Source: a virus. Taken from it: a DNA stretch of 64,000 nt. The DNA lies in IMG/VR virus record IMGVR_UViG_3300022690_000671, positions 1 to 64,000 of that record. One strand, given 5' to 3'. Of the stretch, positions 1 through 64,000 are shown one piece after another. Below the pieces are notes generated by a model. That model worked only from the letters and a program-made list of their open reading frames with translations. It did no database searches and was not told the origin of the DNA. Position numbers and translations under genes: made by a program. Each line of letters opens with the position of its first letter. Positions within the stretch are counted from its first letter, which is position 1.

Positions 1-76
1 AAATAAAGTGTTCATTATAGAGCGGTTTCTAAAATTTTTGAACACGGCCTCTTTTTGAAAATAGCTATTCTTTATA

Positions 77-430
77 TCAAAATAACCGAAAAAAATAATA
101 AAAAGACTCAATAGTATGTATATCTTCTTTTATGGTGTATTCTTGTGTCTTAATCGTTTGATTCATTGAAAGTGCGGCATCAAACATATTTTCGAGATGA
201 TATAGTCGTTCCCGATTGAAAATAGGTACAACTAGCAACTCCAAAAAAGACTTTAATGTTCGGAAGTTGTGTTTGAATTGTGATATGTCGTAATCTGTTT
301 GACTAACTGTCTCTAAAATTTCTTTGTTTGTCTCTGTATAACCATCATGGTGATCTAAGTCGAAATCACCGTGCATTTGCATATCGATGCCGTATACGTG
401 GTCTTTGTAATCACTCTTTTCGTCGTTCAT
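77..430 (-). CDS. hypothetical protein
   Basis: 117-aa ORF, divergent from the terminase operon; no recognisable motif. Confidence 0.6.
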   Translation of the reverse strand: MNDEKSDYKDHVYGIDMQMHGDFDLDHHDGYTETNKEILETVSQTDYDISQFKHNFRTLKSFLELLVVPIFNRERLYHLENMFDAALSMNQTIKTQEYTIKEDIHTIESFYYFFRLF

Positions 431-449
431 TGGTCTTTCTCTCTATTGA

Positions 450-478
450 TTGAAAATGTGGCTCTGAACCGTTATATT
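450..478 (+). promoter_or_regulatory. sigma70-like promoter for terminase operon
   Basis: TTGAAA (450-455) - 17 nt - TATATT (473-478). Confidence 0.6.
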
Positions 479-528
479 GATTATACCTATCCTTATGGAA
501 AGAGTTCCATTCTTATTATGAACAAATA

Positions 529-1002
529 ATGAATACAATGACAAATTCAATATGGTCATACGAACAACAATGGTTCATGGCCTGGCTATGTACTCCGGAG
601 AAAGGACGTAAGCCTAAAACTCAAACGGCTTTAGCAAAGGAAATGGGTGTAAATCGTAAAACGCTCAGTACATGGAAACAAAATCCTGAGTTCATCAAGG
701 CCGTAAATAAAAAGATGTTTACGGCAACGAAAGAATTTTGGGGTAGAATTCCAGAATATCTTGAGGCAATAATCTCCCATGCAATCGACGGAAAAGCTCA
801 CTACGCTATGGTTGTAAAAGACTTTATCATAGGGTCAAATCAGTTCTCTCATCTATTCAAACCAGAAGAACAAACTGGTAATACAGATACGAATAAGATG
901 ACTGATCAAGAAATAGATAATGAACTGATGAAACTACTTCGTCGAAAGAAAACTTCTAATGGAAAATTAATAACCATAACAGAAGAAGCCAGGTTAAATT
1001 AA
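529..1002 (+). CDS. terS: terminase small subunit (N-terminal HTH)
   Basis: HTH TQTALAKEMGVNRKTLSTWKQNPEF; directly upstream of TerL. Confidence 0.75.
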   Translation: MNTMTNSIWSYEQQWFMAWLCTPEKGRKPKTQTALAKEMGVNRKTLSTWKQNPEFIKAVNKKMFTATKEFWGRIPEYLEAIISHAIDGKAHYAMVVKDFIIGSNQFSHLFKPEEQTGNTDTNKMTDQEIDNELMKLLRRKKTSNGKLITITEEARLN

Positions 1003-1013
1003 ATACGACAATT

Positions 1014-2954
1014 ATGACGTACGATGGAGATGACGTATTTTTTATCGAGAAATATAATATGACAAGGAGTGAGTTTCTCGATAATATGAGAGAACTCAAT
1101 TCGGAGGATTTGAACAGAGCTATGAAGCTTCTTCGTCAACGCGATGAAAGAAGATTCTATCAACTTAATCCTTTGAATTGGATAGAGGATATACTGGGTA
1201 TCAAGATTGAATCCTTAATATGGTCTATGAATAAAGGCTATGTAAAGTCTGGTAGACTTACGCTTGAAGGAAAGATTGTAGAGGAAAAATGGGACGGAAC
1301 GCCCAATCCTATACAAGCTATAGCTAACAGTCTTGTAGAATGGCAAGATACAGCCGTCGAGAGCGGAACAGGAACAGGGAAAACTTTTTTAGCAGCAGCA
1401 TTAGTTTTATGGTTCTTAGCCGTTTACCCTATGTCCAAGGTATATATGGTTTCCACTAAAAAAGATGCGCTTCGGCAAAACTTATGGCCCGAACTTGAAA
1501 AACATTGGGCAAAGTTTGCAAAAAAATATCCTGATGCTCAGAAAATGGACCTGAAAGTGCGTATGCATCCCGACGAGGACCAAAAAGAAGTCTGGGTGTT
1601 AGATCATCTAATTGCCTCGGTTGGTGCAGATGAACTATCTGCGGGAAAAGCCAAAGGAAAACACGCAGAACATATGCTTTTTGTAATGGACGAAGCCAAT
1701 CATATTGAACTTCCCATTCATGAGGCTATAGAAAATACTTGTACTGCGCCGCATAATCTGAGACTACTTCTTGGTAATCCTGAATCAACTGCTGATTCTC
1801 TTCATCAAACAGCAATTCGTGAAGATGTTCTTCATATAAGGATTTCTTCATATGATCATCCCAATATAGTCGGTAATTCTCCTGAAACTCCACTAATGGA
1901 TCAAATCCAGGTTATTCCTGGGGCCGTGAGTTGGAAATCTATTTCAAAGCGTAGAAATAAATACGGACCCGATGCAGAGACCTATAATTCACATCCTCTG
2001 TATCAAGCTATGGTTCGGGGAATATGCCCGATTACTGCCGTACATTCACTTTTCTCTGTTCGTACTTTACAAATTGTTGGAGAATATTTGCAACAAATTG
2101 AACAACAAAATCCTACTACTGGAAGATGGATTCCTGATCTATCGATAGTCCACAGAGAAGGTCAGTGGGGTTCTGTCGAAGGCTTTACTCGTATTTACGA
2201 AAAGCCTCGTTATGATTACCTTCATAGGTATTTAATATTCGCTGATGTTGGTGGAGATCAAGGTACAGGAGACCACCACGCTGCGGTGGTTTTAGATAGA
2301 ATTAAGAAAAAAATAGTGGCTCTTATTCGTATGAGAGGCAATAGAAATTACTACATAGATGAACTTCTTCGTGTATCAGAATTTTATCGAGGATATGATC
2401 ATACAGGAAATAATATGCGGGGAAGATGGTATTGGCCAATGCTTTGTTGGGAAAAAAATGCAGTAGGTTCGTTAGAACTTTCAGAAAGGTTTATGAATTA
2501 TCCAAACCTCTATATTCAGCGAACTACTGATAAGCCAAAAGAAGGTAAAAAACAGAATGTATATGGATGGTATACGTCATCTAAAAATAGATCTTCTATG
2601 TTGAATCATTTAGTCGAATGGGGTACGTCTTTAAGGGAACGTCCGTGGAGAGTTCCAGACCAAATCATATTCGAAGAAATGAAAGTTATGGAATGGAAGC
2701 TTTCTAGGCATAGATATGAGGCACGTTCAGGTAGTTATGACGATATCATGATGGCAATGGCAGGGGCACTTACTATTGATTTCATTCTTCCTGATCCTAT
2801 CAAGATGGTTTCCAATCCAAATATTTCACCAACCCAAAAACTTTATAATAAGAAAGTGCATAGATTGACAAAAAAGTTAAGACAAACAAACCGTAAGAGA
2901 GGTTGGGGGCATACAAGTTGGGACGATGCTCGAATACCAAAATCTTTGAGATGA
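1014..2954 (+). CDS. terL: terminase large subunit
   Basis: Walker A SGTGTGKT, Walker B LFVMDEA, coupling motif LLGNP, RNase H-like nuclease motifs IFADVG and YDDIMMA. Confidence 0.95.
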   Translation: MTYDGDDVFFIEKYNMTRSEFLDNMRELNSEDLNRAMKLLRQRDERRFYQLNPLNWIEDILGIKIESLIWSMNKGYVKSGRLTLEGKIVEEKWDGTPNPIQAIANSLVEWQDTAVESGTGTGKTFLAAALVLWFLAVYPMSKVYMVSTKKDALRQNLWPELEKHWAKFAKKYPDAQKMDLKVRMHPDEDQKEVWVLDHLIASVGADELSAGKAKGKHAEHMLFVMDEANHIELPIHEAIENTCTAPHNLRLLLGNPESTADSLHQTAIREDVLHIRISSYDHPNIVGNSPETPLMDQIQVIPGAVSWKSISKRRNKYGPDAETYNSHPLYQAMVRGICPITAVHSLFSVRTLQIVGEYLQQIEQQNPTTGRWIPDLSIVHREGQWGSVEGFTRIYEKPRYDYLHRYLIFADVGGDQGTGDHHAAVVLDRIKKKIVALIRMRGNRNYYIDELLRVSEFYRGYDHTGNNMRGRWYWPMLCWEKNAVGSLELSERFMNYPNLYIQRTTDKPKEGKKQNVYGWYTSSKNRSSMLNHLVEWGTSLRERPWRVPDQIIFEEMKVMEWKLSRHRYEARSGSYDDIMMAMAGALTIDFILPDPIKMVSNPNISPTQKLYNKKVHRLTKKLRQTNRKRGWGHTSWDDARIPKSLR

Positions 2955-2963
2955 ATCCAATAT

Positions 2964-3290
2964 AGGATTAATCCTGTAAAAAAAGATTTAAAAAAATTAG
3001 TCTGGGTCAAATGTAATTTGACCAATTTTCCGCAGGAAAATCATCTTTTTATGAAAACCTCGTTTTTAGGCGTTTTAGGGGGTTTCTAACACCTATAAAC
3101 ATATTTGAGTCCGGATTTCGGACGTTGATCCTTGAAACTAGGCCAAAAACGCACTTTTTTTGTCATGTACCTAGATTATATTATGAAATAATATAATCAT
3201 ATATTGAAGAGAAACGAAACAAAAGAAACAAAAGAAAGAAAGAAACTATATAAAGAAAGAAAGAAAAAAAGAAAATAAAGGAAATAGAAG
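2964..3290. other. non-coding hairpin cluster plus strand-biased A-rich tract (candidate origin or packaging site)
   Basis: Palindrome 2964-2975; inverted repeats 3005-3023, 3025-3041, 3109-3123, 3174-3198; AAAG-rich tract about 3207-3290. Confidence 0.55.
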
Positions 3291-3319
3291 CCTTATAAAA
3301 GGTATGATCGCACTAAAAG

Positions 3320-3348
3320 TTGACATAATCCAAATAAAGCTTTACATT
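3320..3348 (+). promoter_or_regulatory. sigma70-like promoter for portal
   Basis: TTGACA (3320-3325) - 17 nt - TACATT (3343-3348); implies the portal starts at ATG 3378, not TTG 3348. Confidence 0.7.
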
Positions 3349-3377
3349 TGATAGTCAACACCAACAACTCTCAAGAT

Positions 3378-5492
3378 ATGTCTTTTATTCACGACAGATT
3401 TAGTGAACTGCAAGGAGATAAAGATGCGATAGTAAAAGCGACATTGAGTCGTTTTGAAGACGATGTCGATTGGCGAACTAATTCGTTCTTCTCGCGAAAT
3501 AGTAATTTTGTCAGAGGAAGTACTGCGTTTGATGAAGCAGTAAATTTGTTTGAAGCAACATCAGAAAATCCAGGAAGTGATTTACCCAGAATTAATTTGA
3601 TTCGTAGGGCAGTAGAAGATTTCTTGGCTGTTACGTTGGAGAATATTCCAACCGCAAGGTTATTTCCAGATAGAGTTGTTCCTCAGTATTTGCCGCAGTG
3701 GCAAAAAGATATGAGACTTGATATTGTGGAAGAGGCCGCACATGTCATGAATGCCTATGTTAAGACGATCATGAATGTCGAGCAGTATCAAGATAAAATA
3801 CAACGAGCAGTTTGGATGTCGGGGATTTTTGGAGTTGGTTATGTTCAAGTTGGACTAGATACTTCGGCAGATATTCGGGAATCGTTTGAGTTGCGTAATT
3901 TAATGGCCCAGGATGAACTCAGTCCTGACGAGGCTCGAAGAATAGATATCCTCACAAAACGAATTCAATTACAGGTGCCTGATCCGAGAGATGTTTATTG
4001 GGAGTCTGGAAAACGAAGGGTAGATGCCGATATGTTGAGGGTATCGATTATTTCTCGTGAGTCAACGCGTGTGCTACAAAAAGAACTTGCGGATAAGGTT
4101 GATAATCCTGAAAATATAAGACCGGGTAAATTTCCACATTCTGTTGGGGAAACACGTATAGGTGGTCTTTCATCGGGCGTCTCGATATCTAACAATGAAC
4201 AAACAGCGATTATGGATATGTGGGAATTGGAACCTGTTGAGAAGGTTAGAACTATACCTGATCCTGAGACGGGAGTTGACCTGGAAATGCCTTTTACTGA
4301 TTGGTTTTTGCATCATATTCAAATAGCTGGAGGAGAGTTCGTTTTCCATAAAATGTTTACTGGTATTTTGTCTGATGACGACAAAAATATGGAAGAAGGT
4401 ACACTTCAGCTTCCAGTCGTTCCTGTTTATTTACGTCAGAGTGTAGATCATCCATATGGTTTTTCGATTCCATTGATGCTTAAAAAATCAGAGGAATTTA
4501 TCAATGTGATGAGAACAATTATGTACAAAGGAGCACGAAAAGCTGTTGTGACGCAAGGTGTCGTCGTCGCAATGCCTAATCTAGGTCGTGACGATCTAGA
4601 TGAGTTAGAGACCGTATTGGAAGAAGGTGGTATTGCTCGAATCTTTGGTAATAGTCAGTCGCCGCTTGATATTAAAGACACTGTTATGCCTTTGTCTTTC
4701 GCAAATGCACCTATCAATACAGCTTTAATTCAAGCTATTGATAGTGAAATGGGCGCGTTTCGTCTCCAAGCTCAAGCTGTTGATCCGAGTGAATTAAGAA
4801 GTGCTCGTTCTGGATCAGCTAAACGAGCACAAATAGCAGCAGCAGATCGTCCAAAGAGCATATCAATTCAGATGCTCAGTGAAGGGATAGAAACTATTAT
4901 GGAACTTATATATAAAAATGTAAGAGTTTTCCATAATACAGAAGTTGGTGTGATGATAGATAGTCCTGCTGGAGAAGGAAGAGATTACGTTACTTTGAAC
5001 GAAAGATTTGAACGAACAATTATAGATCAAGATGAATCTGCTGTGACACCTCAGAATCCTCTAGGTTTTGTCATTACTACTTTTGAAGCTACACTCAATG
5101 CTACAAACTTAAATATGTTTGCTAAATCGTCTGGTCGTAGTGATCTACCACTGGATATGATTAGTAGATTTCAATTGCTTATTGGTCTTCAACAAGCAGG
5201 AATTCTTGATCCTATTACAGTACAAGAATTGACTCTCGATGACAATATTCGCGAACGAGATGAACAAAACCGTCGTCGAAGACAGGAAGTAATGTTACAA
5301 CAGCAACAAGCATTAGCACCTAGTATGATGCCATTACTTAATGCAAGGGATAATACCGCCGTTCAGCGTATGATAGGTGGAGGTTCGCCTCTACCTGGTC
5401 CGACCGAAATGCAACCTAATAGACAAGATATTGCATCGGACTTATTGAACCAGGGACCGATTTCGTCCCCTTCGGCTGCAATGTTTGCTTAA
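3378..5492 (+). CDS. portal protein
   Basis: About 700 aa between TerL and scaffold; P22-like portal hallmarks (INLIRRAVE, GIFGVGYVQVG, PDPRDVYW, LPVVPVY...PYG), Q-rich C-terminus. Confidence 0.85.
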   Translation: MSFIHDRFSELQGDKDAIVKATLSRFEDDVDWRTNSFFSRNSNFVRGSTAFDEAVNLFEATSENPGSDLPRINLIRRAVEDFLAVTLENIPTARLFPDRVVPQYLPQWQKDMRLDIVEEAAHVMNAYVKTIMNVEQYQDKIQRAVWMSGIFGVGYVQVGLDTSADIRESFELRNLMAQDELSPDEARRIDILTKRIQLQVPDPRDVYWESGKRRVDADMLRVSIISRESTRVLQKELADKVDNPENIRPGKFPHSVGETRIGGLSSGVSISNNEQTAIMDMWELEPVEKVRTIPDPETGVDLEMPFTDWFLHHIQIAGGEFVFHKMFTGILSDDDKNMEEGTLQLPVVPVYLRQSVDHPYGFSIPLMLKKSEEFINVMRTIMYKGARKAVVTQGVVVAMPNLGRDDLDELETVLEEGGIARIFGNSQSPLDIKDTVMPLSFANAPINTALIQAIDSEMGAFRLQAQAVDPSELRSARSGSAKRAQIAAADRPKSISIQMLSEGIETIMELIYKNVRVFHNTEVGVMIDSPAGEGRDYVTLNERFERTIIDQDESAVTPQNPLGFVITTFEATLNATNLNMFAKSSGRSDLPLDMISRFQLLIGLQQAGILDPITVQELTLDDNIRERDEQNRRRRQEVMLQQQQALAPSMMPLLNARDNTAVQRMIGGGSPLPGPTEMQPNRQDIASDLLNQGPISSPSAAMFA

Positions 5493-5498
5493 TTTCAT

Positions 5499-5513
5499 TA
5501 ACTCACAAGGTTA
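5499..5513 (+). repeat. 15-bp direct repeat, copy 1 (TAACTCACAAGGTTA)
   Basis: Identical to 5827-5841. Confidence 0.9.
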
Positions 5514-5518
5514 GTCAA

Positions 5519-5829
5519 ATGTTATATGCTTTACTTATTTTTGTGGCTATAGTCACAACATCAATTTCTATTTACCTATTCATTAGAACACGAAAAATTC
5601 TAGAAAAAAAAAACCACAATCTATTTTTCCAGATATACCAAATGTTGGAAAAATTATACGTGAGGCATATCCTCGAATAAATGATAATTATCCTTTAGAA
5701 GATATGTTAATACTTTTTGAAAAGGAAGCAGAAAGAACAGAGGAAGAAACAGATTTTCTACGCAGAGTTACACAACAGCAACCTAGTTTTTATGATAAGA
5801 ATATTATCGAAGAACCTATTATTTTATAA
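5519..5829 (+). CDS. small membrane-anchored protein, 53 aa or 103 aa via -1 frameshift at an A10 tract
   Basis: ATG 5519, N-terminal TM helix; 0-frame stop 5678-5680; A_AAA_AAC at the end of an A10 run (5604-5613); -1 frame open to TAA 5827-5829. Not in the ORF track. Confidence 0.65.
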
Positions 5830-5841
5830 CTCACAAGGTTA
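5827..5841 (+). repeat. 15-bp direct repeat, copy 2
   Basis: Identical to 5499-5513; overlaps the -1 frame stop codon. Confidence 0.9.
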
Positions 5842-5879
5842 AATTTTCTTAGTAGGGAGAACCACCTACGCAAGGTCAT

Positions 5880-5908
5880 TTGACACAATCAATAACCTAC
5901 CGTATATT
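5880..5908 (+). promoter_or_regulatory. sigma70-like promoter for scaffold/capsid operon
   Basis: TTGACA - 17 nt - TATATT, ending 6 nt before ATG 5915. Confidence 0.75.
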
Positions 5909-5914
5909 AATACT

Positions 5915-7147
5915 ATGTCATTAGACAAAAATAATCCACTTCGAAATGCTCGTGAAGCCGGTATGTACTCGCAAAACGATTTGACTGAGCAAATGATGGA
6001 TAGCGTTTCAAACGCAGATGGTGAGAGCAAAACAACTGCTCAAACTCAAGACGGAGGTCATATGATCGCCGCAGCACTCGGACTCACCCCTAACCCACCA
6101 GGTGTAAAGGATGACGATGATGAACAACAAGACTCTGATAATAATGCCGAAACACACGACGAAGAAGAAACCGAGACTACCGAAGAAGTAGAGGAAGATG
6201 GTGAAAAAGATGACGACTCTTCTGAAGAAGATGCTGATACTGACAGTAGTGATACTGATAGTGAAGCAGATGACGATGAAGAAGACGACACCTCTTTTGA
6301 ATCTGATTACCTCTATAAAAACGATAAAGGACGCGAGATTTTTCTTGAAGCGACCGATATCGAAACCGGAGAGTCATCTATTTATCTGACTCGTGATGAA
6401 GCAAAGAAGGGTCTAGAACGCCAACTTAATCTTATAGGAACTCTCAAGGAAGAGAACGAAGCACTTGAGACAGATCATGAAAATAAGTTGGGCCGTGCGA
6501 ATGAAGAACTAGCGTTTTACCGCACTGCCATTAACAAAGAGTCGCTACGAGCGATGCTAATTTTATCTCGTATGCCCGAAGATCAGCGAGGCGTTGATCC
6601 CGTCAAGTTGAATGATACAGAAAAACTTCGAACATACGAACAAGCCAGGGCAAGAGCCGAGGCTAAACTTGACGTTGAAGTCGAGCAAGGAAAAAAAGAT
6701 GCAAACGCTCTTATTGAGACTCGGAAAACACGAACCGTTGCTTCACAAACATTCGTAACGAAACTTCTGAAAGATGAGAAGTTCGTTGGTATTCGTAATG
6801 CCGAAAACAAAGTCGCTCTATCGAAACGTCTAAAAACTAAGGTTTCTACTCCTGGTGGAGAAGAGTTTACCTTACGAAAGATGGTAGAGCTTGTTACCGA
6901 TGAGTTTGGTGAAGACTTTGGTAAGATTTTCCTTAATGGTGTTGTGATTGAATTTAGATCTGATACGCAAAAAGAGGTCTCAAAGACAGTCAAGAAAGCC
7001 GCCAAAAATATCAAAACAAAGCGGCGAGTTACAAAGGCTAATCCTAATAAGAAACCTTCTGGTGAACGCAATGCCAATGATATGATTTTGGGTGCGCTCG
7101 AAGATGAGAAAAGGGACAGGTCTCGACGGCATCGGCAACCGTATTAA
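5915..7147 (+). CDS. capsid scaffolding protein
   Basis: Acidic low-complexity N-terminus, coiled coil, basic C-terminus; between portal and capsid gene. Confidence 0.75.
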   Translation: MSLDKNNPLRNAREAGMYSQNDLTEQMMDSVSNADGESKTTAQTQDGGHMIAAALGLTPNPPGVKDDDDEQQDSDNNAETHDEEETETTEEVEEDGEKDDDSSEEDADTDSSDTDSEADDDEEDDTSFESDYLYKNDKGREIFLEATDIETGESSIYLTRDEAKKGLERQLNLIGTLKEENEALETDHENKLGRANEELAFYRTAINKESLRAMLILSRMPEDQRGVDPVKLNDTEKLRTYEQARARAEAKLDVEVEQGKKDANALIETRKTRTVASQTFVTKLLKDEKFVGIRNAENKVALSKRLKTKVSTPGGEEFTLRKMVELVTDEFGEDFGKIFLNGVVIEFRSDTQKEVSKTVKKAAKNIKTKRRVTKANPNKKPSGERNANDMILGALEDEKRDRSRRHRQPY

Positions 7148-7183
7148 TACGTTCATTACCCTTAATCCTAAAAATTATTTATC

Positions 7184-8401
7184 ATGGCCCTATTAAAAGT
7201 TGAGGCCGACAAGCTAACTAATGAGTCCTTAGTACGAGGAGTTGTCGAGGTTCTTATCACGAGAGGAAATAGAGACCTTTTTAGTTTGTTGCCTTTTAGA
7301 CGCTTCGAAGGTTCTGCTTATGCATTTAACCAAGAAGCAACTCTTCCCTCCGGCTCTTCAGCCCGAGACCCGTATGGAACGACCATCCCTGGTGGCGTCG
7401 GTACACGTCTTCGTCAAGCTATTGACGTGGGTATGTTGGCACGTGACGCCGATACTGCTCTTATTGACATAGTTGGTAAGAGTGATTTCAACAATCAGAG
7501 AAGTAATGATATTCAGATGGCCGCAAAGAAGTTGGCTCAAGACTTCTCTTTCCAGTTCGTCAACGGTCGAAGTGATCTTGGTGTAACCTATGCCGACTTC
7601 AACCTACGCGGACTAGAACACTGGTTGGCTACTTATCTCGCGTCTTTTCCAGATCAAGTAATTTTTGCCACAAATGATGGTCTTTCAAATGGTACGAAAC
7701 AATCATTGAGTCTGACCAAGATCGATGACCTTTTGAGTCGTTGGAAAGGTCAAGGATTTGATGCCATTAAGTCCGATAGAGCAACTGCGGTTGCTTTTAA
7801 GGGTCTTCTAAACCTGGCTGGTGGAAACACTGGTGCATTGTTTATGATTGACCAGTTTGGACAACCCGTTATGCAATACTCGGGTGTTCGTTGGTACATC
7901 TCAGATGACGTAGGCGCAGAAAAGGTATCTGGTGCAGCGGGAGAGATTACGTCGGGCGCTGCTACATTGGTAGTAGACGACGTTAAGGATCCCTTCTGGA
8001 TTGGTTTCTCTGATCTGGACGTTGGTCGTGGCATCGACGTAACTACAGCTTCGATTCCGGCTAATACTACGGTTCTTTCTGTGACTGACATTCGTACAGT
8101 AGTACTCAGCGCTAATGCTGGGGGAACTGCTACAGTAGGTGTCGTTACGGTTTCGGCAACTGAAGCCATTTACGCGGTACGCTTCGATGAAATGGACGGT
8201 ATGTCTGCCATTTATCATTCAGGCCGAGGTGTTCCTGTTGGTAGTATTGGCGAACACCACGGTCCCATCGCTGGATTTGATTCCGAGGACATCGGTCTAC
8301 TCGAAAGCGGAAGGATTGTCCGTATGGCGTTGCACTGGTTCGGAAACTTTGTTTTGCATAGTCCGTTCGCCACTGCTCGATTAAGCCATTTTACTGTGTA
8401 A
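7184..8401 (+). CDS. major capsid protein (HK97 fold, epsilon15 gp7-like) with inserted beta-rich domain
   Basis: MALLKVEADKL...RGVVE...LLPF..FEGSAY.FNQEATLP N-terminus typical of this capsid family; follows scaffold. Confidence 0.85.
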   Translation: MALLKVEADKLTNESLVRGVVEVLITRGNRDLFSLLPFRRFEGSAYAFNQEATLPSGSSARDPYGTTIPGGVGTRLRQAIDVGMLARDADTALIDIVGKSDFNNQRSNDIQMAAKKLAQDFSFQFVNGRSDLGVTYADFNLRGLEHWLATYLASFPDQVIFATNDGLSNGTKQSLSLTKIDDLLSRWKGQGFDAIKSDRATAVAFKGLLNLAGGNTGALFMIDQFGQPVMQYSGVRWYISDDVGAEKVSGAAGEITSGAATLVVDDVKDPFWIGFSDLDVGRGIDVTTASIPANTTVLSVTDIRTVVLSANAGGTATVGVVTVSATEAIYAVRFDEMDGMSAIYHSGRGVPVGSIGEHHGPIAGFDSEDIGLLESGRIVRMALHWFGNFVLHSPFATARLSHFTV

Positions 8402-8411
8402 GTTGAAAGAC

Positions 8412-8440
8412 TTGCATATCACATCATAAATAACTACTTT
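8412..8440 (+). promoter_or_regulatory. sigma70-like promoter after capsid gene
   Basis: TTGCAT - 17 nt - TACTTT. Confidence 0.5.
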
Positions 8441-8473
8441 ACTAGGGTCTCTGGAGCGTCCGGGGGCCCTAGT
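8441..8473 (+). promoter_or_regulatory. 15-bp RNA stem-loop after capsid gene
   Basis: ACTAGGGTCTCTGGA-GCG-TCCGGGGGCCCTAGT, fully paired with three G-U pairs; no U tract. Confidence 0.65.
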
Positions 8474-9370
8474 ATGGGTTTAAAGGGAGATTCTATGGAA
8501 TTGTATTACATCAAAGCACCCGATACCATGACATTACATGGTCAGGTTTCTCATTATAAGTGGACGAATAATGTAAGTCCACTTCTAAGTTTAATTGAAG
8601 CTCGTCGACTTAATGCTTTTATCGGAGGCGAAATTGTAATGATAGATTTTGGTAGGTTTACTTCGGAAGATCTTGAAAAGATGGTTCGTTATTACGGAAG
8701 CGTTAAATCTTTTTTAGATTCTTTAGGCCCTGATGAAAATATACCGGGATCAGAACAAGATATTAAGGAAGTTACAGAAATTATTACACCTTCTGATGCC
8801 GTAGATGTGCTGAAAAAAATAAAAGAAGATAATCCTCCTGTTGTTTTTAACGTTAATGATAAAGGAGAAATTGACGTTCAGAATGATAAAGACATAGTTA
8901 TCGTTCTTCCTAAAGGTGTTCTTCCTAATGATGTTGTTCTTTCTGAAGAAAGACAGGTAATTATAGAAAGAACTGAGGAAGAGACAAAAAAAGCGGAAGA
9001 AGATGTTCTACGTATGGTGACACAGCCTCGTCCTAGTTTTTATGCTCAAACTATTATTCAAGAGCCGAATCTTCCTGTACATGAACAAAATATTACACTC
9101 GTGATTACTACCCCGATCACGGTTGATAACAATAATAATATTTCCGATCTTAGAGATGTATCTCTGGATTCACTAATTGTTGATCAAATTGCAGCTACGC
9201 GAGGAATCGTTTTTCCATCATATAATACTATGAAAGCAGATCTATCTACTGCGGATAAAGAGATAGAAGGTTTTGATCAACGTAGTCTTCTCGGAGGTAG
9301 TACAAAGACGCAGAGTGTTCGTCGAACGTGGCTTTATCTCCAATTTATCAAAGAACCTGAACTCGTATAA
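8474..9370 (+). CDS. hypothetical protein (late operon)
   Basis: 298-aa ORF; start may be the second ATG after GGGAG. Confidence 0.7.
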   Translation: MGLKGDSMELYYIKAPDTMTLHGQVSHYKWTNNVSPLLSLIEARRLNAFIGGEIVMIDFGRFTSEDLEKMVRYYGSVKSFLDSLGPDENIPGSEQDIKEVTEIITPSDAVDVLKKIKEDNPPVVFNVNDKGEIDVQNDKDIVIVLPKGVLPNDVVLSEERQVIIERTEEETKKAEEDVLRMVTQPRPSFYAQTIIQEPNLPVHEQNITLVITTPITVDNNNNISDLRDVSLDSLIVDQIAATRGIVFPSYNTMKADLSTADKEIEGFDQRSLLGGSTKTQSVRRTWLYLQFIKEPELV

Positions 9371-9372
9371 TA

Positions 9373-9771
9373 ATGTCTACTCCATACAAACCTATTGCCA
9401 CAAGAGTTGCTTTAAATGAATCTCTTTTAGGTTCTCCAACTGCCTATCATAAAATAACGATTACTTCAGGACAGACTAAGAGCAATGAAGTTTTGCATCT
9501 AAAGGGACATTCTATTGTGGGTGTTATTTTCGATGATGATGTTGGTGCCTCGGTTACACTTACTGCTAATGTAGGGGTTATAAATGAACTCCCAACAGCA
9601 GATTCACTTGGCCCTCAACCTGAAGGTACATTTAGTGTAGCAATGGCCGATAATACTTCTCCATCTGTAGCACCTGCATCAGGTTTGCCAGGTTGGGAAT
9701 TTGTAGAGTTTGTGGTAAATGCCGATCCTGCTGCCAATATCACATTTTTTATTGTGACAAAAGCACTATAA
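9373..9771 (+). CDS. putative capsid decoration / beta-sandwich virion protein
   Basis: 132 aa, beta-strand rich, downstream of the capsid gene. Confidence 0.5.
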   Translation: MSTPYKPIATRVALNESLLGSPTAYHKITITSGQTKSNEVLHLKGHSIVGVIFDDDVGASVTLTANVGVINELPTADSLGPQPEGTFSVAMADNTSPSVAPASGLPGWEFVEFVVNADPAANITFFIVTKAL

Positions 9772-9775
9772 TAAA

Positions 9776-9931
9776 ATGCCGAATTTCTATCATAGAATGC
9801 TGGGACCCATAAATCTTCTACTTTATCCTTTTGATACATTCGGGATTCCTTCAGGATTATCTGTACTATTGTTACATTCTGGAGGAGGATTACAGTTGCA
9901 TTCAGGTGGTTTTCTTCTTCTTCATCCATAG
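9776..9931 (+). CDS. small 51-aa virion peptide with LLLHSGG repeats
   Basis: MPNFYHRMLGPINLLLYPFDTFGIPSGLSVLLLHSGGGLQLHSGGFLLLHP; fills the gap exactly; below the ORF-track cutoff. Confidence 0.6.
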   Translation: MPNFYHRMLGPINLLLYPFDTFGIPSGLSVLLLHSGGGLQLHSGGFLLLHP

Positions 9932-9943
9932 ATTACAAAAAAT

Positions 9944-10993
9944 ATGTCTTCTCTACTTCCCGCACTTCCTGCACTTGCTGCATTAACAAGAGGCGATGTA
10001 TTTTTCGTCACGGAAGATCCTGGCGTTACTCCCGCTGATAAGAAAATAAACATCGAGATTCTTTTTGGAAATTTACCAAAACTAGACGACATCGTGTTTC
10101 AATCGGAGGTGGACTCGGCAGTTTTCTTGCAGGTATTCGATACGGCGGGGGCTGTCGTTTTAGCCGTAGATACGGTGAACAAGCGTCTTGGCGTAGGAGT
10201 TTTGCCTACCCAGGCTTTGGATGTTGTGGGAATTGGTAAGTTTTCGAGTGTTGTTGACTGTACATCAGTGCGTCAGGTTGCTAACCCAGGCAACCAGTTT
10301 CAGTTTAGTGCAAGTGAGGTTAGAATGATAGTAGGTAATGCGAACCTGGTTAATAGCAAGTCTACTGCGGTTCAGATAAATCTAACTGAAAATGATGTAG
10401 ATTTTGAGGTTCATTGGGATTCGGGAGTCGCTTTGTTTATGCAAGGATCGACGGGTGACTTGGGAATTGGTACAGTGGCTATGCCATCGGCTGGTGGAGG
10501 TAAGGTACTCGCTTTCGGTGATAATGCAGCCGATCCAACGATGGCTGCGAATACTGCCGGTTTCTACGGCAAAGACGTTTCGGGAACCGTGGAGGCATTC
10601 GCTATCGATGAGGCGGGTAATGCCGCCCAACTCACATCACATCCTCCGGACGCCCCATCGGCGTTTTACCTGCCAGGCGATAGGCTTCCGCCCTATATTC
10701 AAAAGTCTTTTAATATTTATATCGGCATACTCGACTGGCTCCGGCCTGATACGTCAGTACATCAATATGAAACCTTTATTGCCTACAATATGCGTAGATC
10801 GTTTGTCGAGGGGCACCCAGAGTTTATGGTTCAGTATGATTGGACCGAGCAACAGCAGATCCAGGTAGACCGCTCTGAGGCTGTACATGATGCCTGGTCC
10901 TCTGGTGATCAGAAGGGTCCGGAGCCCGAAATATATATTGCTCAGGAGCCGCCCCAGAGTCTTCAGAAGTATGGTATCGCTTTAGAAAATTAA
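9944..10993 (+). CDS. fibre/spike protein, paralog A
   Basis: VDTVNKRLGVG and GDLGIGT fibre repeats; N- and C-termini nearly identical to next gene. Confidence 0.7.
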   Translation: MSSLLPALPALAALTRGDVFFVTEDPGVTPADKKINIEILFGNLPKLDDIVFQSEVDSAVFLQVFDTAGAVVLAVDTVNKRLGVGVLPTQALDVVGIGKFSSVVDCTSVRQVANPGNQFQFSASEVRMIVGNANLVNSKSTAVQINLTENDVDFEVHWDSGVALFMQGSTGDLGIGTVAMPSAGGGKVLAFGDNAADPTMAANTAGFYGKDVSGTVEAFAIDEAGNAAQLTSHPPDAPSAFYLPGDRLPPYIQKSFNIYIGILDWLRPDTSVHQYETFIAYNMRRSFVEGHPEFMVQYDWTEQQQIQVDRSEAVHDAWSSGDQKGPEPEIYIAQEPPQSLQKYGIALEN

Positions 10994-11001
10994 AAAAAAA
11001 T

Positions 11002-12057
11002 ATGGCGTCTTCTCTACTTCCCGCACTTCCCGCACTTGCTGCATTAGCAAGAGGCGATATATTTTTCGTTACGGAAGATCCTGGTGGTGCCCCCACTGAT
11101 AAGAAAATAAACATCGAGACTCTTTTTGGAAATTTACCAAAACTCGACAACATCGTGCTTCAGTCAGAGGTTGATAGCGTAACGTTTCTTCAGGTTCTTG
11201 ACAACGATGGCGGGGTGCCTGTGCTGAACGTCGATACGTTGAATGAACGTGTTGGCATCGGCACGGCAGTACCTTTTCGTCAGCTAGATATTGAAGGGCT
11301 AACAGCCGTCGGTGGTGGGCACATGGCACTAATAACGGGAACGTCAGGGACAGGCGAGACTCTTGGTACGATCTCGTTTGGCAACGCCACTGACAATGCA
11401 CTATCGAGAGTCCGCGCTAGAGCAGACGGCGCGAATGACTCTGGTAAGCTTGAATTAATGACAAAGAACTTGGGCGGGGGATTTATTGTTAGACTAATCA
11501 TCAATTCTGATGGCAACGTCGGCATCGGCTCAATAACTTCACCATCGGCTGGTAGCGGTAAAGTACTTTACGTCGGCGACAATGCCGGAGATCCGACGAT
11601 GGCGGCGAACACCGCAGGTTTCTACGGCAAAGACGTTGCTGGGACTGTGGAGGCATTCGCCATCGATGAGGCGGGTAACGCCGCCCAGCTTACATCGCAT
11701 CCCGAAGATGCTCCACCGCAATATTATCGCGGTGTTACGGAGGATGAGATTCCGTCTTTTATCCGAAAATCATTTAACCTCTACATCGGTAAGATCGAGT
11801 GGTTTCGCTCGGATATTCCGCTCCGCAGCTACGAAACGTTTGCTGCCTACAACACGCGTCACGGTTTTACTGCGAGAGATCCTGGATTTCTAGTTCAGTA
11901 TGACTGGACCGAGCAACAGCAAATCCGGGTAAATCGCTCTGAGGCCGTACATGAGGCTTGGTTTTCTGGTGATCAGACGGACCCGGAGCCTGAAATATAT
12001 ATTGCTCAGGAGCCGCCCCAGAGTCTTCAGGATCGTGGCATCATCTTAGAAAATTAA
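11002..12057 (+). CDS. fibre/spike protein, paralog B
   Basis: NERVGIGT and GNVGIG fibre repeats; tandem paralog of 9944-10993. Confidence 0.7.
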   Translation: MASSLLPALPALAALARGDIFFVTEDPGGAPTDKKINIETLFGNLPKLDNIVLQSEVDSVTFLQVLDNDGGVPVLNVDTLNERVGIGTAVPFRQLDIEGLTAVGGGHMALITGTSGTGETLGTISFGNATDNALSRVRARADGANDSGKLELMTKNLGGGFIVRLIINSDGNVGIGSITSPSAGSGKVLYVGDNAGDPTMAANTAGFYGKDVAGTVEAFAIDEAGNAAQLTSHPEDAPPQYYRGVTEDEIPSFIRKSFNLYIGKIEWFRSDIPLRSYETFAAYNTRHGFTARDPGFLVQYDWTEQQQIRVNRSEAVHEAWFSGDQTDPEPEIYIAQEPPQSLQDRGIILEN

Positions 12058-12078
12058 AAAAAAACAGAAGGAAATGTC

Positions 12079-12312
12079 ATGAAGAACTCTTTGAAGTTAT
12101 CGGATAAAAATACACAAACGTTTCAAAAATTATTAGCAGAAAGAATACAAATAAGTTTTTCTGCTGTTAGTAATCAAGAAAAAATATATATTTTCTTAGA
12201 AACGGTTTTTAATTTTGAGGATATTGAAATAAGTAGTGTTAGTAATGTGGAACTTGAAGAAAATGTTTTGACTTGGGATACAAGTGATGAAAAGAGTGAT
12301 GAAAGAGAATAA
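12079..12312 (+). CDS. small protein, possible fibre chaperone
   Basis: 77 aa, follows fibre genes, GAAGG upstream. Confidence 0.45.
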   Translation: MKNSLKLSDKNTQTFQKLLAERIQISFSAVSNQEKIYIFLETVFNFEDIEISSVSNVELEENVLTWDTSDEKSDERE

Positions 12313-12334
12313 AATATTTTAATAACGATAGATT

Positions 12335-13033
12335 ATGGCTAATAGCATTTACGACGTACTATCTTATTACCCAGGTACAATGCAAGACAGTGACTTTGTC
12401 TTTGCATTTGAAGCGCCACGTTCTGTAAAATTTACAAGTGGCATCGGATTCGCAGAATTTCCTCCTACCGCCGCAGTAACGCTTCAAATTAATAAAAACG
12501 GATCCAGTGCAGGAACAATAGATATCACTACAGCCGCTGTTTTCACATTTAACCTTACTGGAGGCGAAGTCGTTTTGGCTGATGGTGACAAACTTACGGT
12601 TGAAGCGCCTTCGTCTGGAAATACTGTTTTAGGAAATGTCTCTATTACGTTCCTTGGTCAAGAAAACCCCGATGCAGCAGATGTATCGACGGTGTATGAT
12701 TTTTCGGGATACGCGTCAGAGTTGATCCTCCCTGCCGCAAGAATTATGCAGTGGCTTGTTGGTCAAAATGGTGTAACGGTCAATGGTGGTACTGGGACGG
12801 TAGAAGTAGGATCAAATGCCCCGGTAACATTCAACATAAGAACATTTATAGGAACAACTTTGACAACTGTTGGTATTATTTTGGTTAATGGTACTGTTGT
12901 GACCGTATCTATCAGCAGTTTTAGTCTGAGTCTTGGAAACCTACTTATTATAGAATCTCCTAGCGGCACAACTCCGGTTGATACCACACTTAAAGGTTTG
13001 GCTATAACATTCACAGCAACAAGAACAGCTTAA
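12335..13033 (+). CDS. virion protein with two tandem beta-sandwich repeats
   Basis: Two approx. 110-aa repeats (YD....Y ... G(D/N).L..E(A/S)P ... L....ITF). Confidence 0.65.
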   Translation: MANSIYDVLSYYPGTMQDSDFVFAFEAPRSVKFTSGIGFAEFPPTAAVTLQINKNGSSAGTIDITTAAVFTFNLTGGEVVLADGDKLTVEAPSSGNTVLGNVSITFLGQENPDAADVSTVYDFSGYASELILPAARIMQWLVGQNGVTVNGGTGTVEVGSNAPVTFNIRTFIGTTLTTVGIILVNGTVVTVSISSFSLSLGNLLIIESPSGTTPVDTTLKGLAITFTATRTA

Positions 13034-13034
13034 T

Positions 13035-13673
13035 ATGCCACTTGGATCATTACATATTATGCGGAGGGTATTTGATGTCCTTAATCAAAACCTACCTCCA
13101 ACAGTTACGCTTTGTAATGTTCAAGCTGCTGTACCCGGAAGTTGTGGTTTGGATATTAATTTGTGTGATGTGATACCTACCAAGACAACATCATCCATCC
13201 CCCCTGCGTCTGGTGGTCCTCCTGTAATAACAGTGGTTGATGTTGATATAGAACTTGATGTTGTCGCACCTCCAAATAATCCAATTGTGGTTATAGAAGA
13301 TGGTTCGTCTGATCCTAGTCCCTGGCCTGGAGGCACAACTAAGACCATTATTATCCAGGGAACTGAATCTGATGGGAGCCAGGAAATTGCAGATATCTTT
13401 TGGTTCAACAACACGTTTCCTATTGCCCCTGCTTCAGTTCAAGCCCAAGGATTTAGTGGATCCTGGGGAAATATCGCGACTACTGATATATCGGGAGGTT
13501 TAGGTCAAGCATTTAAAAATGTTACCACTGGCTTTACACAGAAACGTTGGGTTGTTACGTTCTTTATCCCTACTGGAACGACAACGGGTGTCTTTACAAT
13601 GGGGACAACCTTTATAGATAATGCAGCGTCTCCTCTAACAACAAATACAACGTTCAGTAGAACAATTACTTAA
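13035..13673 (+). CDS. putative virion protein (Ig-like, Cys-containing N-terminus)
   Basis: T/G/P-rich 212-aa ORF in structural operon. Confidence 0.55.
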   Translation: MPLGSLHIMRRVFDVLNQNLPPTVTLCNVQAAVPGSCGLDINLCDVIPTKTTSSIPPASGGPPVITVVDVDIELDVVAPPNNPIVVIEDGSSDPSPWPGGTTKTIIIQGTESDGSQEIADIFWFNNTFPIAPASVQAQGFSGSWGNIATTDISGGLGQAFKNVTTGFTQKRWVVTFFIPTGTTTGVFTMGTTFIDNAASPLTTNTTFSRTIT

Positions 13674-13676
13674 ACT

Positions 13677-14075
13677 ATGCCCTGCCCAGTACAAGGATCT
13701 CCTATTACAGTAAATCAGAGTGGCCTGACAAAAGTTGGTTTCACTCCTAATATTACAAGCGATATGATTGTAGTGTCAGGACTTGTTGCGCCTACGATTA
13801 GGGTATGGCTGGAGACGATTAAAACACTTACTGGTAGTGAAATAACCCACGGTCTCGGAAGCGGTACAGAGTTTCCTTCGTGGTTAAGTTCACTTGTAGG
13901 AACACCTGTACTTGATGCTGTTCTTAATACCTGGACGGCACCTGTCCAAATTACTATTGATTTTGCTCTTATGGACGAACAAAACACAGATTTTGTGAAT
14001 TTAGGTATTGATGTTGATGACAGTGTTAATAGTATCGTTCAGAAAATAATCTGTGTAGATTTCGTGCAGAACTAG
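13677..14075 (+). CDS. MPC-family adaptor domain protein (no propeller)
   Basis: Homologous by eye to the N-terminal approx. 130 aa of the next two genes. Confidence 0.6.
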   Translation: MPCPVQGSPITVNQSGLTKVGFTPNITSDMIVVSGLVAPTIRVWLETIKTLTGSEITHGLGSGTEFPSWLSSLVGTPVLDAVLNTWTAPVQITIDFALMDEQNTDFVNLGIDVDDSVNSIVQKIICVDFVQN

Positions 14076-14088
14076 ACTAAAAAAATAT

Positions 14089-15333
14089 ATGCCCTGCCCA
14101 ATACAAGGATGCACAGTTACAACAGGTACGGATAATCCTGTTAAAACATTTATCCCTACGTTGCCTGGTGCATTACAGAATCAATTTACTTTAGTCTCAC
14201 CTACAGGTGATGCTTTTCAGAATGTAGCCGTTACATTAGAAACGGTGAAGCAACAACTTATTGCTGAATCTACGGGTTTGGGACTTACGCCTACGTGGAT
14301 TACGTTTGTAATAGTCGATGAGCAGGTTATCGGTAGTAATCGTGTTGCTAATGTACAGATTAGTGTGGACGAAGACGCAATGGAAATTGCATTTCCCTTG
14401 ACCGAGTTTTTAAATATTCAGATTTCGGCGTCCAATGGATCTCAGACAACAATAAAAAGTTTTTGTTATACACCATCTACAGCTACAGATATATTTATTG
14501 TTATTCTGGCTAATGAGTCGAATGATAGATTCTGGACGTTTGATCCTGGGGATCCTGAAAATACGACTAATGAAATAATTCAACTGGGCGACGCAACAAT
14601 TACAGGGCGTCCGGCATATTCTTCAGCAACAGCTAAAATTTATTGGACAGACGAGAAGCCATCTCCTGGAACAATGTCGTTGCAAGAAATAAATGTGGAT
14701 GGTACCTCCCAAGCAGAGGTTGTTTCTATCGCATCAGGTTCATCTAGTGAAGATTCCAACTGTGCAGTAAATGGAGTATTTATAGGATATCATACTACCC
14801 AGAGAAAAGCATCTGTTAATGTCGATGGAACAGATCAACAAACTTGGAGTACGATAAGTAGTGGTTTTATAGATATAGCTCCAGCATTAGATACCCGAGA
14901 ATTCTGGTATGCTTCACTTAGTGGTTCGGATATAATTGAACGCCGCGTTTATGATACTGCGGGTACTATAAAAGAAACTGTCAATACAGGTGTAACTAAT
15001 CCCTCTGATCTTGCATCAGATCCTGCCAATGGAAACGTTTTTTGGATCAATAATGGCACTGATATTATAAATAAGATTGTTTTAGGTGGTGGATCTACTG
15101 CTGTATTCAAAGACGAAAGTGGAGCTAGATTATTCTTAGGTCTTATAGGAGTTTTGGACGGAAAACTTTGGGTCTTTCATGATGATGGGAACGGAGGATC
15201 CGATGTTTGGGTTGGTTCTTATGATCTCGTAACCGCAGTATTTACTGCGGCAGATAATAAACGAATAGATAACATAACTGATTTTTCAGGGAAACAACTT
15301 TTTCCTGGTTCCTCGGCCATATTTAGAGCATAA
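14089..15333 (+). CDS. MPC-family adaptor plus one YWTD-like beta-propeller (putative receptor-binding protein)
   Basis: Blade motifs KIYWTD, EFWYAS, NVFWIN, KLWVFH. Confidence 0.65.
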   Translation: MPCPIQGCTVTTGTDNPVKTFIPTLPGALQNQFTLVSPTGDAFQNVAVTLETVKQQLIAESTGLGLTPTWITFVIVDEQVIGSNRVANVQISVDEDAMEIAFPLTEFLNIQISASNGSQTTIKSFCYTPSTATDIFIVILANESNDRFWTFDPGDPENTTNEIIQLGDATITGRPAYSSATAKIYWTDEKPSPGTMSLQEINVDGTSQAEVVSIASGSSSEDSNCAVNGVFIGYHTTQRKASVNVDGTDQQTWSTISSGFIDIAPALDTREFWYASLSGSDIIERRVYDTAGTIKETVNTGVTNPSDLASDPANGNVFWINNGTDIINKIVLGGGSTAVFKDESGARLFLGLIGVLDGKLWVFHDDGNGGSDVWVGSYDLVTAVFTAADNKRIDNITDFSGKQLFPGSSAIFRA

Positions 15334-15336
15334 GTT

Positions 15337-17424
15337 ATGCCTTGTATTACACATCCATGCGACGTTGTAGTTGACACTCCAAGTGTTAATCAAACCGTGA
15401 TATTTGTTCCTACACCACCAGGTCAGTTTACATTTTCTGATCCTGACGCGGATACGTTTGTCAATCTTTTGGTATGGATTGCTGCTATTAAATATGTTGC
15501 TGATTCTTCTGATACTATTCTAGGACTAGGCAGCGGCCAGGAATTTCCTACGTGGTTAACATCACAGCTAATCAACGAACAGGTTATACTTGGAGTAAGA
15601 AATGCAAATCTTCAAGTTACAATAGATGAAAGCGGTTTCTCAAGCGGTAAAGCTGTAGAGTTTATTAGAATTGGTGTTAGAATAGGTGATGGTCAAAATC
15701 CAAATATCGATACTGAGTTTTGCTATACGCCGAGTACATTTATTACACCAGGAGCATTTGCCGTATTCGTTGATACAAACGACGACTTGATAATAGCTTC
15801 TAATCTTAACGATATTAACGGAAGTTCGACTATAATCATTAATACAGGAATAGTTGCGGGAAGACCGGGTTTTAATGTTCTGAATGACTTGATTCTTTAT
15901 GGTGTTAGAGACTCGGGAGGTATGCAAGATGTTTTCTCTATCAACAGAGCAGGGGGAGATAAAACTCTTGTCAGAAATTTAGGTGGTTTAGCTGAAGACG
16001 GGTTTGCGCTTGGATCGAAAGATGGGCGCGTTGGTACTACATCCACAAATGGGGTTCAGACGTTTGATCTTGTAGGAGGAGGTAATGTCACAGCCTATGA
16101 AACTATCAATGGTACTAGAACGGGTATGGAAATTACCCAAACTGGAGGAACAGAAGATATTTATTACACGTCGGGTGCTCTTGTCCATAAGGGTCAGAAC
16201 GGATCTTCCGTGGCATCTAAGGATGCTGGGCATGGTAATATTGACGACGGTTACATATTTCATGACGCAACAAATAATGAAGTCATCCTGGTTGCTAATG
16301 GCTTCCTGGTTGTTATGGACGATGCTCTGACTACCATAGCAATTGATGTTCTTCTAACGGCAACAATTGCTGCTCCTCAATGTGTTGGATATGACGACGC
16401 GTCAAGAGTGGCATATGTGTTTGGAGATGATATTGCCAATGCTTCGGCTAAGACTTTGTTTGAGGTAAGTAGAGACGGATTAACAATAACAGCAATATTT
16501 GATGCAACAGCCTCGGCCTTTACTGTCAAACAAAACTCACAGGGCGTCCACGCATTTTTGGTAATATCAGACGGTTGTGTTGCGTCTATTCCTTCCCAAA
16601 TTAGTCAAGAAGGTGGAAATGGAATCGTCTTCTTCGAGGAAAGTGTTGGTCTGCGTTGGTTTACGTTAGATGATCCTACGACCGTTACAACAATTACAGG
16701 AACACCAACGACTGGTATTGCTGCTAATAGCGTATTCTATGACTTTACTAATGATCGCGTCTACTACGTTAGAGCGGGGTCGCTTCGCTATATTAAGAGA
16801 ACTGGTGGGACAGAAATTACGATAGGGGTCGTAACTGGAACTCATACAGGACACGATATTACGAGAAGAGAAGTCTTTGTCGTTGATGATTCAGATGGCG
16901 GCGTTGATGTGTATAACATCGATACAGGTGCGCTTGTGTTATCTGCATTTACTGGAGAGACATCCAAATCTCAACAAGCTATTGAGTATGATCCAACCAC
17001 TGATGATTTTTGGTTGGGCGACAATACAGATGCGACGGACGAAATGCGTATAGGAGACCGACCTGACGCGACAGGTATCGTAGTGGCATTTAATCTCGAC
17101 AGTCAGGGCGGGGCATCCTGCGACGACTTTGCTATTAGTGGTATAAACCGAGAAATTTTCCGTGCTAGGGGAGCATCTATTGTTCGTCATGATGCAATTG
17201 ATACGACGGGCACAGATACCAGTATCAAAACCGGACTTCTTGGAGCCGGGGCCGTAGCTATAATTTTCAATCATGAAGATTCTTTAGTATATTACTCAGA
17301 ACAAGTTGGTGCAGGTGCCGCTTATAATATTCGAAGATTCACTCGAACAGGTACTTCTGATACTTTACTTTACGCTGGAGCATCGACAAATGTCATCTCT
17401 TCTATTTCATTCATTACAGTTTAA
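15337..17424 (+). CDS. MPC-family adaptor plus two beta-propellers (putative receptor-binding protein)
   Basis: Blade motifs DIYYTS, RVAYVF, RVYYVR, DFWLGD, LVYYSE over two approx. 280-aa halves. Confidence 0.65.
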   Translation: MPCITHPCDVVVDTPSVNQTVIFVPTPPGQFTFSDPDADTFVNLLVWIAAIKYVADSSDTILGLGSGQEFPTWLTSQLINEQVILGVRNANLQVTIDESGFSSGKAVEFIRIGVRIGDGQNPNIDTEFCYTPSTFITPGAFAVFVDTNDDLIIASNLNDINGSSTIIINTGIVAGRPGFNVLNDLILYGVRDSGGMQDVFSINRAGGDKTLVRNLGGLAEDGFALGSKDGRVGTTSTNGVQTFDLVGGGNVTAYETINGTRTGMEITQTGGTEDIYYTSGALVHKGQNGSSVASKDAGHGNIDDGYIFHDATNNEVILVANGFLVVMDDALTTIAIDVLLTATIAAPQCVGYDDASRVAYVFGDDIANASAKTLFEVSRDGLTITAIFDATASAFTVKQNSQGVHAFLVISDGCVASIPSQISQEGGNGIVFFEESVGLRWFTLDDPTTVTTITGTPTTGIAANSVFYDFTNDRVYYVRAGSLRYIKRTGGTEITIGVVTGTHTGHDITRREVFVVDDSDGGVDVYNIDTGALVLSAFTGETSKSQQAIEYDPTTDDFWLGDNTDATDEMRIGDRPDATGIVVAFNLDSQGGASCDDFAISGINREIFRARGASIVRHDAIDTTGTDTSIKTGLLGAGAVAIIFNHEDSLVYYSEQVGAGAAYNIRRFTRTGTSDTLLYAGASTNVISSISFITV

Positions 17425-18029
17425 TGGCGAACTTAAATAAAGACATATTAGAGACTGAAGTTAGACGCATACTCGACGAGTTTACACTCAGTGGAGAACT
17501 CGTTATTACAAGTGCTGATATGGAGGACGTTGCATCTAGTAACTTTGAATCTATTGATATTGGTAATGAACTCGATAGAGCGGCAAGATGGACCACCTCT
17601 CGTGTAAAGTCTACTCATTTGCCTAATCTTATTGTCGCATCATTAACTGTCCCCTTACGCGCTATACGTCTATTAGGAAGTCGTGTTACTTTTAATAGTT
17701 TAAATGCAAACAGACGAACATTTAACGGCGACCGAAAAATAGAGGTATCTGGTCGAGCAGCGACAGACGCTTTTCCTGTTTATATTTTCGAAGATGTAGA
17801 ATTTGAAATCCGTGGTGTCGCAAAAAATCCTAGTGGCGCAACAGCAGACTGGATTATTTATCCTCTACTTGTAAGTGAACTAACAGATATTTTCAGAAAT
17901 GCAGTTGTACAACGTACTGCTGCAATTCTGTTTTTGGTTCTAGGACAAGCTAGTACGGCTAAGATTGCATTTGAACAAGCTAATGCCGAAATTGAAAGAT
18001 ATCGTTTAATAAATTTACGCTCTACATAA
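17424..18029 (+). CDS. putative head-tail adaptor / tail ring protein, paralog 1
   Basis: Adaptor-like helical termini; shares SGRAA...FPVY..ED...EI with next gene. Confidence 0.6.
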   Translation: MANLNKDILETEVRRILDEFTLSGELVITSADMEDVASSNFESIDIGNELDRAARWTTSRVKSTHLPNLIVASLTVPLRAIRLLGSRVTFNSLNANRRTFNGDRKIEVSGRAATDAFPVYIFEDVEFEIRGVAKNPSGATADWIIYPLLVSELTDIFRNAVVQRTAAILFLVLGQASTAKIAFEQANAEIERYRLINLRST

Positions 18030-18030
18030 C

Positions 18031-18690
18031 ATGGCTATTTTAGTATCAGATATTATTGTTCAAATTAGGCGTAAGTTAGATCAACGTCCGTTGGAAAACG
18101 AGGATGTCCAAACGGATTCCGCTGTTATTGGATCTCCCTCGACTAATTTTGGGGATCTTAATTTGCTTACTCGTATTAATCATGCAGTTGTCTTCATTGC
18201 TAAACAGGTAAAAGCAATGCATATATCGGCGTCAATTTCCAACTACACCGGGCCTTTTCCTGATGTAGCAGCAAACGCCGATCTTTTAAGGCCGCTTTTT
18301 AGCCGAGTTTTTGCAAATACGATAAGAGCAACACAACGAAGCGTCGACCGACAACGTAGATTAGAAAATAGTGGCAGGGCCGCATCTGCAACTTTTCCAG
18401 TTTATACCTACGAAGATGGTAAACTGGAAATAACACCAAGTAGCGGAACTGATAATGCTTTTATCGTCATAGTTCCCACTATACTGACAACAACTAATCA
18501 GAACTTGGGAATTGATGAACGTTTTGAAGCGGCTGTTATTTGGCACGTTGTAGCTTCGTGTTATGAAACCATGAGACAAACTGATATGCATTCGGCATTT
18601 ATGGTTCTTTTTCAAGACGAGATTCAACCTTACTTGTTGGATAATAGGTTGGACAACGTGTTCGATGAGCGAGAAACGGCGACGGAGTAA
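18031..18690 (+). CDS. putative head-tail adaptor / tail ring protein, paralog 2
   Basis: IIVQIRRKLD...IN.A, IDERFEAAVIWHV adaptor-like pattern. Confidence 0.65.
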   Translation: MAILVSDIIVQIRRKLDQRPLENEDVQTDSAVIGSPSTNFGDLNLLTRINHAVVFIAKQVKAMHISASISNYTGPFPDVAANADLLRPLFSRVFANTIRATQRSVDRQRRLENSGRAASATFPVYTYEDGKLEITPSSGTDNAFIVIVPTILTTTNQNLGIDERFEAAVIWHVVASCYETMRQTDMHSAFMVLFQDEIQPYLLDNRLDNVFDERETATE

Positions 18691-18716
18691 ATTAAAAGAT
18701 TTAAAGGTTAGAAATT

Positions 18717-19373
18717 ATGAGTTGCCCTGTAGTTACTATTATCACCGGCATCATTGCTGTTGCCGATTTGAGAATCATAATGGGAGATCCTACGCTTGAT
18801 CAAGCTGAAATAGGATGGATGTCCAATGATATGTTATGTAACATCATTCAGGAACATCATGATGCATTAGTAGAAGAGACCGATCATATTATTGGGTCGT
18901 TGGTCATGGAAGGTCGTAGTCCTGGACCGCCGGAAGTTTTTGAAGTCGTGGCTTTTACAGATGCAAACTCAACAAACCATCCTAATATAGCCAATGCCGT
19001 TGTTGCGGCCACAAATTATCCCTGGTCCACTTTTGCATACGTTACTACAACTGGGGCAACTTTAGATTTTGATCCTGGTTTTCTTCGAACAGTAAAGACT
19101 TCTCCAGTAGGCGTTGTACGAAATAGATTTACACTTCAGGATAGAGAAATATTCTGGATCCCTGATGGTCTGGCCATTGAGATTTACTTACCTAATCTCA
19201 CACTTTTAAGAAACTTTCACGCATCAGGTGAAATGATTAGACGAACAAACGAGTCTATCAAACAAGATGCATTTAGAGCACTACAACGTCGCATTGCTGA
19301 AGGTGCTCGGCAAGAGGGTACGTTGTTCGAAACAGATCGCCAACTCGGTGAACTGGATGAATTTATTCAATAG
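18717..19373 (+). CDS. putative tail/adaptor protein
   Basis: 218 aa, similar size to the two preceding genes; weak similarity in FTLQDREIFWIP. Confidence 0.5.
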   Translation: MSCPVVTIITGIIAVADLRIIMGDPTLDQAEIGWMSNDMLCNIIQEHHDALVEETDHIIGSLVMEGRSPGPPEVFEVVAFTDANSTNHPNIANAVVAATNYPWSTFAYVTTTGATLDFDPGFLRTVKTSPVGVVRNRFTLQDREIFWIPDGLAIEIYLPNLTLLRNFHASGEMIRRTNESIKQDAFRALQRRIAEGARQEGTLFETDRQLGELDEFIQ

Positions 19374-19384
19374 GAGGTATTACC

Positions 19385-19630
19385 ATGAGTGAGACACGTT
19401 ATATCACAGTAGTCACAAACTTAAAGGTACAAGCTACATCCAGAAATGCAGCATTGAAACTTGCCAAAAAATATGTTAATATTAATACTGGACCTGGTGA
19501 TACAGTAACCCAAATCGAAGGTGAAACTACCTTTTATGATATGACAGATTCTCATACAGAAAATTATGAAGAAATCGAAGATGAGACCGAGGACGATGTA
19601 TTGAGAGAAACCGATAACTTTATCCAATAG
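19385..19630 (+). CDS. acidic small protein, paralog 1
   Basis: GGAGGT SD; N-terminus homologous to next gene. Confidence 0.7.
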   Translation: MSETRYITVVTNLKVQATSRNAALKLAKKYVNINTGPGDTVTQIEGETTFYDMTDSHTENYEEIEDETEDDVLRETDNFIQ

Positions 19631-19642
19631 AGAGGTATTACC

Positions 19643-20254
19643 ATGAGTAAGACACGTTTTGTAAGTATTGTTACAGTCGTAGAAGTTCAAGCTTCATCCA
19701 ATGATGCGGCTCTTAAACTCGCAAGAAGGTATGTTGATATTAGTACTGGACCTGGCGATATCGTAAATGTTGTAGAAAACAAAACTCGTTTCTATGATAT
19801 AACTGAGGACTATATTTTCTATGAACTTTATGACGCGGAGGAAGTCGAAGAGTATGAAGAATACGAAGATTATATAGAGACCGAAGATCAGGGAGTTTCC
19901 GATGGGACCACAACGTCGGACTATGTGCCGCTTATCAATTTCGACGAAGACAAGTTCGATGATGACGGTGGTCGTACTTATTTCGATGCAGATGAGGAAT
20001 TACGATTACTTAAACTTGAGATTGAAGAAGAGGCTGAGGTAGATAAAGCTGTTATTTCAGCATTAGACCAAGCCCATAAAGATACGAAGGAATACCAAGA
20101 AAATGGTCGAACCTATTTCGATGTAGACGAGGAATTGCGCCTTGTTCAAGAAGAGGCTGAAGTTGATGGTTCTATTACTTCAGCATTAACTCAAACATAT
20201 GAAACTGCTATGAGAGAACTAGGCGATAAGAACTACCAAAAAAACGCAGAATAA
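19643..20254 (+). CDS. acidic protein, paralog 2, with internal repeat
   Basis: GAGGT SD; GRTYFD.DEELRL...EEAEVD..I.SAL.Q occurs twice. Confidence 0.7.
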   Translation: MSKTRFVSIVTVVEVQASSNDAALKLARRYVDISTGPGDIVNVVENKTRFYDITEDYIFYELYDAEEVEEYEEYEDYIETEDQGVSDGTTTSDYVPLINFDEDKFDDDGGRTYFDADEELRLLKLEIEEEAEVDKAVISALDQAHKDTKEYQENGRTYFDVDEELRLVQEEAEVDGSITSALTQTYETAMRELGDKNYQKNAE

Positions 20255-20257
20255 ATT

Positions 20258-20656
20258 ATGGCCCTTACAGACGATCAAATAAGTCGTCTTGGTTATCGCC
20301 AAGCATTGACTACAAACAGTTCGCTGCCGTCCGATGATATAAACATCGGCCTTATATATATTCCATTGGCTAGAAATCTGATGGAAGATCGTTCTACGTA
20401 TCTAACAGCAACTGATGCTCCGGACGTAGCAGATTTGGCAATAATCGAGTTTGTTAGATTGACACTTCTTGGCCTTCAGCCGGAAACTGATGTAAGATTT
20501 ACGACGATGAAGATGAGATGGATGCAATCGGCATCTATTTCTAGACAACAAGAAGCTGAAGTTTCGTCCGATTGTTATCAAGATCCGAAATTTAATAAGT
20601 TTCGGAAACGCCTTCGTAATTTCTCTGTTCGGGAGAATCTTTGTCCTGACAATTAA
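20258..20656 (+). CDS. hypothetical virion-associated protein
   Basis: 132 aa, TAATG coupling to next gene. Confidence 0.6.
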   Translation: MALTDDQISRLGYRQALTTNSSLPSDDINIGLIYIPLARNLMEDRSTYLTATDAPDVADLAIIEFVRLTLLGLQPETDVRFTTMKMRWMQSASISRQQEAEVSSDCYQDPKFNKFRKRLRNFSVRENLCPDN

Positions 20657-21000
20657 TGGAAATTACTGTAGAAGTCCTTCAAGAAGCTATTGCTCGATAC
20701 TGTGAAAAATATCACACTCAAGTTGTCGACCTTAAAGAAATTGCTAAAGAATTAGGAGATCCTTCATTAACACTTCCTAAAATATTTGAGGTGATTGGAA
20801 AATCAACTAATCCTCTTAATTTAGGATCTACATTGCCTCCTTTTATTATAGGAGATGTTATGATAGATCTTCCTTTGTATTCGATTCTACGATCTCCTGT
20901 AAGAGACGGAGGATTTCCTCATCGAATTATGCGTTTGACATATGAAGAAGCAAAAAAGATTAGAAAACAACGTCGAGAAATGAATACGTGCTCTGATTAA
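20656..21000 (+). CDS. hypothetical protein
   Basis: 114-aa ORF, coupled start. Confidence 0.55.
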   Translation: MEITVEVLQEAIARYCEKYHTQVVDLKEIAKELGDPSLTLPKIFEVIGKSTNPLNLGSTLPPFIIGDVMIDLPLYSILRSPVRDGGFPHRIMRLTYEEAKKIRKQRREMNTCSD

Positions 21001-21004
21001 TCCT

Positions 21005-21862
21005 ATGGAATTTATAATTGATATCAAAAATAGAATGGGCGTGTATACCATTACCAATTTGGTGAATCGAAAGGTATATTTTGGATCTACCACTGTGTGT
21101 TTACATAAACGTATGATTCGTCATCTTTCTAGGTTAAAAAGTAAAAAGCATCGTAACAAATATCTTCAACGTTCATTTGACAAATATGGCGAAGAAAATT
21201 TTTATTTTGAGGTTTTAGAAATTGTTGACAAAAAAGAAGATGTTAGAACACGAGAAGCGTTTTGGTTAAATGCTTTTTGGGGTAGCGGAAGAATATATAA
21301 TCTAGTTAAAGTTGATGGTTATAATGTAGGAGATAAACCGTCAAACTATTTAAGCGAAAAATATCAAGGCGAGGAACTTATTGATCCGGATGGTAATATT
21401 ATCTTGTTTGAAGGAACTTGTGCTAATTTCGCAAGGAAACATGACATTTGCGCTACCGGATTATATAGATTATTCAATGGGATAAGTCGTCACAGTCAAG
21501 GATGGTCTCTTAAAAAACACAACCTTCCATCTTTCGTTTCTCCCGAAGGAGTTATTTATGATCGTATTTATAATATTGCCTTATTTGCGAGAAAACATAA
21601 TTTGAACAAAAGTTCATTACAACAACTGGTTCGTCATGAAATAAAATATCATAATGGGTGGACATTGGTGGGGAGTTATTTACCTACTTTGATTTCACCA
21701 GAAGGTAAAATATTCGAGAGAGTTTGCAATTTAAGTTCATTTGCTAAAAAGAATAATTTATCGGGATCTATGTTAAGTAGTATGATTCTTGGTAATCAAC
21801 GAACACACAAAGGTTGGACTTGCGTTAATCCTAAAACAAAAAAAATCATTCTACAGGATTAA
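21005..21862 (+). CDS. free-standing GIY-YIG homing endonuclease
   Basis: GVYTITNLVNRKVYFGS...R...H...HRNKYLQRSFDKYGEENF.FEVLE...E...YN; three C-terminal repeats ending H.GW. Confidence 0.9.
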   Translation: MEFIIDIKNRMGVYTITNLVNRKVYFGSTTVCLHKRMIRHLSRLKSKKHRNKYLQRSFDKYGEENFYFEVLEIVDKKEDVRTREAFWLNAFWGSGRIYNLVKVDGYNVGDKPSNYLSEKYQGEELIDPDGNIILFEGTCANFARKHDICATGLYRLFNGISRHSQGWSLKKHNLPSFVSPEGVIYDRIYNIALFARKHNLNKSSLQQLVRHEIKYHNGWTLVGSYLPTLISPEGKIFERVCNLSSFAKKNNLSGSMLSSMILGNQRTHKGWTCVNPKTKKIILQD

Positions 21863-21864
21863 AT

Positions 21865-24800
21865 ATGGCCCAACAGAAGACAATTCGCTTCAGCCAAGGA
21901 CTTCGTAGGCTTGAGCATTCACAGCTACAACACCCATTTTTGATGCGAAATAGTCGCATAGAAAAATTGGGCGATGTACGACACGTCAAGACTGGTGTGA
22001 CGCTTGGAGACGACTGTCCGGGCGGTGCCAAGCCTTGGTTTCGCCACGACGATGCGTGGATTACTGCTGCCGATGGTGTTCTATCTGGGGACTTCTTTAA
22101 ACGTAGACTTTATACGTCCGATTTCGTTAATCAAAAACTTCAGAAAAGAGATCTGGATAACAATATCATTGAGGACCCTGCTTATCTTTTCAGGGTTAAT
22201 TTCATTAGTGGAGCCAATGAAGGATTCAGTGCCGACTCTTCTGATATTGAAGGAATCACGAATGGTAAAGCAGTAGATTATGTTTTCATTCCACATAACG
22301 AAAATGATGAGGCGGGGCCTTGGCATTTTCTTACATTTATCGCTAGAAATCCTGATGCTGCATCTGGTGACATTGTTGTTCAAAAACCAAAATGGAGAAT
22401 GTTGGCTAATGGTGAAGCTGCATATGTAGATGTTTATCGCACTGTAGAATATGATTTGACGAACAGGTGGAAATATCAATTCCGTGGAGTTCGTGGACTT
22501 CAGGATACTGAAACTACTGAAGTTTTCGATGTTTTAGGACGTAAAGTAAATCCTGTACATGTTACATCTTTATTTGAACGACAAAGTACCGGGATACCTG
22601 CTTCTGCGTTCCATTTCGAAGGCAGAATGACATTAGGCGATCAAATTACTCAACCCGATTCGTCGTTTATGGTCGGAGAAGATGCTTTTATAGGGGAATA
22701 TGAATCGGCCAGGTATTGGCCACTAAACATCGAAAAGAAAGATCAGGGTACATCAGATGCTCTTGGCCCTATTCTCGATAAACAACATAATTTTTGGTCC
22801 GCACAAAAAACAATAAGTGGCGGTGGGTTGCTCAATACAGCCGATAATGGCGTAACTGGTCCTGTAGCAAAAACCATGTTTAACCATGCTGGTAGAATGA
22901 TGTATGGAAATGTTAAAATTCCGTTGAAAAAGCCTAACCCTACTATTCATTACAATATTTCGACGCTTCAGGCGGCTGGTGATTTTACAGTTCGTTTTCA
23001 ATATGAATATGATACTCCAGAAGGAAGAATATATGGCCCCCTTTCTGAAATTATGAATCGTGTTACTACTGTAGTGCCGTGGGAAGGCGAAGATGCTTTA
23101 CTTGTTTTTGCGGAGGGACCCGGTCTTGGTAGCGGAGAGAAACTGATTGAAAGAATTGAACCTAATGAAGCAGGTAAATATGTATCGACCTACAATATTC
23201 TTGGAGGCAACTTTACATATACTTCAGTTGGATTAGAGGACAAGATTCAAACCGGAGCATCTTTTGTGTCTGGACCCAATATAATTAGCGCTACTGTTTC
23301 TCTACCTAACTTTGTTTTCATGGCCGACCAAAATAGACCATTTGAAGTGACTTATGTAGGATTTCCCGCACCCGATAGTCAAGAAATCGTTGCTCTAACG
23401 GGAACACGACTAGCTGAGGAGGAAGCTCTAAAAGGATATGATTTTTACGTGTTTACAGATAAACATGTGTACCACGCCCAACGTAACGATAGTACGGTTG
23501 TTTTGGATTTTCTAATTCACGGGGCTGGACTTCTAAGAGGAAACGCAGAGAACCCTCTATATATTGCTGTACGCGACGGAGTAGCATTTGCTGGTACTGA
23601 TAACAAAATTTATTTTGCGTCTGGTAGACGCACCACAGAACTCTCACAGGAGGTTCTGGGCAACGACGGAGTGCGTCCCCTTTGGACAAGCGTAAAAGAC
23701 ATTACATATTCAAACTTATGGAATGAGGTTGAGGTAGGAACTGACACCGGAGTCTGGGTCTATAGTTTTGACCAGACCGGATGGATTGCTCATCGTGACT
23801 TTAAAGCATATGAGACTCTTTTGAATCCTGGAGGAGAAGCACCTTCCTCTCAAACTGCACCATATGATATTTCAGTGTTTTGGGAAAAATCATTTACGCC
23901 CAGTGTTTCGGTTCTGACTCACAATGCACAACAAGTGATTACCATCACCGATTTTGGTATTACTGCGGAGGTAACAGCAACAACTCTCATGCTTTTTGAT
24001 GTTCAGGTAAATGGTCTTTCACGAGGCGAGATTGCTTTATCAGGAACATCTAGTTTTTACAATGGGAACACAATAGTTCTTCTTCCCGGCGAACAATTGG
24101 ATATCGTTGCCCCAAGCGTTGTTGATTCTAATGTTCAGGATTCTCTTATTTTTGCTGAAGCAACAGCAGAATTTTTGTTACCTCCTGGTTTTGTGATAGA
24201 AACAAGAACAGAGGCTTATGATATTTCGGCATTTTGGGAAAGTCGTTTGTTCGACGAAACGGCACTACCAGCACCCACGATTCTGCCAAATCAGGAAGTA
24301 TTAAGACATATTGTCAGGCGTAATGATATTACTATAACAGAATTTGGTGCTGCTGTTGAAACCATATCTACTTCGTTGGGTACTTTATTTGACGTATATA
24401 TAAACGGAACAGTTATCGGACAGATAGTTCTTCCAGTTGGAGCCCTATCGTCTACTCTATGGTCAGGACCAAGTTCAATCTCCGTGTCTCAGGGAGATAT
24501 CATTCGTATCGTAGGACCAACATTACCTGATTTTCACTTAGCAGATATAAATGTTTTTGCTACTGCTACAATACAAGTACAAGTTACCGTTGCTGATCCT
24601 GATATTGAAGACGACGACAATGCGACAGAATTTATAGATTCGGCACATCTATATTATTGGCACGAACGCCGAGGAACCATTATTAAAGATAAACCTTTAC
24701 AAGGTAGTGATCCTGGTCCTCCTGAATGTGTTCTTTGGAATGGTCAAGGACCCATAATTACTCCAAACTTTATAGAAATGCAACCGATAAGGTCTTCTAT

Positions 24801-25254
24801 TACAATGAAAGTTAAAGAACTTCGTTGCGATTTTGATCCTCTTTCAAGAATAGTTCAAGGAGCAGTTTCCGATACTTTCTTGTCGATAGATCCACTGAGC
24901 GGATTTGCCGCATTTAACGATGTTCACGGTGCTGTACGTATGATCGATAGATTCGGGACCGGATTTGATCATAACGCGTATGTTAGTCGTATTTTAGGTA
25001 CGACGTTTCTTGAACTAACGGACAATGCAAGAGGAGGGTTTACCGGAAAGGTGGATATCGGGCAGACTCTTAAAGTTAGATATCGTGTACGAACGTCTGG
25101 TGTTAATCGTGTACATGATCAATTGTTTGATCTTCCTCCCGGAAGGGTGAGATATTTACGCAACAGAGGTCGAAGCGTCCAGATAAGAGTATCTAACTAT
25201 GACTTGTTTAGGGAGATATTTATTCTTTTCGACGTTGACATAGAAATTGACTAA
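21865..25254 (+). CDS. tail nozzle / tail tubular protein B-like with inserted beta-sandwich domains
   Basis: 1129 aa, propeller-like motifs (GRMMYGN, YVFTDKHVY, VWVYSFDQTGW), ends RGRSVQIRVSN; precedes putative ejected proteins. Confidence 0.7.
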   Translation: MAQQKTIRFSQGLRRLEHSQLQHPFLMRNSRIEKLGDVRHVKTGVTLGDDCPGGAKPWFRHDDAWITAADGVLSGDFFKRRLYTSDFVNQKLQKRDLDNNIIEDPAYLFRVNFISGANEGFSADSSDIEGITNGKAVDYVFIPHNENDEAGPWHFLTFIARNPDAASGDIVVQKPKWRMLANGEAAYVDVYRTVEYDLTNRWKYQFRGVRGLQDTETTEVFDVLGRKVNPVHVTSLFERQSTGIPASAFHFEGRMTLGDQITQPDSSFMVGEDAFIGEYESARYWPLNIEKKDQGTSDALGPILDKQHNFWSAQKTISGGGLLNTADNGVTGPVAKTMFNHAGRMMYGNVKIPLKKPNPTIHYNISTLQAAGDFTVRFQYEYDTPEGRIYGPLSEIMNRVTTVVPWEGEDALLVFAEGPGLGSGEKLIERIEPNEAGKYVSTYNILGGNFTYTSVGLEDKIQTGASFVSGPNIISATVSLPNFVFMADQNRPFEVTYVGFPAPDSQEIVALTGTRLAEEEALKGYDFYVFTDKHVYHAQRNDSTVVLDFLIHGAGLLRGNAENPLYIAVRDGVAFAGTDNKIYFASGRRTTELSQEVLGNDGVRPLWTSVKDITYSNLWNEVEVGTDTGVWVYSFDQTGWIAHRDFKAYETLLNPGGEAPSSQTAPYDISVFWEKSFTPSVSVLTHNAQQVITITDFGITAEVTATTLMLFDVQVNGLSRGEIALSGTSSFYNGNTIVLLPGEQLDIVAPSVVDSNVQDSLIFAEATAEFLLPPGFVIETRTEAYDISAFWESRLFDETALPAPTILPNQEVLRHIVRRNDITITEFGAAVETISTSLGTLFDVYINGTVIGQIVLPVGALSSTLWSGPSSISVSQGDIIRIVGPTLPDFHLADINVFATATIQVQVTVADPDIEDDDNATEFIDSAHLYYWHERRGTIIKDKPLQGSDPGPPECVLWNGQGPIITPNFIEMQPIRSSITMKVKELRCDFDPLSRIVQGAVSDTFLSIDPLSGFAAFNDVHGAVRMIDRFGTGFDHNAYVSRILGTTFLELTDNARGGFTGKVDIGQTLKVRYRVRTSGVNRVHDQLFDLPPGRVRYLRNRGRSVQIRVSNYDLFREIFILFDVDIEID

Positions 25255-25275
25255 CATTTTAAAAATCGTTAATTT
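25247..25275 (+). promoter_or_regulatory. sigma70-like promoter for internal virion genes
   Basis: TTGACT - 17 nt - TAATTT. Confidence 0.5.
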
Positions 25276-25309
25276 AAATATAGTAGTAACTTAAACGCAG
25301 GTATAAATT

Positions 25310-26074
25310 TTGGACCCCTTAACTTTAGCTTTACTTAGTAACATTGGTATCCCAATAGCATCCGGCCTAATTAGTCGAGCTTTTGGCGGCACCCCCCGTG
25401 TACCTGATTTTGTCCGCCCCGCATTACAAGCAGCCGAGGAAGCGCTTCGTCGTACCGAAGATTTTGGAGAAAGACAATTACAGAGAACTGAAGGTGAACT
25501 AGCTGCACAGGGCGTAACCGGATTCGCTGGTGGAACTGCCGCGAGAGAAGCCATTTCTCGTCGTGTTGGAGACGTTTTTGCGTCGGTCAGAGCATCCTCC
25601 TTGGACGCAATAACAAGAGCAAGACAACAGCAAGAGTTGGCCGAGACCCAACTCGCTAATCAGCAAGTGACCCAGACTCGCGGTGCTATTCAGAGAGCAG
25701 CATCAGGTGCGGGTCAGATAGGAAATTTTTTCGTACAACAAAGTCTTCTGGATTCTGGTGATTCAATACTTGCTCCAGCCCAACAAGGGGCAGTTAGTGG
25801 TGGTATTACTCCTCCTCCTATCCCTCAACTTCCTCCGTTTCAACCATTTAGTGAAGCCGCGCTTATGCAGCAACAACAAATAAGTAGTCTTATTTCACAA
25901 GGTGGCGCAAATTTATTAGAATTTGATGAGAGAGGCATACCAGGATTTTCAGTAACACCAACAAATCCTCTCAATAGAAATTTGGGTGGACAACAAACTA
26001 TTTTTGACGGTATTGGACAGGATCTAAATCGTCCATTAACTCCGGAACTACTCTTTCAAATTCTTAATAGGTAA
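25310..26074 (+). CDS. internal virion (ejection) protein
   Basis: MDPLTLALL..IG...ASGL N-terminus, A/G/Q-rich, typical of podovirus ejected proteins. Confidence 0.7.
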   Translation: MDPLTLALLSNIGIPIASGLISRAFGGTPRVPDFVRPALQAAEEALRRTEDFGERQLQRTEGELAAQGVTGFAGGTAAREAISRRVGDVFASVRASSLDAITRARQQQELAETQLANQQVTQTRGAIQRAASGAGQIGNFFVQQSLLDSGDSILAPAQQGAVSGGITPPPIPQLPPFQPFSEAALMQQQQISSLISQGGANLLEFDERGIPGFSVTPTNPLNRNLGGQQTIFDGIGQDLNRPLTPELLFQILNR

Positions 26075-26076
26075 AA

Positions 26077-27633
26077 ATGGACGAACGAGAACTTCAGAGA
26101 CTTGTAGAACTTGTAGAAGGGATTATAAGTGGTCCTTTCGGAACTGACCCCGAGGCTGAAGCCGCGAGGGCAGAAGCACTATTGGCTCCAGTTTCTTCTC
26201 CTACAGAGTTCAGTGCCGCATTAGCAGCGGGTCGTTCTCCTCAGATTGTTAATCTAGATCAATTTCTTGGCCCAGTTCCACAAGAAACGTTTACTCCAAC
26301 GCCTACTGAAGGACTAGAAAGTGCTATTCAGGATATTGCTGGAGCCCAGAGAGAAGCCGCCGCTGCTGGTGTTACAACTGCCGAAGGAGGTCAACGCCTA
26401 GCACTTCTAAACTTGTTGAATTCTATTGGCACCAATATATCTCAAGCCATTGCACCGACGCCAGAATCTCTATCTGCACAGCAAAGTCTTGACGCATCTC
26501 AGGGACTTAACCAAGCTCAACTTAATCTTCTAGAAGCTCAAGAACGTGCATCGGCTACAAATGCCACAGCCGCAGCGCAGCAAAATTTGGCGACGGAACA
26601 GTTCAGGTTTAATGCAGCAGAGCGTAATGCTGATATTCAACGAGGAGTTAATCGACGTAATCTTAAAGCCGAACTTGATCGTAGATTGAGTCAGACCAAA
26701 GCTATGGTAGCTTTTGGTGAAAGATTCGAACAGGCTCGGGGCATAAAACAAAAGCTTGAACTTGAGAACAGACGAAATGCTCAAAAATTGTTACAAACGC
26801 TTGTAAGAGACGATATAACACAAGATCGTCTAGATAGAAGAGCAGCTATAACAAGAGCCACTCAACAAAACATTGCGACTACTGCTGATGTTGTTATTTC
26901 AAGTATTAACGATGGTCTTGGTCGAGCATTGGGTGAAATAAATGACCTGGAATTTAATCTTGAAGAATTTAAGTCTGGGGTATGGCCATTTCGTAGTGGA
27001 ACAAAAAGAGAAACATTTAGAAACAATGTAGATCAGATTTTTACTATGTTGAGCGGTGTTCAAAGTCTCAGAGATAATGTTTTAAGTGCATCAACAAAAG
27101 ACCATGCTGCATTTGAGAAAAAAGGATTTCAACGAGAAGCTGCTGAAGTAATTGAAAATCTAAATAAAGCTAATTTTATTTTAGATCTTGCTCCTCGTAT
27201 TCAGGGCAAGGACGAAAGTAATGATGATTATGCTGAATTTTTAGTAAAATGGAACGTAAGTCCTGACGCAGATCGTTTGAGAAATGCGTTACCGTTATTG
27301 CTTGAAGGAGACGTGAATGAATCAGTGAGGGTTGCTGGTGGTCAACCAACCGCCAATATGACACGAAGTCAAGCTCAACGTATTCAAAATTTGATAAATG
27401 ATGGTGTATCAGGAGAAGATGCTTTGAGAAGTGAAGGATTCAACGTTGATTCTCTTCCTGAAGGTACTATAGTTGATGGCGCTGCTATTACTAGAGATCC
27501 TACTCAACCAGTAGACGCCACAACGTCTCAACGAGAACGCATCAGAGGATCTAGTAATGTACTCGCCAAACCTTTAAGTGATCAAGAACTAGACGAACTT
27601 TCTGACTTTAAACAAGAACTTGAAAATCAATAA
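26077..27633 (+). CDS. internal virion (ejection) protein
   Basis: 518 aa, A/Q-rich coiled coil, between small and giant internal proteins. Confidence 0.6.
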   Translation: MDERELQRLVELVEGIISGPFGTDPEAEAARAEALLAPVSSPTEFSAALAAGRSPQIVNLDQFLGPVPQETFTPTPTEGLESAIQDIAGAQREAAAAGVTTAEGGQRLALLNLLNSIGTNISQAIAPTPESLSAQQSLDASQGLNQAQLNLLEAQERASATNATAAAQQNLATEQFRFNAAERNADIQRGVNRRNLKAELDRRLSQTKAMVAFGERFEQARGIKQKLELENRRNAQKLLQTLVRDDITQDRLDRRAAITRATQQNIATTADVVISSINDGLGRALGEINDLEFNLEEFKSGVWPFRSGTKRETFRNNVDQIFTMLSGVQSLRDNVLSASTKDHAAFEKKGFQREAAEVIENLNKANFILDLAPRIQGKDESNDDYAEFLVKWNVSPDADRLRNALPLLLEGDVNESVRVAGGQPTANMTRSQAQRIQNLINDGVSGEDALRSEGFNVDSLPEGTIVDGAAITRDPTQPVDATTSQRERIRGSSNVLAKPLSDQELDELSDFKQELENQ

Positions 27634-27648
27634 AAACTTTCTTACTTT
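27620..27648 (+). promoter_or_regulatory. sigma70-like promoter for giant virion protein
   Basis: TTGAAA - 17 nt - TACTTT, ending 6 nt before ATG 27655. Confidence 0.6.
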
Positions 27649-27654
27649 GTAAGG

Positions 27655-30600
27655 ATGGAAAATCAAGAGTTATTAGACCTTCTCCAAGCGATCATAGATC
27701 GCCAACCAGAAGGCCCCGCCGATATCGCTCGTCCACAGGACGAAGCTGCGGCCCCAGAACCATTAGAAATTCTTCCTCAACCAGGAGTATCAACAGCAGA
27801 ACAACTTGCTGCGGCCCCAGAACCATTAGAAATTCTTCCTCAACCAGGAGTATCAACAGCAGAACAACTTGCTGCGGCGACAACTCAGGAAGAGGCAGAT
27901 ATTCTTGAACGCCGAGTTTCCGAAGAAAGATTTCAAGAAACAGCATCTCTCCAAGATTTTCTGAGAAGAAAATCTGAAGGACCATTAACGAGGGTAACAG
28001 GACCAAGAGAAGTACAAGAAGAAGATAATCCTGTTGTTGCTCTTCTCGGAGCTATTGATAAACGTACACAAGAAGACGAAGGCTTCTTTAACGATTTACT
28101 TTCGGGACTTTCTGAAGGTAGTCGCATCGTTGTTAGTGATGCTGCACGAAATTTTGGATTTCAAGATTTCGCCAATCGATTAGAAGAAACTGCTCCAAGG
28201 GAAAGAACAACGACACCCGCCGCAGCCATTGGTAGAGCTATTGTTGGTGGAACTAAATTCTTCATAGAAGGAGGTTTAAGTCTTGCTTTGGGTCCTGTTT
28301 TAGGTGGTTCGTCTCTTGAAGAACAATTTGGTTTTGATCCTGGAGAACAACGCGATATTCTAGATGAGATTCGTCAAGTAAAAACAAGACCTGATGATTT
28401 TACTGAAGAACAAGTTACGGATCTTGTTAATAGACGAGATGCCGCTCTTCGTAATACACAAATCTTTGAAGCTCGTCAAATTCTCTCTGAACTGACGCCT
28501 GAAGGAACCGGAATCGATGATTTCCTTGAAGGATTCGAACGTTCAAAGTTTACGATATTAGCTAATGTGGCTGCTGCTTTTGGTGATATAGATGACTTTG
28601 AAACGGCAAATAGGTTGCGAGAAATAGCATCGACAGAACAATTCGATGCCCAAAGCGCCTATGCTACGGCGGGTGAAATTGGAGCGCAGAGTATTCCTTC
28701 TGCTGCTGCTCTTCTCATAGGAGGCCCTGTTGCTGCTGGTCTCATGGGCGCGTTTTATTTTACCCAAGGTCTTGGTAGTGGACGTACCGTATACAGAGAC
28801 ATCAAGGAAAAGACGGGAGAAGAAGTCAAATTCATTGAAGAAATGACTCTGGGCATTGGGTTTGGTTTGGCTGAAATGCTAACTGAACGTTTTGGTCTTA
28901 AAGTTCTCGAAAATATTAGTACAAAGTTGGCGTTTGAACTTGGGGAAAAAGCACTTCTTACACAAATAAGAAAAGGTACACTTACTCAAGCACAAATAGT
29001 AGCAATGAGCAAATGGACCGTTGCAACGATGGGCGCAGAGGCATATGAGGAAGCAGTTAACTCAGTTGCCCAGACCACAATGATTTCCATGTTTGATCCT
29101 GAAACGGGCGTAATGGATCAAGGATTATGGGACTTTACCAAGGATTTAACTGAAGATGCACTAATTAGTGCGGCGGGTGGTGCGTTGGGTGGTGGTTTTG
29201 TCGGCCCCGCTGCTAGATTTCGTGGTCGCCAAAATATTAGAAATGCTCGTCGGGAGTTAAATGAAGCATCAGATGATGAACTCTTTAACGTACTTCAGGA
29301 TGAGAATGTTAATGAAGGTATTCGCGGTGTAGCAGAAGAAATTTTCAATAGTCGTTTGGCTGGACAAGCCCCAACGGTTGACGGCGCTAGACTACCTACG
29401 CCTCAAATGACGCCAGAATTTCGTGAGGAGTTTACTGCCGCAGCAAACGAAGCGTCTTCAGCAGATTTACAACGAGGTCTTTTAGATGGTCGGTTTACCG
29501 GAGAACAAACTGACATTATTATAGGAATTCTTGAACAAAAACCTTCGGAAGAAGCTCCTGTACGCTTTGGTCCTGAACGAGTTAGAGAACAACGCCGCCG
29601 ATTTGCGGAAACCCTGGAAGAGGCGGAACGTTTAGGTCAACCCGTTGAAGAATTAGAGCCTCGTGTTGGTATTCGTACTCAAGTTCCCGGTACGGAGCGT
29701 ATTGTGCGGCCCGGTGCTGTATTAGAAGGTGCGATTGATATTGAAGCCGCAAGGCAAGGCGCTGAAATAGTAGATGCTGAAGAGGCAGTTGTAAACCAAG
29801 AAAATGCAATTCAGATTTTCAATTCATTTATTGATGCAACAAATCTTGTAGAGGAAGAAAAAACTAGATTTAAAAATGCCATAATTTTAGCAGATGTTGC
29901 AGGTAGACGTGGCACAGAAGAAGAACTACGTTCAAGAGGTATTCTTAGTGGAGATCCCGGTAGTCCTGTTATTACTATCGGGGATCAAACATATGAAGGT
30001 GATACCGCAAAAGAAATGTTGGGCACGTTTCGGATTGGTGCGGTAACAGTAGGGTCAAAAGATCAGTTGCGTAATATTTTTCTATTGGCCAATGTTGACG
30101 AAACAGACGTACGTGATGAAATATTCCACGCATTTATGGATTTCGCTCCTGGTGAAGTTAAGCGAGACGCGATTAATGCCTTTAACGAAGAATTCGACAC
30201 TACATTTAAGACGTACTCGGAGGGACGTGAACGTATGGCCAGGGAATTCGCCAATCATTTAGGTGGTATACGTCGTACAGAACGGGGCGGATTCCTTCGT
30301 GGCTTGTTCGATACACATAACAGAGCGTGGAGACAAACTATTAATCCGTTCAAACGCGGAGATGTTGCTGAACAAGTACAGACTGGAGCATTTACAGATC
30401 TTCTTCTCAAGATAGGACGAGGTGAGGTTGCTGATCTTGTACAACCTGGTATTGTTGAGGAAATTGTAGAAGAAGCGGCAGAACCACAAGAAGCGGAAAT
30501 CCGTCAGGTTATTAACGAAGATTCTGATCGTAGAGCAGATGTTCTTCGTGAGATCGAAGAAGAAGGACGCCCCTTTGGTATCGGTGAAGTTGCGTTTCAA

Positions 30601-33600
30601 GCATTAGCACGAGGAGAACCTACAGCGACATTTTTTGCTGAACCAGGTGTTGTAGAAGGTGAGGAAGCTATTGAAGGCGAAGCCGCTGTAACACTAACCC
30701 GCGAACAATTCTTGGAGCGCTTAACGAACGAGGAAAATATTCGTCGTTTGGCTCAGAATCAGGCTAATTTAGAACAAAGAACAATTACCGTTCAGATAGA
30801 TCCCGGTGCAGCGCCAGAGATCTTTACGCCTACGAAGCTACGTGTGCCTCGACCTGGTCCCGTAACGGAAGCGGAGCGTCAGGAGACCCTGGCAGAGGAA
30901 CGTATCGCTCGGACGCGACAGCAGCAGCTACAGCGCGTGGAGGAGGCTGCTACGGTGGCGACGGAGGACCCGTTAACTGCTCTTCGAGAAGCCATAGCCA
31001 ATCAGGACGTTAATCGTATAGCAGAAATTGTCGATATTAACCCAGATGCGTTTGAAACTGCTGATCGACAAAGTCTAATAGAGGAAGCAGAAGAACAAGG
31101 TCCAGGTGTTGCGGCATTTGTAGAAAGTCAATTAGCCTTTCCTACGGAAGCGGTTGAACGTGAGCCTACTCAACTAAGAGTTCCGGTAACACCACAGGTA
31201 GATGTTCAGGAAGAAGCCGTACGCGCAGAATCAGCACAGCGTGTCTCAGAGCGTAATAAACTCGAAACACAACGCACAGAACTTATTAATCAATTTAACG
31301 CATCTGAACAATCTGTTCAGGACGCATTGGCCGCCTTTGATGAAAAATTTCCAACTTCAACTTCAGCACAAATATTGCAAACTAAGACATCTTTGGAGCA
31401 AGGCGAAATACCTGCACCTCTCACAAGAGTCAACCGAAACAACACCACGTTGGTCGCTGTTCGTGATGCTATTCAGCGGCTCAATGATGTAAACGATCAG
31501 TTAGAACAAGTTGAAACTACTATTGGTGATGTCGAAGGTCGTATGACTGGTCTAGAACTCGCCGTAAGTCCAGAAGGCACTACCCCAGAAGAACGAGACG
31601 AAATAGCAGCAATTCAGGCGTTACGTCTAGATGAAAACCAGGAAGTTTCACTCATTCGTCAAGTGTTGGGGCGTCAGTTTGTGACTGATAAAGTCTCGTC
31701 AAAATCAGTTGTCGACACAGAAAACGGCACATTTAGGATTGATTTATATCAGGACTTCCGTAATCCCGGACAATCAATAGCTTTTGTTGAGGGCACAATC
31801 GTTGAAGATGGCGACGATCCTCATATGCAAATTACAAGTCGTGGAACCGAACGTGGTTTCCGTGGTCGAGGGTTTGGTTCGCAACTTCTAGATGAGGCTT
31901 TTCAAGAAGCTACGTTCAGAAATATTCCTCTACGAAGCGACAACAACGTTTCCGCAGCGGCAGTACGTACATTCCGACGCTTTGGTGAACAAAGCAACGT
32001 TGATCTGGTTCAGTCTGATAATACAACAGAACTTCCAGACGGATCTTTCTTCCTTGCGGGGGATAATCCTAATTACGTTTTCCAACTTACTGTCTCTAGT
32101 GACGATCCGCTCCCTCCGGACTTCTTTGGAGAAGACACGCCCCTGGTAGAAAACGTTGAAGAAGCCGAAGAACAATTCAATGAAGCTACTGCTACACCAG
32201 ACGAGGATACGACACTGGAAACTGAAGAAAACGTAGTGCGTTTGCGTATGGAAGACGAACTTCGTAAGACAAGTGTAGACTTGCAGGGTCCTATTCCATC
32301 TGTAGTACGTCGCGACGATCCCAAAGAAGGACAAGAAGATACTATTCCTGATGGTGTTCAAAGTAGCGAAGAATTTGCTCAATTCTTTGCCGATACCGTA
32401 AGAGCAGAAGATGGTGGGGCTCAAAATGTAGAGGATCCTCTTAATGCTTCGGTAATGGATACAGAAGAACACGAAAGTATTTACGAGACCTACGAAAGCT
32501 TTCAGGGTAATTTCGACACTCATATTTCAACCAGTATTCCTGGATTTGTTGACGCTCAAGTTCGTGTAGTAGATGCTCTAAGTAAAATACTTGAAGAAGG
32601 TTCCGAAGTGCTTGATATAGGCGCTGGGGAAAACACATTCCTCAAAACGCTACAGGTAACAAGTAGAGCAAATGATCGAAGAATTGAAGGTTTAGGTATT
32701 GATTCATCAGCAGCTATGAGAGATGCGGCTAAGAAGCGTCGTGTTCGTGGAATCAGATTCCGACTAAGTGCGTGGGGCGAGTCTTTTGTAGATCCGGACA
32801 CAGGACGCAGAGTTAAAGTGTTCGAGGCTGATGATGGAACATATGACCTTGTATATGAGGGTATGACCTTTCAGTTCATTAGCGATGATCGCAGTGGGCA
32901 GTTAGATGAAGTTGTTCGTATAATGAAGGACGATGGTCTTTTTGTGACGTTAGAGAAATTTAATCAACAAAATGAAGATACCTATTTCCAACAGGAAAAA
33001 GCCAAAGACGCATTTAAGCTCCTATTCTATGAGCAGAGTGATATAGATACCAAGAAAAAAACTGTTCTTGGTAATGCCGCGTCTCGTGAAGGTATGCGTA
33101 GCAATATGGTAGATCAGACGACATTCGAGAATTTACTTCTCGACCGTTTTGAACATGTCGCCCAAATATGGTCATCTGGAAACTTCAGTGGCTACATTGC
33201 AACAAATGACAGAGCCAAATTCGATGCGTTTATTTCAAACCTAAGTTCGACGAATAGTGACTTTGCTGTTAAGCAAACGCCTCATTTAATAAGCGATAGC
33301 CCTGCCCAACGCGATGGACTTAATACTGCCCAGCGCACCCAGGAACAAGAAGTTGAAACTACATTACAAGGAACTCCTGTTGTGGCTCAATGGACCAAGC
33401 AAGAGACAGGGCGATACACACACGAAATAGACGGATCTGTTTGGGAGATTAAACTAGAAGAGGGCGATTGGAACACAACTCGCGATGGCGTTTCAGTACT
33501 CGATCCTACTCGTACACTAAGAGAAGCTAAAACTCTGGTGTCAGAAGCTATTAATCTCACTCGTAATGATGCACTTCAAGATGATGGCGATTTGATTCAA

Positions 33601-36600
33601 TTTAATCCTCTTAGTCTCCCTGATAATGTAGTCGTTATCGATACAAACACTGATCTTTCGAGAGGTCATATAGGAATAAACGATAGTGACGAATATTTTG
33701 CGGACCACATGGGTCATGTTTTCCGTTCTCCTATTGGTAACAGTGTTGATGAAATTACTCATTATCGTAGAGGTGCGATACTTGTCGGAAAGGTCGAAGA
33801 TGCAAAAGTAGGACAATTGTTAGACGAAAACAACGTGGAACCGGGCGATATTGACGATATTGATCTTCTAGGTCATGAGGTTTGGTCTTCGCTTGTCGAA
33901 CAACAAGGAGATACACCAGAACCATTAGCAATAGATCCTCTTGAAATTACTGAGTTGGCCCTGCGTGGACAAAGAAGCTTCTTACTTGATCTAGGAGGTG
34001 AGTTACGTGGTCAATTTCAATCTCCCGGACTTAAAAAGGCTCTTCAAGCACTTGAAAGAAACGAACGCCCCCAAGAAATACGCTCCATAGCTGAAGGCAA
34101 TGAGGAGTTAGAAGATTTCAACCGTAGACTCAAAGACTACGCTGCTCTATGGGATCAACGTGAGGCCATTTTGAACCCTATTACTCCTCTTCGCGATTCT
34201 CAGGGTAATCCTGATTGGGTAACAGCAGAGATTCTTATGTTAGATGACGATATCAATGAGATCTCTATTGATGATGATAATACGGTTGTTGGTTTTGTTG
34301 AAAACGAGAATAGCGAAACGCTTTTTTACAGACGCAACCTCGCCGATCAGTGGGAATCTGTAGAAGAGATCACGGAAGAAGAACATGGTAAGGCCCTAGA
34401 AGTCGCAGAGAAACGTTTGATGACTATGCGCAATGAAGGCACTGTTTTCACAATCAACGGCCAAGTTGTTGCAGATCTCAAAGTTCAATCTGCTTCGAAG
34501 AAACGTAAAACTGCTGAAACTGCTGCTATTAAAGCAGGGGAAAAGTATAAGGGTAAGGCCGAGGCCGCACTAAGAGCGAAAGCTGAATTGGCGTTAAGTA
34601 TTGTACCAGATGCAATGACTCCCAGCGGGGGACCTGCACTGCGTACTTTTGTGCGCTTGGTTAACGACTATAGAACTGACGTTGAATCCTATCTCAGGGC
34701 AGAAGATGCGTATCACGAGGCAAATATTGGTTTAGAAGAAAACCCTGAAGACGAGATTAATGACAACGGTCGTGGATTTCGTAGTTTCCGTAAGGACATA
34801 GAAGCATATTTCAGTGGTAAAGGTATTGCCATATTTGATGGTAAGGATCCTTCTGATCTCGCGAATCGTAGTCTTCAAAAGATGATTCATCAGGAATCTA
34901 TGGCGAGAGTGAGACTTGAAGAAAACACAACTGCCCCAGAACTAGACGAAGAAATTCAACGTCAGATATCTGATGGTGTGGTTAGGGGTTTGAGTCTAAC
35001 TGAAATTCTCAATGAACTACCAAAACAGAATCCTCAATCTGTTGAAAATCTGTACAATGTATTAGCCTCATCCATAATTGGTGTTGATGAGGATATTGAT
35101 TTTGAAGATCCTCACCTGGACATTAATGACATAGTATCGTATTCTATGTCATCGCCATCGCCTCGTGTTCGTGAATCAAGAGCACGGCGCGTAATATCTT
35201 GGTTTAAACCTAGTACTCCTAATATACACCGTCGAAATGTTATATCTACCTCGTTTCGTCGTCTCACATATCAAGCTGCGAAATACCCTGGCGCAGTGAT
35301 GAATATTGCTCGTAAAGTGTATGCTTCTCCTGAAAAAAGATTAAGGGTAGGTGGAGTTCCTAGAACTTTATTTGAAGCAAGAGAATTCGAAGAAGAGAAA
35401 TGGTTTACTAAATATCTTGATATTCAAGAAGATGCTGATAGGTGGATGAAGAATAATGTTCCTATTGGAAACAGAGAAAAAGCATGGGGACGTATTGGTG
35501 CATTACAGCGTCAACCAAGTCTCGCAACTGCGACAGATCGCGATCAAGCATTATTGGGATTTGCAAATCAATTGCATAACCTGATGGAGAAATTTGGCAA
35601 ATACTTGAGTGATGAAAAAAACGACGATTTCAACCTTCTTTCTGAAGCCCAACTTATCCAGTTTGATCCTGTAAAGGGAACGCGTTACTTTCCTCGTACC
35701 TGGAATGCTATGGAGATGGAGAGAAGAGAGTCGCAGTGGAAGGAAATCCTTCGTCGACAATCGCTTCCTATTTTCCGTAAGCGCATAGAAGAAAAACGGA
35801 AGGAATTAAATGCCGAACTTCTTGAGGCTGAAGCTGATCTTCAAAAAGCAATAGATAAGGATTCTGATTCCAGAGCCTCAAAAAGAGGTAGAGACCTCGT
35901 CGATATCGTTAAAAATAATTTACAATCTCTTGATGGAACCCTTGACGAATTTATCGATCAAATATTCAATAAGATTACAAAGGGCGATACCTTTGCTTAT
36001 GATAAGTGGTTATTTAGCGACAAGAGTCGTCTTATAAGGGAAATGCTTGATACTTTTCCTAATGCTCCTCGTGGTATCCACGCCAAACAGCGTAAGTTAT
36101 GGTGGATAAACGAAAACGAATTTGCACAAGCTAATTTCTTGGCTGATGATCCGCGTGATGCGTTACCTACGTATCTAAGAAACTTTATTCGTCAAAGAGA
36201 ATATATTAGACGTTTTGGTCGCAGTAATCAAGAACTTGAGATTACTGCTAAGGAAATGGAAATTATCGGTAAGGCCAAAGGTTATGATTCGAAAACAATT
36301 AAAAGCGACATAGAAGAATTCAAACGAATAATGGAGGGTCTTGCCGGAGTCTTGCATATCGAAAATATTGCAAGATATCACGGTGCTGATAAAGTTATTC
36401 GTTTGAGTCATACACTATCTGTTATGTCCGCGCTAACCTTTACGGGCGTCACGTCATTTATTGAAACCGCTGCGATTCCTTTAAGATTTGGTTTTGAAGC
36501 AGCGGCGTTAGGACTTACAGCACTTCCTGGCTTTGCCAAGGAGAAAATGGGTGTACCAGTAAGAGCCTTTATGAAGGGTATTGGTATTATGGTACCAAAA

Positions 36601-37707
36601 CACTTTGGGCGTAGTCAAATTATGGAAATGGGTAGAATGGTGGCTGTTATTTCCCACCATACTATTAATACACTTATTGACGAACGGGCTCTTGGTTATG
36701 CTTTAGATGACACTCAACCCAACTCAAAAGCAGCTAAATATTCTCGCAAGTTAATTAGAGGATTTTATAAAATTAATTTAGTTGCTCCAATTACAGAACT
36801 TCAGAGAGTAATGTCGGCTGTAGCTGCTCAAAGACATATTACCAGATTATTTCGTAAACCGCGCAGTAAACTAACTACCAGAGAATTGGATTTACTCGAA
36901 ATCCTTAATCTTAAAAATGATTTTGATCGTCTCCGAGAAGTCTGGCGCTCAAATAAAGCAAATTTGTTCAGAATTCGCGAACGTGAAAGTCAAGAAGATT
37001 TCGAGACGTTTCAAACAGCCATTTATCGTGCAGTTAATCAGGCAATAACGAAACCCAACGCAGCAACTAAACCTGTCTGGGGTAATAGTCTTGATCCCAT
37101 TCTTCAGGCAGTATATTCTTTGAAAAGTTTCTCTGATGGTTTTAGAGAAGGTGCCTTTGCTTTTTGGCTTGACCGTATGAGAAATGGAGATTGGCCCGAA
37201 AAATTCTCTATGATGGTGAGATTTTTAAATTTATTATTTGTTTCTTGGCTCACTGAATCGATCATTCGACCTGGAGTAAAAGTAATACTTGGTGCAGATG
37301 CTCAAGAACTAAAAGAAAGGGAAGAAAGAACAGGAAGACTTCTCAACGCAATTGCTGTAATAGATAAGACAGGATTTACAGTACAAGGCAGTAACTTTCT
37401 TGGTGCATTTTATGCCTCTAAATATGGACGATCTCCTGAATCAGGTGTCGTAGGGCCTGGAGTAACTGCTGTGTCAGATGTTGCCAAAGGATTTTACGTT
37501 TCGCTTGATAGAGGCGACCCTGCTTTTTTATGGAATGCTTTGTACAATAGCTACGTTCCAGGAGCAAAACTTCCATTCCTCAAAGATTTGGCAACCATCG
37601 AACCGGGCAAGTTTAAAGTTGATGTTCCGGCCCTACTTGGTATCGAAAAGGAATCTACTGGAGGTGGTCGACGCCGTAGTAGAACACGTCGTAGTAAAGA
37701 ACGTTAA
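27655..37707 (+). CDS. giant polyvalent internal virion protein (hydrophobic G/A-rich region, degenerate metallopeptidase, GNAT, CmoA-like SAM domain, helical C-terminus)
   Basis: 3350 aa; DEIFHAF; FRGRGFGSQLL; VLDIGAGE...GIDSSAAM...TFQF...LEKF; last gene of the late block. Confidence 0.8.
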   Translation: MENQELLDLLQAIIDRQPEGPADIARPQDEAAAPEPLEILPQPGVSTAEQLAAAPEPLEILPQPGVSTAEQLAAATTQEEADILERRVSEERFQETASLQDFLRRKSEGPLTRVTGPREVQEEDNPVVALLGAIDKRTQEDEGFFNDLLSGLSEGSRIVVSDAARNFGFQDFANRLEETAPRERTTTPAAAIGRAIVGGTKFFIEGGLSLALGPVLGGSSLEEQFGFDPGEQRDILDEIRQVKTRPDDFTEEQVTDLVNRRDAALRNTQIFEARQILSELTPEGTGIDDFLEGFERSKFTILANVAAAFGDIDDFETANRLREIASTEQFDAQSAYATAGEIGAQSIPSAAALLIGGPVAAGLMGAFYFTQGLGSGRTVYRDIKEKTGEEVKFIEEMTLGIGFGLAEMLTERFGLKVLENISTKLAFELGEKALLTQIRKGTLTQAQIVAMSKWTVATMGAEAYEEAVNSVAQTTMISMFDPETGVMDQGLWDFTKDLTEDALISAAGGALGGGFVGPAARFRGRQNIRNARRELNEASDDELFNVLQDENVNEGIRGVAEEIFNSRLAGQAPTVDGARLPTPQMTPEFREEFTAAANEASSADLQRGLLDGRFTGEQTDIIIGILEQKPSEEAPVRFGPERVREQRRRFAETLEEAERLGQPVEELEPRVGIRTQVPGTERIVRPGAVLEGAIDIEAARQGAEIVDAEEAVVNQENAIQIFNSFIDATNLVEEEKTRFKNAIILADVAGRRGTEEELRSRGILSGDPGSPVITIGDQTYEGDTAKEMLGTFRIGAVTVGSKDQLRNIFLLANVDETDVRDEIFHAFMDFAPGEVKRDAINAFNEEFDTTFKTYSEGRERMAREFANHLGGIRRTERGGFLRGLFDTHNRAWRQTINPFKRGDVAEQVQTGAFTDLLLKIGRGEVADLVQPGIVEEIVEEAAEPQEAEIRQVINEDSDRRADVLREIEEEGRPFGIGEVAFQALARGEPTATFFAEPGVVEGEEAIEGEAAVTLTREQFLERLTNEENIRRLAQNQANLEQRTITVQIDPGAAPEIFTPTKLRVPRPGPVTEAERQETLAEERIARTRQQQLQRVEEAATVATEDPLTALREAIANQDVNRIAEIVDINPDAFETADRQSLIEEAEEQGPGVAAFVESQLAFPTEAVEREPTQLRVPVTPQVDVQEEAVRAESAQRVSERNKLETQRTELINQFNASEQSVQDALAAFDEKFPTSTSAQILQTKTSLEQGEIPAPLTRVNRNNTTLVAVRDAIQRLNDVNDQLEQVETTIGDVEGRMTGLELAVSPEGTTPEERDEIAAIQALRLDENQEVSLIRQVLGRQFVTDKVSSKSVVDTENGTFRIDLYQDFRNPGQSIAFVEGTIVEDGDDPHMQITSRGTERGFRGRGFGSQLLDEAFQEATFRNIPLRSDNNVSAAAVRTFRRFGEQSNVDLVQSDNTTELPDGSFFLAGDNPNYVFQLTVSSDDPLPPDFFGEDTPLVENVEEAEEQFNEATATPDEDTTLETEENVVRLRMEDELRKTSVDLQGPIPSVVRRDDPKEGQEDTIPDGVQSSEEFAQFFADTVRAEDGGAQNVEDPLNASVMDTEEHESIYETYESFQGNFDTHISTSIPGFVDAQVRVVDALSKILEEGSEVLDIGAGENTFLKTLQVTSRANDRRIEGLGIDSSAAMRDAAKKRRVRGIRFRLSAWGESFVDPDTGRRVKVFEADDGTYDLVYEGMTFQFISDDRSGQLDEVVRIMKDDGLFVTLEKFNQQNEDTYFQQEKAKDAFKLLFYEQSDIDTKKKTVLGNAASREGMRSNMVDQTTFENLLLDRFEHVAQIWSSGNFSGYIATNDRAKFDAFISNLSSTNSDFAVKQTPHLISDSPAQRDGLNTAQRTQEQEVETTLQGTPVVAQWTKQETGRYTHEIDGSVWEIKLEEGDWNTTRDGVSVLDPTRTLREAKTLVSEAINLTRNDALQDDGDLIQFNPLSLPDNVVVIDTNTDLSRGHIGINDSDEYFADHMGHVFRSPIGNSVDEITHYRRGAILVGKVEDAKVGQLLDENNVEPGDIDDIDLLGHEVWSSLVEQQGDTPEPLAIDPLEITELALRGQRSFLLDLGGELRGQFQSPGLKKALQALERNERPQEIRSIAEGNEELEDFNRRLKDYAALWDQREAILNPITPLRDSQGNPDWVTAEILMLDDDINEISIDDDNTVVGFVENENSETLFYRRNLADQWESVEEITEEEHGKALEVAEKRLMTMRNEGTVFTINGQVVADLKVQSASKKRKTAETAAIKAGEKYKGKAEAALRAKAELALSIVPDAMTPSGGPALRTFVRLVNDYRTDVESYLRAEDAYHEANIGLEENPEDEINDNGRGFRSFRKDIEAYFSGKGIAIFDGKDPSDLANRSLQKMIHQESMARVRLEENTTAPELDEEIQRQISDGVVRGLSLTEILNELPKQNPQSVENLYNVLASSIIGVDEDIDFEDPHLDINDIVSYSMSSPSPRVRESRARRVISWFKPSTPNIHRRNVISTSFRRLTYQAAKYPGAVMNIARKVYASPEKRLRVGGVPRTLFEAREFEEEKWFTKYLDIQEDADRWMKNNVPIGNREKAWGRIGALQRQPSLATATDRDQALLGFANQLHNLMEKFGKYLSDEKNDDFNLLSEAQLIQFDPVKGTRYFPRTWNAMEMERRESQWKEILRRQSLPIFRKRIEEKRKELNAELLEAEADLQKAIDKDSDSRASKRGRDLVDIVKNNLQSLDGTLDEFIDQIFNKITKGDTFAYDKWLFSDKSRLIREMLDTFPNAPRGIHAKQRKLWWINENEFAQANFLADDPRDALPTYLRNFIRQREYIRRFGRSNQELEITAKEMEIIGKAKGYDSKTIKSDIEEFKRIMEGLAGVLHIENIARYHGADKVIRLSHTLSVMSALTFTGVTSFIETAAIPLRFGFEAAALGLTALPGFAKEKMGVPVRAFMKGIGIMVPKHFGRSQIMEMGRMVAVISHHTINTLIDERALGYALDDTQPNSKAAKYSRKLIRGFYKINLVAPITELQRVMSAVAAQRHITRLFRKPRSKLTTRELDLLEILNLKNDFDRLREVWRSNKANLFRIRERESQEDFETFQTAIYRAVNQAITKPNAATKPVWGNSLDPILQAVYSLKSFSDGFREGAFAFWLDRMRNGDWPEKFSMMVRFLNLLFVSWLTESIIRPGVKVILGADAQELKEREERTGRLLNAIAVIDKTGFTVQGSNFLGAFYASKYGRSPESGVVGPGVTAVSDVAKGFYVSLDRGDPAFLWNALYNSYVPGAKLPFLKDLATIEPGKFKVDVPALLGIEKESTGGGRRRSRTRRSKER
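27745..27878 (+). repeat. perfect 63-bp tandem duplication in giant gene
   Basis: 27745-27807 identical to 27808-27870, encodes AAAPEPLEILPQPGVSTAEQL twice. Confidence 0.95.
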
Positions 37708-37715
37708 CAAGTTGA

Positions 37716-37934
37716 TTAGTTTCTAAGAACTGTTCTACATACGCATTGCTCAGATAATATATACACTTCTCCTCGACACAATAATTCAAGCTTTCCGTTT
37801 TCGTACCTATGAATCACTTTGTATAAAGGGCTTCCTGAATTGAGCCGTACTATGTCGCCTTTCTGTTTTGGCCCTGGATCTGGAGCCTTTTTTACCAACT
37901 GCAAATCCTCTGTATGAAAATTGTCGTTATTCAT
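37716..37934 (-). CDS. small protein, YodC/DUF2158-like motif
   Basis: KGDIVRLNSGSP..V motif; last gene of - strand block. Confidence 0.55.
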   Translation of the reverse strand: MNNDNFHTEDLQLVKKAPDPGPKQKGDIVRLNSGSPLYKVIHRYENGKLELLCRGEVYILSEQCVCRTVLRN

Positions 37935-37946
37935 AATTTCTATAGA

Positions 37947-37981
37947 GAAGCCCCGGCAACACGCTTAGTCATCGGGGTTTC
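37947..37981 (+). terminator. hairpin near the convergence of late and early blocks
   Basis: GAAGCCCCG...CGGGGTTTC stem. Confidence 0.5.
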
Positions 37982-38069
37982 CATGTCTCCGGCCTTTACA
38001 GTTTAGATAATTATTGACACAATCAAGCCTGAATCACTTATTTTCGTTACTGAGAAGCAAAACTATCAG

Positions 38070-38117
38070 CTTTCTGAATTGACGCCTGAAGGAATCGGAA
38101 TACATGATTTGCTTGAG
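38070..38117 (+). repeat. diverged 48-nt copy of 28483-28530 (giant gene)
   Basis: 41/48 identical, ungapped, with exact 15-nt core TGACGCCTGAAGGAA. Confidence 0.85.
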
Positions 38118-38219
38118 TGCCAATTGCTTATCGGTCATTTGGGACAGATTGGTTTTTGGTGTCGTGTTCGTGATTTTTTTACCTCGGTTGATGGATTCTT
38201 TTGTTTTACAGATATCTAA

Positions 38220-38708
38220 TTATTTACCCTCCAAATCTGGGAAATGAAACGCCTTCCCTTCAAGTGTATTAACGACAATGTATCCTACCTTCTTTCCCTC
38301 TTCCATCAAAGGCTCGATAGGGTAAAAAACGTTGGGATTCACGAAACCATGTTGTTCTTGTCCGTAGGGAACGAAATTGTGATATCCTCCATAGGATTCA
38401 TAACCGTCTTCCTTGTACGTGAGACGAATCCAGGGGGCTTTCGCGAGTACGGCGTACGGAAACGTAAGGTCAGTGTCCAGACGAGAAAGACTTTTTGATG
38501 CTTTAAGTCTGGGGCTGTAGAACTCAAGATATGTGTAGACCTTGCCCTTCTTGTCGGCAGTTCTACGTGTACGAATCTGTGCATCTGCCACGACGCGCAG
38601 TGCTATTTCGTTCAAGGCACTGACCTGCTCCATATGCTCGGACCAGTCTTCGCTTTCTATCCAATGGACTTCTGCGCCGACTCTTACTGCTGTGCGATAG
38701 CTGCTCAT
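38220..38708 (-). CDS. hypothetical protein
   Basis: 162-aa ORF in - strand operon. Confidence 0.7.
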   Translation of the reverse strand: MSSYRTAVRVGAEVHWIESEDWSEHMEQVSALNEIALRVVADAQIRTRRTADKKGKVYTYLEFYSPRLKASKSLSRLDTDLTFPYAVLAKAPWIRLTYKEDGYESYGGYHNFVPYGQEQHGFVNPNVFYPIEPLMEEGKKVGYIVVNTLEGKAFHFPDLEGK

Positions 38709-38722
38709 GTGTTTGTATTATG

Positions 38723-38965
38723 TTAAATTTCGAAGTAGTTGTCCCAGACAAAGTTTGGTGAAATACTATATGGCTTACTGCCATCTTCAGGATAAGCTAC
38801 ATAGTATCCACCATGCCAGTCGTCGACAGTCTCGGGCGATATCAACATTTCTCCTTCCTGAGTTTCGACCGTGAAAGGTTCATTGATAAAAGCGAGAGCC
38901 ACTATTGTCTTCTTTCTGTGTGAAACAAGATTTTCGGGCCTGTTGTCGAGTGTAAACGTTGCCAT
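38723..38965 (-). CDS. PGDYG-like small phage protein
   Basis: HRKKTIVA....EPFTVETQEGEM...F...Y pattern; AGGAG SD. Confidence 0.6.
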   Translation of the reverse strand: MATFTLDNRPENLVSHRKKTIVALAFINEPFTVETQEGEMLISPETVDDWHGGYYVAYPEDGSKPYSISPNFVWDNYFEI

Positions 38966-39025
38966 GATGTATTATCTCCTAGTTGGTGAGTGTGTTATCT
39001 ATCATACGACATTCAGATAGATTTG

Positions 39026-40654
39026 TTACGTTTTCCCAGTCATTAAATCAGCAGCAGAAGGTTCGGTCGAGATCATTCCTAGTTCCCTCCGAACATCCGT
39101 ATAATCCTGTTTAAGGATCTTAGTAATAGATGCTTCGCTTACATCGTGATCTTTGGCTATTTTCTTTTTACCACCTTTCTGACGAGGAACATAGTTATCC
39201 TGGATAGAGATCTGCTCCCAAACGTTAAGTCTTGCAATCTCTAAATGTTGGTATTTGGTCAAGATCAAAATCTCGGCCTCAAACGCTTCACTATCTTCCT
39301 CTTTAATGAGACTGGGACGTATGCCTTTCCGTTCAAGGGCTTTGAAACGATTCTTGTCGAATATAGGCCCGGTGCGTTTTTGCCACTGAGTAAGTGTGAG
39401 ACAAGACTGGAAACCGATGAAATGTTCATCGAGCAACACGATCTCTTTGGCTTGAAAGGATCTACCATCTTTAGGAACACGGAGAATGATTGCGACTTCG
39501 ATAGGTTCCCACGGGACTTCATCAAAGATGTCGAAGGCCACATATTTTTTTTCTTCTTCATAGGCAAAGACATATGCAGCTAATTGTAAATAGTATTCCG
39601 GCCAAATCCTTTTACTAGATTTCCAGTCTACCATTGCTAATCTACCATCGACATAGGCTAAGAAGTCGAAGGTTCCAGAATAATTGTATTTGCGGCTATA
39701 TACTTTGCGTTCTGTATGGATAGGAATAACGTCGTGATTTTTCCACCACTTGGTAAATGCAATAATGGCAGATTCGGCCTCGTCATTGTCAGGTAATTCG
39801 GGATAAAGTGACGGATTATCCTCAGTTCCACCCAACACTGAAATTTTAACCTTGATAAATTTTTCTATCCATTCATGAACGATATGACCTATATCTCCAG
39901 CCTTTTCCAGAGTAACGTTTCTTGCCTTTTCGGCAGTTTGTAGCATTGCTTCCCATTGAACTTTATCGTAGTACAATGTAGGATCTACGTGATCGCGAAG
40001 CCAATTGGTCGTCTCTTTCACGGCCCACGGAATAAGACCCGGTTTATTGACTATTCGAGTAATGGATGTAGTTGAGGTTACTAGCTCTCCCGTAGATTCC
40101 AATCGATACTGATGAGAATCGTCATCATATAGTAGTACAACTTCTCCACCATATAAGACGTGTCGTTCTGCTTGATCTTTATTAAACTCAGGAATATATT
40201 CCGTCCGAGCCCACACTCTCATTTTTTCTATACCATCTATTAACCATTCATAAGATCTACCATCAATTCGATCTCCAGAATATACATAGTAATGATCAAA
40301 CGGAAGTTCCGACTCGGCCAATAGCTTCAACAACTCCTCAGTCTGTTTGACCTTGTTGAGTATTGCTATCAGAATGCTTTTCTGAAATCCTCCGGGATTG
40401 CGTCTAGATTCATTGTCGGTCATTATTCGACCAACACGTTTAGCCTCATAGCCGTGAAGATTCATGAGTTGGTCGCGATCAGGATGAGAACTACGCAACC
40501 AGTACCAATATCCTTCTATACTACGAAAAGCACCGTCTGGACAAATGAACGGAGCGTCAGCAAAGTTCGACATCCATTGACCTATAGCAGTGTTACCTTT
40601 ACTGTATATGTTGATATGATCGACGCCATCGTTCTCAGGTAAGAAGGTGCTCAT
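39026..40654 (-). CDS. NADAR-like domain fused to PD-(D/E)XK exonuclease with C-terminal HTH
   Basis: N-term INIYSKG..SNFADAPF...FRSIEGYW...HGYEAKRVGR; nuclease TSTTSI, GHIVH, TERKVY, GTFD, DWKSS, YYLQLAAY. Confidence 0.75.
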   Translation of the reverse strand: MSTFLPENDGVDHINIYSKGNTAIGQWMSNFADAPFICPDGAFRSIEGYWYWLRSSHPDRDQLMNLHGYEAKRVGRIMTDNESRRNPGGFQKSILIAILNKVKQTEELLKLLAESELPFDHYYVYSGDRIDGRSYEWLIDGIEKMRVWARTEYIPEFNKDQAERHVLYGGEVVLLYDDDSHQYRLESTGELVTSTTSITRIVNKPGLIPWAVKETTNWLRDHVDPTLYYDKVQWEAMLQTAEKARNVTLEKAGDIGHIVHEWIEKFIKVKISVLGGTEDNPSLYPELPDNDEAESAIIAFTKWWKNHDVIPIHTERKVYSRKYNYSGTFDFLAYVDGRLAMVDWKSSKRIWPEYYLQLAAYVFAYEEEKKYVAFDIFDEVPWEPIEVAIILRVPKDGRSFQAKEIVLLDEHFIGFQSCLTLTQWQKRTGPIFDKNRFKALERKGIRPSLIKEEDSEAFEAEILILTKYQHLEIARLNVWEQISIQDNYVPRQKGGKKKIAKDHDVSEASITKILKQDYTDVRRELGMISTEPSAADLMTGKT

Positions 40655-41652
40655 ATCTGTAACCCCGCAAATTCTTTGAGAGAAATTGGAAACCCAGCAG
40701 AAGAGAAATGCCCCCCACCACCGAGAGATTTAGCTAATTTGCCTACGTCGTATAAAAGACCCTCCTTGCGACTACGAAGATTGAAAATTACGTTTTCGTC
40801 TCCTGTAATGAAATAGCTCATGGTAAAGGCCCACTCTGAATGAAGCGCCAAAGCGGCGTGGTGGGTTTCAGAAATGGTGTGAGAAAGATTCGCCAGTCCG
40901 TATGGGATACTATCCTTTATACGTTCTTGGGCAGTGAAAGTTGCGGCTTGTTGCTCTGCGATCATATCTCGATAGAGAATCATTGCTTTGCCTTGTTCAA
41001 ACAATCTAGGATAATATGGACCAACGTAACTTATTTGATTTGGTTTTTCTTCATATAGATTTTTCAAAGCTTTAAATCCGTACTTATGAATGTACGATTC
41101 CAAAGCTATTGTGTATTCGTCAGTATAAGGCAACTCCCAATTCCATAGATCTCTATCCTCTATGTGGAGTAGAATAGGAGGAATAGGTTCAATACTTATG
41201 TTAAGAGGAACATAACCATTCCAATAGTACCAGGCCAGTGTTGCCGCACTATGATCTGGAGCATATACCCATTTAAAATTGTTACCTTTGTCCGTTGCAG
41301 TAATAACGTAAACAGTTCCCCAATCATATTCTGATCTCGTCTTATTACCACGCTCTACAGTATTAAAAAATTCTTTAAATGCATCGAATCCATACTGGTG
41401 ATGATCGATAACTGTCACAGGAACGTGGAGATTGAAGAGTTGTTCTGGAGGGTAAACCCAGTCGAGGACCACTAATTCCTTTGTGTCATGAGGCAGTTGT
41501 GGTACAATCTTTCGTGATCCTCCCATGTGACCCGTCGAGAAAAATGCCAATTCCGTGTTCAAGTATTGTCTACACCACCACCAGGTGGCATATGCAGCGC
41601 CCACACCATCCAGGTCGTCGTCGTGTAGTATTACTACTTTGTGGTTTTTCAT
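40651..41652 (-). CDS. DHH/DHHA1 phosphoesterase
   Basis: HDDDLDG, VLD, IDHH, EDRDLW, NLRS, GGGGH.SSAGF. Confidence 0.9.
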   Translation of the reverse strand: MKNHKVVILHDDDLDGVGAAYATWWWCRQYLNTELAFFSTGHMGGSRKIVPQLPHDTKELVVLDWVYPPEQLFNLHVPVTVIDHHQYGFDAFKEFFNTVERGNKTRSEYDWGTVYVITATDKGNNFKWVYAPDHSAATLAWYYWNGYVPLNISIEPIPPILLHIEDRDLWNWELPYTDEYTIALESYIHKYGFKALKNLYEEKPNQISYVGPYYPRLFEQGKAMILYRDMIAEQQAATFTAQERIKDSIPYGLANLSHTISETHHAALALHSEWAFTMSYFITGDENVIFNLRSRKEGLLYDVGKLAKSLGGGGHFSSAGFPISLKEFAGLQI

Positions 41653-42269
41653 GATGACGTTAGCTGTTTAATTTCTTGAAATATTTCCTCAACCTTAATC
41701 CATAGACCCGACATAGTATGGTTATTGTCAATGACATAGTCCCATTTGTTAAAATCATCCAAGGCGATTTCCGAACGATGTTGATTGTCTCTTGCTGTAT
41801 CAACACCTTCACCTCTAAGTCGCTCCGAGGCATCCACCTTGATCAATACGCCGCCCATATCTATAATCATACGAGCTTCGTTAGGAAACCGAACATCAGA
41901 TATAACAACGTGCTGAATGGATGAAAGGTCGATAATTTTCCTCTTAACGTTTAATGCCCAGATGTTCGCATGGACACGGTTACGAAAAATATCAGTTCCG
42001 ATGAACTGAAGAAGCCAAGTTACTGTTACATCCCGACCAAAGACGGCAGACCAAAAAGGAAGAACATCCAACTTCCGGTCGTCAAACATGATCGCTGGAT
42101 CAAGACAAAATGCAGCAGCCGTAGTTTTTTTCAAAGCCTCGGCAAATGATAGGCTAACGAAATCTAGACCTTGTTCTCGGCCCAGTTCCACAATCATTTC
42201 GGCAACGGTATCTTTTCCGTGCCTGGCCTTATGGCCTATACCTATAATGAGTCTTTCTGGATTAGGCAT
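41649..42269 (-). CDS. deoxynucleoside monophosphate kinase
   Basis: GHKARHGKDT P-loop, FAEALK, LQFIGTD, ISDVRFPNE, H.SE. Confidence 0.9.
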   Translation of the reverse strand: MPNPERLIIGIGHKARHGKDTVAEMIVELGREQGLDFVSLSFAEALKKTTAAAFCLDPAIMFDDRKLDVLPFWSAVFGRDVTVTWLLQFIGTDIFRNRVHANIWALNVKRKIIDLSSIQHVVISDVRFPNEARMIIDMGGVLIKVDASERLRGEGVDTARDNQHRSEIALDDFNKWDYVIDNNHTMSGLWIKVEEIFQEIKQLTSS

Positions 42270-42867
42270 ATGATACCTCCTGCATTTTCTTTTTGAGTTG
42301 TTTGAATCGTTTCATAAAGGAAAACATCGCCATCTTGGAGTCCATCGGAAAGATAGTAACATCATCATACGGAGGATGATTCGTATATTTAGAAATATCG
42401 TACCAGGGATGAAGGTCTCGACGTTCCGTGGTGTAGATGCGATAGTCTACCTCCTTCATCTCATCATGGTGTATCGTCATAGTTTCATGTATACCAAATT
42501 TTTGTTCTATGACGCGTTGCATATTAGCTGCAATTTCTTTGTAACGAGGCAATAGAGCTTTCAATGGAGACGGCAAATCTTGCATATATGCTTCATGAGC
42601 ATCATGTAGCAAGAAACCCATTGCTTTCCAGGGATCTTTAAACTTTCGACTCCCTAGAACACTGTGTTGTGAGACGGAATAATGCCAACTCGTTTGACCC
42701 GTGAACCTGGCAACATTGCTAAGACCAGTGGCGATATCTTGAATACGGAACATGTCTTCTGTAGGGCTCAGATAATCGATCTTAATCCCTGAGTTGGACA
42801 TGATCGATGTTTTGGCAACAACTAGATCTACTCGCTCATCTTCGATATTCTCTAAATTGCGCTCCAT
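42262..42867 (-). CDS. HD-domain 5'-deoxynucleotidase (YfbR-like)
   Basis: DIATGLSNVARFTGQ, YSVSQHS, LLHDAHEAYMQDLPSPLK. Confidence 0.9.
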   Translation of the reverse strand: MERNLENIEDERVDLVVAKTSIMSNSGIKIDYLSPTEDMFRIQDIATGLSNVARFTGQTSWHYSVSQHSVLGSRKFKDPWKAMGFLLHDAHEAYMQDLPSPLKALLPRYKEIAANMQRVIEQKFGIHETMTIHHDEMKEVDYRIYTTERRDLHPWYDISKYTNHPPYDDVTIFPMDSKMAMFSFMKRFKQLKKKMQEVSYA

Positions 42868-42884
42868 GATATCATCAGGTATGG

Positions 42885-43346
42885 TTATGAAGGTTTGAGA
42901 TTGTCAAGATCTACTCCGGGAATCCCTTGTGATAAAGCAGCTTTGGTTATTCTATTTTGTTGTTCTCGGACAAATGTTTCAACTTCGTCGACGAATTCAA
43001 GTCGAGCATTGGCCCATGCTTCGTGCCAAATCACTTCATCTAGAATAGTAAATTGTTGAGAATATACCATGAATCGTGCAATAGCATTGTATAAATCAAT
43101 AAGGGTATCACGATGAACGTCAGAGACTTCTTCTACACGACCCAGATCAGTGTCGAGACTTATCTCAAATATATCAGCAGCAACAATGGAAATCTTAGCA
43201 ACACTTTGCATCAACTGTACCAGTTGGCGCTTATCTCCATAGATCTGCATGGCAATTTTGACAAGTTCAGGATAGGCCCCAACGCGATCATATTCGTCGT
43301 CTTGATTTTCTTCTTGTGGTGTCTGATTTCCCTGGTCTTCGGTCAT
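42885..43346 (-). CDS. hypothetical protein (possibly degenerate MazG-like helical fold)
   Basis: AMQIYG.K.QL pattern, but lacks the acidic EE motif. Confidence 0.55.
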   Translation of the reverse strand: MTEDQGNQTPQEENQDDEYDRVGAYPELVKIAMQIYGDKRQLVQLMQSVAKISIVAADIFEISLDTDLGRVEEVSDVHRDTLIDLYNAIARFMVYSQQFTILDEVIWHEAWANARLEFVDEVETFVREQQNRITKAALSQGIPGVDLDNLKPS

Positions 43347-43531
43347 GAGTTTGTAGTAGATTTAGGTTGACATTTACTCCTACGAACAAAGCTTCTAATC
43401 TTGACGGCTTCGTCTCTCATAGGTCGTATTTGATGAGTAGACCATCCTCCGTCGACAGATTCGTCGGCCCATACTTCTAATTGCTTTGCCACTTCTAATA
43501 GCTTTTCATGTGGAGTCATGATTTCTTCCAT
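43343..43531 (-). CDS. hypothetical protein
   Basis: 62 aa, coupled overlaps at both ends. Confidence 0.65.
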   Translation of the reverse strand: MEEIMTPHEKLLEVAKQLEVWADESVDGGWSTHQIRPMRDEAVKIRSFVRRSKCQPKSTTNS

Positions 43532-43944
43532 TATGTTTCGATAGCTATACGGTTAATTTCTGCTTGATAAGACGACATCTGTGCTCGTGCTTGTGCCGCG
43601 TACGGGTGGAGGAACGCTGTATGCGACGAGATTAATGACGAATAAGATAATGCCGCCCGGAAAAGTTGGTCGCTCTGGTTGCGTTGTTGTTCTCCAAGCT
43701 TGTCAACGTTAACATCGACTTTATCTCTCCAAAGCTCTTCTTCGCTCCAAGGTTGATCATATTTTACGTCTATACACCAATCCTTATCTTCATCATATTT
43801 TATATACCATCCTCTAACAATTAACTATATGAACACGATGCCAAAAACACCTCCGAAAACAACATGTATGAAAAGTAGCAACGATAAGAATATAACAGCC
43901 AATAGACTACCTATAACTTCATATGTTTTTTGGTTCAAAATCAT
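43531..43944 (-). CDS. membrane protein gene interrupted by an in-frame TAG (readthrough or nonsense allele)
   Basis: ATG 43944 overlaps polB stop (ATGA); TAG at 43825-43827; 97 further open codons; TAA overlaps next ATG (TAATG). Confidence 0.6.
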
Positions 43945-46900
43945 AACGTCCGATGTTTTTTTGGTGGAACCAGGGATACGTGAACTCGCATACCAGCCTT
44001 TTTGGCGGTTTCTATCATATCCCTGGTTCCTCTTGAAGTTCCGTTCCATACGGCAATAAGAGCAGCGCCATTCTTTCCAATAGAAGACATGGCCTTTTCC
44101 GCCATAAGTTGATTACGGTTATGCCCCGCCAAAGCATTGTATGGTACTCCTAAAACGTTGCGTTTCATAAGAACGTTATCTACTTCGAAATTGTTCCATT
44201 GCGCCGCTTCTTCATGGTGGTCGATTCCTTCTCTAACTGCATATTCCTTGGCCGCAGCGTCAACTCCCTTAGCCCCGCCCTGAATAATTTTGGCAATAAC
44301 ATTACCAGAGGGATCACTATCGGCCTTTTCTATTAACTTCAAAAAAGGAGCCCCCGCAATGGCGCGTTCTATCCAAAAAATATCATTTATGTCACGCCCC
44401 CCTGCTATGATAACTTGCATAGGTTTACGTTTCACATCGCGTTGGACAATCTCTATGCTATTATAATCGAAATCAGGATCCGTTTGTTCACTAAACAACA
44501 TACGCCATCCCTCTTCAGTAAAGAATATCCCGAACTTCTTCGCGGAGTCCATGAGTTTCTTTAAATACCAGTTCGTGTTTTCGTCTGGATTGTCAGGATC
44601 GTGTTCCTCGGCCCATTTGCTATGTTGAAAAGCACGTATCTTATACACCTTCATTTCCTTGGGCGCGGCGCAATAGTGAGCAAAGCGGTCGCCTACCACC
44701 ACCTTGTGTTTCCCCGATTCGTGTATTCTCTTGGCGACCTCATATCCAGCATCAGCGTTGCGTCCTCCGTTTCCAACGCCTAGTTTTACCTTCTTGTCGT
44801 AGAGACTCAGCGGATCCTTAACTGTGCTGCGTTTACAAAACTCGTCAATTGTCCAGTCGGACGTAAAGACTTTTGTCCAATACCTCGTGTAAATTTCATG
44901 TACCTTTACAGGATCTCTTTCCAAAATGGCTGTGATGATCTCTACTACGAACTCACGACGAAAAAGTTCGATCACGCGGCTCTTGAAGCTACCGCCTTTA
45001 ATCTTTAGCCGACCCTCAACAAGAGCGTAATTCTTCTTACGTAACGAAAGCATAGAAGTTGCTCTTCCATCGAAACCAACTACGATTCCTGATGGCATAC
45101 GTTTTGTCAGAGACTCAACCCAATCCCTGTCTCCCATAGGAAACGGTCCCTTGATATCATGTTTTAATTCAATAATGGCGACCGCCTTACCTTCTGGATG
45201 ATCCTGGTTGTATACCCATTTAGGAGGAATACAAAGTGTTCCGTCCGTATTCTTACAGAGAATTCCACCTACTCCACCAACAAATGTTCCGTCTTCTGTA
45301 GAAATATCATAAACATCTAATCCTGTCTTTCTTTCAATCAAAGCTCTAACTTCACTTGACTCATATTTTATCCGCCGCGTTCCAGTAAGAGTGCCCAAAC
45401 GTACAATTGTTTCTTTATCTTTTCTAACATGTACATTAATTCTATGAGATAACTCCAGATCTCTCATCAACCACCACATCCCAGCAGCAAGTATGTGAGA
45501 CTTTGTTGTATATTGTCCAGTACCGTCTTTATAAAAATGACCATCTCCCTTCATAGCTCCGTCAAAAAAACCATGTTTCATTTCTTTTGATCCGTTCAAG
45601 ACAACGGAAGGAACTTTCTTTTGATGAGTTGCTTCATCATAGAGAAGATTATTCCATATATTATATTGTATTATATTGTAACCGCCAGTTGCTTTATTAC
45701 ATCCTGTGGATTTCATTGTATCGTAAACCATCATCCTGGTTCTATAGTATTTAAACGCAAGATCACAAACAAGTTGAAGCAAATCCTTATCTTTTTCGGC
45801 GCACGATACATTCGTCGACCAACCATTTGGTTTTCTTGAAACCCTGGACGTAGAGCCTTCTGCTACCATAATACCCAGGAGCCAACCGTGTTCATAGTCT
45901 CCTTCTTCGTTGTTCGGTAAAATAGGCAAATCGATAATCTCAAGTTTATCCCCTATAATCAAATCACGGGGTTTAACCATTTCTCCATCTTCACGAAAAA
46001 GGCTATGATCTTCAGTTACAACAACAGTACCACACATTGTTCTGACTTCAAGCATACGTTTATCTGTATTGTGACGCTTAGTATATTTGATAGGTTTCCA
46101 TCCCGATCTAGTTAAGACTTCTATTCCATCATATCCATCAAAACGACGTAATTCGTCCGAATCATGAAGAGTAGCTATAGACACAACATCAATATCATCG
46201 CCGCGACGTATGTAAACAGGTGTATAAGCAGCAACAGAGTCACAAGCTATAGGTTGTCCTCCATCTTTAATGATTTCACGAAGCATCTTTTTAAGAAGAC
46301 CCTGACCTATGGTACATACACGATCTGCTTGAATAAAATCATTAAAAATAAAGAAGTTAAAACCAAGTGCGCCATACATCGAGTTGCCTTGTATTTTATA
46401 AGCCGCTTGTTTATGATCTAACGACTCGTGTTCTTTCTTTCTACCTGTCAGAGGTTTACCATTTAAATCTTCTAAGGCTTTCATCTCGGCCTTAGTCGCC
46501 AAACGTAAATCTGTCAACTCTCTTAAAATCCTTGGGAACGTATTTAACGTGTCGGTTGACGGTTTTACATCATAGTTGAGCATAATACTTGGATACAGAG
46601 ACTCGACATCTGCATAAACTATGTTCTCGTAGACTCCTATTTTGAATATATCAGTATAACCACCAACTTCCATTCGACCCGCCTTGAATGTTGGTATGCT
46701 ATGTCGTTTTTCCAGATATTCCCTTACCATGATGTGTTCTACCTTAGTTGCAGAACCTCCTCTGGCTATACGCTCATAGGTCATTGGAACCATCTGGCTC
46801 AACGCAAAATGACTTCCGCCGAGATGTTTACCAATGGATCTGGTTTCATATACATCGTCTAGAGCATAACGCAGTACACGTTCAGGGTCTTCGTCCCAGG

Positions 46901-47879
46901 TCTTTGCTATTTGATCTCCCTGGATGTATTCACGATTTTCTGAGGCAAAACCAAAGTATTTAGCTGCACCTTTCAGGGTGTGATCTTGCATCGATCTTTT
47001 AACTACGTCAAACGCCAATACCAAGAAATATGTATCTATGATGTGTCTCCCAGCTATAGTCCAGGCCGGGTATTCTATCTGGCGTTCAGCGAAACGTATT
47101 TGTGTATCATAGAATGTGGGAACGGATCCGTCTCGTCCTATGTTAACCTCGATACCATAACGTTCGCACCTGGTCATCAGGTAAGGCATATCGAAACTCA
47201 GGAAGTTGTGGCCCTCGATAATGTCGGGGTCCAAAGCTTGAATGGTTTCGACCCATTCTTCCAACATTTCTTTTTCGGTATCAAACCTAATTGAATCTTT
47301 AGTGTGAACACCTTTTGGAGCAATATGAAAAACAACATCAAATCCTTTATTATCACACATAGATATGATAAAAATCTTATCGGTTTCTCTGGAAGCGTTA
47401 GGAAAACCTACCCTGCTATATGCCTCAATGTCGCACTGAAGACGATGGACATCATCAAACCCCCTGCCCTTAAACATGGTATTACCAGTCTGCATAAGCC
47501 ACTGAGACTCAGCAGATGCGATCATGTAGATCTCTTTACGTTTCCATTCCCTCGTTTTAAGATTCTTAAGCACTTGTTTTTTAGCTCCCCACATCTCAAA
47601 CCAGTTGTTAAACACAACAAGCACCTGGTAATAGTTGTCGCCCTCAAGATTTACCCAACGATACTGTTCGCGAGGAAAGTTATTGAGAAGATTAATATCT
47701 TTGAGCCAGAAAAACGGATAAAAGTTTTCCAAAGTGAATTCTGTACGACCAATATGATTATTCCACACCTGCATCTTGTTACCATCAGGATGCATCGCCA
47801 AACCGACAATACCCTGTCTGTCAGACTTACCGTAGAGTAGTGCAGATTGTATAGGGTCGTCTTTTAATTCCACTCTCAA
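43941..47879 (-). CDS. polB: family B DNA polymerase with intein and C-terminal SLOG domain
   Basis: Exo DIE, GHNFLSFD, YALDD; pol DVESLYPSIM, K...NSMYG, D-[intein]-TDG, KKNYA; C-term IIAGGRD...GGAKGVD...RNQLM...WNGTSRGTRDMI. Confidence 0.95.
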   Translation of the reverse strand: MRVELKDDPIQSALLYGKSDRQGIVGLAMHPDGNKMQVWNNHIGRTEFTLENFYPFFWLKDINLLNNFPREQYRWVNLEGDNYYQVLVVFNNWFEMWGAKKQVLKNLKTREWKRKEIYMIASAESQWLMQTGNTMFKGRGFDDVHRLQCDIEAYSRVGFPNASRETDKIFIISMCDNKGFDVVFHIAPKGVHTKDSIRFDTEKEMLEEWVETIQALDPDIIEGHNFLSFDMPYLMTRCERYGIEVNIGRDGSVPTFYDTQIRFAERQIEYPAWTIAGRHIIDTYFLVLAFDVVKRSMQDHTLKGAAKYFGFASENREYIQGDQIAKTWDEDPERVLRYALDDVYETRSIGKHLGGSHFALSQMVPMTYERIARGGSATKVEHIMVREYLEKRHSIPTFKAGRMEVGGYTDIFKIGVYENIVYADVESLYPSIMLNYDVKPSTDTLNTFPRILRELTDLRLATKAEMKALEDLNGKPLTGRKKEHESLDHKQAAYKIQGNSMYGALGFNFFIFNDFIQADRVCTIGQGLLKKMLREIIKDGGQPIACDSVAAYTPVYIRRGDDIDVVSIATLHDSDELRRFDGYDGIEVLTRSGWKPIKYTKRHNTDKRMLEVRTMCGTVVVTEDHSLFREDGEMVKPRDLIIGDKLEIIDLPILPNNEEGDYEHGWLLGIMVAEGSTSRVSRKPNGWSTNVSCAEKDKDLLQLVCDLAFKYYRTRMMVYDTMKSTGCNKATGGYNIIQYNIWNNLLYDEATHQKKVPSVVLNGSKEMKHGFFDGAMKGDGHFYKDGTGQYTTKSHILAAGMWWLMRDLELSHRINVHVRKDKETIVRLGTLTGTRRIKYESSEVRALIERKTGLDVYDISTEDGTFVGGVGGILCKNTDGTLCIPPKWVYNQDHPEGKAVAIIELKHDIKGPFPMGDRDWVESLTKRMPSGIVVGFDGRATSMLSLRKKNYALVEGRLKIKGGSFKSRVIELFRREFVVEIITAILERDPVKVHEIYTRYWTKVFTSDWTIDEFCKRSTVKDPLSLYDKKVKLGVGNGGRNADAGYEVAKRIHESGKHKVVVGDRFAHYCAAPKEMKVYKIRAFQHSKWAEEHDPDNPDENTNWYLKKLMDSAKKFGIFFTEEGWRMLFSEQTDPDFDYNSIEIVQRDVKRKPMQVIIAGGRDINDIFWIERAIAGAPFLKLIEKADSDPSGNVIAKIIQGGAKGVDAAAKEYAVREGIDHHEEAAQWNNFEVDNVLMKRNVLGVPYNALAGHNRNQLMAEKAMSSIGKNGAALIAVWNGTSRGTRDMIETAKKAGMRVHVSLVPPKKHRTL
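45249..46238 (-). mobile_element. intein with LAGLIDADG homing endonuclease in the PolB DTD motif
   Basis: 330 aa from SVAAYTPV to GGILCKN|T; block B VTEDHS, LLGIMVAEGS, FFDGAMKGDG, block F VYDISTEDGTF. Confidence 0.95.
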
Positions 47880-47920
47880 CCTCCCTGCTGTTGATTGGCT
47901 TGTATTAACTTATATACAAC

Positions 47921-48214
47921 TTAGAGCGGGAATTTGTTTCGTGTTCGTTCATTCTTCAAATAAGGAAAACGAAGTTCCATGATATGTGTTAACTCTAATA
48001 TCCAATTATAGACGTTCATATAACACCCAAATTTCGTAGTTCTATGTATGGCAGCGCCAAGTTCAGTTGCTCGACACTCTAACCATAGGTCATATGGCAT
48101 AATACCGCGTGGTGGTCTCTTCTGTTCTGACATAATTAATCTGTTCTCATTTGTGCCATATGTAAAGACTCCATTGAAGGAAGTCCTCGCATGGCGTCCT
48201 CGGGATCCAACCAT
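47921..48214 (-). CDS. hypothetical protein (likely start MSEQKRPPRG)
   Basis: PP.GIMP..LW...R..EL..AI.R small phage protein pattern. Confidence 0.6.
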   Translation of the reverse strand: MVGSRGRHARTSFNGVFTYGTNENRLIMSEQKRPPRGIMPYDLWLECRATELGAAIHRTTKFGCYMNVYNWILELTHIMELRFPYLKNERTRNKFPL

Positions 48215-48447
48215 AGTTCGATCTTTTTATTCAAAATGGATTCCTCTATCCACTCCTTAGTCAGCAAAACTCTTCCTTTTTTCATACCTTTTATTCTGAA
48301 TTGAGAGGCCACAATTTGACCTTCAACCACCTGGTCAGCGCTTTCATCTTCGAAACCAATAACCAGGATTTTTCCATTCGGGTTGACAATACGTAAAAAG
48401 AATTTAAAATCCGTTATATTCATCATTTCCTTGTAATAGTATTTCAT
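48136..48447 (-). CDS. hypothetical protein
   Basis: 103-aa ORF in operon. Confidence 0.55.
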   Translation of the reverse strand: MKYYYKEMMNITDFKFFLRIVNPNGKILVIGFEDESADQVVEGQIVASQFRIKGMKKGRVLLTKEWIEESILNKKIELWLDPEDAMRGLPSMESLHMAQMRTD

Positions 48448-48549
48448 CGAATCGCTCGTCTATAGAGGCAGTAACTAATCGACACTTATCTCCGTCCCCG
48501 AGATAACATAATGATAATCTAACGGTTTGTGTTGACAAAAGCAATTGCG

Positions 48550-49104
48550 TCATCTGTTTATCCTTCGGCGCTTACGTCCTTTATGACGAACTTTTTTCAC
48601 TTGTATAGAAGAAGACCAGCCCTCTGGTGCATAGATTTTTTCCCATAGTCGCCAGGTCATCGCTTTACCCATGCGTAAATATTGAGACTTGGTTGTTTTA
48701 TTCCGATGTATGAAAGGTGCTTTTCGTTTAACAATAACAGTACCCTTTTTGTTGATCCAAATAAGCCCAGCATGGTCAGGTATGTCTTCCAATCCAAAAA
48801 CATTATCAGGACACACGTAGTAGAAAAAATTGGGTAATCGTCGAGTCGACCTGTTTTGCCCCTTTTTCAACGTTTCATGTTTGTAACGCTTGTTACGAAG
48901 CTCACGCTTAAGATCCGCTTTGTTTATCTTAATTTCATACTCGGCAATACGTTCCTGACTGTTCATTCCAATCAGATCACATTCCCAATCGTAGAATAAT
49001 ATGTTTGGTATAATATACGAATGGCCCAGCTTCAATAAATAGGGCCACAAGAGACTTTGAATTCTCTTCTCTGTCCAACGTTCTATTTTCTTGGCTCTTC
49101 TCAA
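48550..49104 (-). CDS. MmcB-like PD-(D/E)XK nuclease
   Basis: WECDLI...EYEIKINKADLKRE...PNFFYYVCP...IPDHAGLI. Confidence 0.75.
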   Translation of the reverse strand: MRRAKKIERWTEKRIQSLLWPYLLKLGHSYIIPNILFYDWECDLIGMNSQERIAEYEIKINKADLKRELRNKRYKHETLKKGQNRSTRRLPNFFYYVCPDNVFGLEDIPDHAGLIWINKKGTVIVKRKAPFIHRNKTTKSQYLRMGKAMTWRLWEKIYAPEGWSSSIQVKKVRHKGRKRRRINR

Positions 49105-49237
49105 CCTTCTACTCGTATAACAAGAATTTTATCAGGAGTTTCATCAACAATTTGACCATCCTTAACGCTGATAAGTCTTCCGTGCGGAAATCTCTCGGCG
49201 TCAGATTTTGTCTTGTCGTAATGAAAATACCATATTC

Positions 49238-49711
49238 TCATGTCTTTATCGGAAAAGGACGTAGTTGCCCCTGGGTCGCATAAAAGGCAAGTGGCTTCTT
49301 AGAAGAACCAAAGTTAGATTTCTGAGCCAAATTGTGAATGTCTTGTCCCTTCATCCAACCGACCACTTTGTAATCAGGCGAATTCGAGATTACCAGGACA
49401 AAGACTTCATCAAGCTTGTCGTTGGGTCTGAAGATCAGTTTACCGTTTTTATGTGTCGTTCCTCTCACCTGTATGGAACCAACATCGGGCGCTTTGAATG
49501 TATTGTATGTAGGGAGGAAGTAAACATTTACTGCTTTAGCATATGCTATTTCACAAAGAGCCCCAACCAGGTCGCTATTACTACCCCATCCTGGGCCATT
49601 GGCTTTTAACCCCATCTTACGAGATTCGGACCATCTCTTTCCAGCGAGTAGAGCGCCCAGATGGTGCTCTACCTCGCCAAGAGTTACGATTATGTTCTTT
49701 CCTTCAATCAT
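49238..49711 (-). CDS. putative restriction-endonuclease-fold protein
   Basis: GALCEIAYAK...PDVGSIQVRGT...VVGW. Confidence 0.55.
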   Translation of the reverse strand: MIEGKNIIVTLGEVEHHLGALLAGKRWSESRKMGLKANGPGWGSNSDLVGALCEIAYAKAVNVYFLPTYNTFKAPDVGSIQVRGTTHKNGKLIFRPNDKLDEVFVLVISNSPDYKVVGWMKGQDIHNLAQKSNFGSSKKPLAFYATQGQLRPFPIKT

Positions 49712-49893
49712 ATCGTTATGAGCTTTTTATAACCTAATAGAGTTTCCCCATAGCTATGAGCATCTAAAAACTCAAAAATATGTTCGTCGTTTGAGTTTCT
49801 GACTATAGGAGGAGCTTCAGTAATAAATCCATTTGAATCTACACTTAAAGCAATCGTCGCATAAGTCAAAACAACGTAATACCAGATGTTCAT
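49708..49893 (-). CDS. hypothetical protein
   Basis: 61 aa, GGAG SD. Confidence 0.6.
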   Translation of the reverse strand: MNIWYYVVLTYATIALSVDSNGFITEAPPIVRNSNDEHIFEFLDAHSYGETLLGYKKLITI

Positions 49894-49907
49894 ATTGACT
49901 CCTGATT

Positions 49908-50360
49908 TTAGAGAAATAGATGTTGTCTTGCGTCATGTACTTCTTCGCCTTGTTGGGCAAAATCCGCAAGTTTGTAACTATTAAAATGGGGGCCGAAAAT
50001 CGGCTGTCCGTTGAACTGAAATGACTCCCTGATTTCGTGTTCTTCTGCCATCAAAACTGCGGCAAATGCAGTTTGAACGATCTCGCTATCGGTCGAATGA
50101 CAAGATACGTACCACTTTCGTCCACGTTGGACTGTTTGAATTCCAGTATAAGCATCAGGAGCCTCAAAAGTTACTTGAAGGAAGTAACCTTCTTTGCCCA
50201 TATTTTCACACCTGAAATTGACGTTTTTGTATTCGATATTGGATAAAACATGAGTCAGTGTTTCTAACGTCTGCATAGTTTTTATCCTTTTATATTCAAC
50301 CCTCTCTTCGACACAGTTCTGTCTGGAAATCTGTGAGCATAGACCTGGCATTTCGAACAT
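49908..50360 (-). CDS. conserved phage hypothetical protein (likely start MQTLETL)
   Basis: GRKWYVS.H.T.SEIVQTAF.AVL.AEEHE.RE.F. Confidence 0.65.
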   Translation of the reverse strand: MFEMPGLCSQISRQNCVEERVEYKRIKTMQTLETLTHVLSNIEYKNVNFRCENMGKEGYFLQVTFEAPDAYTGIQTVQRGRKWYVSCHSTDSEIVQTAFAAVLMAEEHEIRESFQFNGQPIFGPHFNSYKLADFAQQGEEVHDARQHLFL

Positions 50361-50554
50361 ATTCTAGAACGCTATACTCAAGTCTATCGAGCATATACAA
50401 AGCATCTTTGATTGATTTTATATCGTTTGCATAAAACCCAATACTTAATATCCTATCTCTTGAAGACGTGTTAATCTTCAAGAAGCCAACAACTCTATCG
50501 CCTTCTCCTGAGAAAGCATTTAATTCCACGTTGAATCCTATTGAGTCTTGACTC

Positions 50555-50812
50555 CTAAGATCTCTCCGGAGAAATGCGCGGTGCCTTACTTCCCGATCTT
50601 GAAGCGTAGTATTTGCAGTTTTCTTTTTCATAGTCATAGGGCACGGTGTTATAATAGGTTTGTCCATGAGGATGATCGGGACGTAGATATCTGAGGCAGG
50701 TGTCTCTGATAGGACACCCATGTCCTTCACACTTAGGTTCGTGAATTTCAGCAGATAGCGTAAGGTCAAAGTGTGACACTCGACGGTCGCGAGGCTGCAA
50801 TGGATCTATCAT
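50555..50812 (-). CDS. small Cys-rich protein
   Basis: KCEGHGCPIRDTCLRY...C.YY. Confidence 0.6.
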   Translation of the reverse strand: MIDPLQPRDRRVSHFDLTLSAEIHEPKCEGHGCPIRDTCLRYLRPDHPHGQTYYNTVPYDYEKENCKYYASRSGSKAPRISPERS

Positions 50813-51006
50813 TTACGTCTCGTTTGCATAGAAGTTTCGCGACCATAGTACAAACTACCCTCGACCTTAAAGGCCAGACTTCCTGAGACAAAAATGCGTT
50901 TACAATTCTGTCCAGTCGTGGGGCAAATAGTTAAAGGTTCGTCTAATATGGATTGACGATGTTCAAACATTGTTTGATCGGCGCGGCGGTAATCGTAAAA
51001 CGGCAT
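50809..51006 (-). CDS. FmdB-family zinc-ribbon-like protein
   Basis: MPFYDYRR.D...FE..QSI.DEPLTICPTTGQ...RI...FK..GS.YY. Confidence 0.75.
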   Translation of the reverse strand: MPFYDYRRADQTMFEHRQSILDEPLTICPTTGQNCKRIFVSGSLAFKVEGSLYYGRETSMQTRRK

Positions 51007-51009
51007 GGT

Positions 51010-51222
51010 TTATTCCTCTGATGGTCTCGAAGACTTGATGGTCGCAGTAACTACATCATCTTTAATTCGAATAGGACGGGTATAGTCAACCTCGATAGGA
51101 TCAACTCCGCATTCTTCAAACCATTCTATAAGGTACTGCTCCCCGACTTCGCCTAGCCAATCTAAAAACGCCACCACTTGTCCAGTATTATCGAAACCTT
51201 CTAGTACAAGTTTAACACTCAT
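51010..51222 (-). CDS. hypothetical protein
   Basis: 70 aa, ATGA overlap with upstream gene. Confidence 0.6.
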   Translation of the reverse strand: MSVKLVLEGFDNTGQVVAFLDWLGEVGEQYLIEWFEECGVDPIEVDYTRPIRIKDDVVTATIKSSRPSEE

Positions 51223-51671
51223 CGATCATCTCCGTCGCCCTGAAGCGCACCTCGTTCCTGACGATCTTTTAATTTGGTGACGTTTCCTGTTGCGACTTCG
51301 CCCATGTCCAGATCAAGAAGAGTACAAAGTTCAGCAACGTACCAGAGCACATCACCTATTTCCTTCCCCAGAGCAGCACGTACTTCATCGGTCACATCTC
51401 CACCATTATCACGAAGAATTTTCTTGACTTTACCCGCGATTTCCCCAGCCTCGCCTACTAATCCAAGGGCGACGTAGAAAATACTCAACGTGTCGTTAAG
51501 CTCGTCGTCATTTTCAAAGTGAACGTCGGCTCTACCCAACATGAACTGAATAGCCATCTCATAGGGCGTTGCCGTACAATGCGCCGCTCTTTGATAATGG
51601 TCGAACGTGTTGTTGACGTGGGTAGACACCATGCCTTCGAGATTACTTCCACCAAAACAAGGATCATTCAT
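51219..51671 (-). CDS. mazG: MazG-like nucleotide pyrophosphohydrolase
   Basis: LGLVGEAGEIAGKVKK.LRD, KEIGDVLWYVA, N..KL.DR..RG.L.G.GDDR. Confidence 0.9.
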   Translation of the reverse strand: MNDPCFGGSNLEGMVSTHVNNTFDHYQRAAHCTATPYEMAIQFMLGRADVHFENDDELNDTLSIFYVALGLVGEAGEIAGKVKKILRDNGGDVTDEVRAALGKEIGDVLWYVAELCTLLDLDMGEVATGNVTKLKDRQERGALQGDGDDR

Positions 51672-52032
51672 AAGTCGTTCTCGATTTAAAGTGAACGTGT
51701 ACTTGAGCCACTAGACACTGATGTACGTAGCTCTCGTAGTAATGAGCAGAACGATCAATTAAACCGTGACGTAAATTGTCGACGCATCCTTCAGAAAAGA
51801 TTCCCGAAGGATATATAATTGGAGACCGATACTCGTCTATATCCACTGGTGTTTTCATAACAACCGGATCAGTCTGTTGATCGTCTGTAGGTAATGGTTC
51901 GATAATAATAATATCGTCATCTACAATAGGAGCATTAGCGCTTCGACATTGACCTATCAGTAGAACCATTGAACAGAGTAACATGATCAATAGTAGAGCT
52001 AAATTAACATGGTGTTCTCTTTTGTGTGTCAT
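51664..52032 (-). CDS. secreted / membrane-anchored protein
   Basis: N-terminal hydrophobic helix followed by Cys. Confidence 0.55.
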   Translation of the reverse strand: MTHKREHHVNLALLLIMLLCSMVLLIGQCRSANAPIVDDDIIIIEPLPTDDQQTDPVVMKTPVDIDEYRSPIIYPSGIFSEGCVDNLRHGLIDRSAHYYESYVHQCLVAQVHVHFKSRTTYE

Positions 52033-52037
52033 GGTAG

Positions 52038-52217
52038 TTAAGATTTAGGTTCGCGTTTAACGAATTGTCCTAATGTGTAAGCCATGATACTGAAAACTAT
52101 TAGTGCTAAACCCAAATAGATATACATGTTGATTGATTCTTGGCCAATGATCATCACGAACAACGCGAACGTCGTCAGAATCAAAATCATAATACGAATC
52201 AACCAATTAAATTTCAT
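52038..52217 (-). CDS. 59-aa two-TM membrane protein
   Basis: MKFNWLIRIMILILTTFALFVMIIGQESINMYIYLGLALIVFSIMAYTLGQFVKREPKS; not in the ORF track. Confidence 0.6.
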   Translation of the reverse strand: MKFNWLIRIMILILTTFALFVMIIGQESINMYIYLGLALIVFSIMAYTLGQFVKREPKS

Positions 52218-52220
52218 TTC

Positions 52221-52829
52221 TTACCTCAAGATACAGTTGTGCCAGTACTTATTAGGATCAAAGTTGGTGTTCTCGTGTTCCGCCTCATAACCACAAACTA
52301 ACCACACGTCGAGCAAAGTGTAAAAGAGACGACCCGCCTCTACGTAGAGCGCTTGTATTGCCCATTCTTCGTTGAGTACGGATAGTACCTCATCGGTAAT
52401 AGGCATTATATATCCGAAAATAAATGCTGCTGGAACAACAGTACCTTTTATAGTTAGCCGGGTATTAACACAACGTCCCCAAAACTCCATCACTTCATTA
52501 TCTGGAAGCCCTAGTTCCTCAGCAGTATAGGCACAGTTAACCCATATTTCAGGAATAATATAATTAGGAACGCCACTATTGAAATATGTGATTCGAACCC
52601 CGATGTAGTACTGATCTTGCGCGGCTAAAGTAAAGAACCGTTCGCTCGGTTCATATTCAGGGGGCGCAGCGAACACAACTAACTCAGTGAATTCCTCGTT
52701 CTCGGGCGGATCTTCTTCCATCGCACTAGGAGCACCGCTACATCCAAGAACGAGTACGAGAATAAGCAATAATATTCCGTAAACAATCAAGCGCCAAAAA
52801 AGATTTGATGGTTCGTTAGAATAAGTCAC
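52221..52829 (-). CDS. putative lipoprotein
   Basis: Signal helix plus lipobox VLG-C. Confidence 0.65.
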   Translation of the reverse strand: MTYSNEPSNLFWRLIVYGILLLILVLVLGCSGAPSAMEEDPPENEEFTELVVFAAPPEYEPSERFFTLAAQDQYYIGVRITYFNSGVPNYIIPEIWVNCAYTAEELGLPDNEVMEFWGRCVNTRLTIKGTVVPAAFIFGYIMPITDEVLSVLNEEWAIQALYVEAGRLFYTLLDVWLVCGYEAEHENTNFDPNKYWHNCILR

Positions 52830-53585
52830 GAGTTCACCTTGGCCTCAGCCATTTCAATAAGTTGGTCAATTTCCTCTATCCACATGTCAACAGAATTGGG
52901 CGAGTAGCGGCCAAGACAAACCCCAAAAAAAGATTCGATGGTCGTTCGTTCATATTGCCCACGTTTCTGTATCCCGTAGATTTCCTCAAGTGCTTCAACG
53001 CCGACGTAGAGATCTTGGAGTGTAGACGGTTTGTCGTCTTCTAATATCTCTTTTACGAGACTAAGACGAAAAAGTAACGCTCCCCATGCAGGTAATCGAG
53101 TCATCCAATAATCAAGGGTTATATCGGGTTCTATGTACCAACCGCTACTACACTGTAAACAGGTAAGAAATCCCCTGGTACAATATTCGATAACCGTGCG
53201 AATCGAGACACCTTTCATCTCAGCAACATCACCGGCGTACAGCCAACCAGTAGGAGGTTTAGGCAACTTAGGGTCGCCAGGATGTATGTGATATTGATAA
53301 AGACAAACGTCTTCTTTTTTTTCCGCTACTTGATTACGCTTTGTTATTCGATCAAGTTCTTGCAACATATCGAACAAATTAAGCGCACTACCTTCCTCTT
53401 CATATCCCAGAAAAGGAGGAACATCTTCCGATCCGGTATGAAGTAGATAAGCGTCGATCAGATCTGTTTCAGTGACACGAACAAAGCCGTCCTCTTCACC
53501 CTTGGATCCGAGGACGGCTTTAATCTGTCTCAATCGACCTTCCGGAGTTTTAGAGACCCTGGTTCTAATCGGTTCGATTACACGG
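52826..53585 (-). CDS. HTH-containing protein (excisionase/MerR-like HTH); start uncertain, placed after ssb
   Basis: WLYAGDVAEMKGVSIRTVIEYCTRGFL...GWYI. Confidence 0.55.
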
Positions 53586-53588
53586 AGA

Positions 53589-54029
53589 CTAGAACGGGAG
53601 GTCGTCGTCGGGCGCGAAACTGCTTGGGACTGTTTCAGCAACTTCTGTAGCCCTTGAACGCTGCGCGGTAGATGCTTCTGATGTTCCATTTGATTCTCGA
53701 TTGTCAAGCATCATCATCTCGCGTACCTTGATCTCCGTCGTGTAGCGGGTATTGCCGTCGCGATCTTCCCACGAGCGCGTTTGCAACGACCCTTCAAAAT
53801 AGACCCGACTGCCTTTTCTAAGATACTCAGCACAGATCTCGGCCAGACGACTCCAGGCCACGATGCTGTGCCACTCGGTCCTCTCTACGAGTTGACCATC
53901 CTGATCCTTATAAGATTCGTTTGTGGCGAGGCGCAAGTTGCAAACAGCCGTGCCATTGCCAGTGTAGCGCAATTCGGGGTCTTGTCCTAAATTGCCAATG
54001 AGGATGACTTTGTTGATTGCTCGTGCCAT
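53589..54029 (-). CDS. ssb: single-stranded DNA-binding protein
   Basis: [19 protein letters not shown]...TEWH...[19 protein letters not shown]; DDDLPF tail. Confidence 0.97.
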
Positions 54030-54043
54030 GATAATTTCTGCTG

Positions 54044-54469
54044 TTATGTGAGTATGTGAGTGGTTGTACCGTTGGCGAGGATATCTACGTAGCGAATGCC
54101 TTGTTCTACATCAAGAGAAGCAACTACAACACCATCTTCTCCATAGATAAGATACTCAGATTCATAAATAGCAATCCAGGGTTTACGCGTACGCTTGTAC
54201 AAGATCAACCACACCTCGCCTTGTGGCGTCTCTTCTTTGATTTTTGCAACCCAATCCTTAATAGCCTTGGTATGCAAATCAAATTCGTAACCAAACTTGA
54301 CTTCGATTCGAACGTTTCGAATACACTGAAGCAAATCTGCTGAAAAGGGTAAAGGGCGAATTGCTGCGGCTTGGGCCGATCGCTTACATTCTGGATAACC
54401 CAAGCTGCGTAATAAAGCAGCGGCTTCGCGTTCTCCTCTAGCTCCTTTTCGTTTAGAGTTAATGGGCAT
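54044..54469 (-). CDS. Holliday junction resolvase (PD-(D/E)XK, Hjc-like)
   Basis: [12 protein letters not shown]...ADL...IEVK. Confidence 0.85.
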
Positions 54470-54638
54470 CTGTTTCTATAGATTGAAGATATTTTATTCT
54501 CTCTTCCTGAAGAAAACGCGTCCAGTCTTTTTCCCAACTCTCAGGATCACAAGTACGACATACAAGTGGTTCTGATCCAAATTGAGATATAGTCGTCAAA
54601 TGGCCGCATTTAGAACAATGTTTACAATAGATTGCCAT
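54459..54638 (-). CDS. 59-aa zinc-ribbon protein
   Basis: MAIYCKHCSKCG...VCRTCD; GGGAG SD; not in the ORF track. Confidence 0.6.
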   Translation of the reverse strand: MAIYCKHCSKCGHLTTISQFGSEPLVCRTCDPESWEKDWTRFLQEERIKYLQSIETDAH

Positions 54639-54707
54639 ATCTCCCTTTTCTGTATTTAAGTATTAGACGCAAAAGTTATAACACTTGTTTCAAATGTTCT
54701 GTGAAGA

Positions 54708-55094
54708 TCACATGGAGATCGCGAGACTCCGCCTAATCGCCAGTTCGGGATGTTGCCACTTGCCGCCGACAATACCTCGCAGTCGCCTTTCCTCGCGCTG
54801 TGTCAGCCCATCGGGGTTTTCGTGGTATACTACGCGGACGCCGTGTCCAGGAACAACCTCTGTGCCAACATGTCTGTCATAGTCGTTCCAGTATTCAAAA
54901 ACACCACCCAAGAGCAAGTGGCCTGGGTGTTCATCAATAACAGCGTAGATCATATAAATAGGGTCTCCGTTAAATTCATAAGCGTCCGCGGGGTGTTCTT
55001 GGGGGTCGCAAGTCTTCGTCCTCTTCATCTTGTCAAAAGCAGGGAGTTCAAAGTCGCCGCCTGTTGTTCTATAAACGTGTAGTTCGGTTTTCAT
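54708..55094 (-). CDS. hypothetical protein
   Basis: 128 aa, ATGA overlap. Confidence 0.6.
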   Translation of the reverse strand: MKTELHVYRTTGGDFELPAFDKMKRTKTCDPQEHPADAYEFNGDPIYMIYAVIDEHPGHLLLGGVFEYWNDYDRHVGTEVVPGHGVRVVYHENPDGLTQREERRLRGIVGGKWQHPELAIRRSLAISM

Positions 55095-55297
55095 CGCTCC
55101 ATCCGGTTTAGTTGGCGTGTTGTTTGTGAATCAATACTTCCTTCAGTTATCGGATAAAATTTATACGCTTCATCATATGGTTTTGCTGGAATTTTGTCTC
55201 TAATCTTAGAAAAAAACATTGTAATAGGCATCGGTTCTATTAATAATATATTAATAGAATTGTCAATATCTCCGATATATTCCTGTAGTAAAGACAT
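55091..55297 (-). CDS. hypothetical protein
   Basis: 68 aa, coupled. Confidence 0.55.
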   Translation of the reverse strand: MSLLQEYIGDIDNSINILLIEPMPITMFFSKIRDKIPAKPYDEAYKFYPITEGSIDSQTTRQLNRMER

Positions 55298-55905
55298 TAT
55301 TCAGAAGGCGAGTTTAATCGACCAAGATTGATAAGAATCCGTATAGCATGTTCTTGTGTAGGGCTCAAACGAGAAGGGAGTTTGTCCAAACTATTTTCTG
55401 CAAACGCAACAAAACGACTTCCTCCAATGTATTCAGCAACAAAAATAATTCCGGTACTATTAAGAATTACATGTTTCAGATTAGTGCTATTCTCAGGAAA
55501 ACACATTACCACAATATCGGCATCTCTAGCCAAAGGATAGATAAATCTCGTATTGTTCTCGGTCTGGTGTTGTACATACACCAAAAAAGTATCGCCTGTC
55601 ACAGGGTACCAGGTGTTAGGATACATTTCTACGACATGCATATATCCATAATTTAAACTATCGTTATCAAAAACCTCCGAGGCAGTTGATTCAATGTCCG
55701 GATAGACATAAACAAACTCTCTGTATACCTCGGGATCATAATACTTTTTTGCTGCATCAACCTCCGATTGTTCAACCGTTTTGCATCCCCAAGCAACCAC
55801 TATCAATATGAGCAAGATTAAAAATTTTATAGTCTTCATGAGTTTGTCCAGTTTTGAGAGTAAATAAGTTAATTTCAATGTACAAACTAGACGTATTTTA
55901 TTCAA
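55297..55905 (-). CDS. putative lipoprotein (likely start MKTIKF)
   Basis: MKTIKFLILLILIVVAWG-C lipobox. Confidence 0.65.
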   Translation of the reverse strand: MNKIRLVCTLKLTYLLSKLDKLMKTIKFLILLILIVVAWGCKTVEQSEVDAAKKYYDPEVYREFVYVYPDIESTASEVFDNDSLNYGYMHVVEMYPNTWYPVTGDTFLVYVQHQTENNTRFIYPLARDADIVVMCFPENSTNLKHVILNSTGIIFVAEYIGGSRFVAFAENSLDKLPSRLSPTQEHAIRILINLGRLNSPSE

Positions 55906-56528
55906 GCGGTATCGATTTCCTGAATGTAGAATGGTTCGTTGACATAGGTATTGTACTTTCGCGCAACTTCAAAAGCGCACTTCAATCTTTGTTTTGCGTC
56001 AAAATCTGAACCACAAAAATATTTTATAGTTTTCAACGATGCATTAACTTCACGCCCTCCCGCCCCTATGGCATTGAAATTAGTCTGTGACTCCTCAACT
56101 AAATCAAACGTTCGTCCAATTTTAATGATACGAGGATCTCGTCCTTCTATTGAAGGAATACCAAAAAGAATACTGCCTGGCATTTCGTAATTATTCTCTC
56201 CTTCAATATCTATACCTCCTTTCATAAGTTCTTGCTGAATTCCTGGAATCACAGATTTCAAAAGATATACAAAGAAATCTTCGTTTTTATCCATCCAATC
56301 GTATTCGTAATCGTAGTGAAGAACGAGTTGACCAAACCTCGAAAGACCGCAGTAACCTACTAACATATAAGAATGTTGATTGGTTGTTTCAACATAAGCA
56401 AGTTTAATCTTTCTTAACTTGCTATATTGGGCGTTTGCCGTCAATTCACCAGTCGATGCATTTGCCGCAGTTGAATCTTCACAACCAAAAAGCTTTCCGT
56501 CTTGATGTAGCATTGCAACAGCACTCAT
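55902..56528 (-). CDS. Ntn-hydrolase, proteasome-beta/HslV-like
   Basis: Start MSAVAML; ..GCEDS, K, VGYCG, AIGAGG...ASL, A.EVA.KY..YV..PF. Confidence 0.7.
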   Translation of the reverse strand: MSAVAMLHQDGKLFGCEDSTAANASTGELTANAQYSKLRKIKLAYVETTNQHSYMLVGYCGLSRFGQLVLHYDYEYDWMDKNEDFFVYLLKSVIPGIQQELMKGGIDIEGENNYEMPGSILFGIPSIEGRDPRIIKIGRTFDLVEESQTNFNAIGAGGREVNASLKTIKYFCGSDFDAKQRLKCAFEVARKYNTYVNEPFYIQEIDTA

Positions 56529-56713
56529 GAGGTTACCTCTTCGTCTAAAGTTTGTGGATAACGCGTATAAAGAATTTGTTCGTCTACGCAATCAATACAT
56601 TGATGTACATATTCTGTTGGGGGACCATTCTCACTACTGGATTTTATTTCCTTCATGCACACCATCAACCCCCCACATTCACAAAAGATCTCATATTTAA
56701 CTCGCTGTAGCAT
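56525..56713 (-). CDS. zinc-ribbon protein
   Basis: CECGG.M...YVHQCIDC...YP. Confidence 0.65.
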   Translation of the reverse strand: MLQRVKYEIFCECGGLMVCMKEIKSSSENGPPTEYVHQCIDCVDEQILYTRYPQTLDEEVTS

Positions 56714-58967
56714 CCTCGGCGGCTATTTCATTTCCAGTAATAAATGGTTGAAAGTCGATAATATGAACATCCAATTCCCTATCTTCTATACTTCCATATT
56801 CTCTGATAACTCTCATGGGAACTTCCCCTATCTTACCGTCTCTATTCTTCACAATTTGAACGAAATAATCTTCTTTGTTTGGTTCTTGCTCATATGGAAT
56901 TCCTCCTTTCCAAAAGAACCAAGGATAGTAAAGCATTAATACTTGATTGGCGAGTTGCTCTGCTTGGCCGGTGTACCTAAGATCAGAAAGACGGGGCTTG
57001 GGTTCAATTGAGAGCGATGCTCGTTTCTCCACCTCGCGACTTAGCTGAGATATAATAACAACCGGAGCCTTGGTACGTTTAGCTATTTCCTTAATCGAGA
57101 CCAGAGCACGACTGAGTCGTTCCACGGTATTGTCGTGTTTTCCGTGTCCTTTATCAGTACCAACAAGTTCAAGAAAATCGAAAACCACTAAGCCAAGATT
57201 ATGTTGGGCATGAACGGCCAACGATTTAGATAACATATATTGAGGCGTAGGACTAGGTGTCTCATCAATAAATATGTTTGTTTCTTGTTGATAATCATTA
57301 ATAGCGCTGTTTATCCTTTGTTCTTCGGACTTGGTAATTGGGAGACGTGCCTTGGCCCATAACCTGATTCGTTTTGAATCGATTCTTGTCTCTCGACTTA
57401 TTGTTCTAATCATAAGTTGTTCAACCGTCATTTCCGCAGAAAAAAACAGGGCAGCTTTATCGTCTCCTTGAGCAAACCAACGCTTTGTCATCTGTCTAAT
57501 CATCTGCAACACAAAGGCGGTTTTCATTTGCGACGGTCTGGCGGCTATAATTGTTAGTTCGGCCTTTGGTAAACCAATGATTTTATCATCAATCGATACC
57601 CAACCCGTAGGTTCATTCAGATCAAGTTGGCCTCTTTTGGCCGCATCGATAAACACTTTAAATCTTCGCACTGACTCATCAGTATCGGCCATCATGTCCT
57701 CTGCTCCTCTTTGAAGCAGAGTCATAAGACGAGACGCAATGTCTCCAATGAGTATATCAGGCTCTTCCGCTCCTTTACGAGCAATAGCAGTTGACTCGGC
57801 CAGGATTCTACTGGTTTCGCGTAGCATATACGCTTGATTGATCCTTATCGCAAAGAATTTAGCATCTGAGTCTGTAACAATCTTCTCGCCATTGATAACA
57901 AGACGTTTGACAAACTGCGTATCTAGAGCAAAACGTCCATAATCTCCGTGTCGTTTGAGTTCTTCAACGATAAGATCAAACGAAGGCGTTACTCCTGAAA
58001 TCCATAACCGCTGAATCGCTCGAAATATGAGGCGATGTTCCTGAACATAGAACGCCTCGGCCTCTAACCGAAGAAGTAAATCCGCTATGATGACTCTGGT
58101 TTTGTCATACGATCCTATAATATATCCTAGAGCAACACGTTCGGCCTCTTCCGCATCTGTTTGGACCGTTAGTTCAATTTCTTCGGCGGCCATAAACCGA
58201 AGTAGTGTCGGATCTTCCGGCGCATATTTAGACACATTTTCAAGAATTCTATCGACTTCGCCGTCATCAATACCAGGACAACGTAGATTCCGTTCAATCA
58301 ATAGTGCTGCACGTATTGCTTCTTTTGAAAAGAATCCTCTCTGCATCCGACCACCCATGCTGAGAAGATAGCTATTACGAGAACCTTCAGGAACTTCTCC
58401 ATCGACAAGATCAAAGGTTTGACTATGTTTTGAGATCTTAGCCATATCGATCAGCCAGGAAGGCATCTGAGCAAAGTCATTATCGAAAGGGTCTACAATC
58501 CATTCATATTGAGCATCTGTTTTCGAAGGCGCGACAACAATGTATCCGCCATCTGTTCGAATGTCTATACCTGGCGCAATGGTTCGGTTACTGAGTGGCT
58601 CTTTGGGACGAGCAAAACAGTAATGTAGTCCATGTTGTCCTTCTGACGCAACGCCACCCGTACGCTGAACCGGCGTACGATCTAGACGTTGTCCATCATT
58701 GTAGGTATCGAGAAGCCGTTTCATAACACGGTGTCCACCATGCCGAGAATCAATGTCTACGACAACAAAGGTTCCAGTAGCTAATCCCCAGTTGCAGTCA
58801 GGATATTGCTCAAACCATGTGCGAATTTGATCAGAGTCTGTTGTCGCATCTTTATATCCTTTACCTCCATCCTGTCCGGACACCATAGGCACCTTCGATG
58901 ACGGTCCCAATGGAAAAACGGGGAATCCGTGTTCTGCGTATTTGAGAATCAGGTCAAGGTCTGACAT
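56697..58967 (-). CDS. bifunctional primase-polymerase + PriCT + DnaB-like helicase
   Basis: NWGLATG, VVDID, GLHY, DIRTDGGYIVVAPS; EGSRN; AARPSQMKT, FSAEM, VFDFL, SQLSR, DLRYTGQAEQ, KNRDG. Confidence 0.93.
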   Translation of the reverse strand: MSDLDLILKYAEHGFPVFPLGPSSKVPMVSGQDGGKGYKDATTDSDQIRTWFEQYPDCNWGLATGTFVVVDIDSRHGGHRVMKRLLDTYNDGQRLDRTPVQRTGGVASEGQHGLHYCFARPKEPLSNRTIAPGIDIRTDGGYIVVAPSKTDAQYEWIVDPFDNDFAQMPSWLIDMAKISKHSQTFDLVDGEVPEGSRNSYLLSMGGRMQRGFFSKEAIRAALLIERNLRCPGIDDGEVDRILENVSKYAPEDPTLLRFMAAEEIELTVQTDAEEAERVALGYIIGSYDKTRVIIADLLLRLEAEAFYVQEHRLIFRAIQRLWISGVTPSFDLIVEELKRHGDYGRFALDTQFVKRLVINGEKIVTDSDAKFFAIRINQAYMLRETSRILAESTAIARKGAEEPDILIGDIASRLMTLLQRGAEDMMADTDESVRRFKVFIDAAKRGQLDLNEPTGWVSIDDKIIGLPKAELTIIAARPSQMKTAFVLQMIRQMTKRWFAQGDDKAALFFSAEMTVEQLMIRTISRETRIDSKRIRLWAKARLPITKSEEQRINSAINDYQQETNIFIDETPSPTPQYMLSKSLAVHAQHNLGLVVFDFLELVGTDKGHGKHDNTVERLSRALVSIKEIAKRTKAPVVIISQLSREVEKRASLSIEPKPRLSDLRYTGQAEQLANQVLMLYYPWFFWKGGIPYEQEPNKEDYFVQIVKNRDGKIGEVPMRVIREYGSIEDRELDVHIIDFQPFITGNEIAAEDATAS

Positions 58968-58975
58968 TAAGCTCT

Positions 58976-59152
58976 CTATTTAGGATCGAATCCGTGTCTT
59001 ACGTATGGGGACCCCGTTTGTTCAATGCGCCGTTTTAATTCGCTTCGAGCTTCTTTCTCGGTCCCTTCGAAAATTCCAATATGGTGTCTTTTAAAAAAAA
59101 GAACATCCTCCACCCAAAACGTCCACTGTCTAGATACATCTTCGAATTTCAT
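58976..59152 (-). CDS. small hypothetical protein
   Basis: Start re-assigned to MKFEDVS after the ligase stop. Confidence 0.45.
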   Translation of the reverse strand: MKFEDVSRQWTFWVEDVLFFKRHHIGIFEGTEKEARSELKRRIEQTGSPYVRHGFDPK

Positions 59153-59156
59153 GTCA

Positions 59157-59792
59157 TCATGTCCGTTTAGGAAAATCCTTGCACTTGACCTTAGTGATGA
59201 CACGATTTCCGCGCCGATCAAGCAATTCAACATCAGGCCGAGCCACAATTCCTTCAGCTTCAAAATCGCCCCACTGGGAATCAAATCCGTATCGACACAT
59301 TGCAACGGCGTCAAGTAACGTTCCTTCTCCAATAATGGGAACCGTATCAATGTTGAGTCGATTCGCAATGTCTTCAACTAATTCGCGTATTAGCCAATTG
59401 CCCTCCATTCTGATATCAAAAAGAACGAAGTCGACATAATCGTTGTAATTGCCACCACCCTTTTGAATTTTCGGACCATAGCCTTCACCATACAAAATTA
59501 CTTCTTTGTCTTCTCCGTCGAAATACTCTTCAAAATAATCCTTAATTCCTGATGCAATCTCTACAAGGCGATGCAAAAGGAAAGGCGGAATTTGAGCTTT
59601 ATCCGTTCTTCCATGTATCCCACCGTCACCATAAATGCGAATATTAGTCCCATCCACCTTCTCAGTGAAAATCCATCTGTTCAATGCCAGATAACGAAAA
59701 GCGTCGGTCGTCCACTCATTTTCAAGGAACGTCTTGTAATTATTACTCGAGTCTCTTAAACAGACGCTTTGGATTTTATGGTATGTGCTCAT
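59157..59792 (-). CDS. RNA ligase (Rnl2-like nucleotidyltransferase)
   Basis: Motifs I EKVDGTN, III LYGEGYG, IIIa FVLFDI, IV EGIVAR, V KVK; start MSTYHKI. Confidence 0.9.
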   Translation of the reverse strand: MSTYHKIQSVCLRDSSNNYKTFLENEWTTDAFRYLALNRWIFTEKVDGTNIRIYGDGGIHGRTDKAQIPPFLLHRLVEIASGIKDYFEEYFDGEDKEVILYGEGYGPKIQKGGGNYNDYVDFVLFDIRMEGNWLIRELVEDIANRLNIDTVPIIGEGTLLDAVAMCRYGFDSQWGDFEAEGIVARPDVELLDRRGNRVITKVKCKDFPKRT

Positions 59793-59995
59793 GACGCCTC
59801 CACTATTTCGAATTCCCAAATACCGTGATCGCCGTCCCAGGCTTTGTCCCAAGCTCGTTCCGCTTCAGCTATGGTATCAAACGTCTCAACCTCAAAGAAG
59901 TCATTTTCCAGATAACCATAGCCACCATCGAAACATCCTAGCGAATCAATGCCGGTACAATCAGGGCAGGTGATTTTAACAACATACTTTCTCAT
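59789..59995 (-). CDS. hypothetical protein
   Basis: 68 aa, coupled overlaps. Confidence 0.6.
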   Translation of the reverse strand: MRKYVVKITCPDCTGIDSLGCFDGGYGYLENDFFEVETFDTIAEAERAWDKAWDGDHGIWEFEIVEAS

Positions 59996-60837
59996 TCGAA
60001 TGTCCCCGGTTGTGTTTTGCGTTTGTCTTTAGTGGCTGAAGTTTTCTTGAACTTCCGATACCCATTCACCATCTTATCGAAGGTCGTGAGGCGTTCCGGA
60101 TTATCTTGTACGGGTCGACGCCTCCTTAAGTTTCCAAAAGAATTTATATTTGCTCTTTCAATCCAGAAATTATCCTTGTACATGATGAAACGTAAAACGG
60201 CTGCGATCTCTTTCTCTGAATATAAATCAATCCTATTAATGTCATCAAAAACCTTAGCCCAGATTTGGATCAATTCGTCATCCTTGAACTTTCTCAGCGA
60301 TGGACTAAGAATGTTTTTACTACGGAAAAATCTGAGCCCTGTTACGGCGAGTTCATATTGCCACGAACCAGGATTGAATCCTTTATTTTTTTTAGTATTC
60401 TTAGTCAGGTTATTGGTCCGTTCTTCAGGACCAATAACGGATGATTTTGTCTTTTCGTCTGTTCCGAAATTCGGACTTGGACCTATGTTATTCTTTTTAA
60501 CTCTTATATATAAGGCATCAATTAGAAGTTTTAGATGAGCCTGAGTCCGAATTCCTACACCAAAAATGTTTGTAGGGGTTAGAGAATCTACGTTCAAAAC
60601 GGGCAAATCTGCGATGATTAAATCGTTGTCTCGAAGCCTCACATATCCTAACTCAGCCAATCGTTTTAGGGACGAATCTATCTTCACTCTACCGCAGTTC
60701 ATATGATCGATTAAGAACCCTCTGGTGACATCAACGCTTTCCGGTTGCGATAGGGCGAAAGTCATCAGACCTATGTCCTCTGGCTGAAGTCGGGAGTCCT
60801 GACAAAACTTCTTGACGGTTAAGCGCATTGATGGCAT
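59992..60837 (-). CDS. putative replication initiator (winged HTH + linker + helical C-terminal domain)
   Basis: QDSRL....GL....LS.P...G...I...LK.L.ELGYV; T/K/N-rich linker; W...FD...RID...FW...I.S...LR. Confidence 0.65.
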   Translation of the reverse strand: MPSMRLTVKKFCQDSRLQPEDIGLMTFALSQPESVDVTRGFLIDHMNCGRVKIDSSLKRLAELGYVRLRDNDLIIADLPVLNVDSLTPTNIFGVGIRTQAHLKLLIDALYIRVKKNNIGPSPNFGTDEKTKSSVIGPEERTNNLTKNTKKNKGFNPGSWQYELAVTGLRFFRSKNILSPSLRKFKDDELIQIWAKVFDDINRIDLYSEKEIAAVLRFIMYKDNFWIERANINSFGNLRRRRPVQDNPERLTTFDKMVNGYRKFKKTSATKDKRKTQPGTFE

Positions 60838-61171
60838 TTGCTACCCCCTTTCGGTCGTGTTTAAATGCTGAAAACAGCATACCCAGTAACAGGTTTCGAT
60901 TCATTGGAACCTGGTCTCTCCACTCCATAACGATAACACTGGAACTTTTCTCAACGTGTGATATATAGCCCATGTTATGGAGTATGTGTATCAATTCATA
61001 GGTACTCAGACGTTTCATCTGAGATATTGTTACAGCGTACTTGGCATTCATTTAATTATTACCAGGTTGAGTTCTGAAAGGTTCCCTGCCGCAAGATATT
61101 TTTTTAGACTGAGTTTTCTGCGTATACTATATATGCCACTCAACCTCCTGTTCTCCCGTGGCGTTTCTCCC

Positions 61172-61215
61172 TACAAAGAGCGACCCCGACGATGGCGCTG
61201 GGGTCGCTTTTTGTA
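61172..61215. terminator. long, probably bidirectional terminator hairpin
   Basis: TACAAAGAGCGACCCC / GGGGTCGCTTTTTGTA 16-bp stem with one G-U. Confidence 0.75.
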
Positions 61216-61659
61216 TTAAAACATTTCTGTGAGTGCTCGGCGGACGTGTCGAGCAATCATTGTTAATTTTAGATTTTCGTCTTCTATATCTTTAATTCCA
61301 GAGAGAATATCTAGCGAAATATCTTTTGCTATAAGAACAACGAGTTCGCGTTCAGCCATTTGTCAGATACGTTTTTGTGCAACCATTTTGTCATAAATAT
61401 CTATCTCTTTATCTGGTGGATATTTTATTATTGTTCCCGTCTTAGACATAGGTTTCACCGTCGTTTATGTGAGTGGTCATATTGACCTATGATTTCTATA
61501 GTAGAGAAATCAGCGTTTCTGCCATCATCCAGGTTAATGTCGCCCCTACCTGGCCCACCGCGTTTGTTGTAATCTGTAGCGTTATATCGTGTGCTATTTA
61601 TCACCTTTAATACGAGCCACTGACTTTTTTTGTTTCGGACTTTTAATTTTATGATTGTA

Positions 61660-61992
61660 TTATTCGTGACTAAATTTCTCATCATTTTGGTCATCATATA
61701 TAGTCGAAAATATATAATTTTTCTTTTTGTAATTAAGTGGTCCGTCATCTGGATCATAATATATAGCCGAAAATCCCCGGACTCTAAATGGAAGATAAAA
61801 GAAGCGTAAGTCGTTGTGTCTGAACCACTCCTTCATGCGTTCAGGCATTAACGTCCAAAGGCGTCGACGCCAACAACACTTGTTGGTATAGGTACTTTCT
61901 CGACAACACCAACCGCACCAGGTTCTCGTGATTGTGGTTTCGGTGTCTGATGTTATAGCTTGTAACTTTACGAGCATTGTTTTATAGGTCAA
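61660..61992 (-). CDS. hypothetical protein
   Basis: 110 aa, overlaps neighbours. Confidence 0.5.
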   Translation of the reverse strand: MTYKTMLVKLQAITSDTETTITRTWCGWCCRESTYTNKCCWRRRLWTLMPERMKEWFRHNDLRFFYLPFRVRGFSAIYYDPDDGPLNYKKKNYIFSTIYDDQNDEKFSHE

Positions 61993-62314
61993 GAAGTTCC
62001 AAGAGACGCCTCAAGATCCGAAAGTTATACAACTTACGTCCTCGGACGACTGAATCAGAAAGCACTTGCTGAACGGTTTTGGGCTTGTACCCAAGTCGAA
62101 TAGAAAGTTCCGACCAGATAAGTTTCTTATCTTTTATTCTTTGTTTGGCCCGTTCTCTATCCGTTAGGAATTGTTTCCTCTGATGAAGCTGTTGGATCTC
62201 GTTTGGTCTCAACAGGTTGAACAGTTCCATCTTCTGTTGGATGCTTTTTCTCGTTATCATTGGGTCTATACATTTGTCTAATCTTCTTAACCAGGGAAGG
62301 ACTTGATGCGGCAC
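61982..62314 (-). CDS. putative HTH DNA-binding protein
   Basis: WSELSIRLGYKPKTVQQVLS. Confidence 0.55.
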   Translation of the reverse strand: MPHQVLPWLRRLDKCIDPMITRKSIQQKMELFNLLRPNEIQQLHQRKQFLTDRERAKQRIKDKKLIWSELSIRLGYKPKTVQQVLSDSVVRGRKLYNFRILRRLLELLDL

Positions 62315-62849
62315 CTAACGCATCTATTTGTTCTCGATACTTCGTAGGTAGATCTTGTGCTTCTCCCATTAGCTTCGATAAGAAGTTAAAGGCCACAATT
62401 AGTTGCTGATGTGCCATATTGAATCTAGGATCCTTTACACTGCGTACCGTGGGATCTGTGATAGTGATAAGCTTTATTATTTCTACCATTGGCACAGCGC
62501 CCCGCTTGACTTGCTGAGAGCGTTCGCCCATCTTTCGGGGAAATACAGTACCTTCATCAGAGTACCATACCCTTACAATGGAAATAGTAAATCTCCACCT
62601 AAACGGGAAAGGATAAACGTCAACGTCTTTTTCTACGACCACTCTTCCTCGTCTCTTTGCTGCGTTGAGTACTTCGCCCATCGCCCTTTTGAGGTTCCGA
62701 GGATCGATGTACTGGACGAGCATTTTCTGTGGAGGAATTACTCTTACGTTGGTTGTTTGAATCTGTACCGTCTCCTCCTTCGGGGGTTTTGCCGTTTCCC
62801 GTACGTCTAACGTAGTCTTTGATGAAGAGGCGCGTTTTGTCGAACCCAT
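62157..62849 (-). CDS. hypothetical protein (start uncertain)
   Basis: 230-aa ORF overlapping neighbours. Confidence 0.5.
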   Translation of the reverse strand: MGSTKRASSSKTTLDVRETAKPPKEETVQIQTTNVRVIPPQKMLVQYIDPRNLKRAMGEVLNAAKRRGRVVVEKDVDVYPFPFRWRFTISIVRVWYSDEGTVFPRKMGERSQQVKRGAVPMVEIIKLITITDPTVRSVKDPRFNMAHQQLIVAFNFLSKLMGEAQDLPTKYREQIDALGAASSPSLVKKIRQMYRPNDNEKKHPTEDGTVQPVETKRDPTASSEETIPNG

Positions 62850-63237
62850 AGCCTTGTCCGTTGAAGATGATTGCTGAGGTAAATCCGTTGGTCTCCATTT
62901 GCCTGATTACTTCATCAGGGAAATCCAGTCCTGGGACATTTGGATAATCTTTTCGTATATCGATAATATGTTTCTTCTTTCCTCGAATAAACATGAGAGA
63001 AGAAGGATTTTGCTGTGTCTCCGCTGTATATTGATTATCACCATCTTGAATTGTTATCTTAATGATGTCGTAGAACTGAATGTAGATAACTTCAGGAGGG
63101 GTTGGAACCTCATAAGGGTTTCTAGATTTTACCCTATATTGTGCGTTCTCTGTATAGGTAAGTCTCCCATCTTCTGCAATGGTGGGTTTACCCATCGAGA
63201 CCCAAATCTCCCTCCACGGTTCCTTGATCACCTTCAT
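62620..63237 (-). CDS. hypothetical protein
   Basis: 205 aa, AAGGA upstream. Confidence 0.55.
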   Translation of the reverse strand: MKVIKEPWREIWVSMGKPTIAEDGRLTYTENAQYRVKSRNPYEVPTPPEVIYIQFYDIIKITIQDGDNQYTAETQQNPSSLMFIRGKKKHIIDIRKDYPNVPGLDFPDEVIRQMETNGFTSAIIFNGQGYGFDKTRLFIKDYVRRTGNGKTPEGGDGTDSNNQRKSNSSTENARPVHRSSEPQKGDGRSTQRSKETRKSGRRKRR

Positions 63238-63838
63238 TGTTTATTCCTTTATTTATTTTATTAGCAAAATCTATTATGATAGCGTTATATACTGAAAGGT
63301 GGGTTCGTATGGCATCTTTCATGGCGTGAACTATACCGCTAATTATATTCAGAGAAGAGTATATTGAACTAGGAGGCGTGTCTCCACCCTCAAGGATAGC
63401 CATTGTTCTGGGGTCATTATGAAGAAAGTGATGTACTACAGCATATGCAGCCATTATCTCCTCCGTGTGTCCTTCCATAGCACGAAGATGGGTCAACGCT
63501 TGTTGAAGATGGGTATGAATGATCGGGTAAACATCAATTCCCGGCGGAAGAGAGTCAATTATTATGTTAATAAATGAGATATTTTCTTGGCCCGTAGCTA
63601 TAAGAAATCTCTTTGCTGCCTCCATCATATCTTCTTGGGCATTTTTTTGTTCGTCAGATATAGACGGCTGTTGAGGTTCAGAATCTCCTGTAAGTTCTTC
63701 GTCCAAATTAGATTGAAACGATTCTTTTTCATTGAGATTGTCCAGAAATCTTTGTATATATCCTGGATCATGTTCAGATTGTTTATTATCTTTTGGTCTT
63801 TCCTCTTCTTCCTCTGGAAAAGTGTCTTGGTCGCTCAT
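63188..63838 (-). CDS. hypothetical protein, acidic N-terminus
   Basis: 216-aa ORF. Confidence 0.6.
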   Translation of the reverse strand: MSDQDTFPEEEEERPKDNKQSEHDPGYIQRFLDNLNEKESFQSNLDEELTGDSEPQQPSISDEQKNAQEDMMEAAKRFLIATGQENISFINIIIDSLPPGIDVYPIIHTHLQQALTHLRAMEGHTEEIMAAYAVVHHFLHNDPRTMAILEGGDTPPSSIYSSLNIISGIVHAMKDAIRTHLSVYNAIIIDFANKINKGINNEGDQGTVEGDLGLDG

Positions 63839-64000
63839 GATTAAATTCGTTGTACGTGCATGAATGTAGTGTGAACATCAGCAGCAAATGAAATGAGGGC
63901 GTCAAGATCCTTATAGGCCAGGAATAGTGCATCTTTCGCCCCACCTTCTTCCACGTCCTCATCGAATGGTGCCTCGGCTCTGAGTCTAGCCAATTGGTCA

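Follow-up and report, generated by a model that had tools for sequence, protein, structure and literature searches.

A divergent CmoA-like module embedded in a giant, presumably ejected phage protein

The window, i.e. the whole stretch of 64,000 nucleotides that was analysed, is taken from a viral record of 79.9 kb with an estimated completeness of 66%. The phage is podovirus-like, and the plus-strand structural block, in which terminase, portal, major capsid and SU10-adaptor-like genes come first, is closed by a single giant gene, designated here P0001 (Table 1). The two ORFs directly upstream of it remained without any match in family searches. The resulting order of a small, a medium and a giant gene, which we take to resemble that of gp14, gp15 and gp16 of T7, is identical in the Maribacter phage Panino, in which the giant gene, coding for a homologue of 1829 amino acids, occupies the equivalent position in the structural block. 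An earlier note on this DNA had described a CmoA-like domain embedded in a giant virion protein, and its location within the gene that ends the structural block could be confirmed.

Table 1. Features of the P0001 region of the window
Feature	Positions	Strand	Remarks
Two ORFs of 254 and 518 aa	25310..27633	+	Directly 5' of P0001; possible core or ejection partners by gene order only
Giant ORF P0001	27655..37707	+	Single open frame, 3350 aa; presumed ejected 'polyvalent' virion protein
Weak GNAT acetyltransferase-like stretch, aa 1372-1444	31768..31986	+	Upstream of the module
Whole conserved module, ~310 aa, aa ~1570-1881	32362..33297	+	N-terminal helix extension, CmoA-like core, C-terminal tail strand
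CmoA-like core of class I SAM-binding type, aa 1610-1851	32482..33207	+	PHROG 4752, TIGR00740, PDB profile, hhalign, AF2, VIA
Motif I, D1654-I-G-A-G-E-N1660	32614..32634	+	Family consensus DIGASEG; CmoA DLGCSLG
Strand 4 end, E1735-G-M-T-F-Q-F1741	32857..32877	+	QF pair as in CmoA (NFTLQF)
Helical lid between strands 5 and 6	32953..33150	+	E1767, K1768, E1781, K1788, K1800; K1801 at Arg199 site

The CmoA-like module, which sits in the middle of the presumably multi-domain protein P0001, is its only firmly identified domain. The GNAT-like stretch stays just below the threshold of the Pfam model Acetyltransf_1 (E 6.8e-4, 20.3 bits for a cut-off of 20.7) and gave weak matches only to N-acetyltransferases of the PDB (E 0.03-0.13), and approximately 2700 residues have no family match in Pfam or PHROG. 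In particular, P0001 did not match any of the LPD and PolyVal models of Pfam. Outside the module, no similarity to the 153 other module-carrying proteins was detected by BLAST or phmmer even at an E-value of 10, and there is thus no conserved neighbouring domain from which a function could be deduced. The ends of the module are supported by F1577, F1870 and P1876, which are kept across the giant proteins, and by the AF2 model of residues 1560-1885, which is one folded unit (pLDDT 90.3, pTM 0.91). The peptides quoted in the earlier note all lie in frame in the giant ORF, from NFDTHISTSIPGF, starting at residue 1619, to FSGYIA, ending at residue 1849. The interval of 32480-33215 that it had given begins 2 nucleotides before a codon boundary and reads out of frame; the limits of the core in Table 1 are to be used instead.

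The module represents a divergent branch of the carboxy-SAM synthases (CmoA family). PHROG 4752, which is the CmoA family, was its sole match among 38,880 PHROGs, with 75 bits and E-values of 1e-18 to 1e-20 over positions 13-238 of 241; on the same model, E. coli CmoA scores 340 bits and SpCmoA, a verified carboxy-SAM synthase of phage origin, 239 bits. When a profile of the module family was compared to the PDB, the CmoA structure 1IM8 was aligned end to end at E 5e-11 and the CmoA structures 4IWN and 4GEK at about 1e-9 (range to 2e-9), as against 2e-6 for MM_2633, 3e-3 for CysG and 0.07 or worse for generic methyltransferases. Similarly, hhalign matched the module to residues 24-241 of the 247 residues of E. 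coli CmoA (probability 97%, E 1e-10). These searches confirmed that the only specific relatives of the module are carboxy-SAM synthases, with a similarity well above any chance level. PHROG 4752, the PDB profile and hhalign thus agree on the end-to-end likeness to CmoA, lid included, that the earlier note had proposed, and the E. coli CmoA motifs quoted there were correct (L082:7703-8443, alignment). Generic methyltransferases, named in the earlier note as the result that would speak against this kinship, were not the best matches. The relationship is nevertheless distant. The CmoA equivalog model TIGR00740 covers the module from position 24 to 236 of 239, but with 20.9 bits (E 2.3e-4) and short of its cut-off of 193.3, the identity to any CmoA is about 23%, and a very long branch separates the phage family from all CmoAs in the tree. 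Pfam recognised the module through generic methyltransferase models only, and a protein atlas search yielded no clusters other than those of generic methyltransferases, most of them viral. Conversely, with the HMM built from the phage family, SpCmoA was the top-scoring CmoA tested (62 bits, compared to 44 bits for E. coli CmoA).

In the AF2 model of the core (pLDDT 93.6), a class I Rossmann fold is combined with the N-terminal helices of CmoA and a helical lid between strands 5 and 6. Structural comparison using VIA placed CmoA, CysG/BelI and MM_2633 in one top tier (Z 21.2-22.0, 207-213 residues, rmsd 2.3-2.8), above Coq5 (Z 18.8) and generic enzymes (Z up to 17.4). Within this tier, the CmoA structures 4IWN, 1IM8 and 4GEK reached Z values of 21.6, 21.4 and 21.2, respectively, over 211-213 aligned residues (rmsd 2.7-2.8), and the CysG/BelI and MM_2633 structures (9FCL, 9FCE, 3DTN) were equal to or marginally above them (Z 21.6-22.0). 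Compared to CmoA, the module has a hairpin insert between strands 3 and 4, an additional N-terminal helix and an additional C-terminal strand. CmoA is a dimer; the prediction of a module homodimer scored 0.00, which speaks neither in favour of dimerisation nor against it.

All positions conserved in six or five of six CmoA homologues are also conserved in the alignment of 152 family members, namely F28, S35, P37, Y39, D62, G64, S66, G68, D89, Q136, F137, R143, G158, E164, K165, E175, K185, K198 and F235 of CmoA. They include lid residues that make no contact with SAM, E164, K165, E175, K185 and K198 corresponding to E1767, K1768, E1781, K1788 and K1800 of the module. At the end of strand 4, the module has QF where CysG/BelI have HH. 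The cofactor contacts of CmoA are Tyr39, Asp62, Gly64, Ser66, Asp89 and Asn132 (PMC3663124), to which F1631, D1654, G1656, G1658, D1683 and G1736/E1735 are aligned; the first of these sites is F or Y in the family, and the site of G1658 is Ser in 145 of the 152 members. The site of CmoA Asp117 falls into the insert region, where, according to the alignment, an aromatic residue (F/W1707) probably replaces it. The window copy retains 32 of the 34 positions conserved at 90% or more in the family and looks intact as judged from its sequence. Both exceptions, Ser to Gly1658 and Gly to Asn1660, are near-invariant sites of motif I.

In CmoA, Arg199 forms a salt bridge with the carboxyl group of carboxy-SAM (PMC3663124, PMC4482062). 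The lysine that had been reported at this place, Lys1801, does align with Arg199, but the change weighs less than was assumed, since the site varies among family members, with A, R, K and other residues, and since the proven synthase SpCmoA has a Glu there, with an Arg four residues later. In the 152-member alignment, no Arg is conserved at the lid sites aligned with 199 or 203, which are the candidates to hold the product carboxylate. On the other hand, Glu1735, Glu1659, Lys1784 and Asp1785, all near the presumed methyl site, are invariant in the phage family only, CmoA being hydrophobic at these sites (PMC10491745). These family-specific charges may signal a different chemistry, such as base-assisted methyl transfer.

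An exhaustive search showed that the module family comprises at least 509 clusters at 50% identity, nearly all within phage proteins of 1000-5700 amino acids (median carrier length 2456 amino acids). IMG/VR contained 125 confirmed stretches with the module, whereas the bacterial and archaeal species genomes yielded 2 matches among 185,579. A homology search limited to proteins of 143-457 amino acids gave no relatives, and the few stand-alone forms stem from the exhaustive search. The module lies at 0.24 to 0.79 of the length of its carriers. Among 21 carriers examined, ART-PolyVal was present in four and GNAT in three, and InPase, LPD38, LPD22, GGDEF and lysozyme domains were also found; DUF7178 occurs in eight of them; in the carrier P0002 it does not adjoin the module. 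The gene coding for the module lies in the structural or packaging block in the window phage, in the podovirus Panino and in locus L047, where a short form adjoins the terminase genes. Through its module, P0001 belongs to the 'polyvalent proteins', whose delivery together with the DNA has been predicted and whose known methyltransferase domains are DarB-type methylases (PMC5512222). Gene order and this kinship of the carriers suggest that P0001 is packaged in the virion and injected.

Genes that could use carboxy-SAM were searched in the 79.9-kb record (66% complete), where neither CmoB (TIGR00452) nor a C5-methyltransferase (PF00145) was matched. PF00145 was found in two of 25 records of related phages; among the 13 with a completeness of 90% or more, two have it. 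A partnership with CmoX or CmoB was set aside because the record lacks partner genes and the C5-methyltransferase is rare in the relatives. A link to cmo5U in tRNA was considered as well, as the window phage has 15 tRNAs, including Thr-UGU, Pro-UGG, Ala-UGC and Leu-UAG, which are of cmo5U type in Gram-negative bacteria, and as Panino has a tRNA array beside its giant gene. However, a survey of 27 related loci revealed just three tRNAs at a distance of up to 10 kb from the module, none of them of cmo5U type, and this link was set aside too. The module also occurs in two Bacteroidota MAGs. Neither encodes a true CmoB; in one, a true CmoA is located on a separate contig.

The best reading of these data is, tentatively, a virion-delivered enzyme of CmoA type that converts SAM. 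CmoA itself turns SAM and prephenate into carboxy-SAM and phenylpyruvate. The module would bind SAM in a closed pocket beneath the helical lid and would perform CmoA-type chemistry there with SAM and, as co-substrate, a small carboxylate. It would be active in the freshly infected cell, ahead of any phage gene expression, and would work on its own, without supplying a phage CmoX for DNA carboxymethylation or CmoB for tRNA modification. The likely benefit would be an interference with SAM-dependent defences or signals of the host, and the module might be an anti-restriction or anti-BREX device working through SAM consumption or modification. The SAM pool is about 180 uM (PMC4482062), and by our own reasoning a small number of injected enzyme copies would probably not use all of it up. 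Rather unlikely is the most far-reaching version, in which ejected P0001 would convert host SAM and prephenate to carboxy-SAM at DNA entry, would deprive defences that depend on SAM (type I/III restriction, BREX, SAM-AMP signalling) of their cofactor or jam them, with no DNA carboxymethylation pathway involved, and would represent a standard plug-in effector of more than 500 phage lineages.

It is nearly as likely as the CmoA-type reading that the module is an ordinary SAM-dependent methyltransferase of CmoA-like ancestry, which after injection would methylate a specific small molecule (a defence signal or precursor) or a host protein, possibly with Glu1735 as the base. The top structural tier includes true O-methyltransferases of small carboxylates of the CysG, BelI and MM_2633 type, Pfam sees generic methyltransferase models only, and the family has invariant acidic and basic residues of its own, located in the lid and where strand 4 ends. 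The long stem branch that leads away from the CmoAs and the absence of an encoded carboxy-SAM user point in the same direction, and an injected low-copy enzyme would, as we reason, be better suited to a low-abundance target than to the bulk SAM pool. However, residues for the second substrate are usually the first to change upon a functional shift, and the CmoA-specific residues outside the SAM site have all been kept. Moreover, the HHD metal motif of CysG/BelI is absent, and sequence favours CmoA over MM_2633 by approximately five orders of magnitude. Catalytic inactivity, with the module being a SAM-binding or purely structural domain, for instance a sensor or a folded plug of the ejected protein, would agree with the two motif I substitutions at Gly1658 and Asn1660, but appears very improbable, as the near-invariant positions kept elsewhere include all polar lid residues and as the polar pocket residues are strictly conserved over more than 150 clusters at ~35-40% identity, which is typical of active enzymes.

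Other alternatives concern the place of action and the substrate. The module might act late in the producer cell, its presence in the virion being incidental, either by providing carboxy-SAM for cmo5U on phage tRNAs or by modifying virion components before packaging. Late genes are expressed at hundreds of copies per cell, and this high copy number, together with the cmo5U-type tRNAs of the window phage and the tRNA array of Panino, is in favour of such a role. We consider it improbable, however, given the tRNA content of the 27 related loci, the lack of CmoB in the record and the fusion of the module into more than 500 unrelated giant proteins of structural blocks, which argues for co-delivery rather than cytoplasmic housekeeping. 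A DNA methyltransferase that shields the incoming genome in cis would have a precedent in the DarB-type methylases of polyvalent proteins (PMC5512222). Yet, as the earlier note had observed, DNA-methylase motifs are missing: [DNS]PP[YFWH], and with it NPPY and DPPY, does not occur in the 3350 residues, and the module contains neither a PC dipeptide nor any Cys. Since no helicase domain was matched in P0001 in Pfam or PHROG either, and since the structural tier is one of small-molecule enzymes with a closed lid, such a shielding role is hardly credible.

No description of a CmoA-like module in giant phage proteins was found in the literature searched. A phage CmoA was first characterised in December 2025, only as the supplier of carboxy-SAM for DNA carboxymethylation (PMC12783734). 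The family described here is a much larger, virus-restricted sister family, located in giant proteins of the structural block and uncoupled from CmoX. If active after ejection, the module would be a new pre-made counter-defence or takeover enzyme directed at the SAM pool or at a small metabolite, and would add an apparently undescribed enzymatic class to the repertoire of the polyvalent proteins. The module is present in a cultured phage, Maribacter phage Panino, which makes the question directly testable.

Compared to known systems, the module has the same fold throughout as CmoA (E. coli 4GEK/4IWN and H. influenzae YecO 1IM8), N-terminal helices and helical lid included, and shares with it the motifs SxPG[YF], D-x-G, D, xxQF, R, EK, E, K, K and NF-G. 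It differs from CmoA by its low identity, its embedding in a protein of 3350 residues, the lack of conservation of Arg199 and the absence of an adjoining cmoB. In Synechococcus phage S-B43/S-B05, the CmoA-CmoX-CmoY pathway leads to 5-carboxymethylcytosine in DNA (PMC12783734). The SpCmoA of S-B43 resembles the module in its phage origin, in sharing His31 and Lys72 with the family and in having no Arg at the E. coli 199 site. However, it is encoded by a stand-alone gene for 231 amino acids in the early/replication block, beside a C5-methyltransferase homologue and an amide ligase, whereas the module resides in giant proteins of structural blocks and a C5-methyltransferase occurs in 2/25 of the related genomes. 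CysG/BelI and MM_2633 are metal-dependent carboxyl O-methyltransferases with a closed small-molecule pocket, as in the module. The His-His-Asp motif of CysG/BelI binds the metal (PMC11408123), but its His-His sites align with Q1740-F1741, as in CmoA, and the lid residues are different. Polyvalent proteins such as P1 DarB are, like the module carriers, giant multi-domain proteins encoded in late or structural blocks; the methyltransferase described for this class is an EcoKI/TaqI-like N6-adenine DNA methylase fused to a helicase, and the terms 'CmoA', 'S-adenosyl' and 'SAM-dependent' are absent from the main text of the study by Iyer et al. 2017 (PMC5512222). Finally, the T3 SAM lyase (SAMase), as cited in the S-B43 study, is a phage enzyme whose removal of SAM weakens BREX and other defences that depend on it (PMC12783734). 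It would be a functional analogue only, as its fold and chemistry are unrelated to those of the module and as it is expressed early from the genome instead of being carried in the virion.

All peptide strings cited in an earlier note on this DNA were found in the giant ORF P0001, within aa 1619-1849. The note had placed a CmoA-like SAM-dependent domain at 32480-33215, which is the right region, but its start lies 2 nt off the codon boundary. The resemblance of this module to CmoA is real and specific, as the PHROG, PDB profile, hhalign and motif comparisons all point to CmoA. Pfam yielded generic models only (Methyltransf_11, E 3e-5), and the NCBIfam CmoA model aligned end to end with 20.9 bits, below its cut-off of 193. 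The sole PHROG match was phrog_4752 (E 1e-18 to 1e-20), which is the CmoA family, since E. coli CmoA and the phage CmoAs score 340 and 239-271 bits against it, respectively. hhalign matched residues 24-241 of the 247 in E. coli CmoA at a probability of 97%. A PDB search with a 43-sequence profile of the module placed CmoA structures, not generic methyltransferases without the lid, on top (1IM8, 5e-11; 4IWN and 4GEK, ~1e-9), followed by MM_2633 (2e-6) and CysG (3e-3), with generic enzymes at E values of 0.07 and higher. Among the CmoAs scored, the family profile favoured SpCmoA of phage S-B43 (62 bits versus 44 for E. coli CmoA).

The AlphaFold model of the module core was confident (pLDDT 93.6, pTM 0.91), and BelI/CysG, MM_2633 and CmoA formed the highest tier in structural alignments (Z 21.2-22.0); Coq5 reached 18.8, and generic class I enzymes no more than 17.4. 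As modelled, structure by itself would not separate CmoA from CysG/BelI, whereas motifs can: CysG/BelI have their own His-His...Asp metal site (PMC11408123), at the places of which the module has the Gln-Phe and Glu-Lys common to it and CmoA. The conserved unit exceeds the CmoA core (aa ~1570-1881), with an added N-terminal helix and C-terminal strand that fold together with the core in the predicted model (pLDDT 90.3, pTM 0.91).

Seventy-six members of the module family were aligned with six CmoAs, from E. coli and phages S-B05, PhiSepi-HH3, pEa_SNUABM_35, SM1 and Evaa; the S-B05 protein shares 100% identity with SpCmoA, a highly active carboxy-SAM synthase by experiment (PMC12783734). All positions conserved in six or five of the six CmoAs are conserved in the module family too, among them SAM-contact residues (as defined in PMC3663124). 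Also conserved are the lid and pocket residues not touching SAM, Q136, R143, E164, K165, E175, K185 and K198 (Q1740, R1746, E1767, K1768, E1781, K1788 and K1800 in the window, respectively). Because these non-cofactor pocket residues are kept, the module would handle SAM and a small carboxylate beneath a closed lid, and a CmoA-type conversion of SAM is tentatively ranked first. SpCmoA and the module family have His31 and Lys72 in common. Of the 34 near-invariant family positions, 32 are retained in the window copy, and the two deviations lie in motif I.

A derived small-molecule or protein methyltransferase is a close second, possible and only slightly less probable. Arg199 of E. coli CmoA, which binds the product's carboxyl group (PMC3663124, PMC4482062), aligns with Lys1801, in agreement with the lysine noticed earlier at this key position, and the site is variable across the module family. 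SpCmoA has Glu there and an Arg four residues further on; at neither position does the alignment contain an Arg conserved in the module family. Glu1659, His1734/Glu1735, Lys1784, Asp1785 and Met1814 are invariant and peculiar to the family, which a very long branch (100/100 support) sets apart from all CmoAs. As to what a CmoA-type conversion might serve, it seems kinetically improbable that a handful of injected molecules could deplete SAM in bulk, and a local or signal-directed role, or product inhibition, would fit better; the E. coli SAM pool is ~180 uM (PMC4482062).

A DNA N6/N4 or C5 methyltransferase is unlikely, because NPPY/DPPY occurs nowhere in the protein and Cys nowhere in the module; the lack of such motifs had been reported correctly. 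Stand-alone phage CmoAs adjoin CmoX and CmoY (PMC12783734), whereas neither CmoB nor the C5-methyltransferase CmoX was found in the 79,947-bp viral record (estimated completeness ~66%), of which the window is part, and a C5-methyltransferase is present in just 2 of 25 related phage records. Fifteen tRNAs, all on the - strand, lie past the window end (L088, G000:C1:64001-79947); four are of cmo5U type (Thr-UGU, Pro-UGG, Ala-UGC and Leu-UAG), and none of this type was found near the module in related loci. The Ferruginibacter MAG G026, which also holds the module-bearing locus L089, has a bona fide CmoA (C449:1867-2583; 256 bits, above cut-off), and no CmoB above cut-off was found in this MAG, so this CmoA is without its usual partner.

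At 50% identity, the hits of an exhaustive search fell into 509 clusters, and 375 of these had an E value of 1e-10 or lower. Among the best 150 of the 509, the median length of the module-bearing proteins (carriers) is 2456 aa (maximum 5697 aa), and only a handful are stand-alone forms (281-445 aa); short forms adjoin terminase genes. IMG/VR holds 125 confirmed module stretches and 185,579 prokaryotic species hold two (one genome each), both in Bacteroidota MAGs; the family is almost restricted to viruses. On its sequences, the module represents a large branch of the CmoA family that is new and specific to viruses, with predicted chemistry and delivery, and it is used as a plug-in of giant structural-block proteins. 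Maribacter phage Panino, a podovirus by electron microscopy (PMC11590407), alone among 50,697 GenBank phage records has the module, in a 1829-aa protein that is the last of the structural block and is labelled 'tRNA methyltransferase'; it offers a cultured system in which chemistry and delivery can be addressed.

The module lies between one quarter and four fifths of the carrier length, and P0001 has no similarity beyond the module to any of 153 other module proteins. In a domain scan of P0001 and twenty other carriers, the twenty showed ART-PolyVal, InPase, LPD38, LPD22, GGDEF, PolyA_pol, HD, lysozyme, GNAT, DUF7178 and inteins; the best BFVD matches were fragments of an 'ART-PolyVal-like' protein from an uncultured phage. 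The relatives are mosaic in other ways too: in P0004 (aa 423-795) an intein lies inside a domain upstream of the module, and in P0006 and P0123 inserts of ~210-220 aa separate the N- and C-terminal halves of the module. Unrelated flanks, shifting position and PolyVal/LPD domains are the signature of polyvalent proteins, for which packaging and injection alongside the DNA have been predicted (Iyer et al. 2017, PMC5512222). The one SAM enzyme treated in the main text of Iyer et al. is a DarB-type N6-adenine methylase, and nothing CmoA-like appears there (PMC5512222); none of the papers searched names both 'CmoA' and 'polyvalent protein'. Gene position and co-occurring domains suggest that the module may be delivered with the phage DNA.

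Features of the window around and within the giant ORF
Feature	Coordinates	Strand	Remarks
Large terminase	1014-2954	+	structural block
Portal	3348-5492	+	structural block
Major capsid	7184-8401	+	structural block
SU10-adaptor-like ORF	18031-18690	+	structural block; PF24175 (SU10, Kuravirus podophage, adaptor), 26.9 bits, cut-off 27
Homing-endonuclease ORF	21005-21862		within structural block, immediately ahead of 1129-aa ORF; phrog_314, E 1e-24; also GIY-YIG- and HNH-labelled PHROG families
Giant ORF P0001	27655-37707	+	3350 aa; final gene of structural block
Duplicated unit in P0001	27754-27879	+	aa 34-75
GNAT-like stretch in P0001	31768-31986	+	aa 1372-1444
Module core in P0001	32482-33207	+	in frame
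DNA polymerase	43941-47879	-	1312 aa; additional C-terminal domain, aa 1148-1309 (phrog_289, 'GTP-binding domain')

In the N-terminal region of P0001, a 21-aa unit, PEPLEILPQPGVSTAEQLAAA, is perfectly duplicated in tandem in the translation. The first ~2500 aa are strongly acidic (D+E 16-22%, K+R 8-12%), the last ~850 aa are basic and end in GGGRRRSRTRRSKER, and aa 346-371 form the only clearly hydrophobic segment. The weak acetyltransferase-like stretch, ~170 aa upstream of the module, reaches 20.3 bits in Pfam (cut-off 20.7) and E 0.03-0.13 with PDB N-acetyltransferases; three of the 21 related giant proteins have firm GNAT domains.

Replication genes lie on the - strand beyond the structural block. 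The near-cut-off PF24175 match suggests a podovirus-type tail, and the adaptor-like gene is followed by a 254-aa ORF, a 518-aa ORF and the giant ORF, an order that would resemble that of the T7 core proteins gp14, gp15 and gp16.

What the first reader, a model, noticed from the sequence alone, without database searches (positions are those of the whole stretch)
39026..47879. Candidate replisome-tethered anti-ADP-ribosylation system: NADAR-exonuclease and PolB-SLOG fusions in one operon
Seen: the exonuclease gene begins with a NADAR-like domain, and PolB ends with a YspA/DUF2493-type SLOG domain. The two genes lie 3.3 kb apart, flanking DHH, dNMP kinase and HD genes. Established: NADAR enzymes remove ADP-ribose from guanine in DNA (antitoxin of DarT1); YspA-type SLOG domains co-occur and fuse with NADAR/Macro/Nudix domains; phage escape from DarTG has been mapped to a DNA polymerase. 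Inference: the phage has split a NADAR/SLOG module and attached each half to an enzyme that meets ssDNA lesions, so that lesions are removed or sensed during replication and recombination. I do not recall this pairing being described.
Basis: partly seen in the sequence, partly recalled or inferred. Interest (0 to 1): 0.85.

Follow-up and report, generated by a model that had tools for sequence, protein, structure and literature searches.

The report
Phage NADAR-exonuclease and polymerase-SLOG fusions
An uncultured phage has welded a domain of the kind that strips ADP-ribose off DNA onto its recombination exonuclease, and that domain's usual partner (a SLOG nucleotide-binding domain) onto its DNA polymerase; this unusual arrangement hints at DNA repair built into replication but is untested.

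Summary
The 542-aa minus-strand gene at 39026-40654 is a NADAR domain (residues 1-152) joined directly to a PD-(D/E)XK exonuclease. The 1312-aa family-B polymerase at 43941-47879 ends in a YAcAr/DUF2493 SLOG domain (residues 1154-1312). DHH, dNMP kinase and HD phosphatase genes lie between them.

The NADAR call rests on fold and profile. The AlphaFold model has pLDDT 94.6. Only the three solved NADARs match it (Z 12.3, 11.8, 9.4; next 2.3). hhalign to a T4-type gp30.3 gives 95% probability. It is the phage gp30.3/AdfN type: E47, R54, K72, R76 and an invariant H121.

T4 gp30.3 (AdfN) is already known to remove ADP-ribose from DNA and defeat DarTG1, and NADAR-SLOG fusions in viruses are already described. 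I found at least 10 such fusions among 150 family representatives.

What is new is the attachment to an exonuclease and a polymerase. No second example of either fusion turned up. The nearest known phages (Salinibacter Kryptosalinivirus) lack both domains.

The "split module" origin is not supported. The SLOG's closest relatives are stand-alone proteins, and it keeps their start Met, so two separate stop-loss fusions are more likely.

Function is inferred, not shown. Verdict: new variant of a known kind, moderate interest.

The parts
40199..40654 (-). NADAR domain, phage gp30.3/AdfN type (residues 1-152 of the 542-aa protein). Key residues: E47, R54, K72, R76, H121.
   Evidence: phrog_652 E 2.6e-40. 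AF2 pLDDT 94.6. Only the solved NADARs match: Z 12.3/11.8/9.4. Profile hits to 2b3w and 8bau. hhalign to Ac42 gp30.3 gives 95.3%. Residue conservation.
39365..40186 (-). PD-(D/E)XK exonuclease domain (residues about 157-430). Motifs H260/E264, D330, D343-x-K345 and Q357..Y361 are intact.
   Evidence: PF12705 E 3e-6 and phrog_298 E 7e-31. Invariant motif columns in alignment A4. Weak, non-significant likeness to MGME1 (E 0.1).
39026..39364 (-). C-terminal tail of the exonuclease protein (residues 431-542, plus the stop codon); no family assigned.
   Evidence: No Pfam or PHROG match. Homologues have unrelated charged tails.
40651..41652 (-). DHH/DHHA1 phosphoesterase. Its stop codon overlaps the start of the NADAR-exonuclease gene (ATGA).
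   Evidence: phrog_4771 E 3.4e-37 and weak Pfam DHH/DHHA1. Sequence of the overlap.
41649..42269 (-). Deoxynucleoside monophosphate kinase.
   Evidence: PF21448 E 3.7e-12 and phrog_139 E 6.9e-43.
42262..42867 (-). HD-type deoxyribonucleoside 5'-monophosphate phosphatase.
   Evidence: phrog_318 E 8.5e-55; weak YfbR-like match.
42885..43531 (-). Two small ORFs of unknown function (153 aa at 42885-43346 and 62 aa at 43343-43531).
   Evidence: No family hit. The Atlas search was uninformative.
46239..47879 (-). PolB N-extein (residues 1-547): 3'-5' exonuclease domain and palm motifs A and B, up to the first Asp of motif C.
   Evidence: PF03104 E 3.4e-18, PF00136 E 7e-16 and phrog_262 E 1e-66. Motif positions.
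45249..46238 (-). Intein with a LAGLIDADG homing endonuclease (residues about 548-877), inserted in polymerase motif C. The exteins join to read ..D|TD.. Boundaries are approximate.
   Evidence: Translation. phmmer hit to PI-PkoII at E 1e-6. Motif coordinates. The Salinibacter phage PolB aligns in two pieces around it.
44421..45248 (-). PolB C-extein (residues 878-1153): the rest of motif C, the thumb and a short linker.
   Evidence: Alignment to Salinibacter phage PolB up to residue 1149. Alignment to the PolB half of P0005.
43941..44420 (-). YAcAr/DUF2493 SLOG domain fused to the polymerase C-terminus (residues 1154-1312, plus the stop codon). It begins with the Met at which stand-alone homologues start.
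   Evidence: PF10686 at 32.6 bits against a 28.2 cut-off. phrog_289. Conserved motifs in A3. AF2 pLDDT 90.5. SLOG fold matches. Junction sequence.

Best explanation
This is the replication and recombination gene cluster of an uncultured tailed phage. Two accessory domains of the viral ADP-ribose network have become fused, in frame, to core DNA enzymes.

The first is a gp30.3/AdfN-type NADAR, a DNA ADP-ribosyl-glycohydrolase. It sits on the N-terminus of a PD-(D/E)XK exonuclease. The second is a YAcAr/DUF2493 SLOG domain on the C-terminus of the intein-bearing family-B polymerase.

Most likely mechanism (inferred): the NADAR hydrolyses the ribose-base bond of ADP-ribosylated guanine, and possibly cytosine, that a host DarT1-like or pierisin-like transferase places on single-stranded phage DNA. 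Riding on the exonuclease brings it to DNA ends, flaps and resected single strands, where such lesions arise and block processing. The SLOG probably binds ADP-ribose or a derivative of it, as ThsA and TRPM2 SLOGs do. On the polymerase it would work as a lesion or ligand reader, or as a second processing enzyme at the fork.

Shown here: the domain identities, intact key residues, the physical fusions, and the recurrent fusion of this NADAR clade to SLOG and to other DNA enzymes. Inferred: the substrate, the benefit of tethering and the SLOG's role. Each fusion most likely arose by loss of a stop codon between neighbouring genes, not by splitting a NADAR-SLOG protein.
For: NADAR identity:
- NADAR fold, with only NADARs matching.
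- Profile hits to YbiA and PnNADAR.
- hhalign 95.3% to a T4-type gp30.3; E47, R54 and H121 align to that protein's E, R and H.
- E47 and H121 are invariant, and K72 and R76 conserved, across 71 family members.

Published activity of close relatives:
- T4 gp30.3 (AdfN) removes ADP-ribose from DNA and is necessary and sufficient against DarTG1. Its E36 and K43, seven residues apart, are essential (PMC11257639).
- A His in the last strand defines phage NADARs (PMC11543638, PMC11125620).

The same NADAR clade is fused elsewhere to DNA enzymes of unrelated folds:
- Rv2179c-like DEDD exonucleases P0122 and P0159.
- An endoV-like pyrimidine-dimer glycosylase, P0087.
- The C-terminal half of a split PolB, P0005.

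SLOG:
- It is intact: Pfam above cut-off, all invariant motif residues present, SLOG fold.
- It is a recurrent fusion partner of this NADAR clade.
- Solved SLOGs that bind ADP-ribose-derived ligands are among the fold matches: ThsA with 3'cADPR, and TRPM2 with ADPR.

Gene cluster: the genes are co-directional, and the stop of the DHH gene overlaps the NADAR-exonuclease start.
Against: - No biochemical or genetic data exist for this protein.
- The Lys/Arg seven residues after the catalytic Glu is Arg here, but it is not conserved in the phrog_652 clade (G, L and S are common). The clade's substrate may therefore differ from AdfN's.
- Pfam's own NADAR and gp30.3 models do not reach threshold on the single sequence.
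- No DarT or other ADP-ribosyltransferase context is known. The host is unknown.
- Neither fusion was found in any other sequence, so there is no evolutionary conservation to show that tethering is selected.
- The nearest known relatives lack both domains.
- NADAR and SLOG are far apart in Kuttervirus SFP10. Only 3 of 23 NADAR-bearing viral contigs carry a YAcAr SLOG.
- Iyer et al. 2022 (PMC9503650) argue that phage NADAR and SLOG mostly act on soluble ADP-ribose derivatives.
- The record is a metagenome assembly estimated at 66% complete. The reading frames at the junctions could not be checked against reads.
Confidence: 0.45

Rival explanations
1. Soluble-signal model. The NADAR and SLOG domains degrade or sequester low-molecular-weight ADP-ribose derivatives made by host immunity (cyclic ADPR isomers, ADPr-phosphates). 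Their attachment to the exonuclease and the polymerase is an accident of stop-codon loss between neighbouring early or middle genes and has no mechanistic meaning.
For: - Iyer et al. 2022 propose exactly this role for most phage NADAR, SLOG, Macro and DUF4326 domains (PMC9503650).
- The commonest fusion partners of this NADAR clade are DUF4326, SLOG, DUF488 and Macro, not DNA enzymes.
- ThsA-type SLOGs bind cyclic ADPR.
- Both fusions look like simple stop-loss events and are unique to this phage.
Against: - The gp30.3-type NADARs tested so far act on ADP-ribosylated DNA (PMC11257639, PMC11125620).
- Independent fusions of this clade to two other nuclease or glycosylase folds and to a PolB half are hard to explain by chance alone.
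Confidence: 0.25
2. Nucleotide-metabolism model. The NADAR (like YbiA, an N-glycosidase of riboflavin intermediates) and the SLOG (like LOG, a nucleotide N-ribohydrolase) act on free nucleotides. They would clean or remodel the dNTP pool together with the dNMP kinase, the HD dNMP phosphatase, the DHH enzyme and MazG encoded nearby.
For: - The domains sit in a cluster with dNMP kinase, HD phosphatase and DHH genes. A MazG pyrophosphatase lies elsewhere in the module.
- YbiA is the best structural match (Z 12.3).
- LOG phosphoribohydrolases are among the SLOG fold matches.
Against: - The last-strand residue is His (the phage gp30.3 type), not the Glu that defines the YbiA subfamily (PMC11125620).
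- The SLOG belongs to the YAcAr clade, not the LOG clade.
- No base-modification enzymes were found in the record.
Confidence: 0.12
3. Structural or DNA-binding model. The SLOG works like the related DprA core, as a single-strand-DNA or protein-binding module that helps a clamp-less polymerase stay on its template. The NADAR is merely a fused passenger or an adaptor.
For: - DprA structures are among the best SLOG matches (Z 8.4-9.5), and Pfam DNA_processg_A gives weak hits.
- No sliding clamp or clamp loader appeared in the Pfam/PHROG survey of the replication module.
Against: - The record is incomplete (66%), so a clamp may be missing from it.
- The related Salinibacter phage polymerase works without this domain.
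- The nucleotide-binding motifs of YAcAr are fully conserved.
- NADAR key residues are conserved, which argues against a passive passenger.
Confidence: 0.08
4. Artefact. One or both fusions are errors of metagenome assembly or base calling (a lost stop codon or a frameshift). The real phage has four separate genes.
For: - The window comes from an IMG/VR metagenome contig.
- Each junction lies exactly at the natural end or start of stand-alone homologues.
- No second phage shows either fusion.
Against: - Both frames are open with no ambiguity across the junctions.
- A second database entry (P0011, 1310 aa, on a 13.5-kb contig) carries the identical PolB-SLOG protein, though it may come from the same sample.
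- Two such errors within one 9-kb stretch are unlikely.
Confidence: 0.05

Closest known systems
AdfN (T4 gp30.3), the phage orphan NADAR that counters DarTG1 (Johannesman et al. 2024, PMC11257639; in vitro activity in PMC11125620)
   Same: - Same fold and the same phage-type signature: catalytic Glu, a basic residue seven positions later, and His in the last strand.
- hhalign gives 95.3% to a T4-type gp30.3.
- Encoded by a lytic-type phage with no linked toxin.
   Different: - A different clade: phrog_652, with only a sub-threshold match to Pfam PF08010.
- AdfN is a stand-alone early protein. Here the domain is the N-terminus of a PD-(D/E)XK exonuclease within the replication module.
- Activity is untested.
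DarG1, the NADAR antitoxin of DarTG1 (Schuller et al. 2023, PMC11543638; structures 8BAT and 8BAU)
   Same: NADAR fold (Z 9.4 and 11.8). The ADP-ribose-contacting residues Glu and Lys/Arg, and the K75/R79-like pair, are present.
   Different: DarG1 has Asp in the last strand and is encoded next to DarT1. Here that residue is His, and no ADP-ribosyltransferase was found in the record.
Viral multidomain ADPr-processing proteins combining NADAR, SLOG, DUF4326 and Macro (Iyer, Burroughs, Anantharaman and Aravind 2022, PMC9503650)
   Same: The same two domain families, with the same recurrent association. P0006 and P0007, among others, carry DUF4326 + NADAR + YAcAr in one chain.
   Different: Here the two domains are not joined to each other. 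Each is joined to a DNA enzyme instead. That paper describes the viral versions as typically stand-alone and, as far as its text could be searched, mentions no polymerase or exonuclease fusion.
SLOG superfamily members with solved structures: YpsA, DprA, ShosA, ThsA SLOG (binds 3'cADPR), LOG, TRPM2 MHR1/2 (binds ADPR)
   Same: Rossmann-like SLOG fold, Z 8-10.9, and the glycine-rich phosphate-binding loop motif.
   Different: It belongs to the YAcAr/DUF2493 clade. I found no experimental work on that clade in phages; a literature search for DUF2493 returned five papers, none with the term in title or abstract. It is attached to a polymerase thumb, not to a Sir2, TIR or channel effector.
DarTG2 escape mutations in the DNA polymerase of phage SECphi18 (LeRoux et al. 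2022, as cited in PMC11257639)
   Same: Links tolerance of DNA ADP-ribosylation to the phage's replicative polymerase.
   Different: Those are point mutations that let a polymerase copy modified DNA. Here an extra domain is appended, and nothing is known about lesion bypass.
Phage PD-(D/E)XK recombination exonucleases (phrog_298; RecB/Cas4/MGME1-like)
   Same: The full motif set is present. The closest homologues, P0003 and P0004, are phage-like exonucleases of 310-357 aa.
   Different: None of the homologues found, and none of 13 related viral loci, carries a NADAR on or near the gene.

Membership tests
NADAR superfamily (YbiA-like fold) | The characteristic alpha+beta fold: a helical core flanked by small beta hairpins. 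| tested here: met
   AF2 model pLDDT 94.6. VIA-align Z 12.3 (2b3w, 139 aa, rmsd 3.4), 11.8 (8bau, 141 aa, rmsd 3.4) and 9.4 (8bat, 143 aa, rmsd 3.7); next best 2.3. Foldseek probability 1.00 for the same three entries.
NADAR superfamily (YbiA-like fold) | Significant sequence relationship to known NADARs. | tested here: met
   The family profile A1 hits YbiA at E 2.8e-5 and PnNADAR at E 2.8e-4. hhalign to Ac42 gp30.3 gives 95.3%, E 2.2e-8.
NADAR superfamily (YbiA-like fold) | Pfam PF08719 or PF08010 above its gathering score on the single sequence (an operational test, not a defining one). | tested here: inconclusive
   No PF08719 hit at E up to 10. PF08010 scores 14.6 bits against a cut-off of 36. 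Other members of the same clade reach 27 bits.
Phage gp30.3/AdfN-type NADAR | Catalytic Glu (PnNADAR E43, AdfN E36). | tested here: met
   E47 is invariant in 71/71 family members. It aligns to the Glu of 8bau and of Ac42 gp30.3.
Phage gp30.3/AdfN-type NADAR | Basic residue seven positions after the Glu (PnNADAR K50, AdfN K43; K-to-R keeps activity in vitro). | tested here: inconclusive
   The window has R54, aligned to Arg in Ac42 gp30.3. In the phrog_652 clade this column is mostly G, L or S.
Phage gp30.3/AdfN-type NADAR | His in the last strand, in place of the Glu of YbiA or the Asp of DarG1. | tested here: met
   H121 is invariant in 71/71. It aligns to the His of Ac42 gp30.3.
Phage gp30.3/AdfN-type NADAR | Removes ADP-ribose from guanine in DNA and rescues phage from DarTG1. 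| not testable with these tools
   Needs enzyme assays and infection assays.
DarTG1 toxin-antitoxin system | NADAR encoded next to a DarT1 ADP-ribosyltransferase. | tested here: not met
   No ART, DarT, Macro, DUF4326 or Nudix family was found among the 45 ORFs scanned: 7 in the cluster and 38 in the rest of the replication module and the remaining 16 kb of the record. If it works at all, the domain is an orphan.
YAcAr/DUF2493 clade of the SLOG superfamily (PF10686) | Pfam model above its gathering score. | tested here: met
   32.6 bits against a 28.2 cut-off for the isolated domain. In the context of the whole protein it scores 25.2 bits.
YAcAr/DUF2493 clade of the SLOG superfamily (PF10686) | Conserved motifs: the first-strand Gly/Arg motif, the glycine-rich G-x-A-x-G-x-D loop, R-N, and G-x-S-x-G-T. 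| tested here: met
   All invariant columns of the 58-sequence alignment are present in the window protein.
YAcAr/DUF2493 clade of the SLOG superfamily (PF10686) | SLOG Rossmann-like fold. | tested here: met
   AF2 pLDDT 90.5. YpsA Z 10.2, ShosA 10.0, DprA 9.5, ThsA 9.5, Moco carrier protein 10.9.
YAcAr/DUF2493 clade of the SLOG superfamily (PF10686) | Ligand (ADP-ribose derivative, nucleotide or ssDNA). | not testable with these tools
   No experimental data on this clade were found.
PD-(D/E)XK nuclease superfamily | Catalytic motif D ... (D/E)-x-K, with the Q..Y motif of the RecB/Cas4-like branch. | tested here: met
   D330, D343-W-K345, Q357 and Y361 are invariant in A4. PF12705 is above its cut-off.
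Family B DNA polymerase | Exo I motif and polymerase motifs A, B and C. | tested here: met
   D-I-E at 150-152, motif A at 424-431 and motif B at 495-503. Motif C is restored as D|TD across the intein. Pfam hits.

The most novel reading that the evidence does not exclude
The NADAR on the exonuclease and the SLOG on the polymerase bind each other in trans, as they sit side by side in natural NADAR-SLOG fusion proteins. That contact would dock the exonuclease onto the polymerase. The result would be a replisome with built-in reversal of ADP-ribose lesions: the SLOG reads ADP-ribose on the template ahead of the polymerase and hands the lesion to the NADAR. It would be the first assigned function for phage DUF2493 SLOG domains and a new kind of replication-coupled counter-defence.
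Probability: 0.12. Interest if true: 0.85.

Novelty: new variant of a known kind. Interest (0 to 1): 0.55.

Why it matters
Phage NADARs are already known to defeat DarTG1 by stripping ADP-ribose from DNA. Their frequent partner, the DUF2493/YAcAr SLOG domain, has no known function, and the leading proposal is that it handles soluble immune signals.

A phage that bolts the SLOG onto its polymerase and the NADAR onto its recombination nuclease points the other way, towards work on DNA at the fork. The other NADAR fusions found here (DEDD exonucleases, an endoV-like glycosylase, a PolB half) point the same way.

It also supplies natural constructs for a direct test: one polymerase with and without its SLOG, and one exonuclease with and without its NADAR, on defined ADP-ribosylated templates.

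If the fusions prove incidental, the finding is simply one more phage with known accessory domains.

Tried and rejected
Searches for a second example of either fusion:
- Word-indexed search with the whole exonuclease protein: only itself at full length.
- Search with the SLOG region among proteins of 721-2296 aa: only itself.
- IMG/VR scans with the exonuclease protein, an exonuclease alignment and the polymerase. Thirteen related exonuclease loci had no NADAR, SLOG or PolB within 10 kb.

'Split module' origin: rejected on BLAST scores and the retained start Met.

Tight NADAR-SLOG linkage: rejected.
- The two genes lie about 90 kb apart in Kuttervirus SFP10.
- A SLOG was present in 3 of 23 NADAR-bearing viral records, against 1 of 14 records chosen for the exonuclease.

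Searches that led nowhere:
- Single-sequence phmmer of the N-domain against PDB gave only chance hits.
- The exonuclease domain against PDB gave only a non-significant MGME1 match (E 0.1).
- The 409-nt gap after the polymerase has no Rfam match and no unusual fold (z 0.81).
- Promoter and terminator scans were at chance level.
- Atlas searches added nothing.
- megablast of the region against GenBank phages found nothing.

Full report
**Setting.** The window is the first 64 kb of a 79,947-bp IMG/VR virus record that CheckV rates 66% complete. Structural genes run on the plus strand up to a 3350-aa ORF ending at 37707. A replication module runs on the minus strand from about 38 kb onwards. Besides the genes of the finding, the module encodes a DnaB-type helicase, SSB, a primase-polymerase, an RNase H-like protein, an RNA ligase, MazG and a RusA-like resolvase. 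No Macro, DUF4326, Nudix or ADP-ribosyltransferase family was found. No GenBank phage is similar at the DNA level. The closest polymerases, at about 35% identity, belong to Salinibacter phages of the genus Kryptosalinivirus.

**The observation.** Seven minus-strand genes fill 39026-47879.
- The 542-aa protein at 39026-40654 has an N-terminal domain matching phrog_652 (residues 3-149, E 2.6e-40). A PD-(D/E)XK exonuclease follows (phrog_298, E 7e-31; Pfam PF12705).
- Upstream lie a DHH phosphoesterase, a dNMP kinase, an HD dNMP phosphatase and two small unknown ORFs.
- The 1312-aa protein at 43941-47879 is a family-B polymerase. Its last 172 residues match Pfam YAcAr (PF10686) above the gathering score when scanned alone (32.6 against 28.2 bits), and also phrog_289.

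**Is the N-domain a NADAR?** Single-sequence tests are weak. The Pfam NADAR model does not hit, Phage_30_3 reaches only E 0.03, and phmmer against PDB finds nothing real. Stronger tests agree with one another.
- An exhaustive HMMER search found 1504 representative clusters of the family.
- An alignment of 71 stand-alone members gave an AlphaFold model with mean pLDDT 94.6.
- Foldseek returns the three NADAR entries of the PDB at probability 1.00, and nothing else below E = 1.
- VIA-align gives Z 12.3 (YbiA 2b3w, 139 residues, rmsd 3.4), 11.8 (PnNADAR with ADP-ribose, 8bau, 141 residues, rmsd 3.4) and 9.4 (G. lovleyi DarG1, 8bat, 143 residues, rmsd 3.7). The next match scores Z 2.3.
- The family profile hits YbiA (E 2.8e-5) and 8bau (E 2.8e-4) by sequence.
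- tblastn reaches genes annotated gp30.3 in T4-like Acinetobacter phages. hhalign of the family against Ac42 gp30.3 gives 95.3% probability, E 2.2e-8.

**Key residues of the NADAR.**
- E47 is invariant. It aligns with PnNADAR E43 and, by the shared Glu-plus-seven spacing, corresponds to AdfN E36.
- K72 and R76 match the K75/R79 pair that covers the pyrophosphate in 8bau.
- H121 is invariant and sits at the last strand, which is the stated hallmark of phage (gp30.3) NADARs (PMC11543638; PMC11125620).
- The basic residue seven positions after the Glu (AdfN K43, essential) is Arg54 here and Arg in Ac42 gp30.3. It is not conserved in the wider phrog_652 clade, which is a caveat about substrate.

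**Is the C-terminal domain a SLOG?** Yes.
- Fifty-seven stand-alone DUF2493 proteins align with it along its whole length. Every invariant column is present in the window protein.
- The model has pLDDT 90.5.
- Its best structural matches are SLOG members: Moco carrier protein (Z 10.9), YpsA (10.2), ShosA (10.0), DprA (9.5), the ThsA SLOG (9.5), LOG enzymes, and the TRPM2 domain that binds ADP-ribose.

**How the fusions are built.**
- The exonuclease part begins exactly where its stand-alone homologues begin, and the NADAR's last helix ends a few residues earlier.
- The SLOG part begins with Met1154, the position at which stand-alone SLOGs start.
- Both junctions are open frames without ambiguity.
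- A second database entry of 1310 aa on a 13.5-kb contig carries the identical polymerase-SLOG protein. It may come from the same sample.
- The window's SLOG shares a characteristic insertion with stand-alone 135-aa SLOGs and scores best with them (35-41% identity, 82-98 bits). SLOGs fused to NADARs score 23-33% and 35-64 bits.
- The two fusions therefore look like independent losses of a stop codon between neighbouring genes, not the two halves of a split NADAR-SLOG protein.

**How unusual they are.** No other protein with either architecture was found in the 5.8-billion-protein collection, within the limits of its word index, or in IMG/VR. Salinibacter phage M31CC-1 has an 801-aa polymerase and neither domain anywhere in its record.

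**What the families do elsewhere.** Of the 150 best representatives of the NADAR clade, 71 are multidomain.
- Their partners are DUF4326 (13), YAcAr and other SLOGs (8 by the YAcAr Pfam model; at least 10 by BLAST with the window's SLOG), DUF488 (7 by the DUF488-N3a model, 2 by DUF488) and Macro (6).
- This is the viral ADP-ribose-processing network described by Iyer et al. 2022 (PMC9503650).
- The same clade is also fused to DNA enzymes of unrelated folds: Rv2179c-like DEDD exonucleases (P0122, P0159), a pyrimidine-dimer glycosylase domain (P0087), and the C-terminal half of a split family-B polymerase (P0005).
- P0005's second part aligns with residues 921-1078 of the window's polymerase. 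In a related viral contig, an HNH homing endonuclease gene splits the polymerase at that same place.
- The NADAR-SLOG pairing is optional. In Kuttervirus SFP10 the two genes lie about 90 kb apart. Only 3 of 23 NADAR-bearing viral records carry a YAcAr SLOG.

**Interpretation.**
- T4 gp30.3 (AdfN) removes ADP-ribose from DNA and is necessary and sufficient to overcome DarTG1. Two other, unrelated phage NADARs do the same (PMC11257639).
- NADARs hydrolyse guanine-ADPr, and some also cytosine-ADPr, but not thymine-ADPr (PMC11543638, PMC11125620, PMC12945103).
- The window's domain is of the gp30.3 type and keeps the key residues. It is fused to a nuclease that works on DNA ends, and relatives are fused to other DNA enzymes.
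- The best reading is therefore a DNA de-ADP-ribosylase delivered to recombination and replication intermediates. The polymerase-borne SLOG would be an ADP-ribose-binding or ADP-ribose-processing partner.
- I put this at about 0.45.
- The main rival (0.25) is that both domains act on soluble ADP-ribose signals and the fusions are incidental.
- Lesser rivals are a role in nucleotide-pool metabolism (0.12), a DprA-like DNA-binding role for the SLOG (0.08), and assembly error (0.05).
- Nothing here shows activity, binding or protection.

**Novelty.** Phage NADARs as counter-defence and NADAR-SLOG fusions are both published. The attachment of the two domains to an exonuclease and a polymerase in one gene cluster was not found in the literature searched or in the sequence collections. 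This is a new variant of a known kind. It is of moderate interest because it gives a concrete, testable hint about the uncharacterised phage SLOG domain.

**Limits.** The contexts of the other fusion proteins, a NADAR-SLOG contact, read support for the junctions and the host could therefore not be examined.

Noticed in passing
window 45249-46238 (-): The polymerase carries a roughly 330-aa intein with two LAGLIDADG motifs, inserted inside motif C; the exteins join to restore D|TD. The best PDB match is the PolB intein endonuclease PI-PkoII (E 1e-6). The penultimate intein residue is Lys, not the usual His.
   Followed up: partly
P0005 (364 aa, NCBI-derived, 4-kb contig); compare L019:4715-7476: In another phage, the same NADAR clade is fused to the C-terminal half (motif C and thumb) of a split family-B polymerase. 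In a related viral contig (L019), the polymerase is split at that spot by an I-HmuI-like HNH homing endonuclease gene instead. This is the same place where the window's polymerase has its intein.
   Followed up: partly
P0122, P0159, P0087 (proteins): This NADAR clade is also fused to Rv2179c-like DEDD 3'-5' exonucleases (two representatives) and to a pyrimidine-dimer DNA glycosylase domain (one). These are nucleic-acid enzymes of folds unrelated to PD-(D/E)XK.
   Followed up: partly
window 40651-40654 (-): The stop codon of the DHH gene overlaps the start codon of the NADAR-exonuclease gene (ATGA). This suggests translational coupling.
   Followed up: no
window 43532-43940: A 409-nt stretch without a convincing gene lies directly downstream of the polymerase-SLOG gene. 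It has no Rfam match and no unusual RNA fold (z 0.81).
   Followed up: yes
window 27655-37707 (+): A giant 3350-aa ORF converges on the replication module. Salinibacter phage M31CC-1 has a similarly placed giant ORF (at least about 2770 aa; cut off at the end of the fetched stretch) near its polymerase, which suggests a shared genome layout.
   Followed up: no
window 38000-64000 and L018 (record 64001-79947): No sliding clamp or clamp loader family appeared in the Pfam/PHROG survey of 38 replication-module ORFs. An RNA ligase (PF09414) and a MazG pyrophosphatase are present. The record is only about 66% complete.
   Followed up: partly
H124/H125 (Erwinia phages RAY and AH06), H168 (Acinetobacter phage phi1_092060): In these GenBank phages the NADAR-homologous stretch lies inside genes annotated as DprA-like or DNA processing protein A. 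They are probably further NADAR-SLOG fusions, and one is in a T4-like phage.
   Followed up: no
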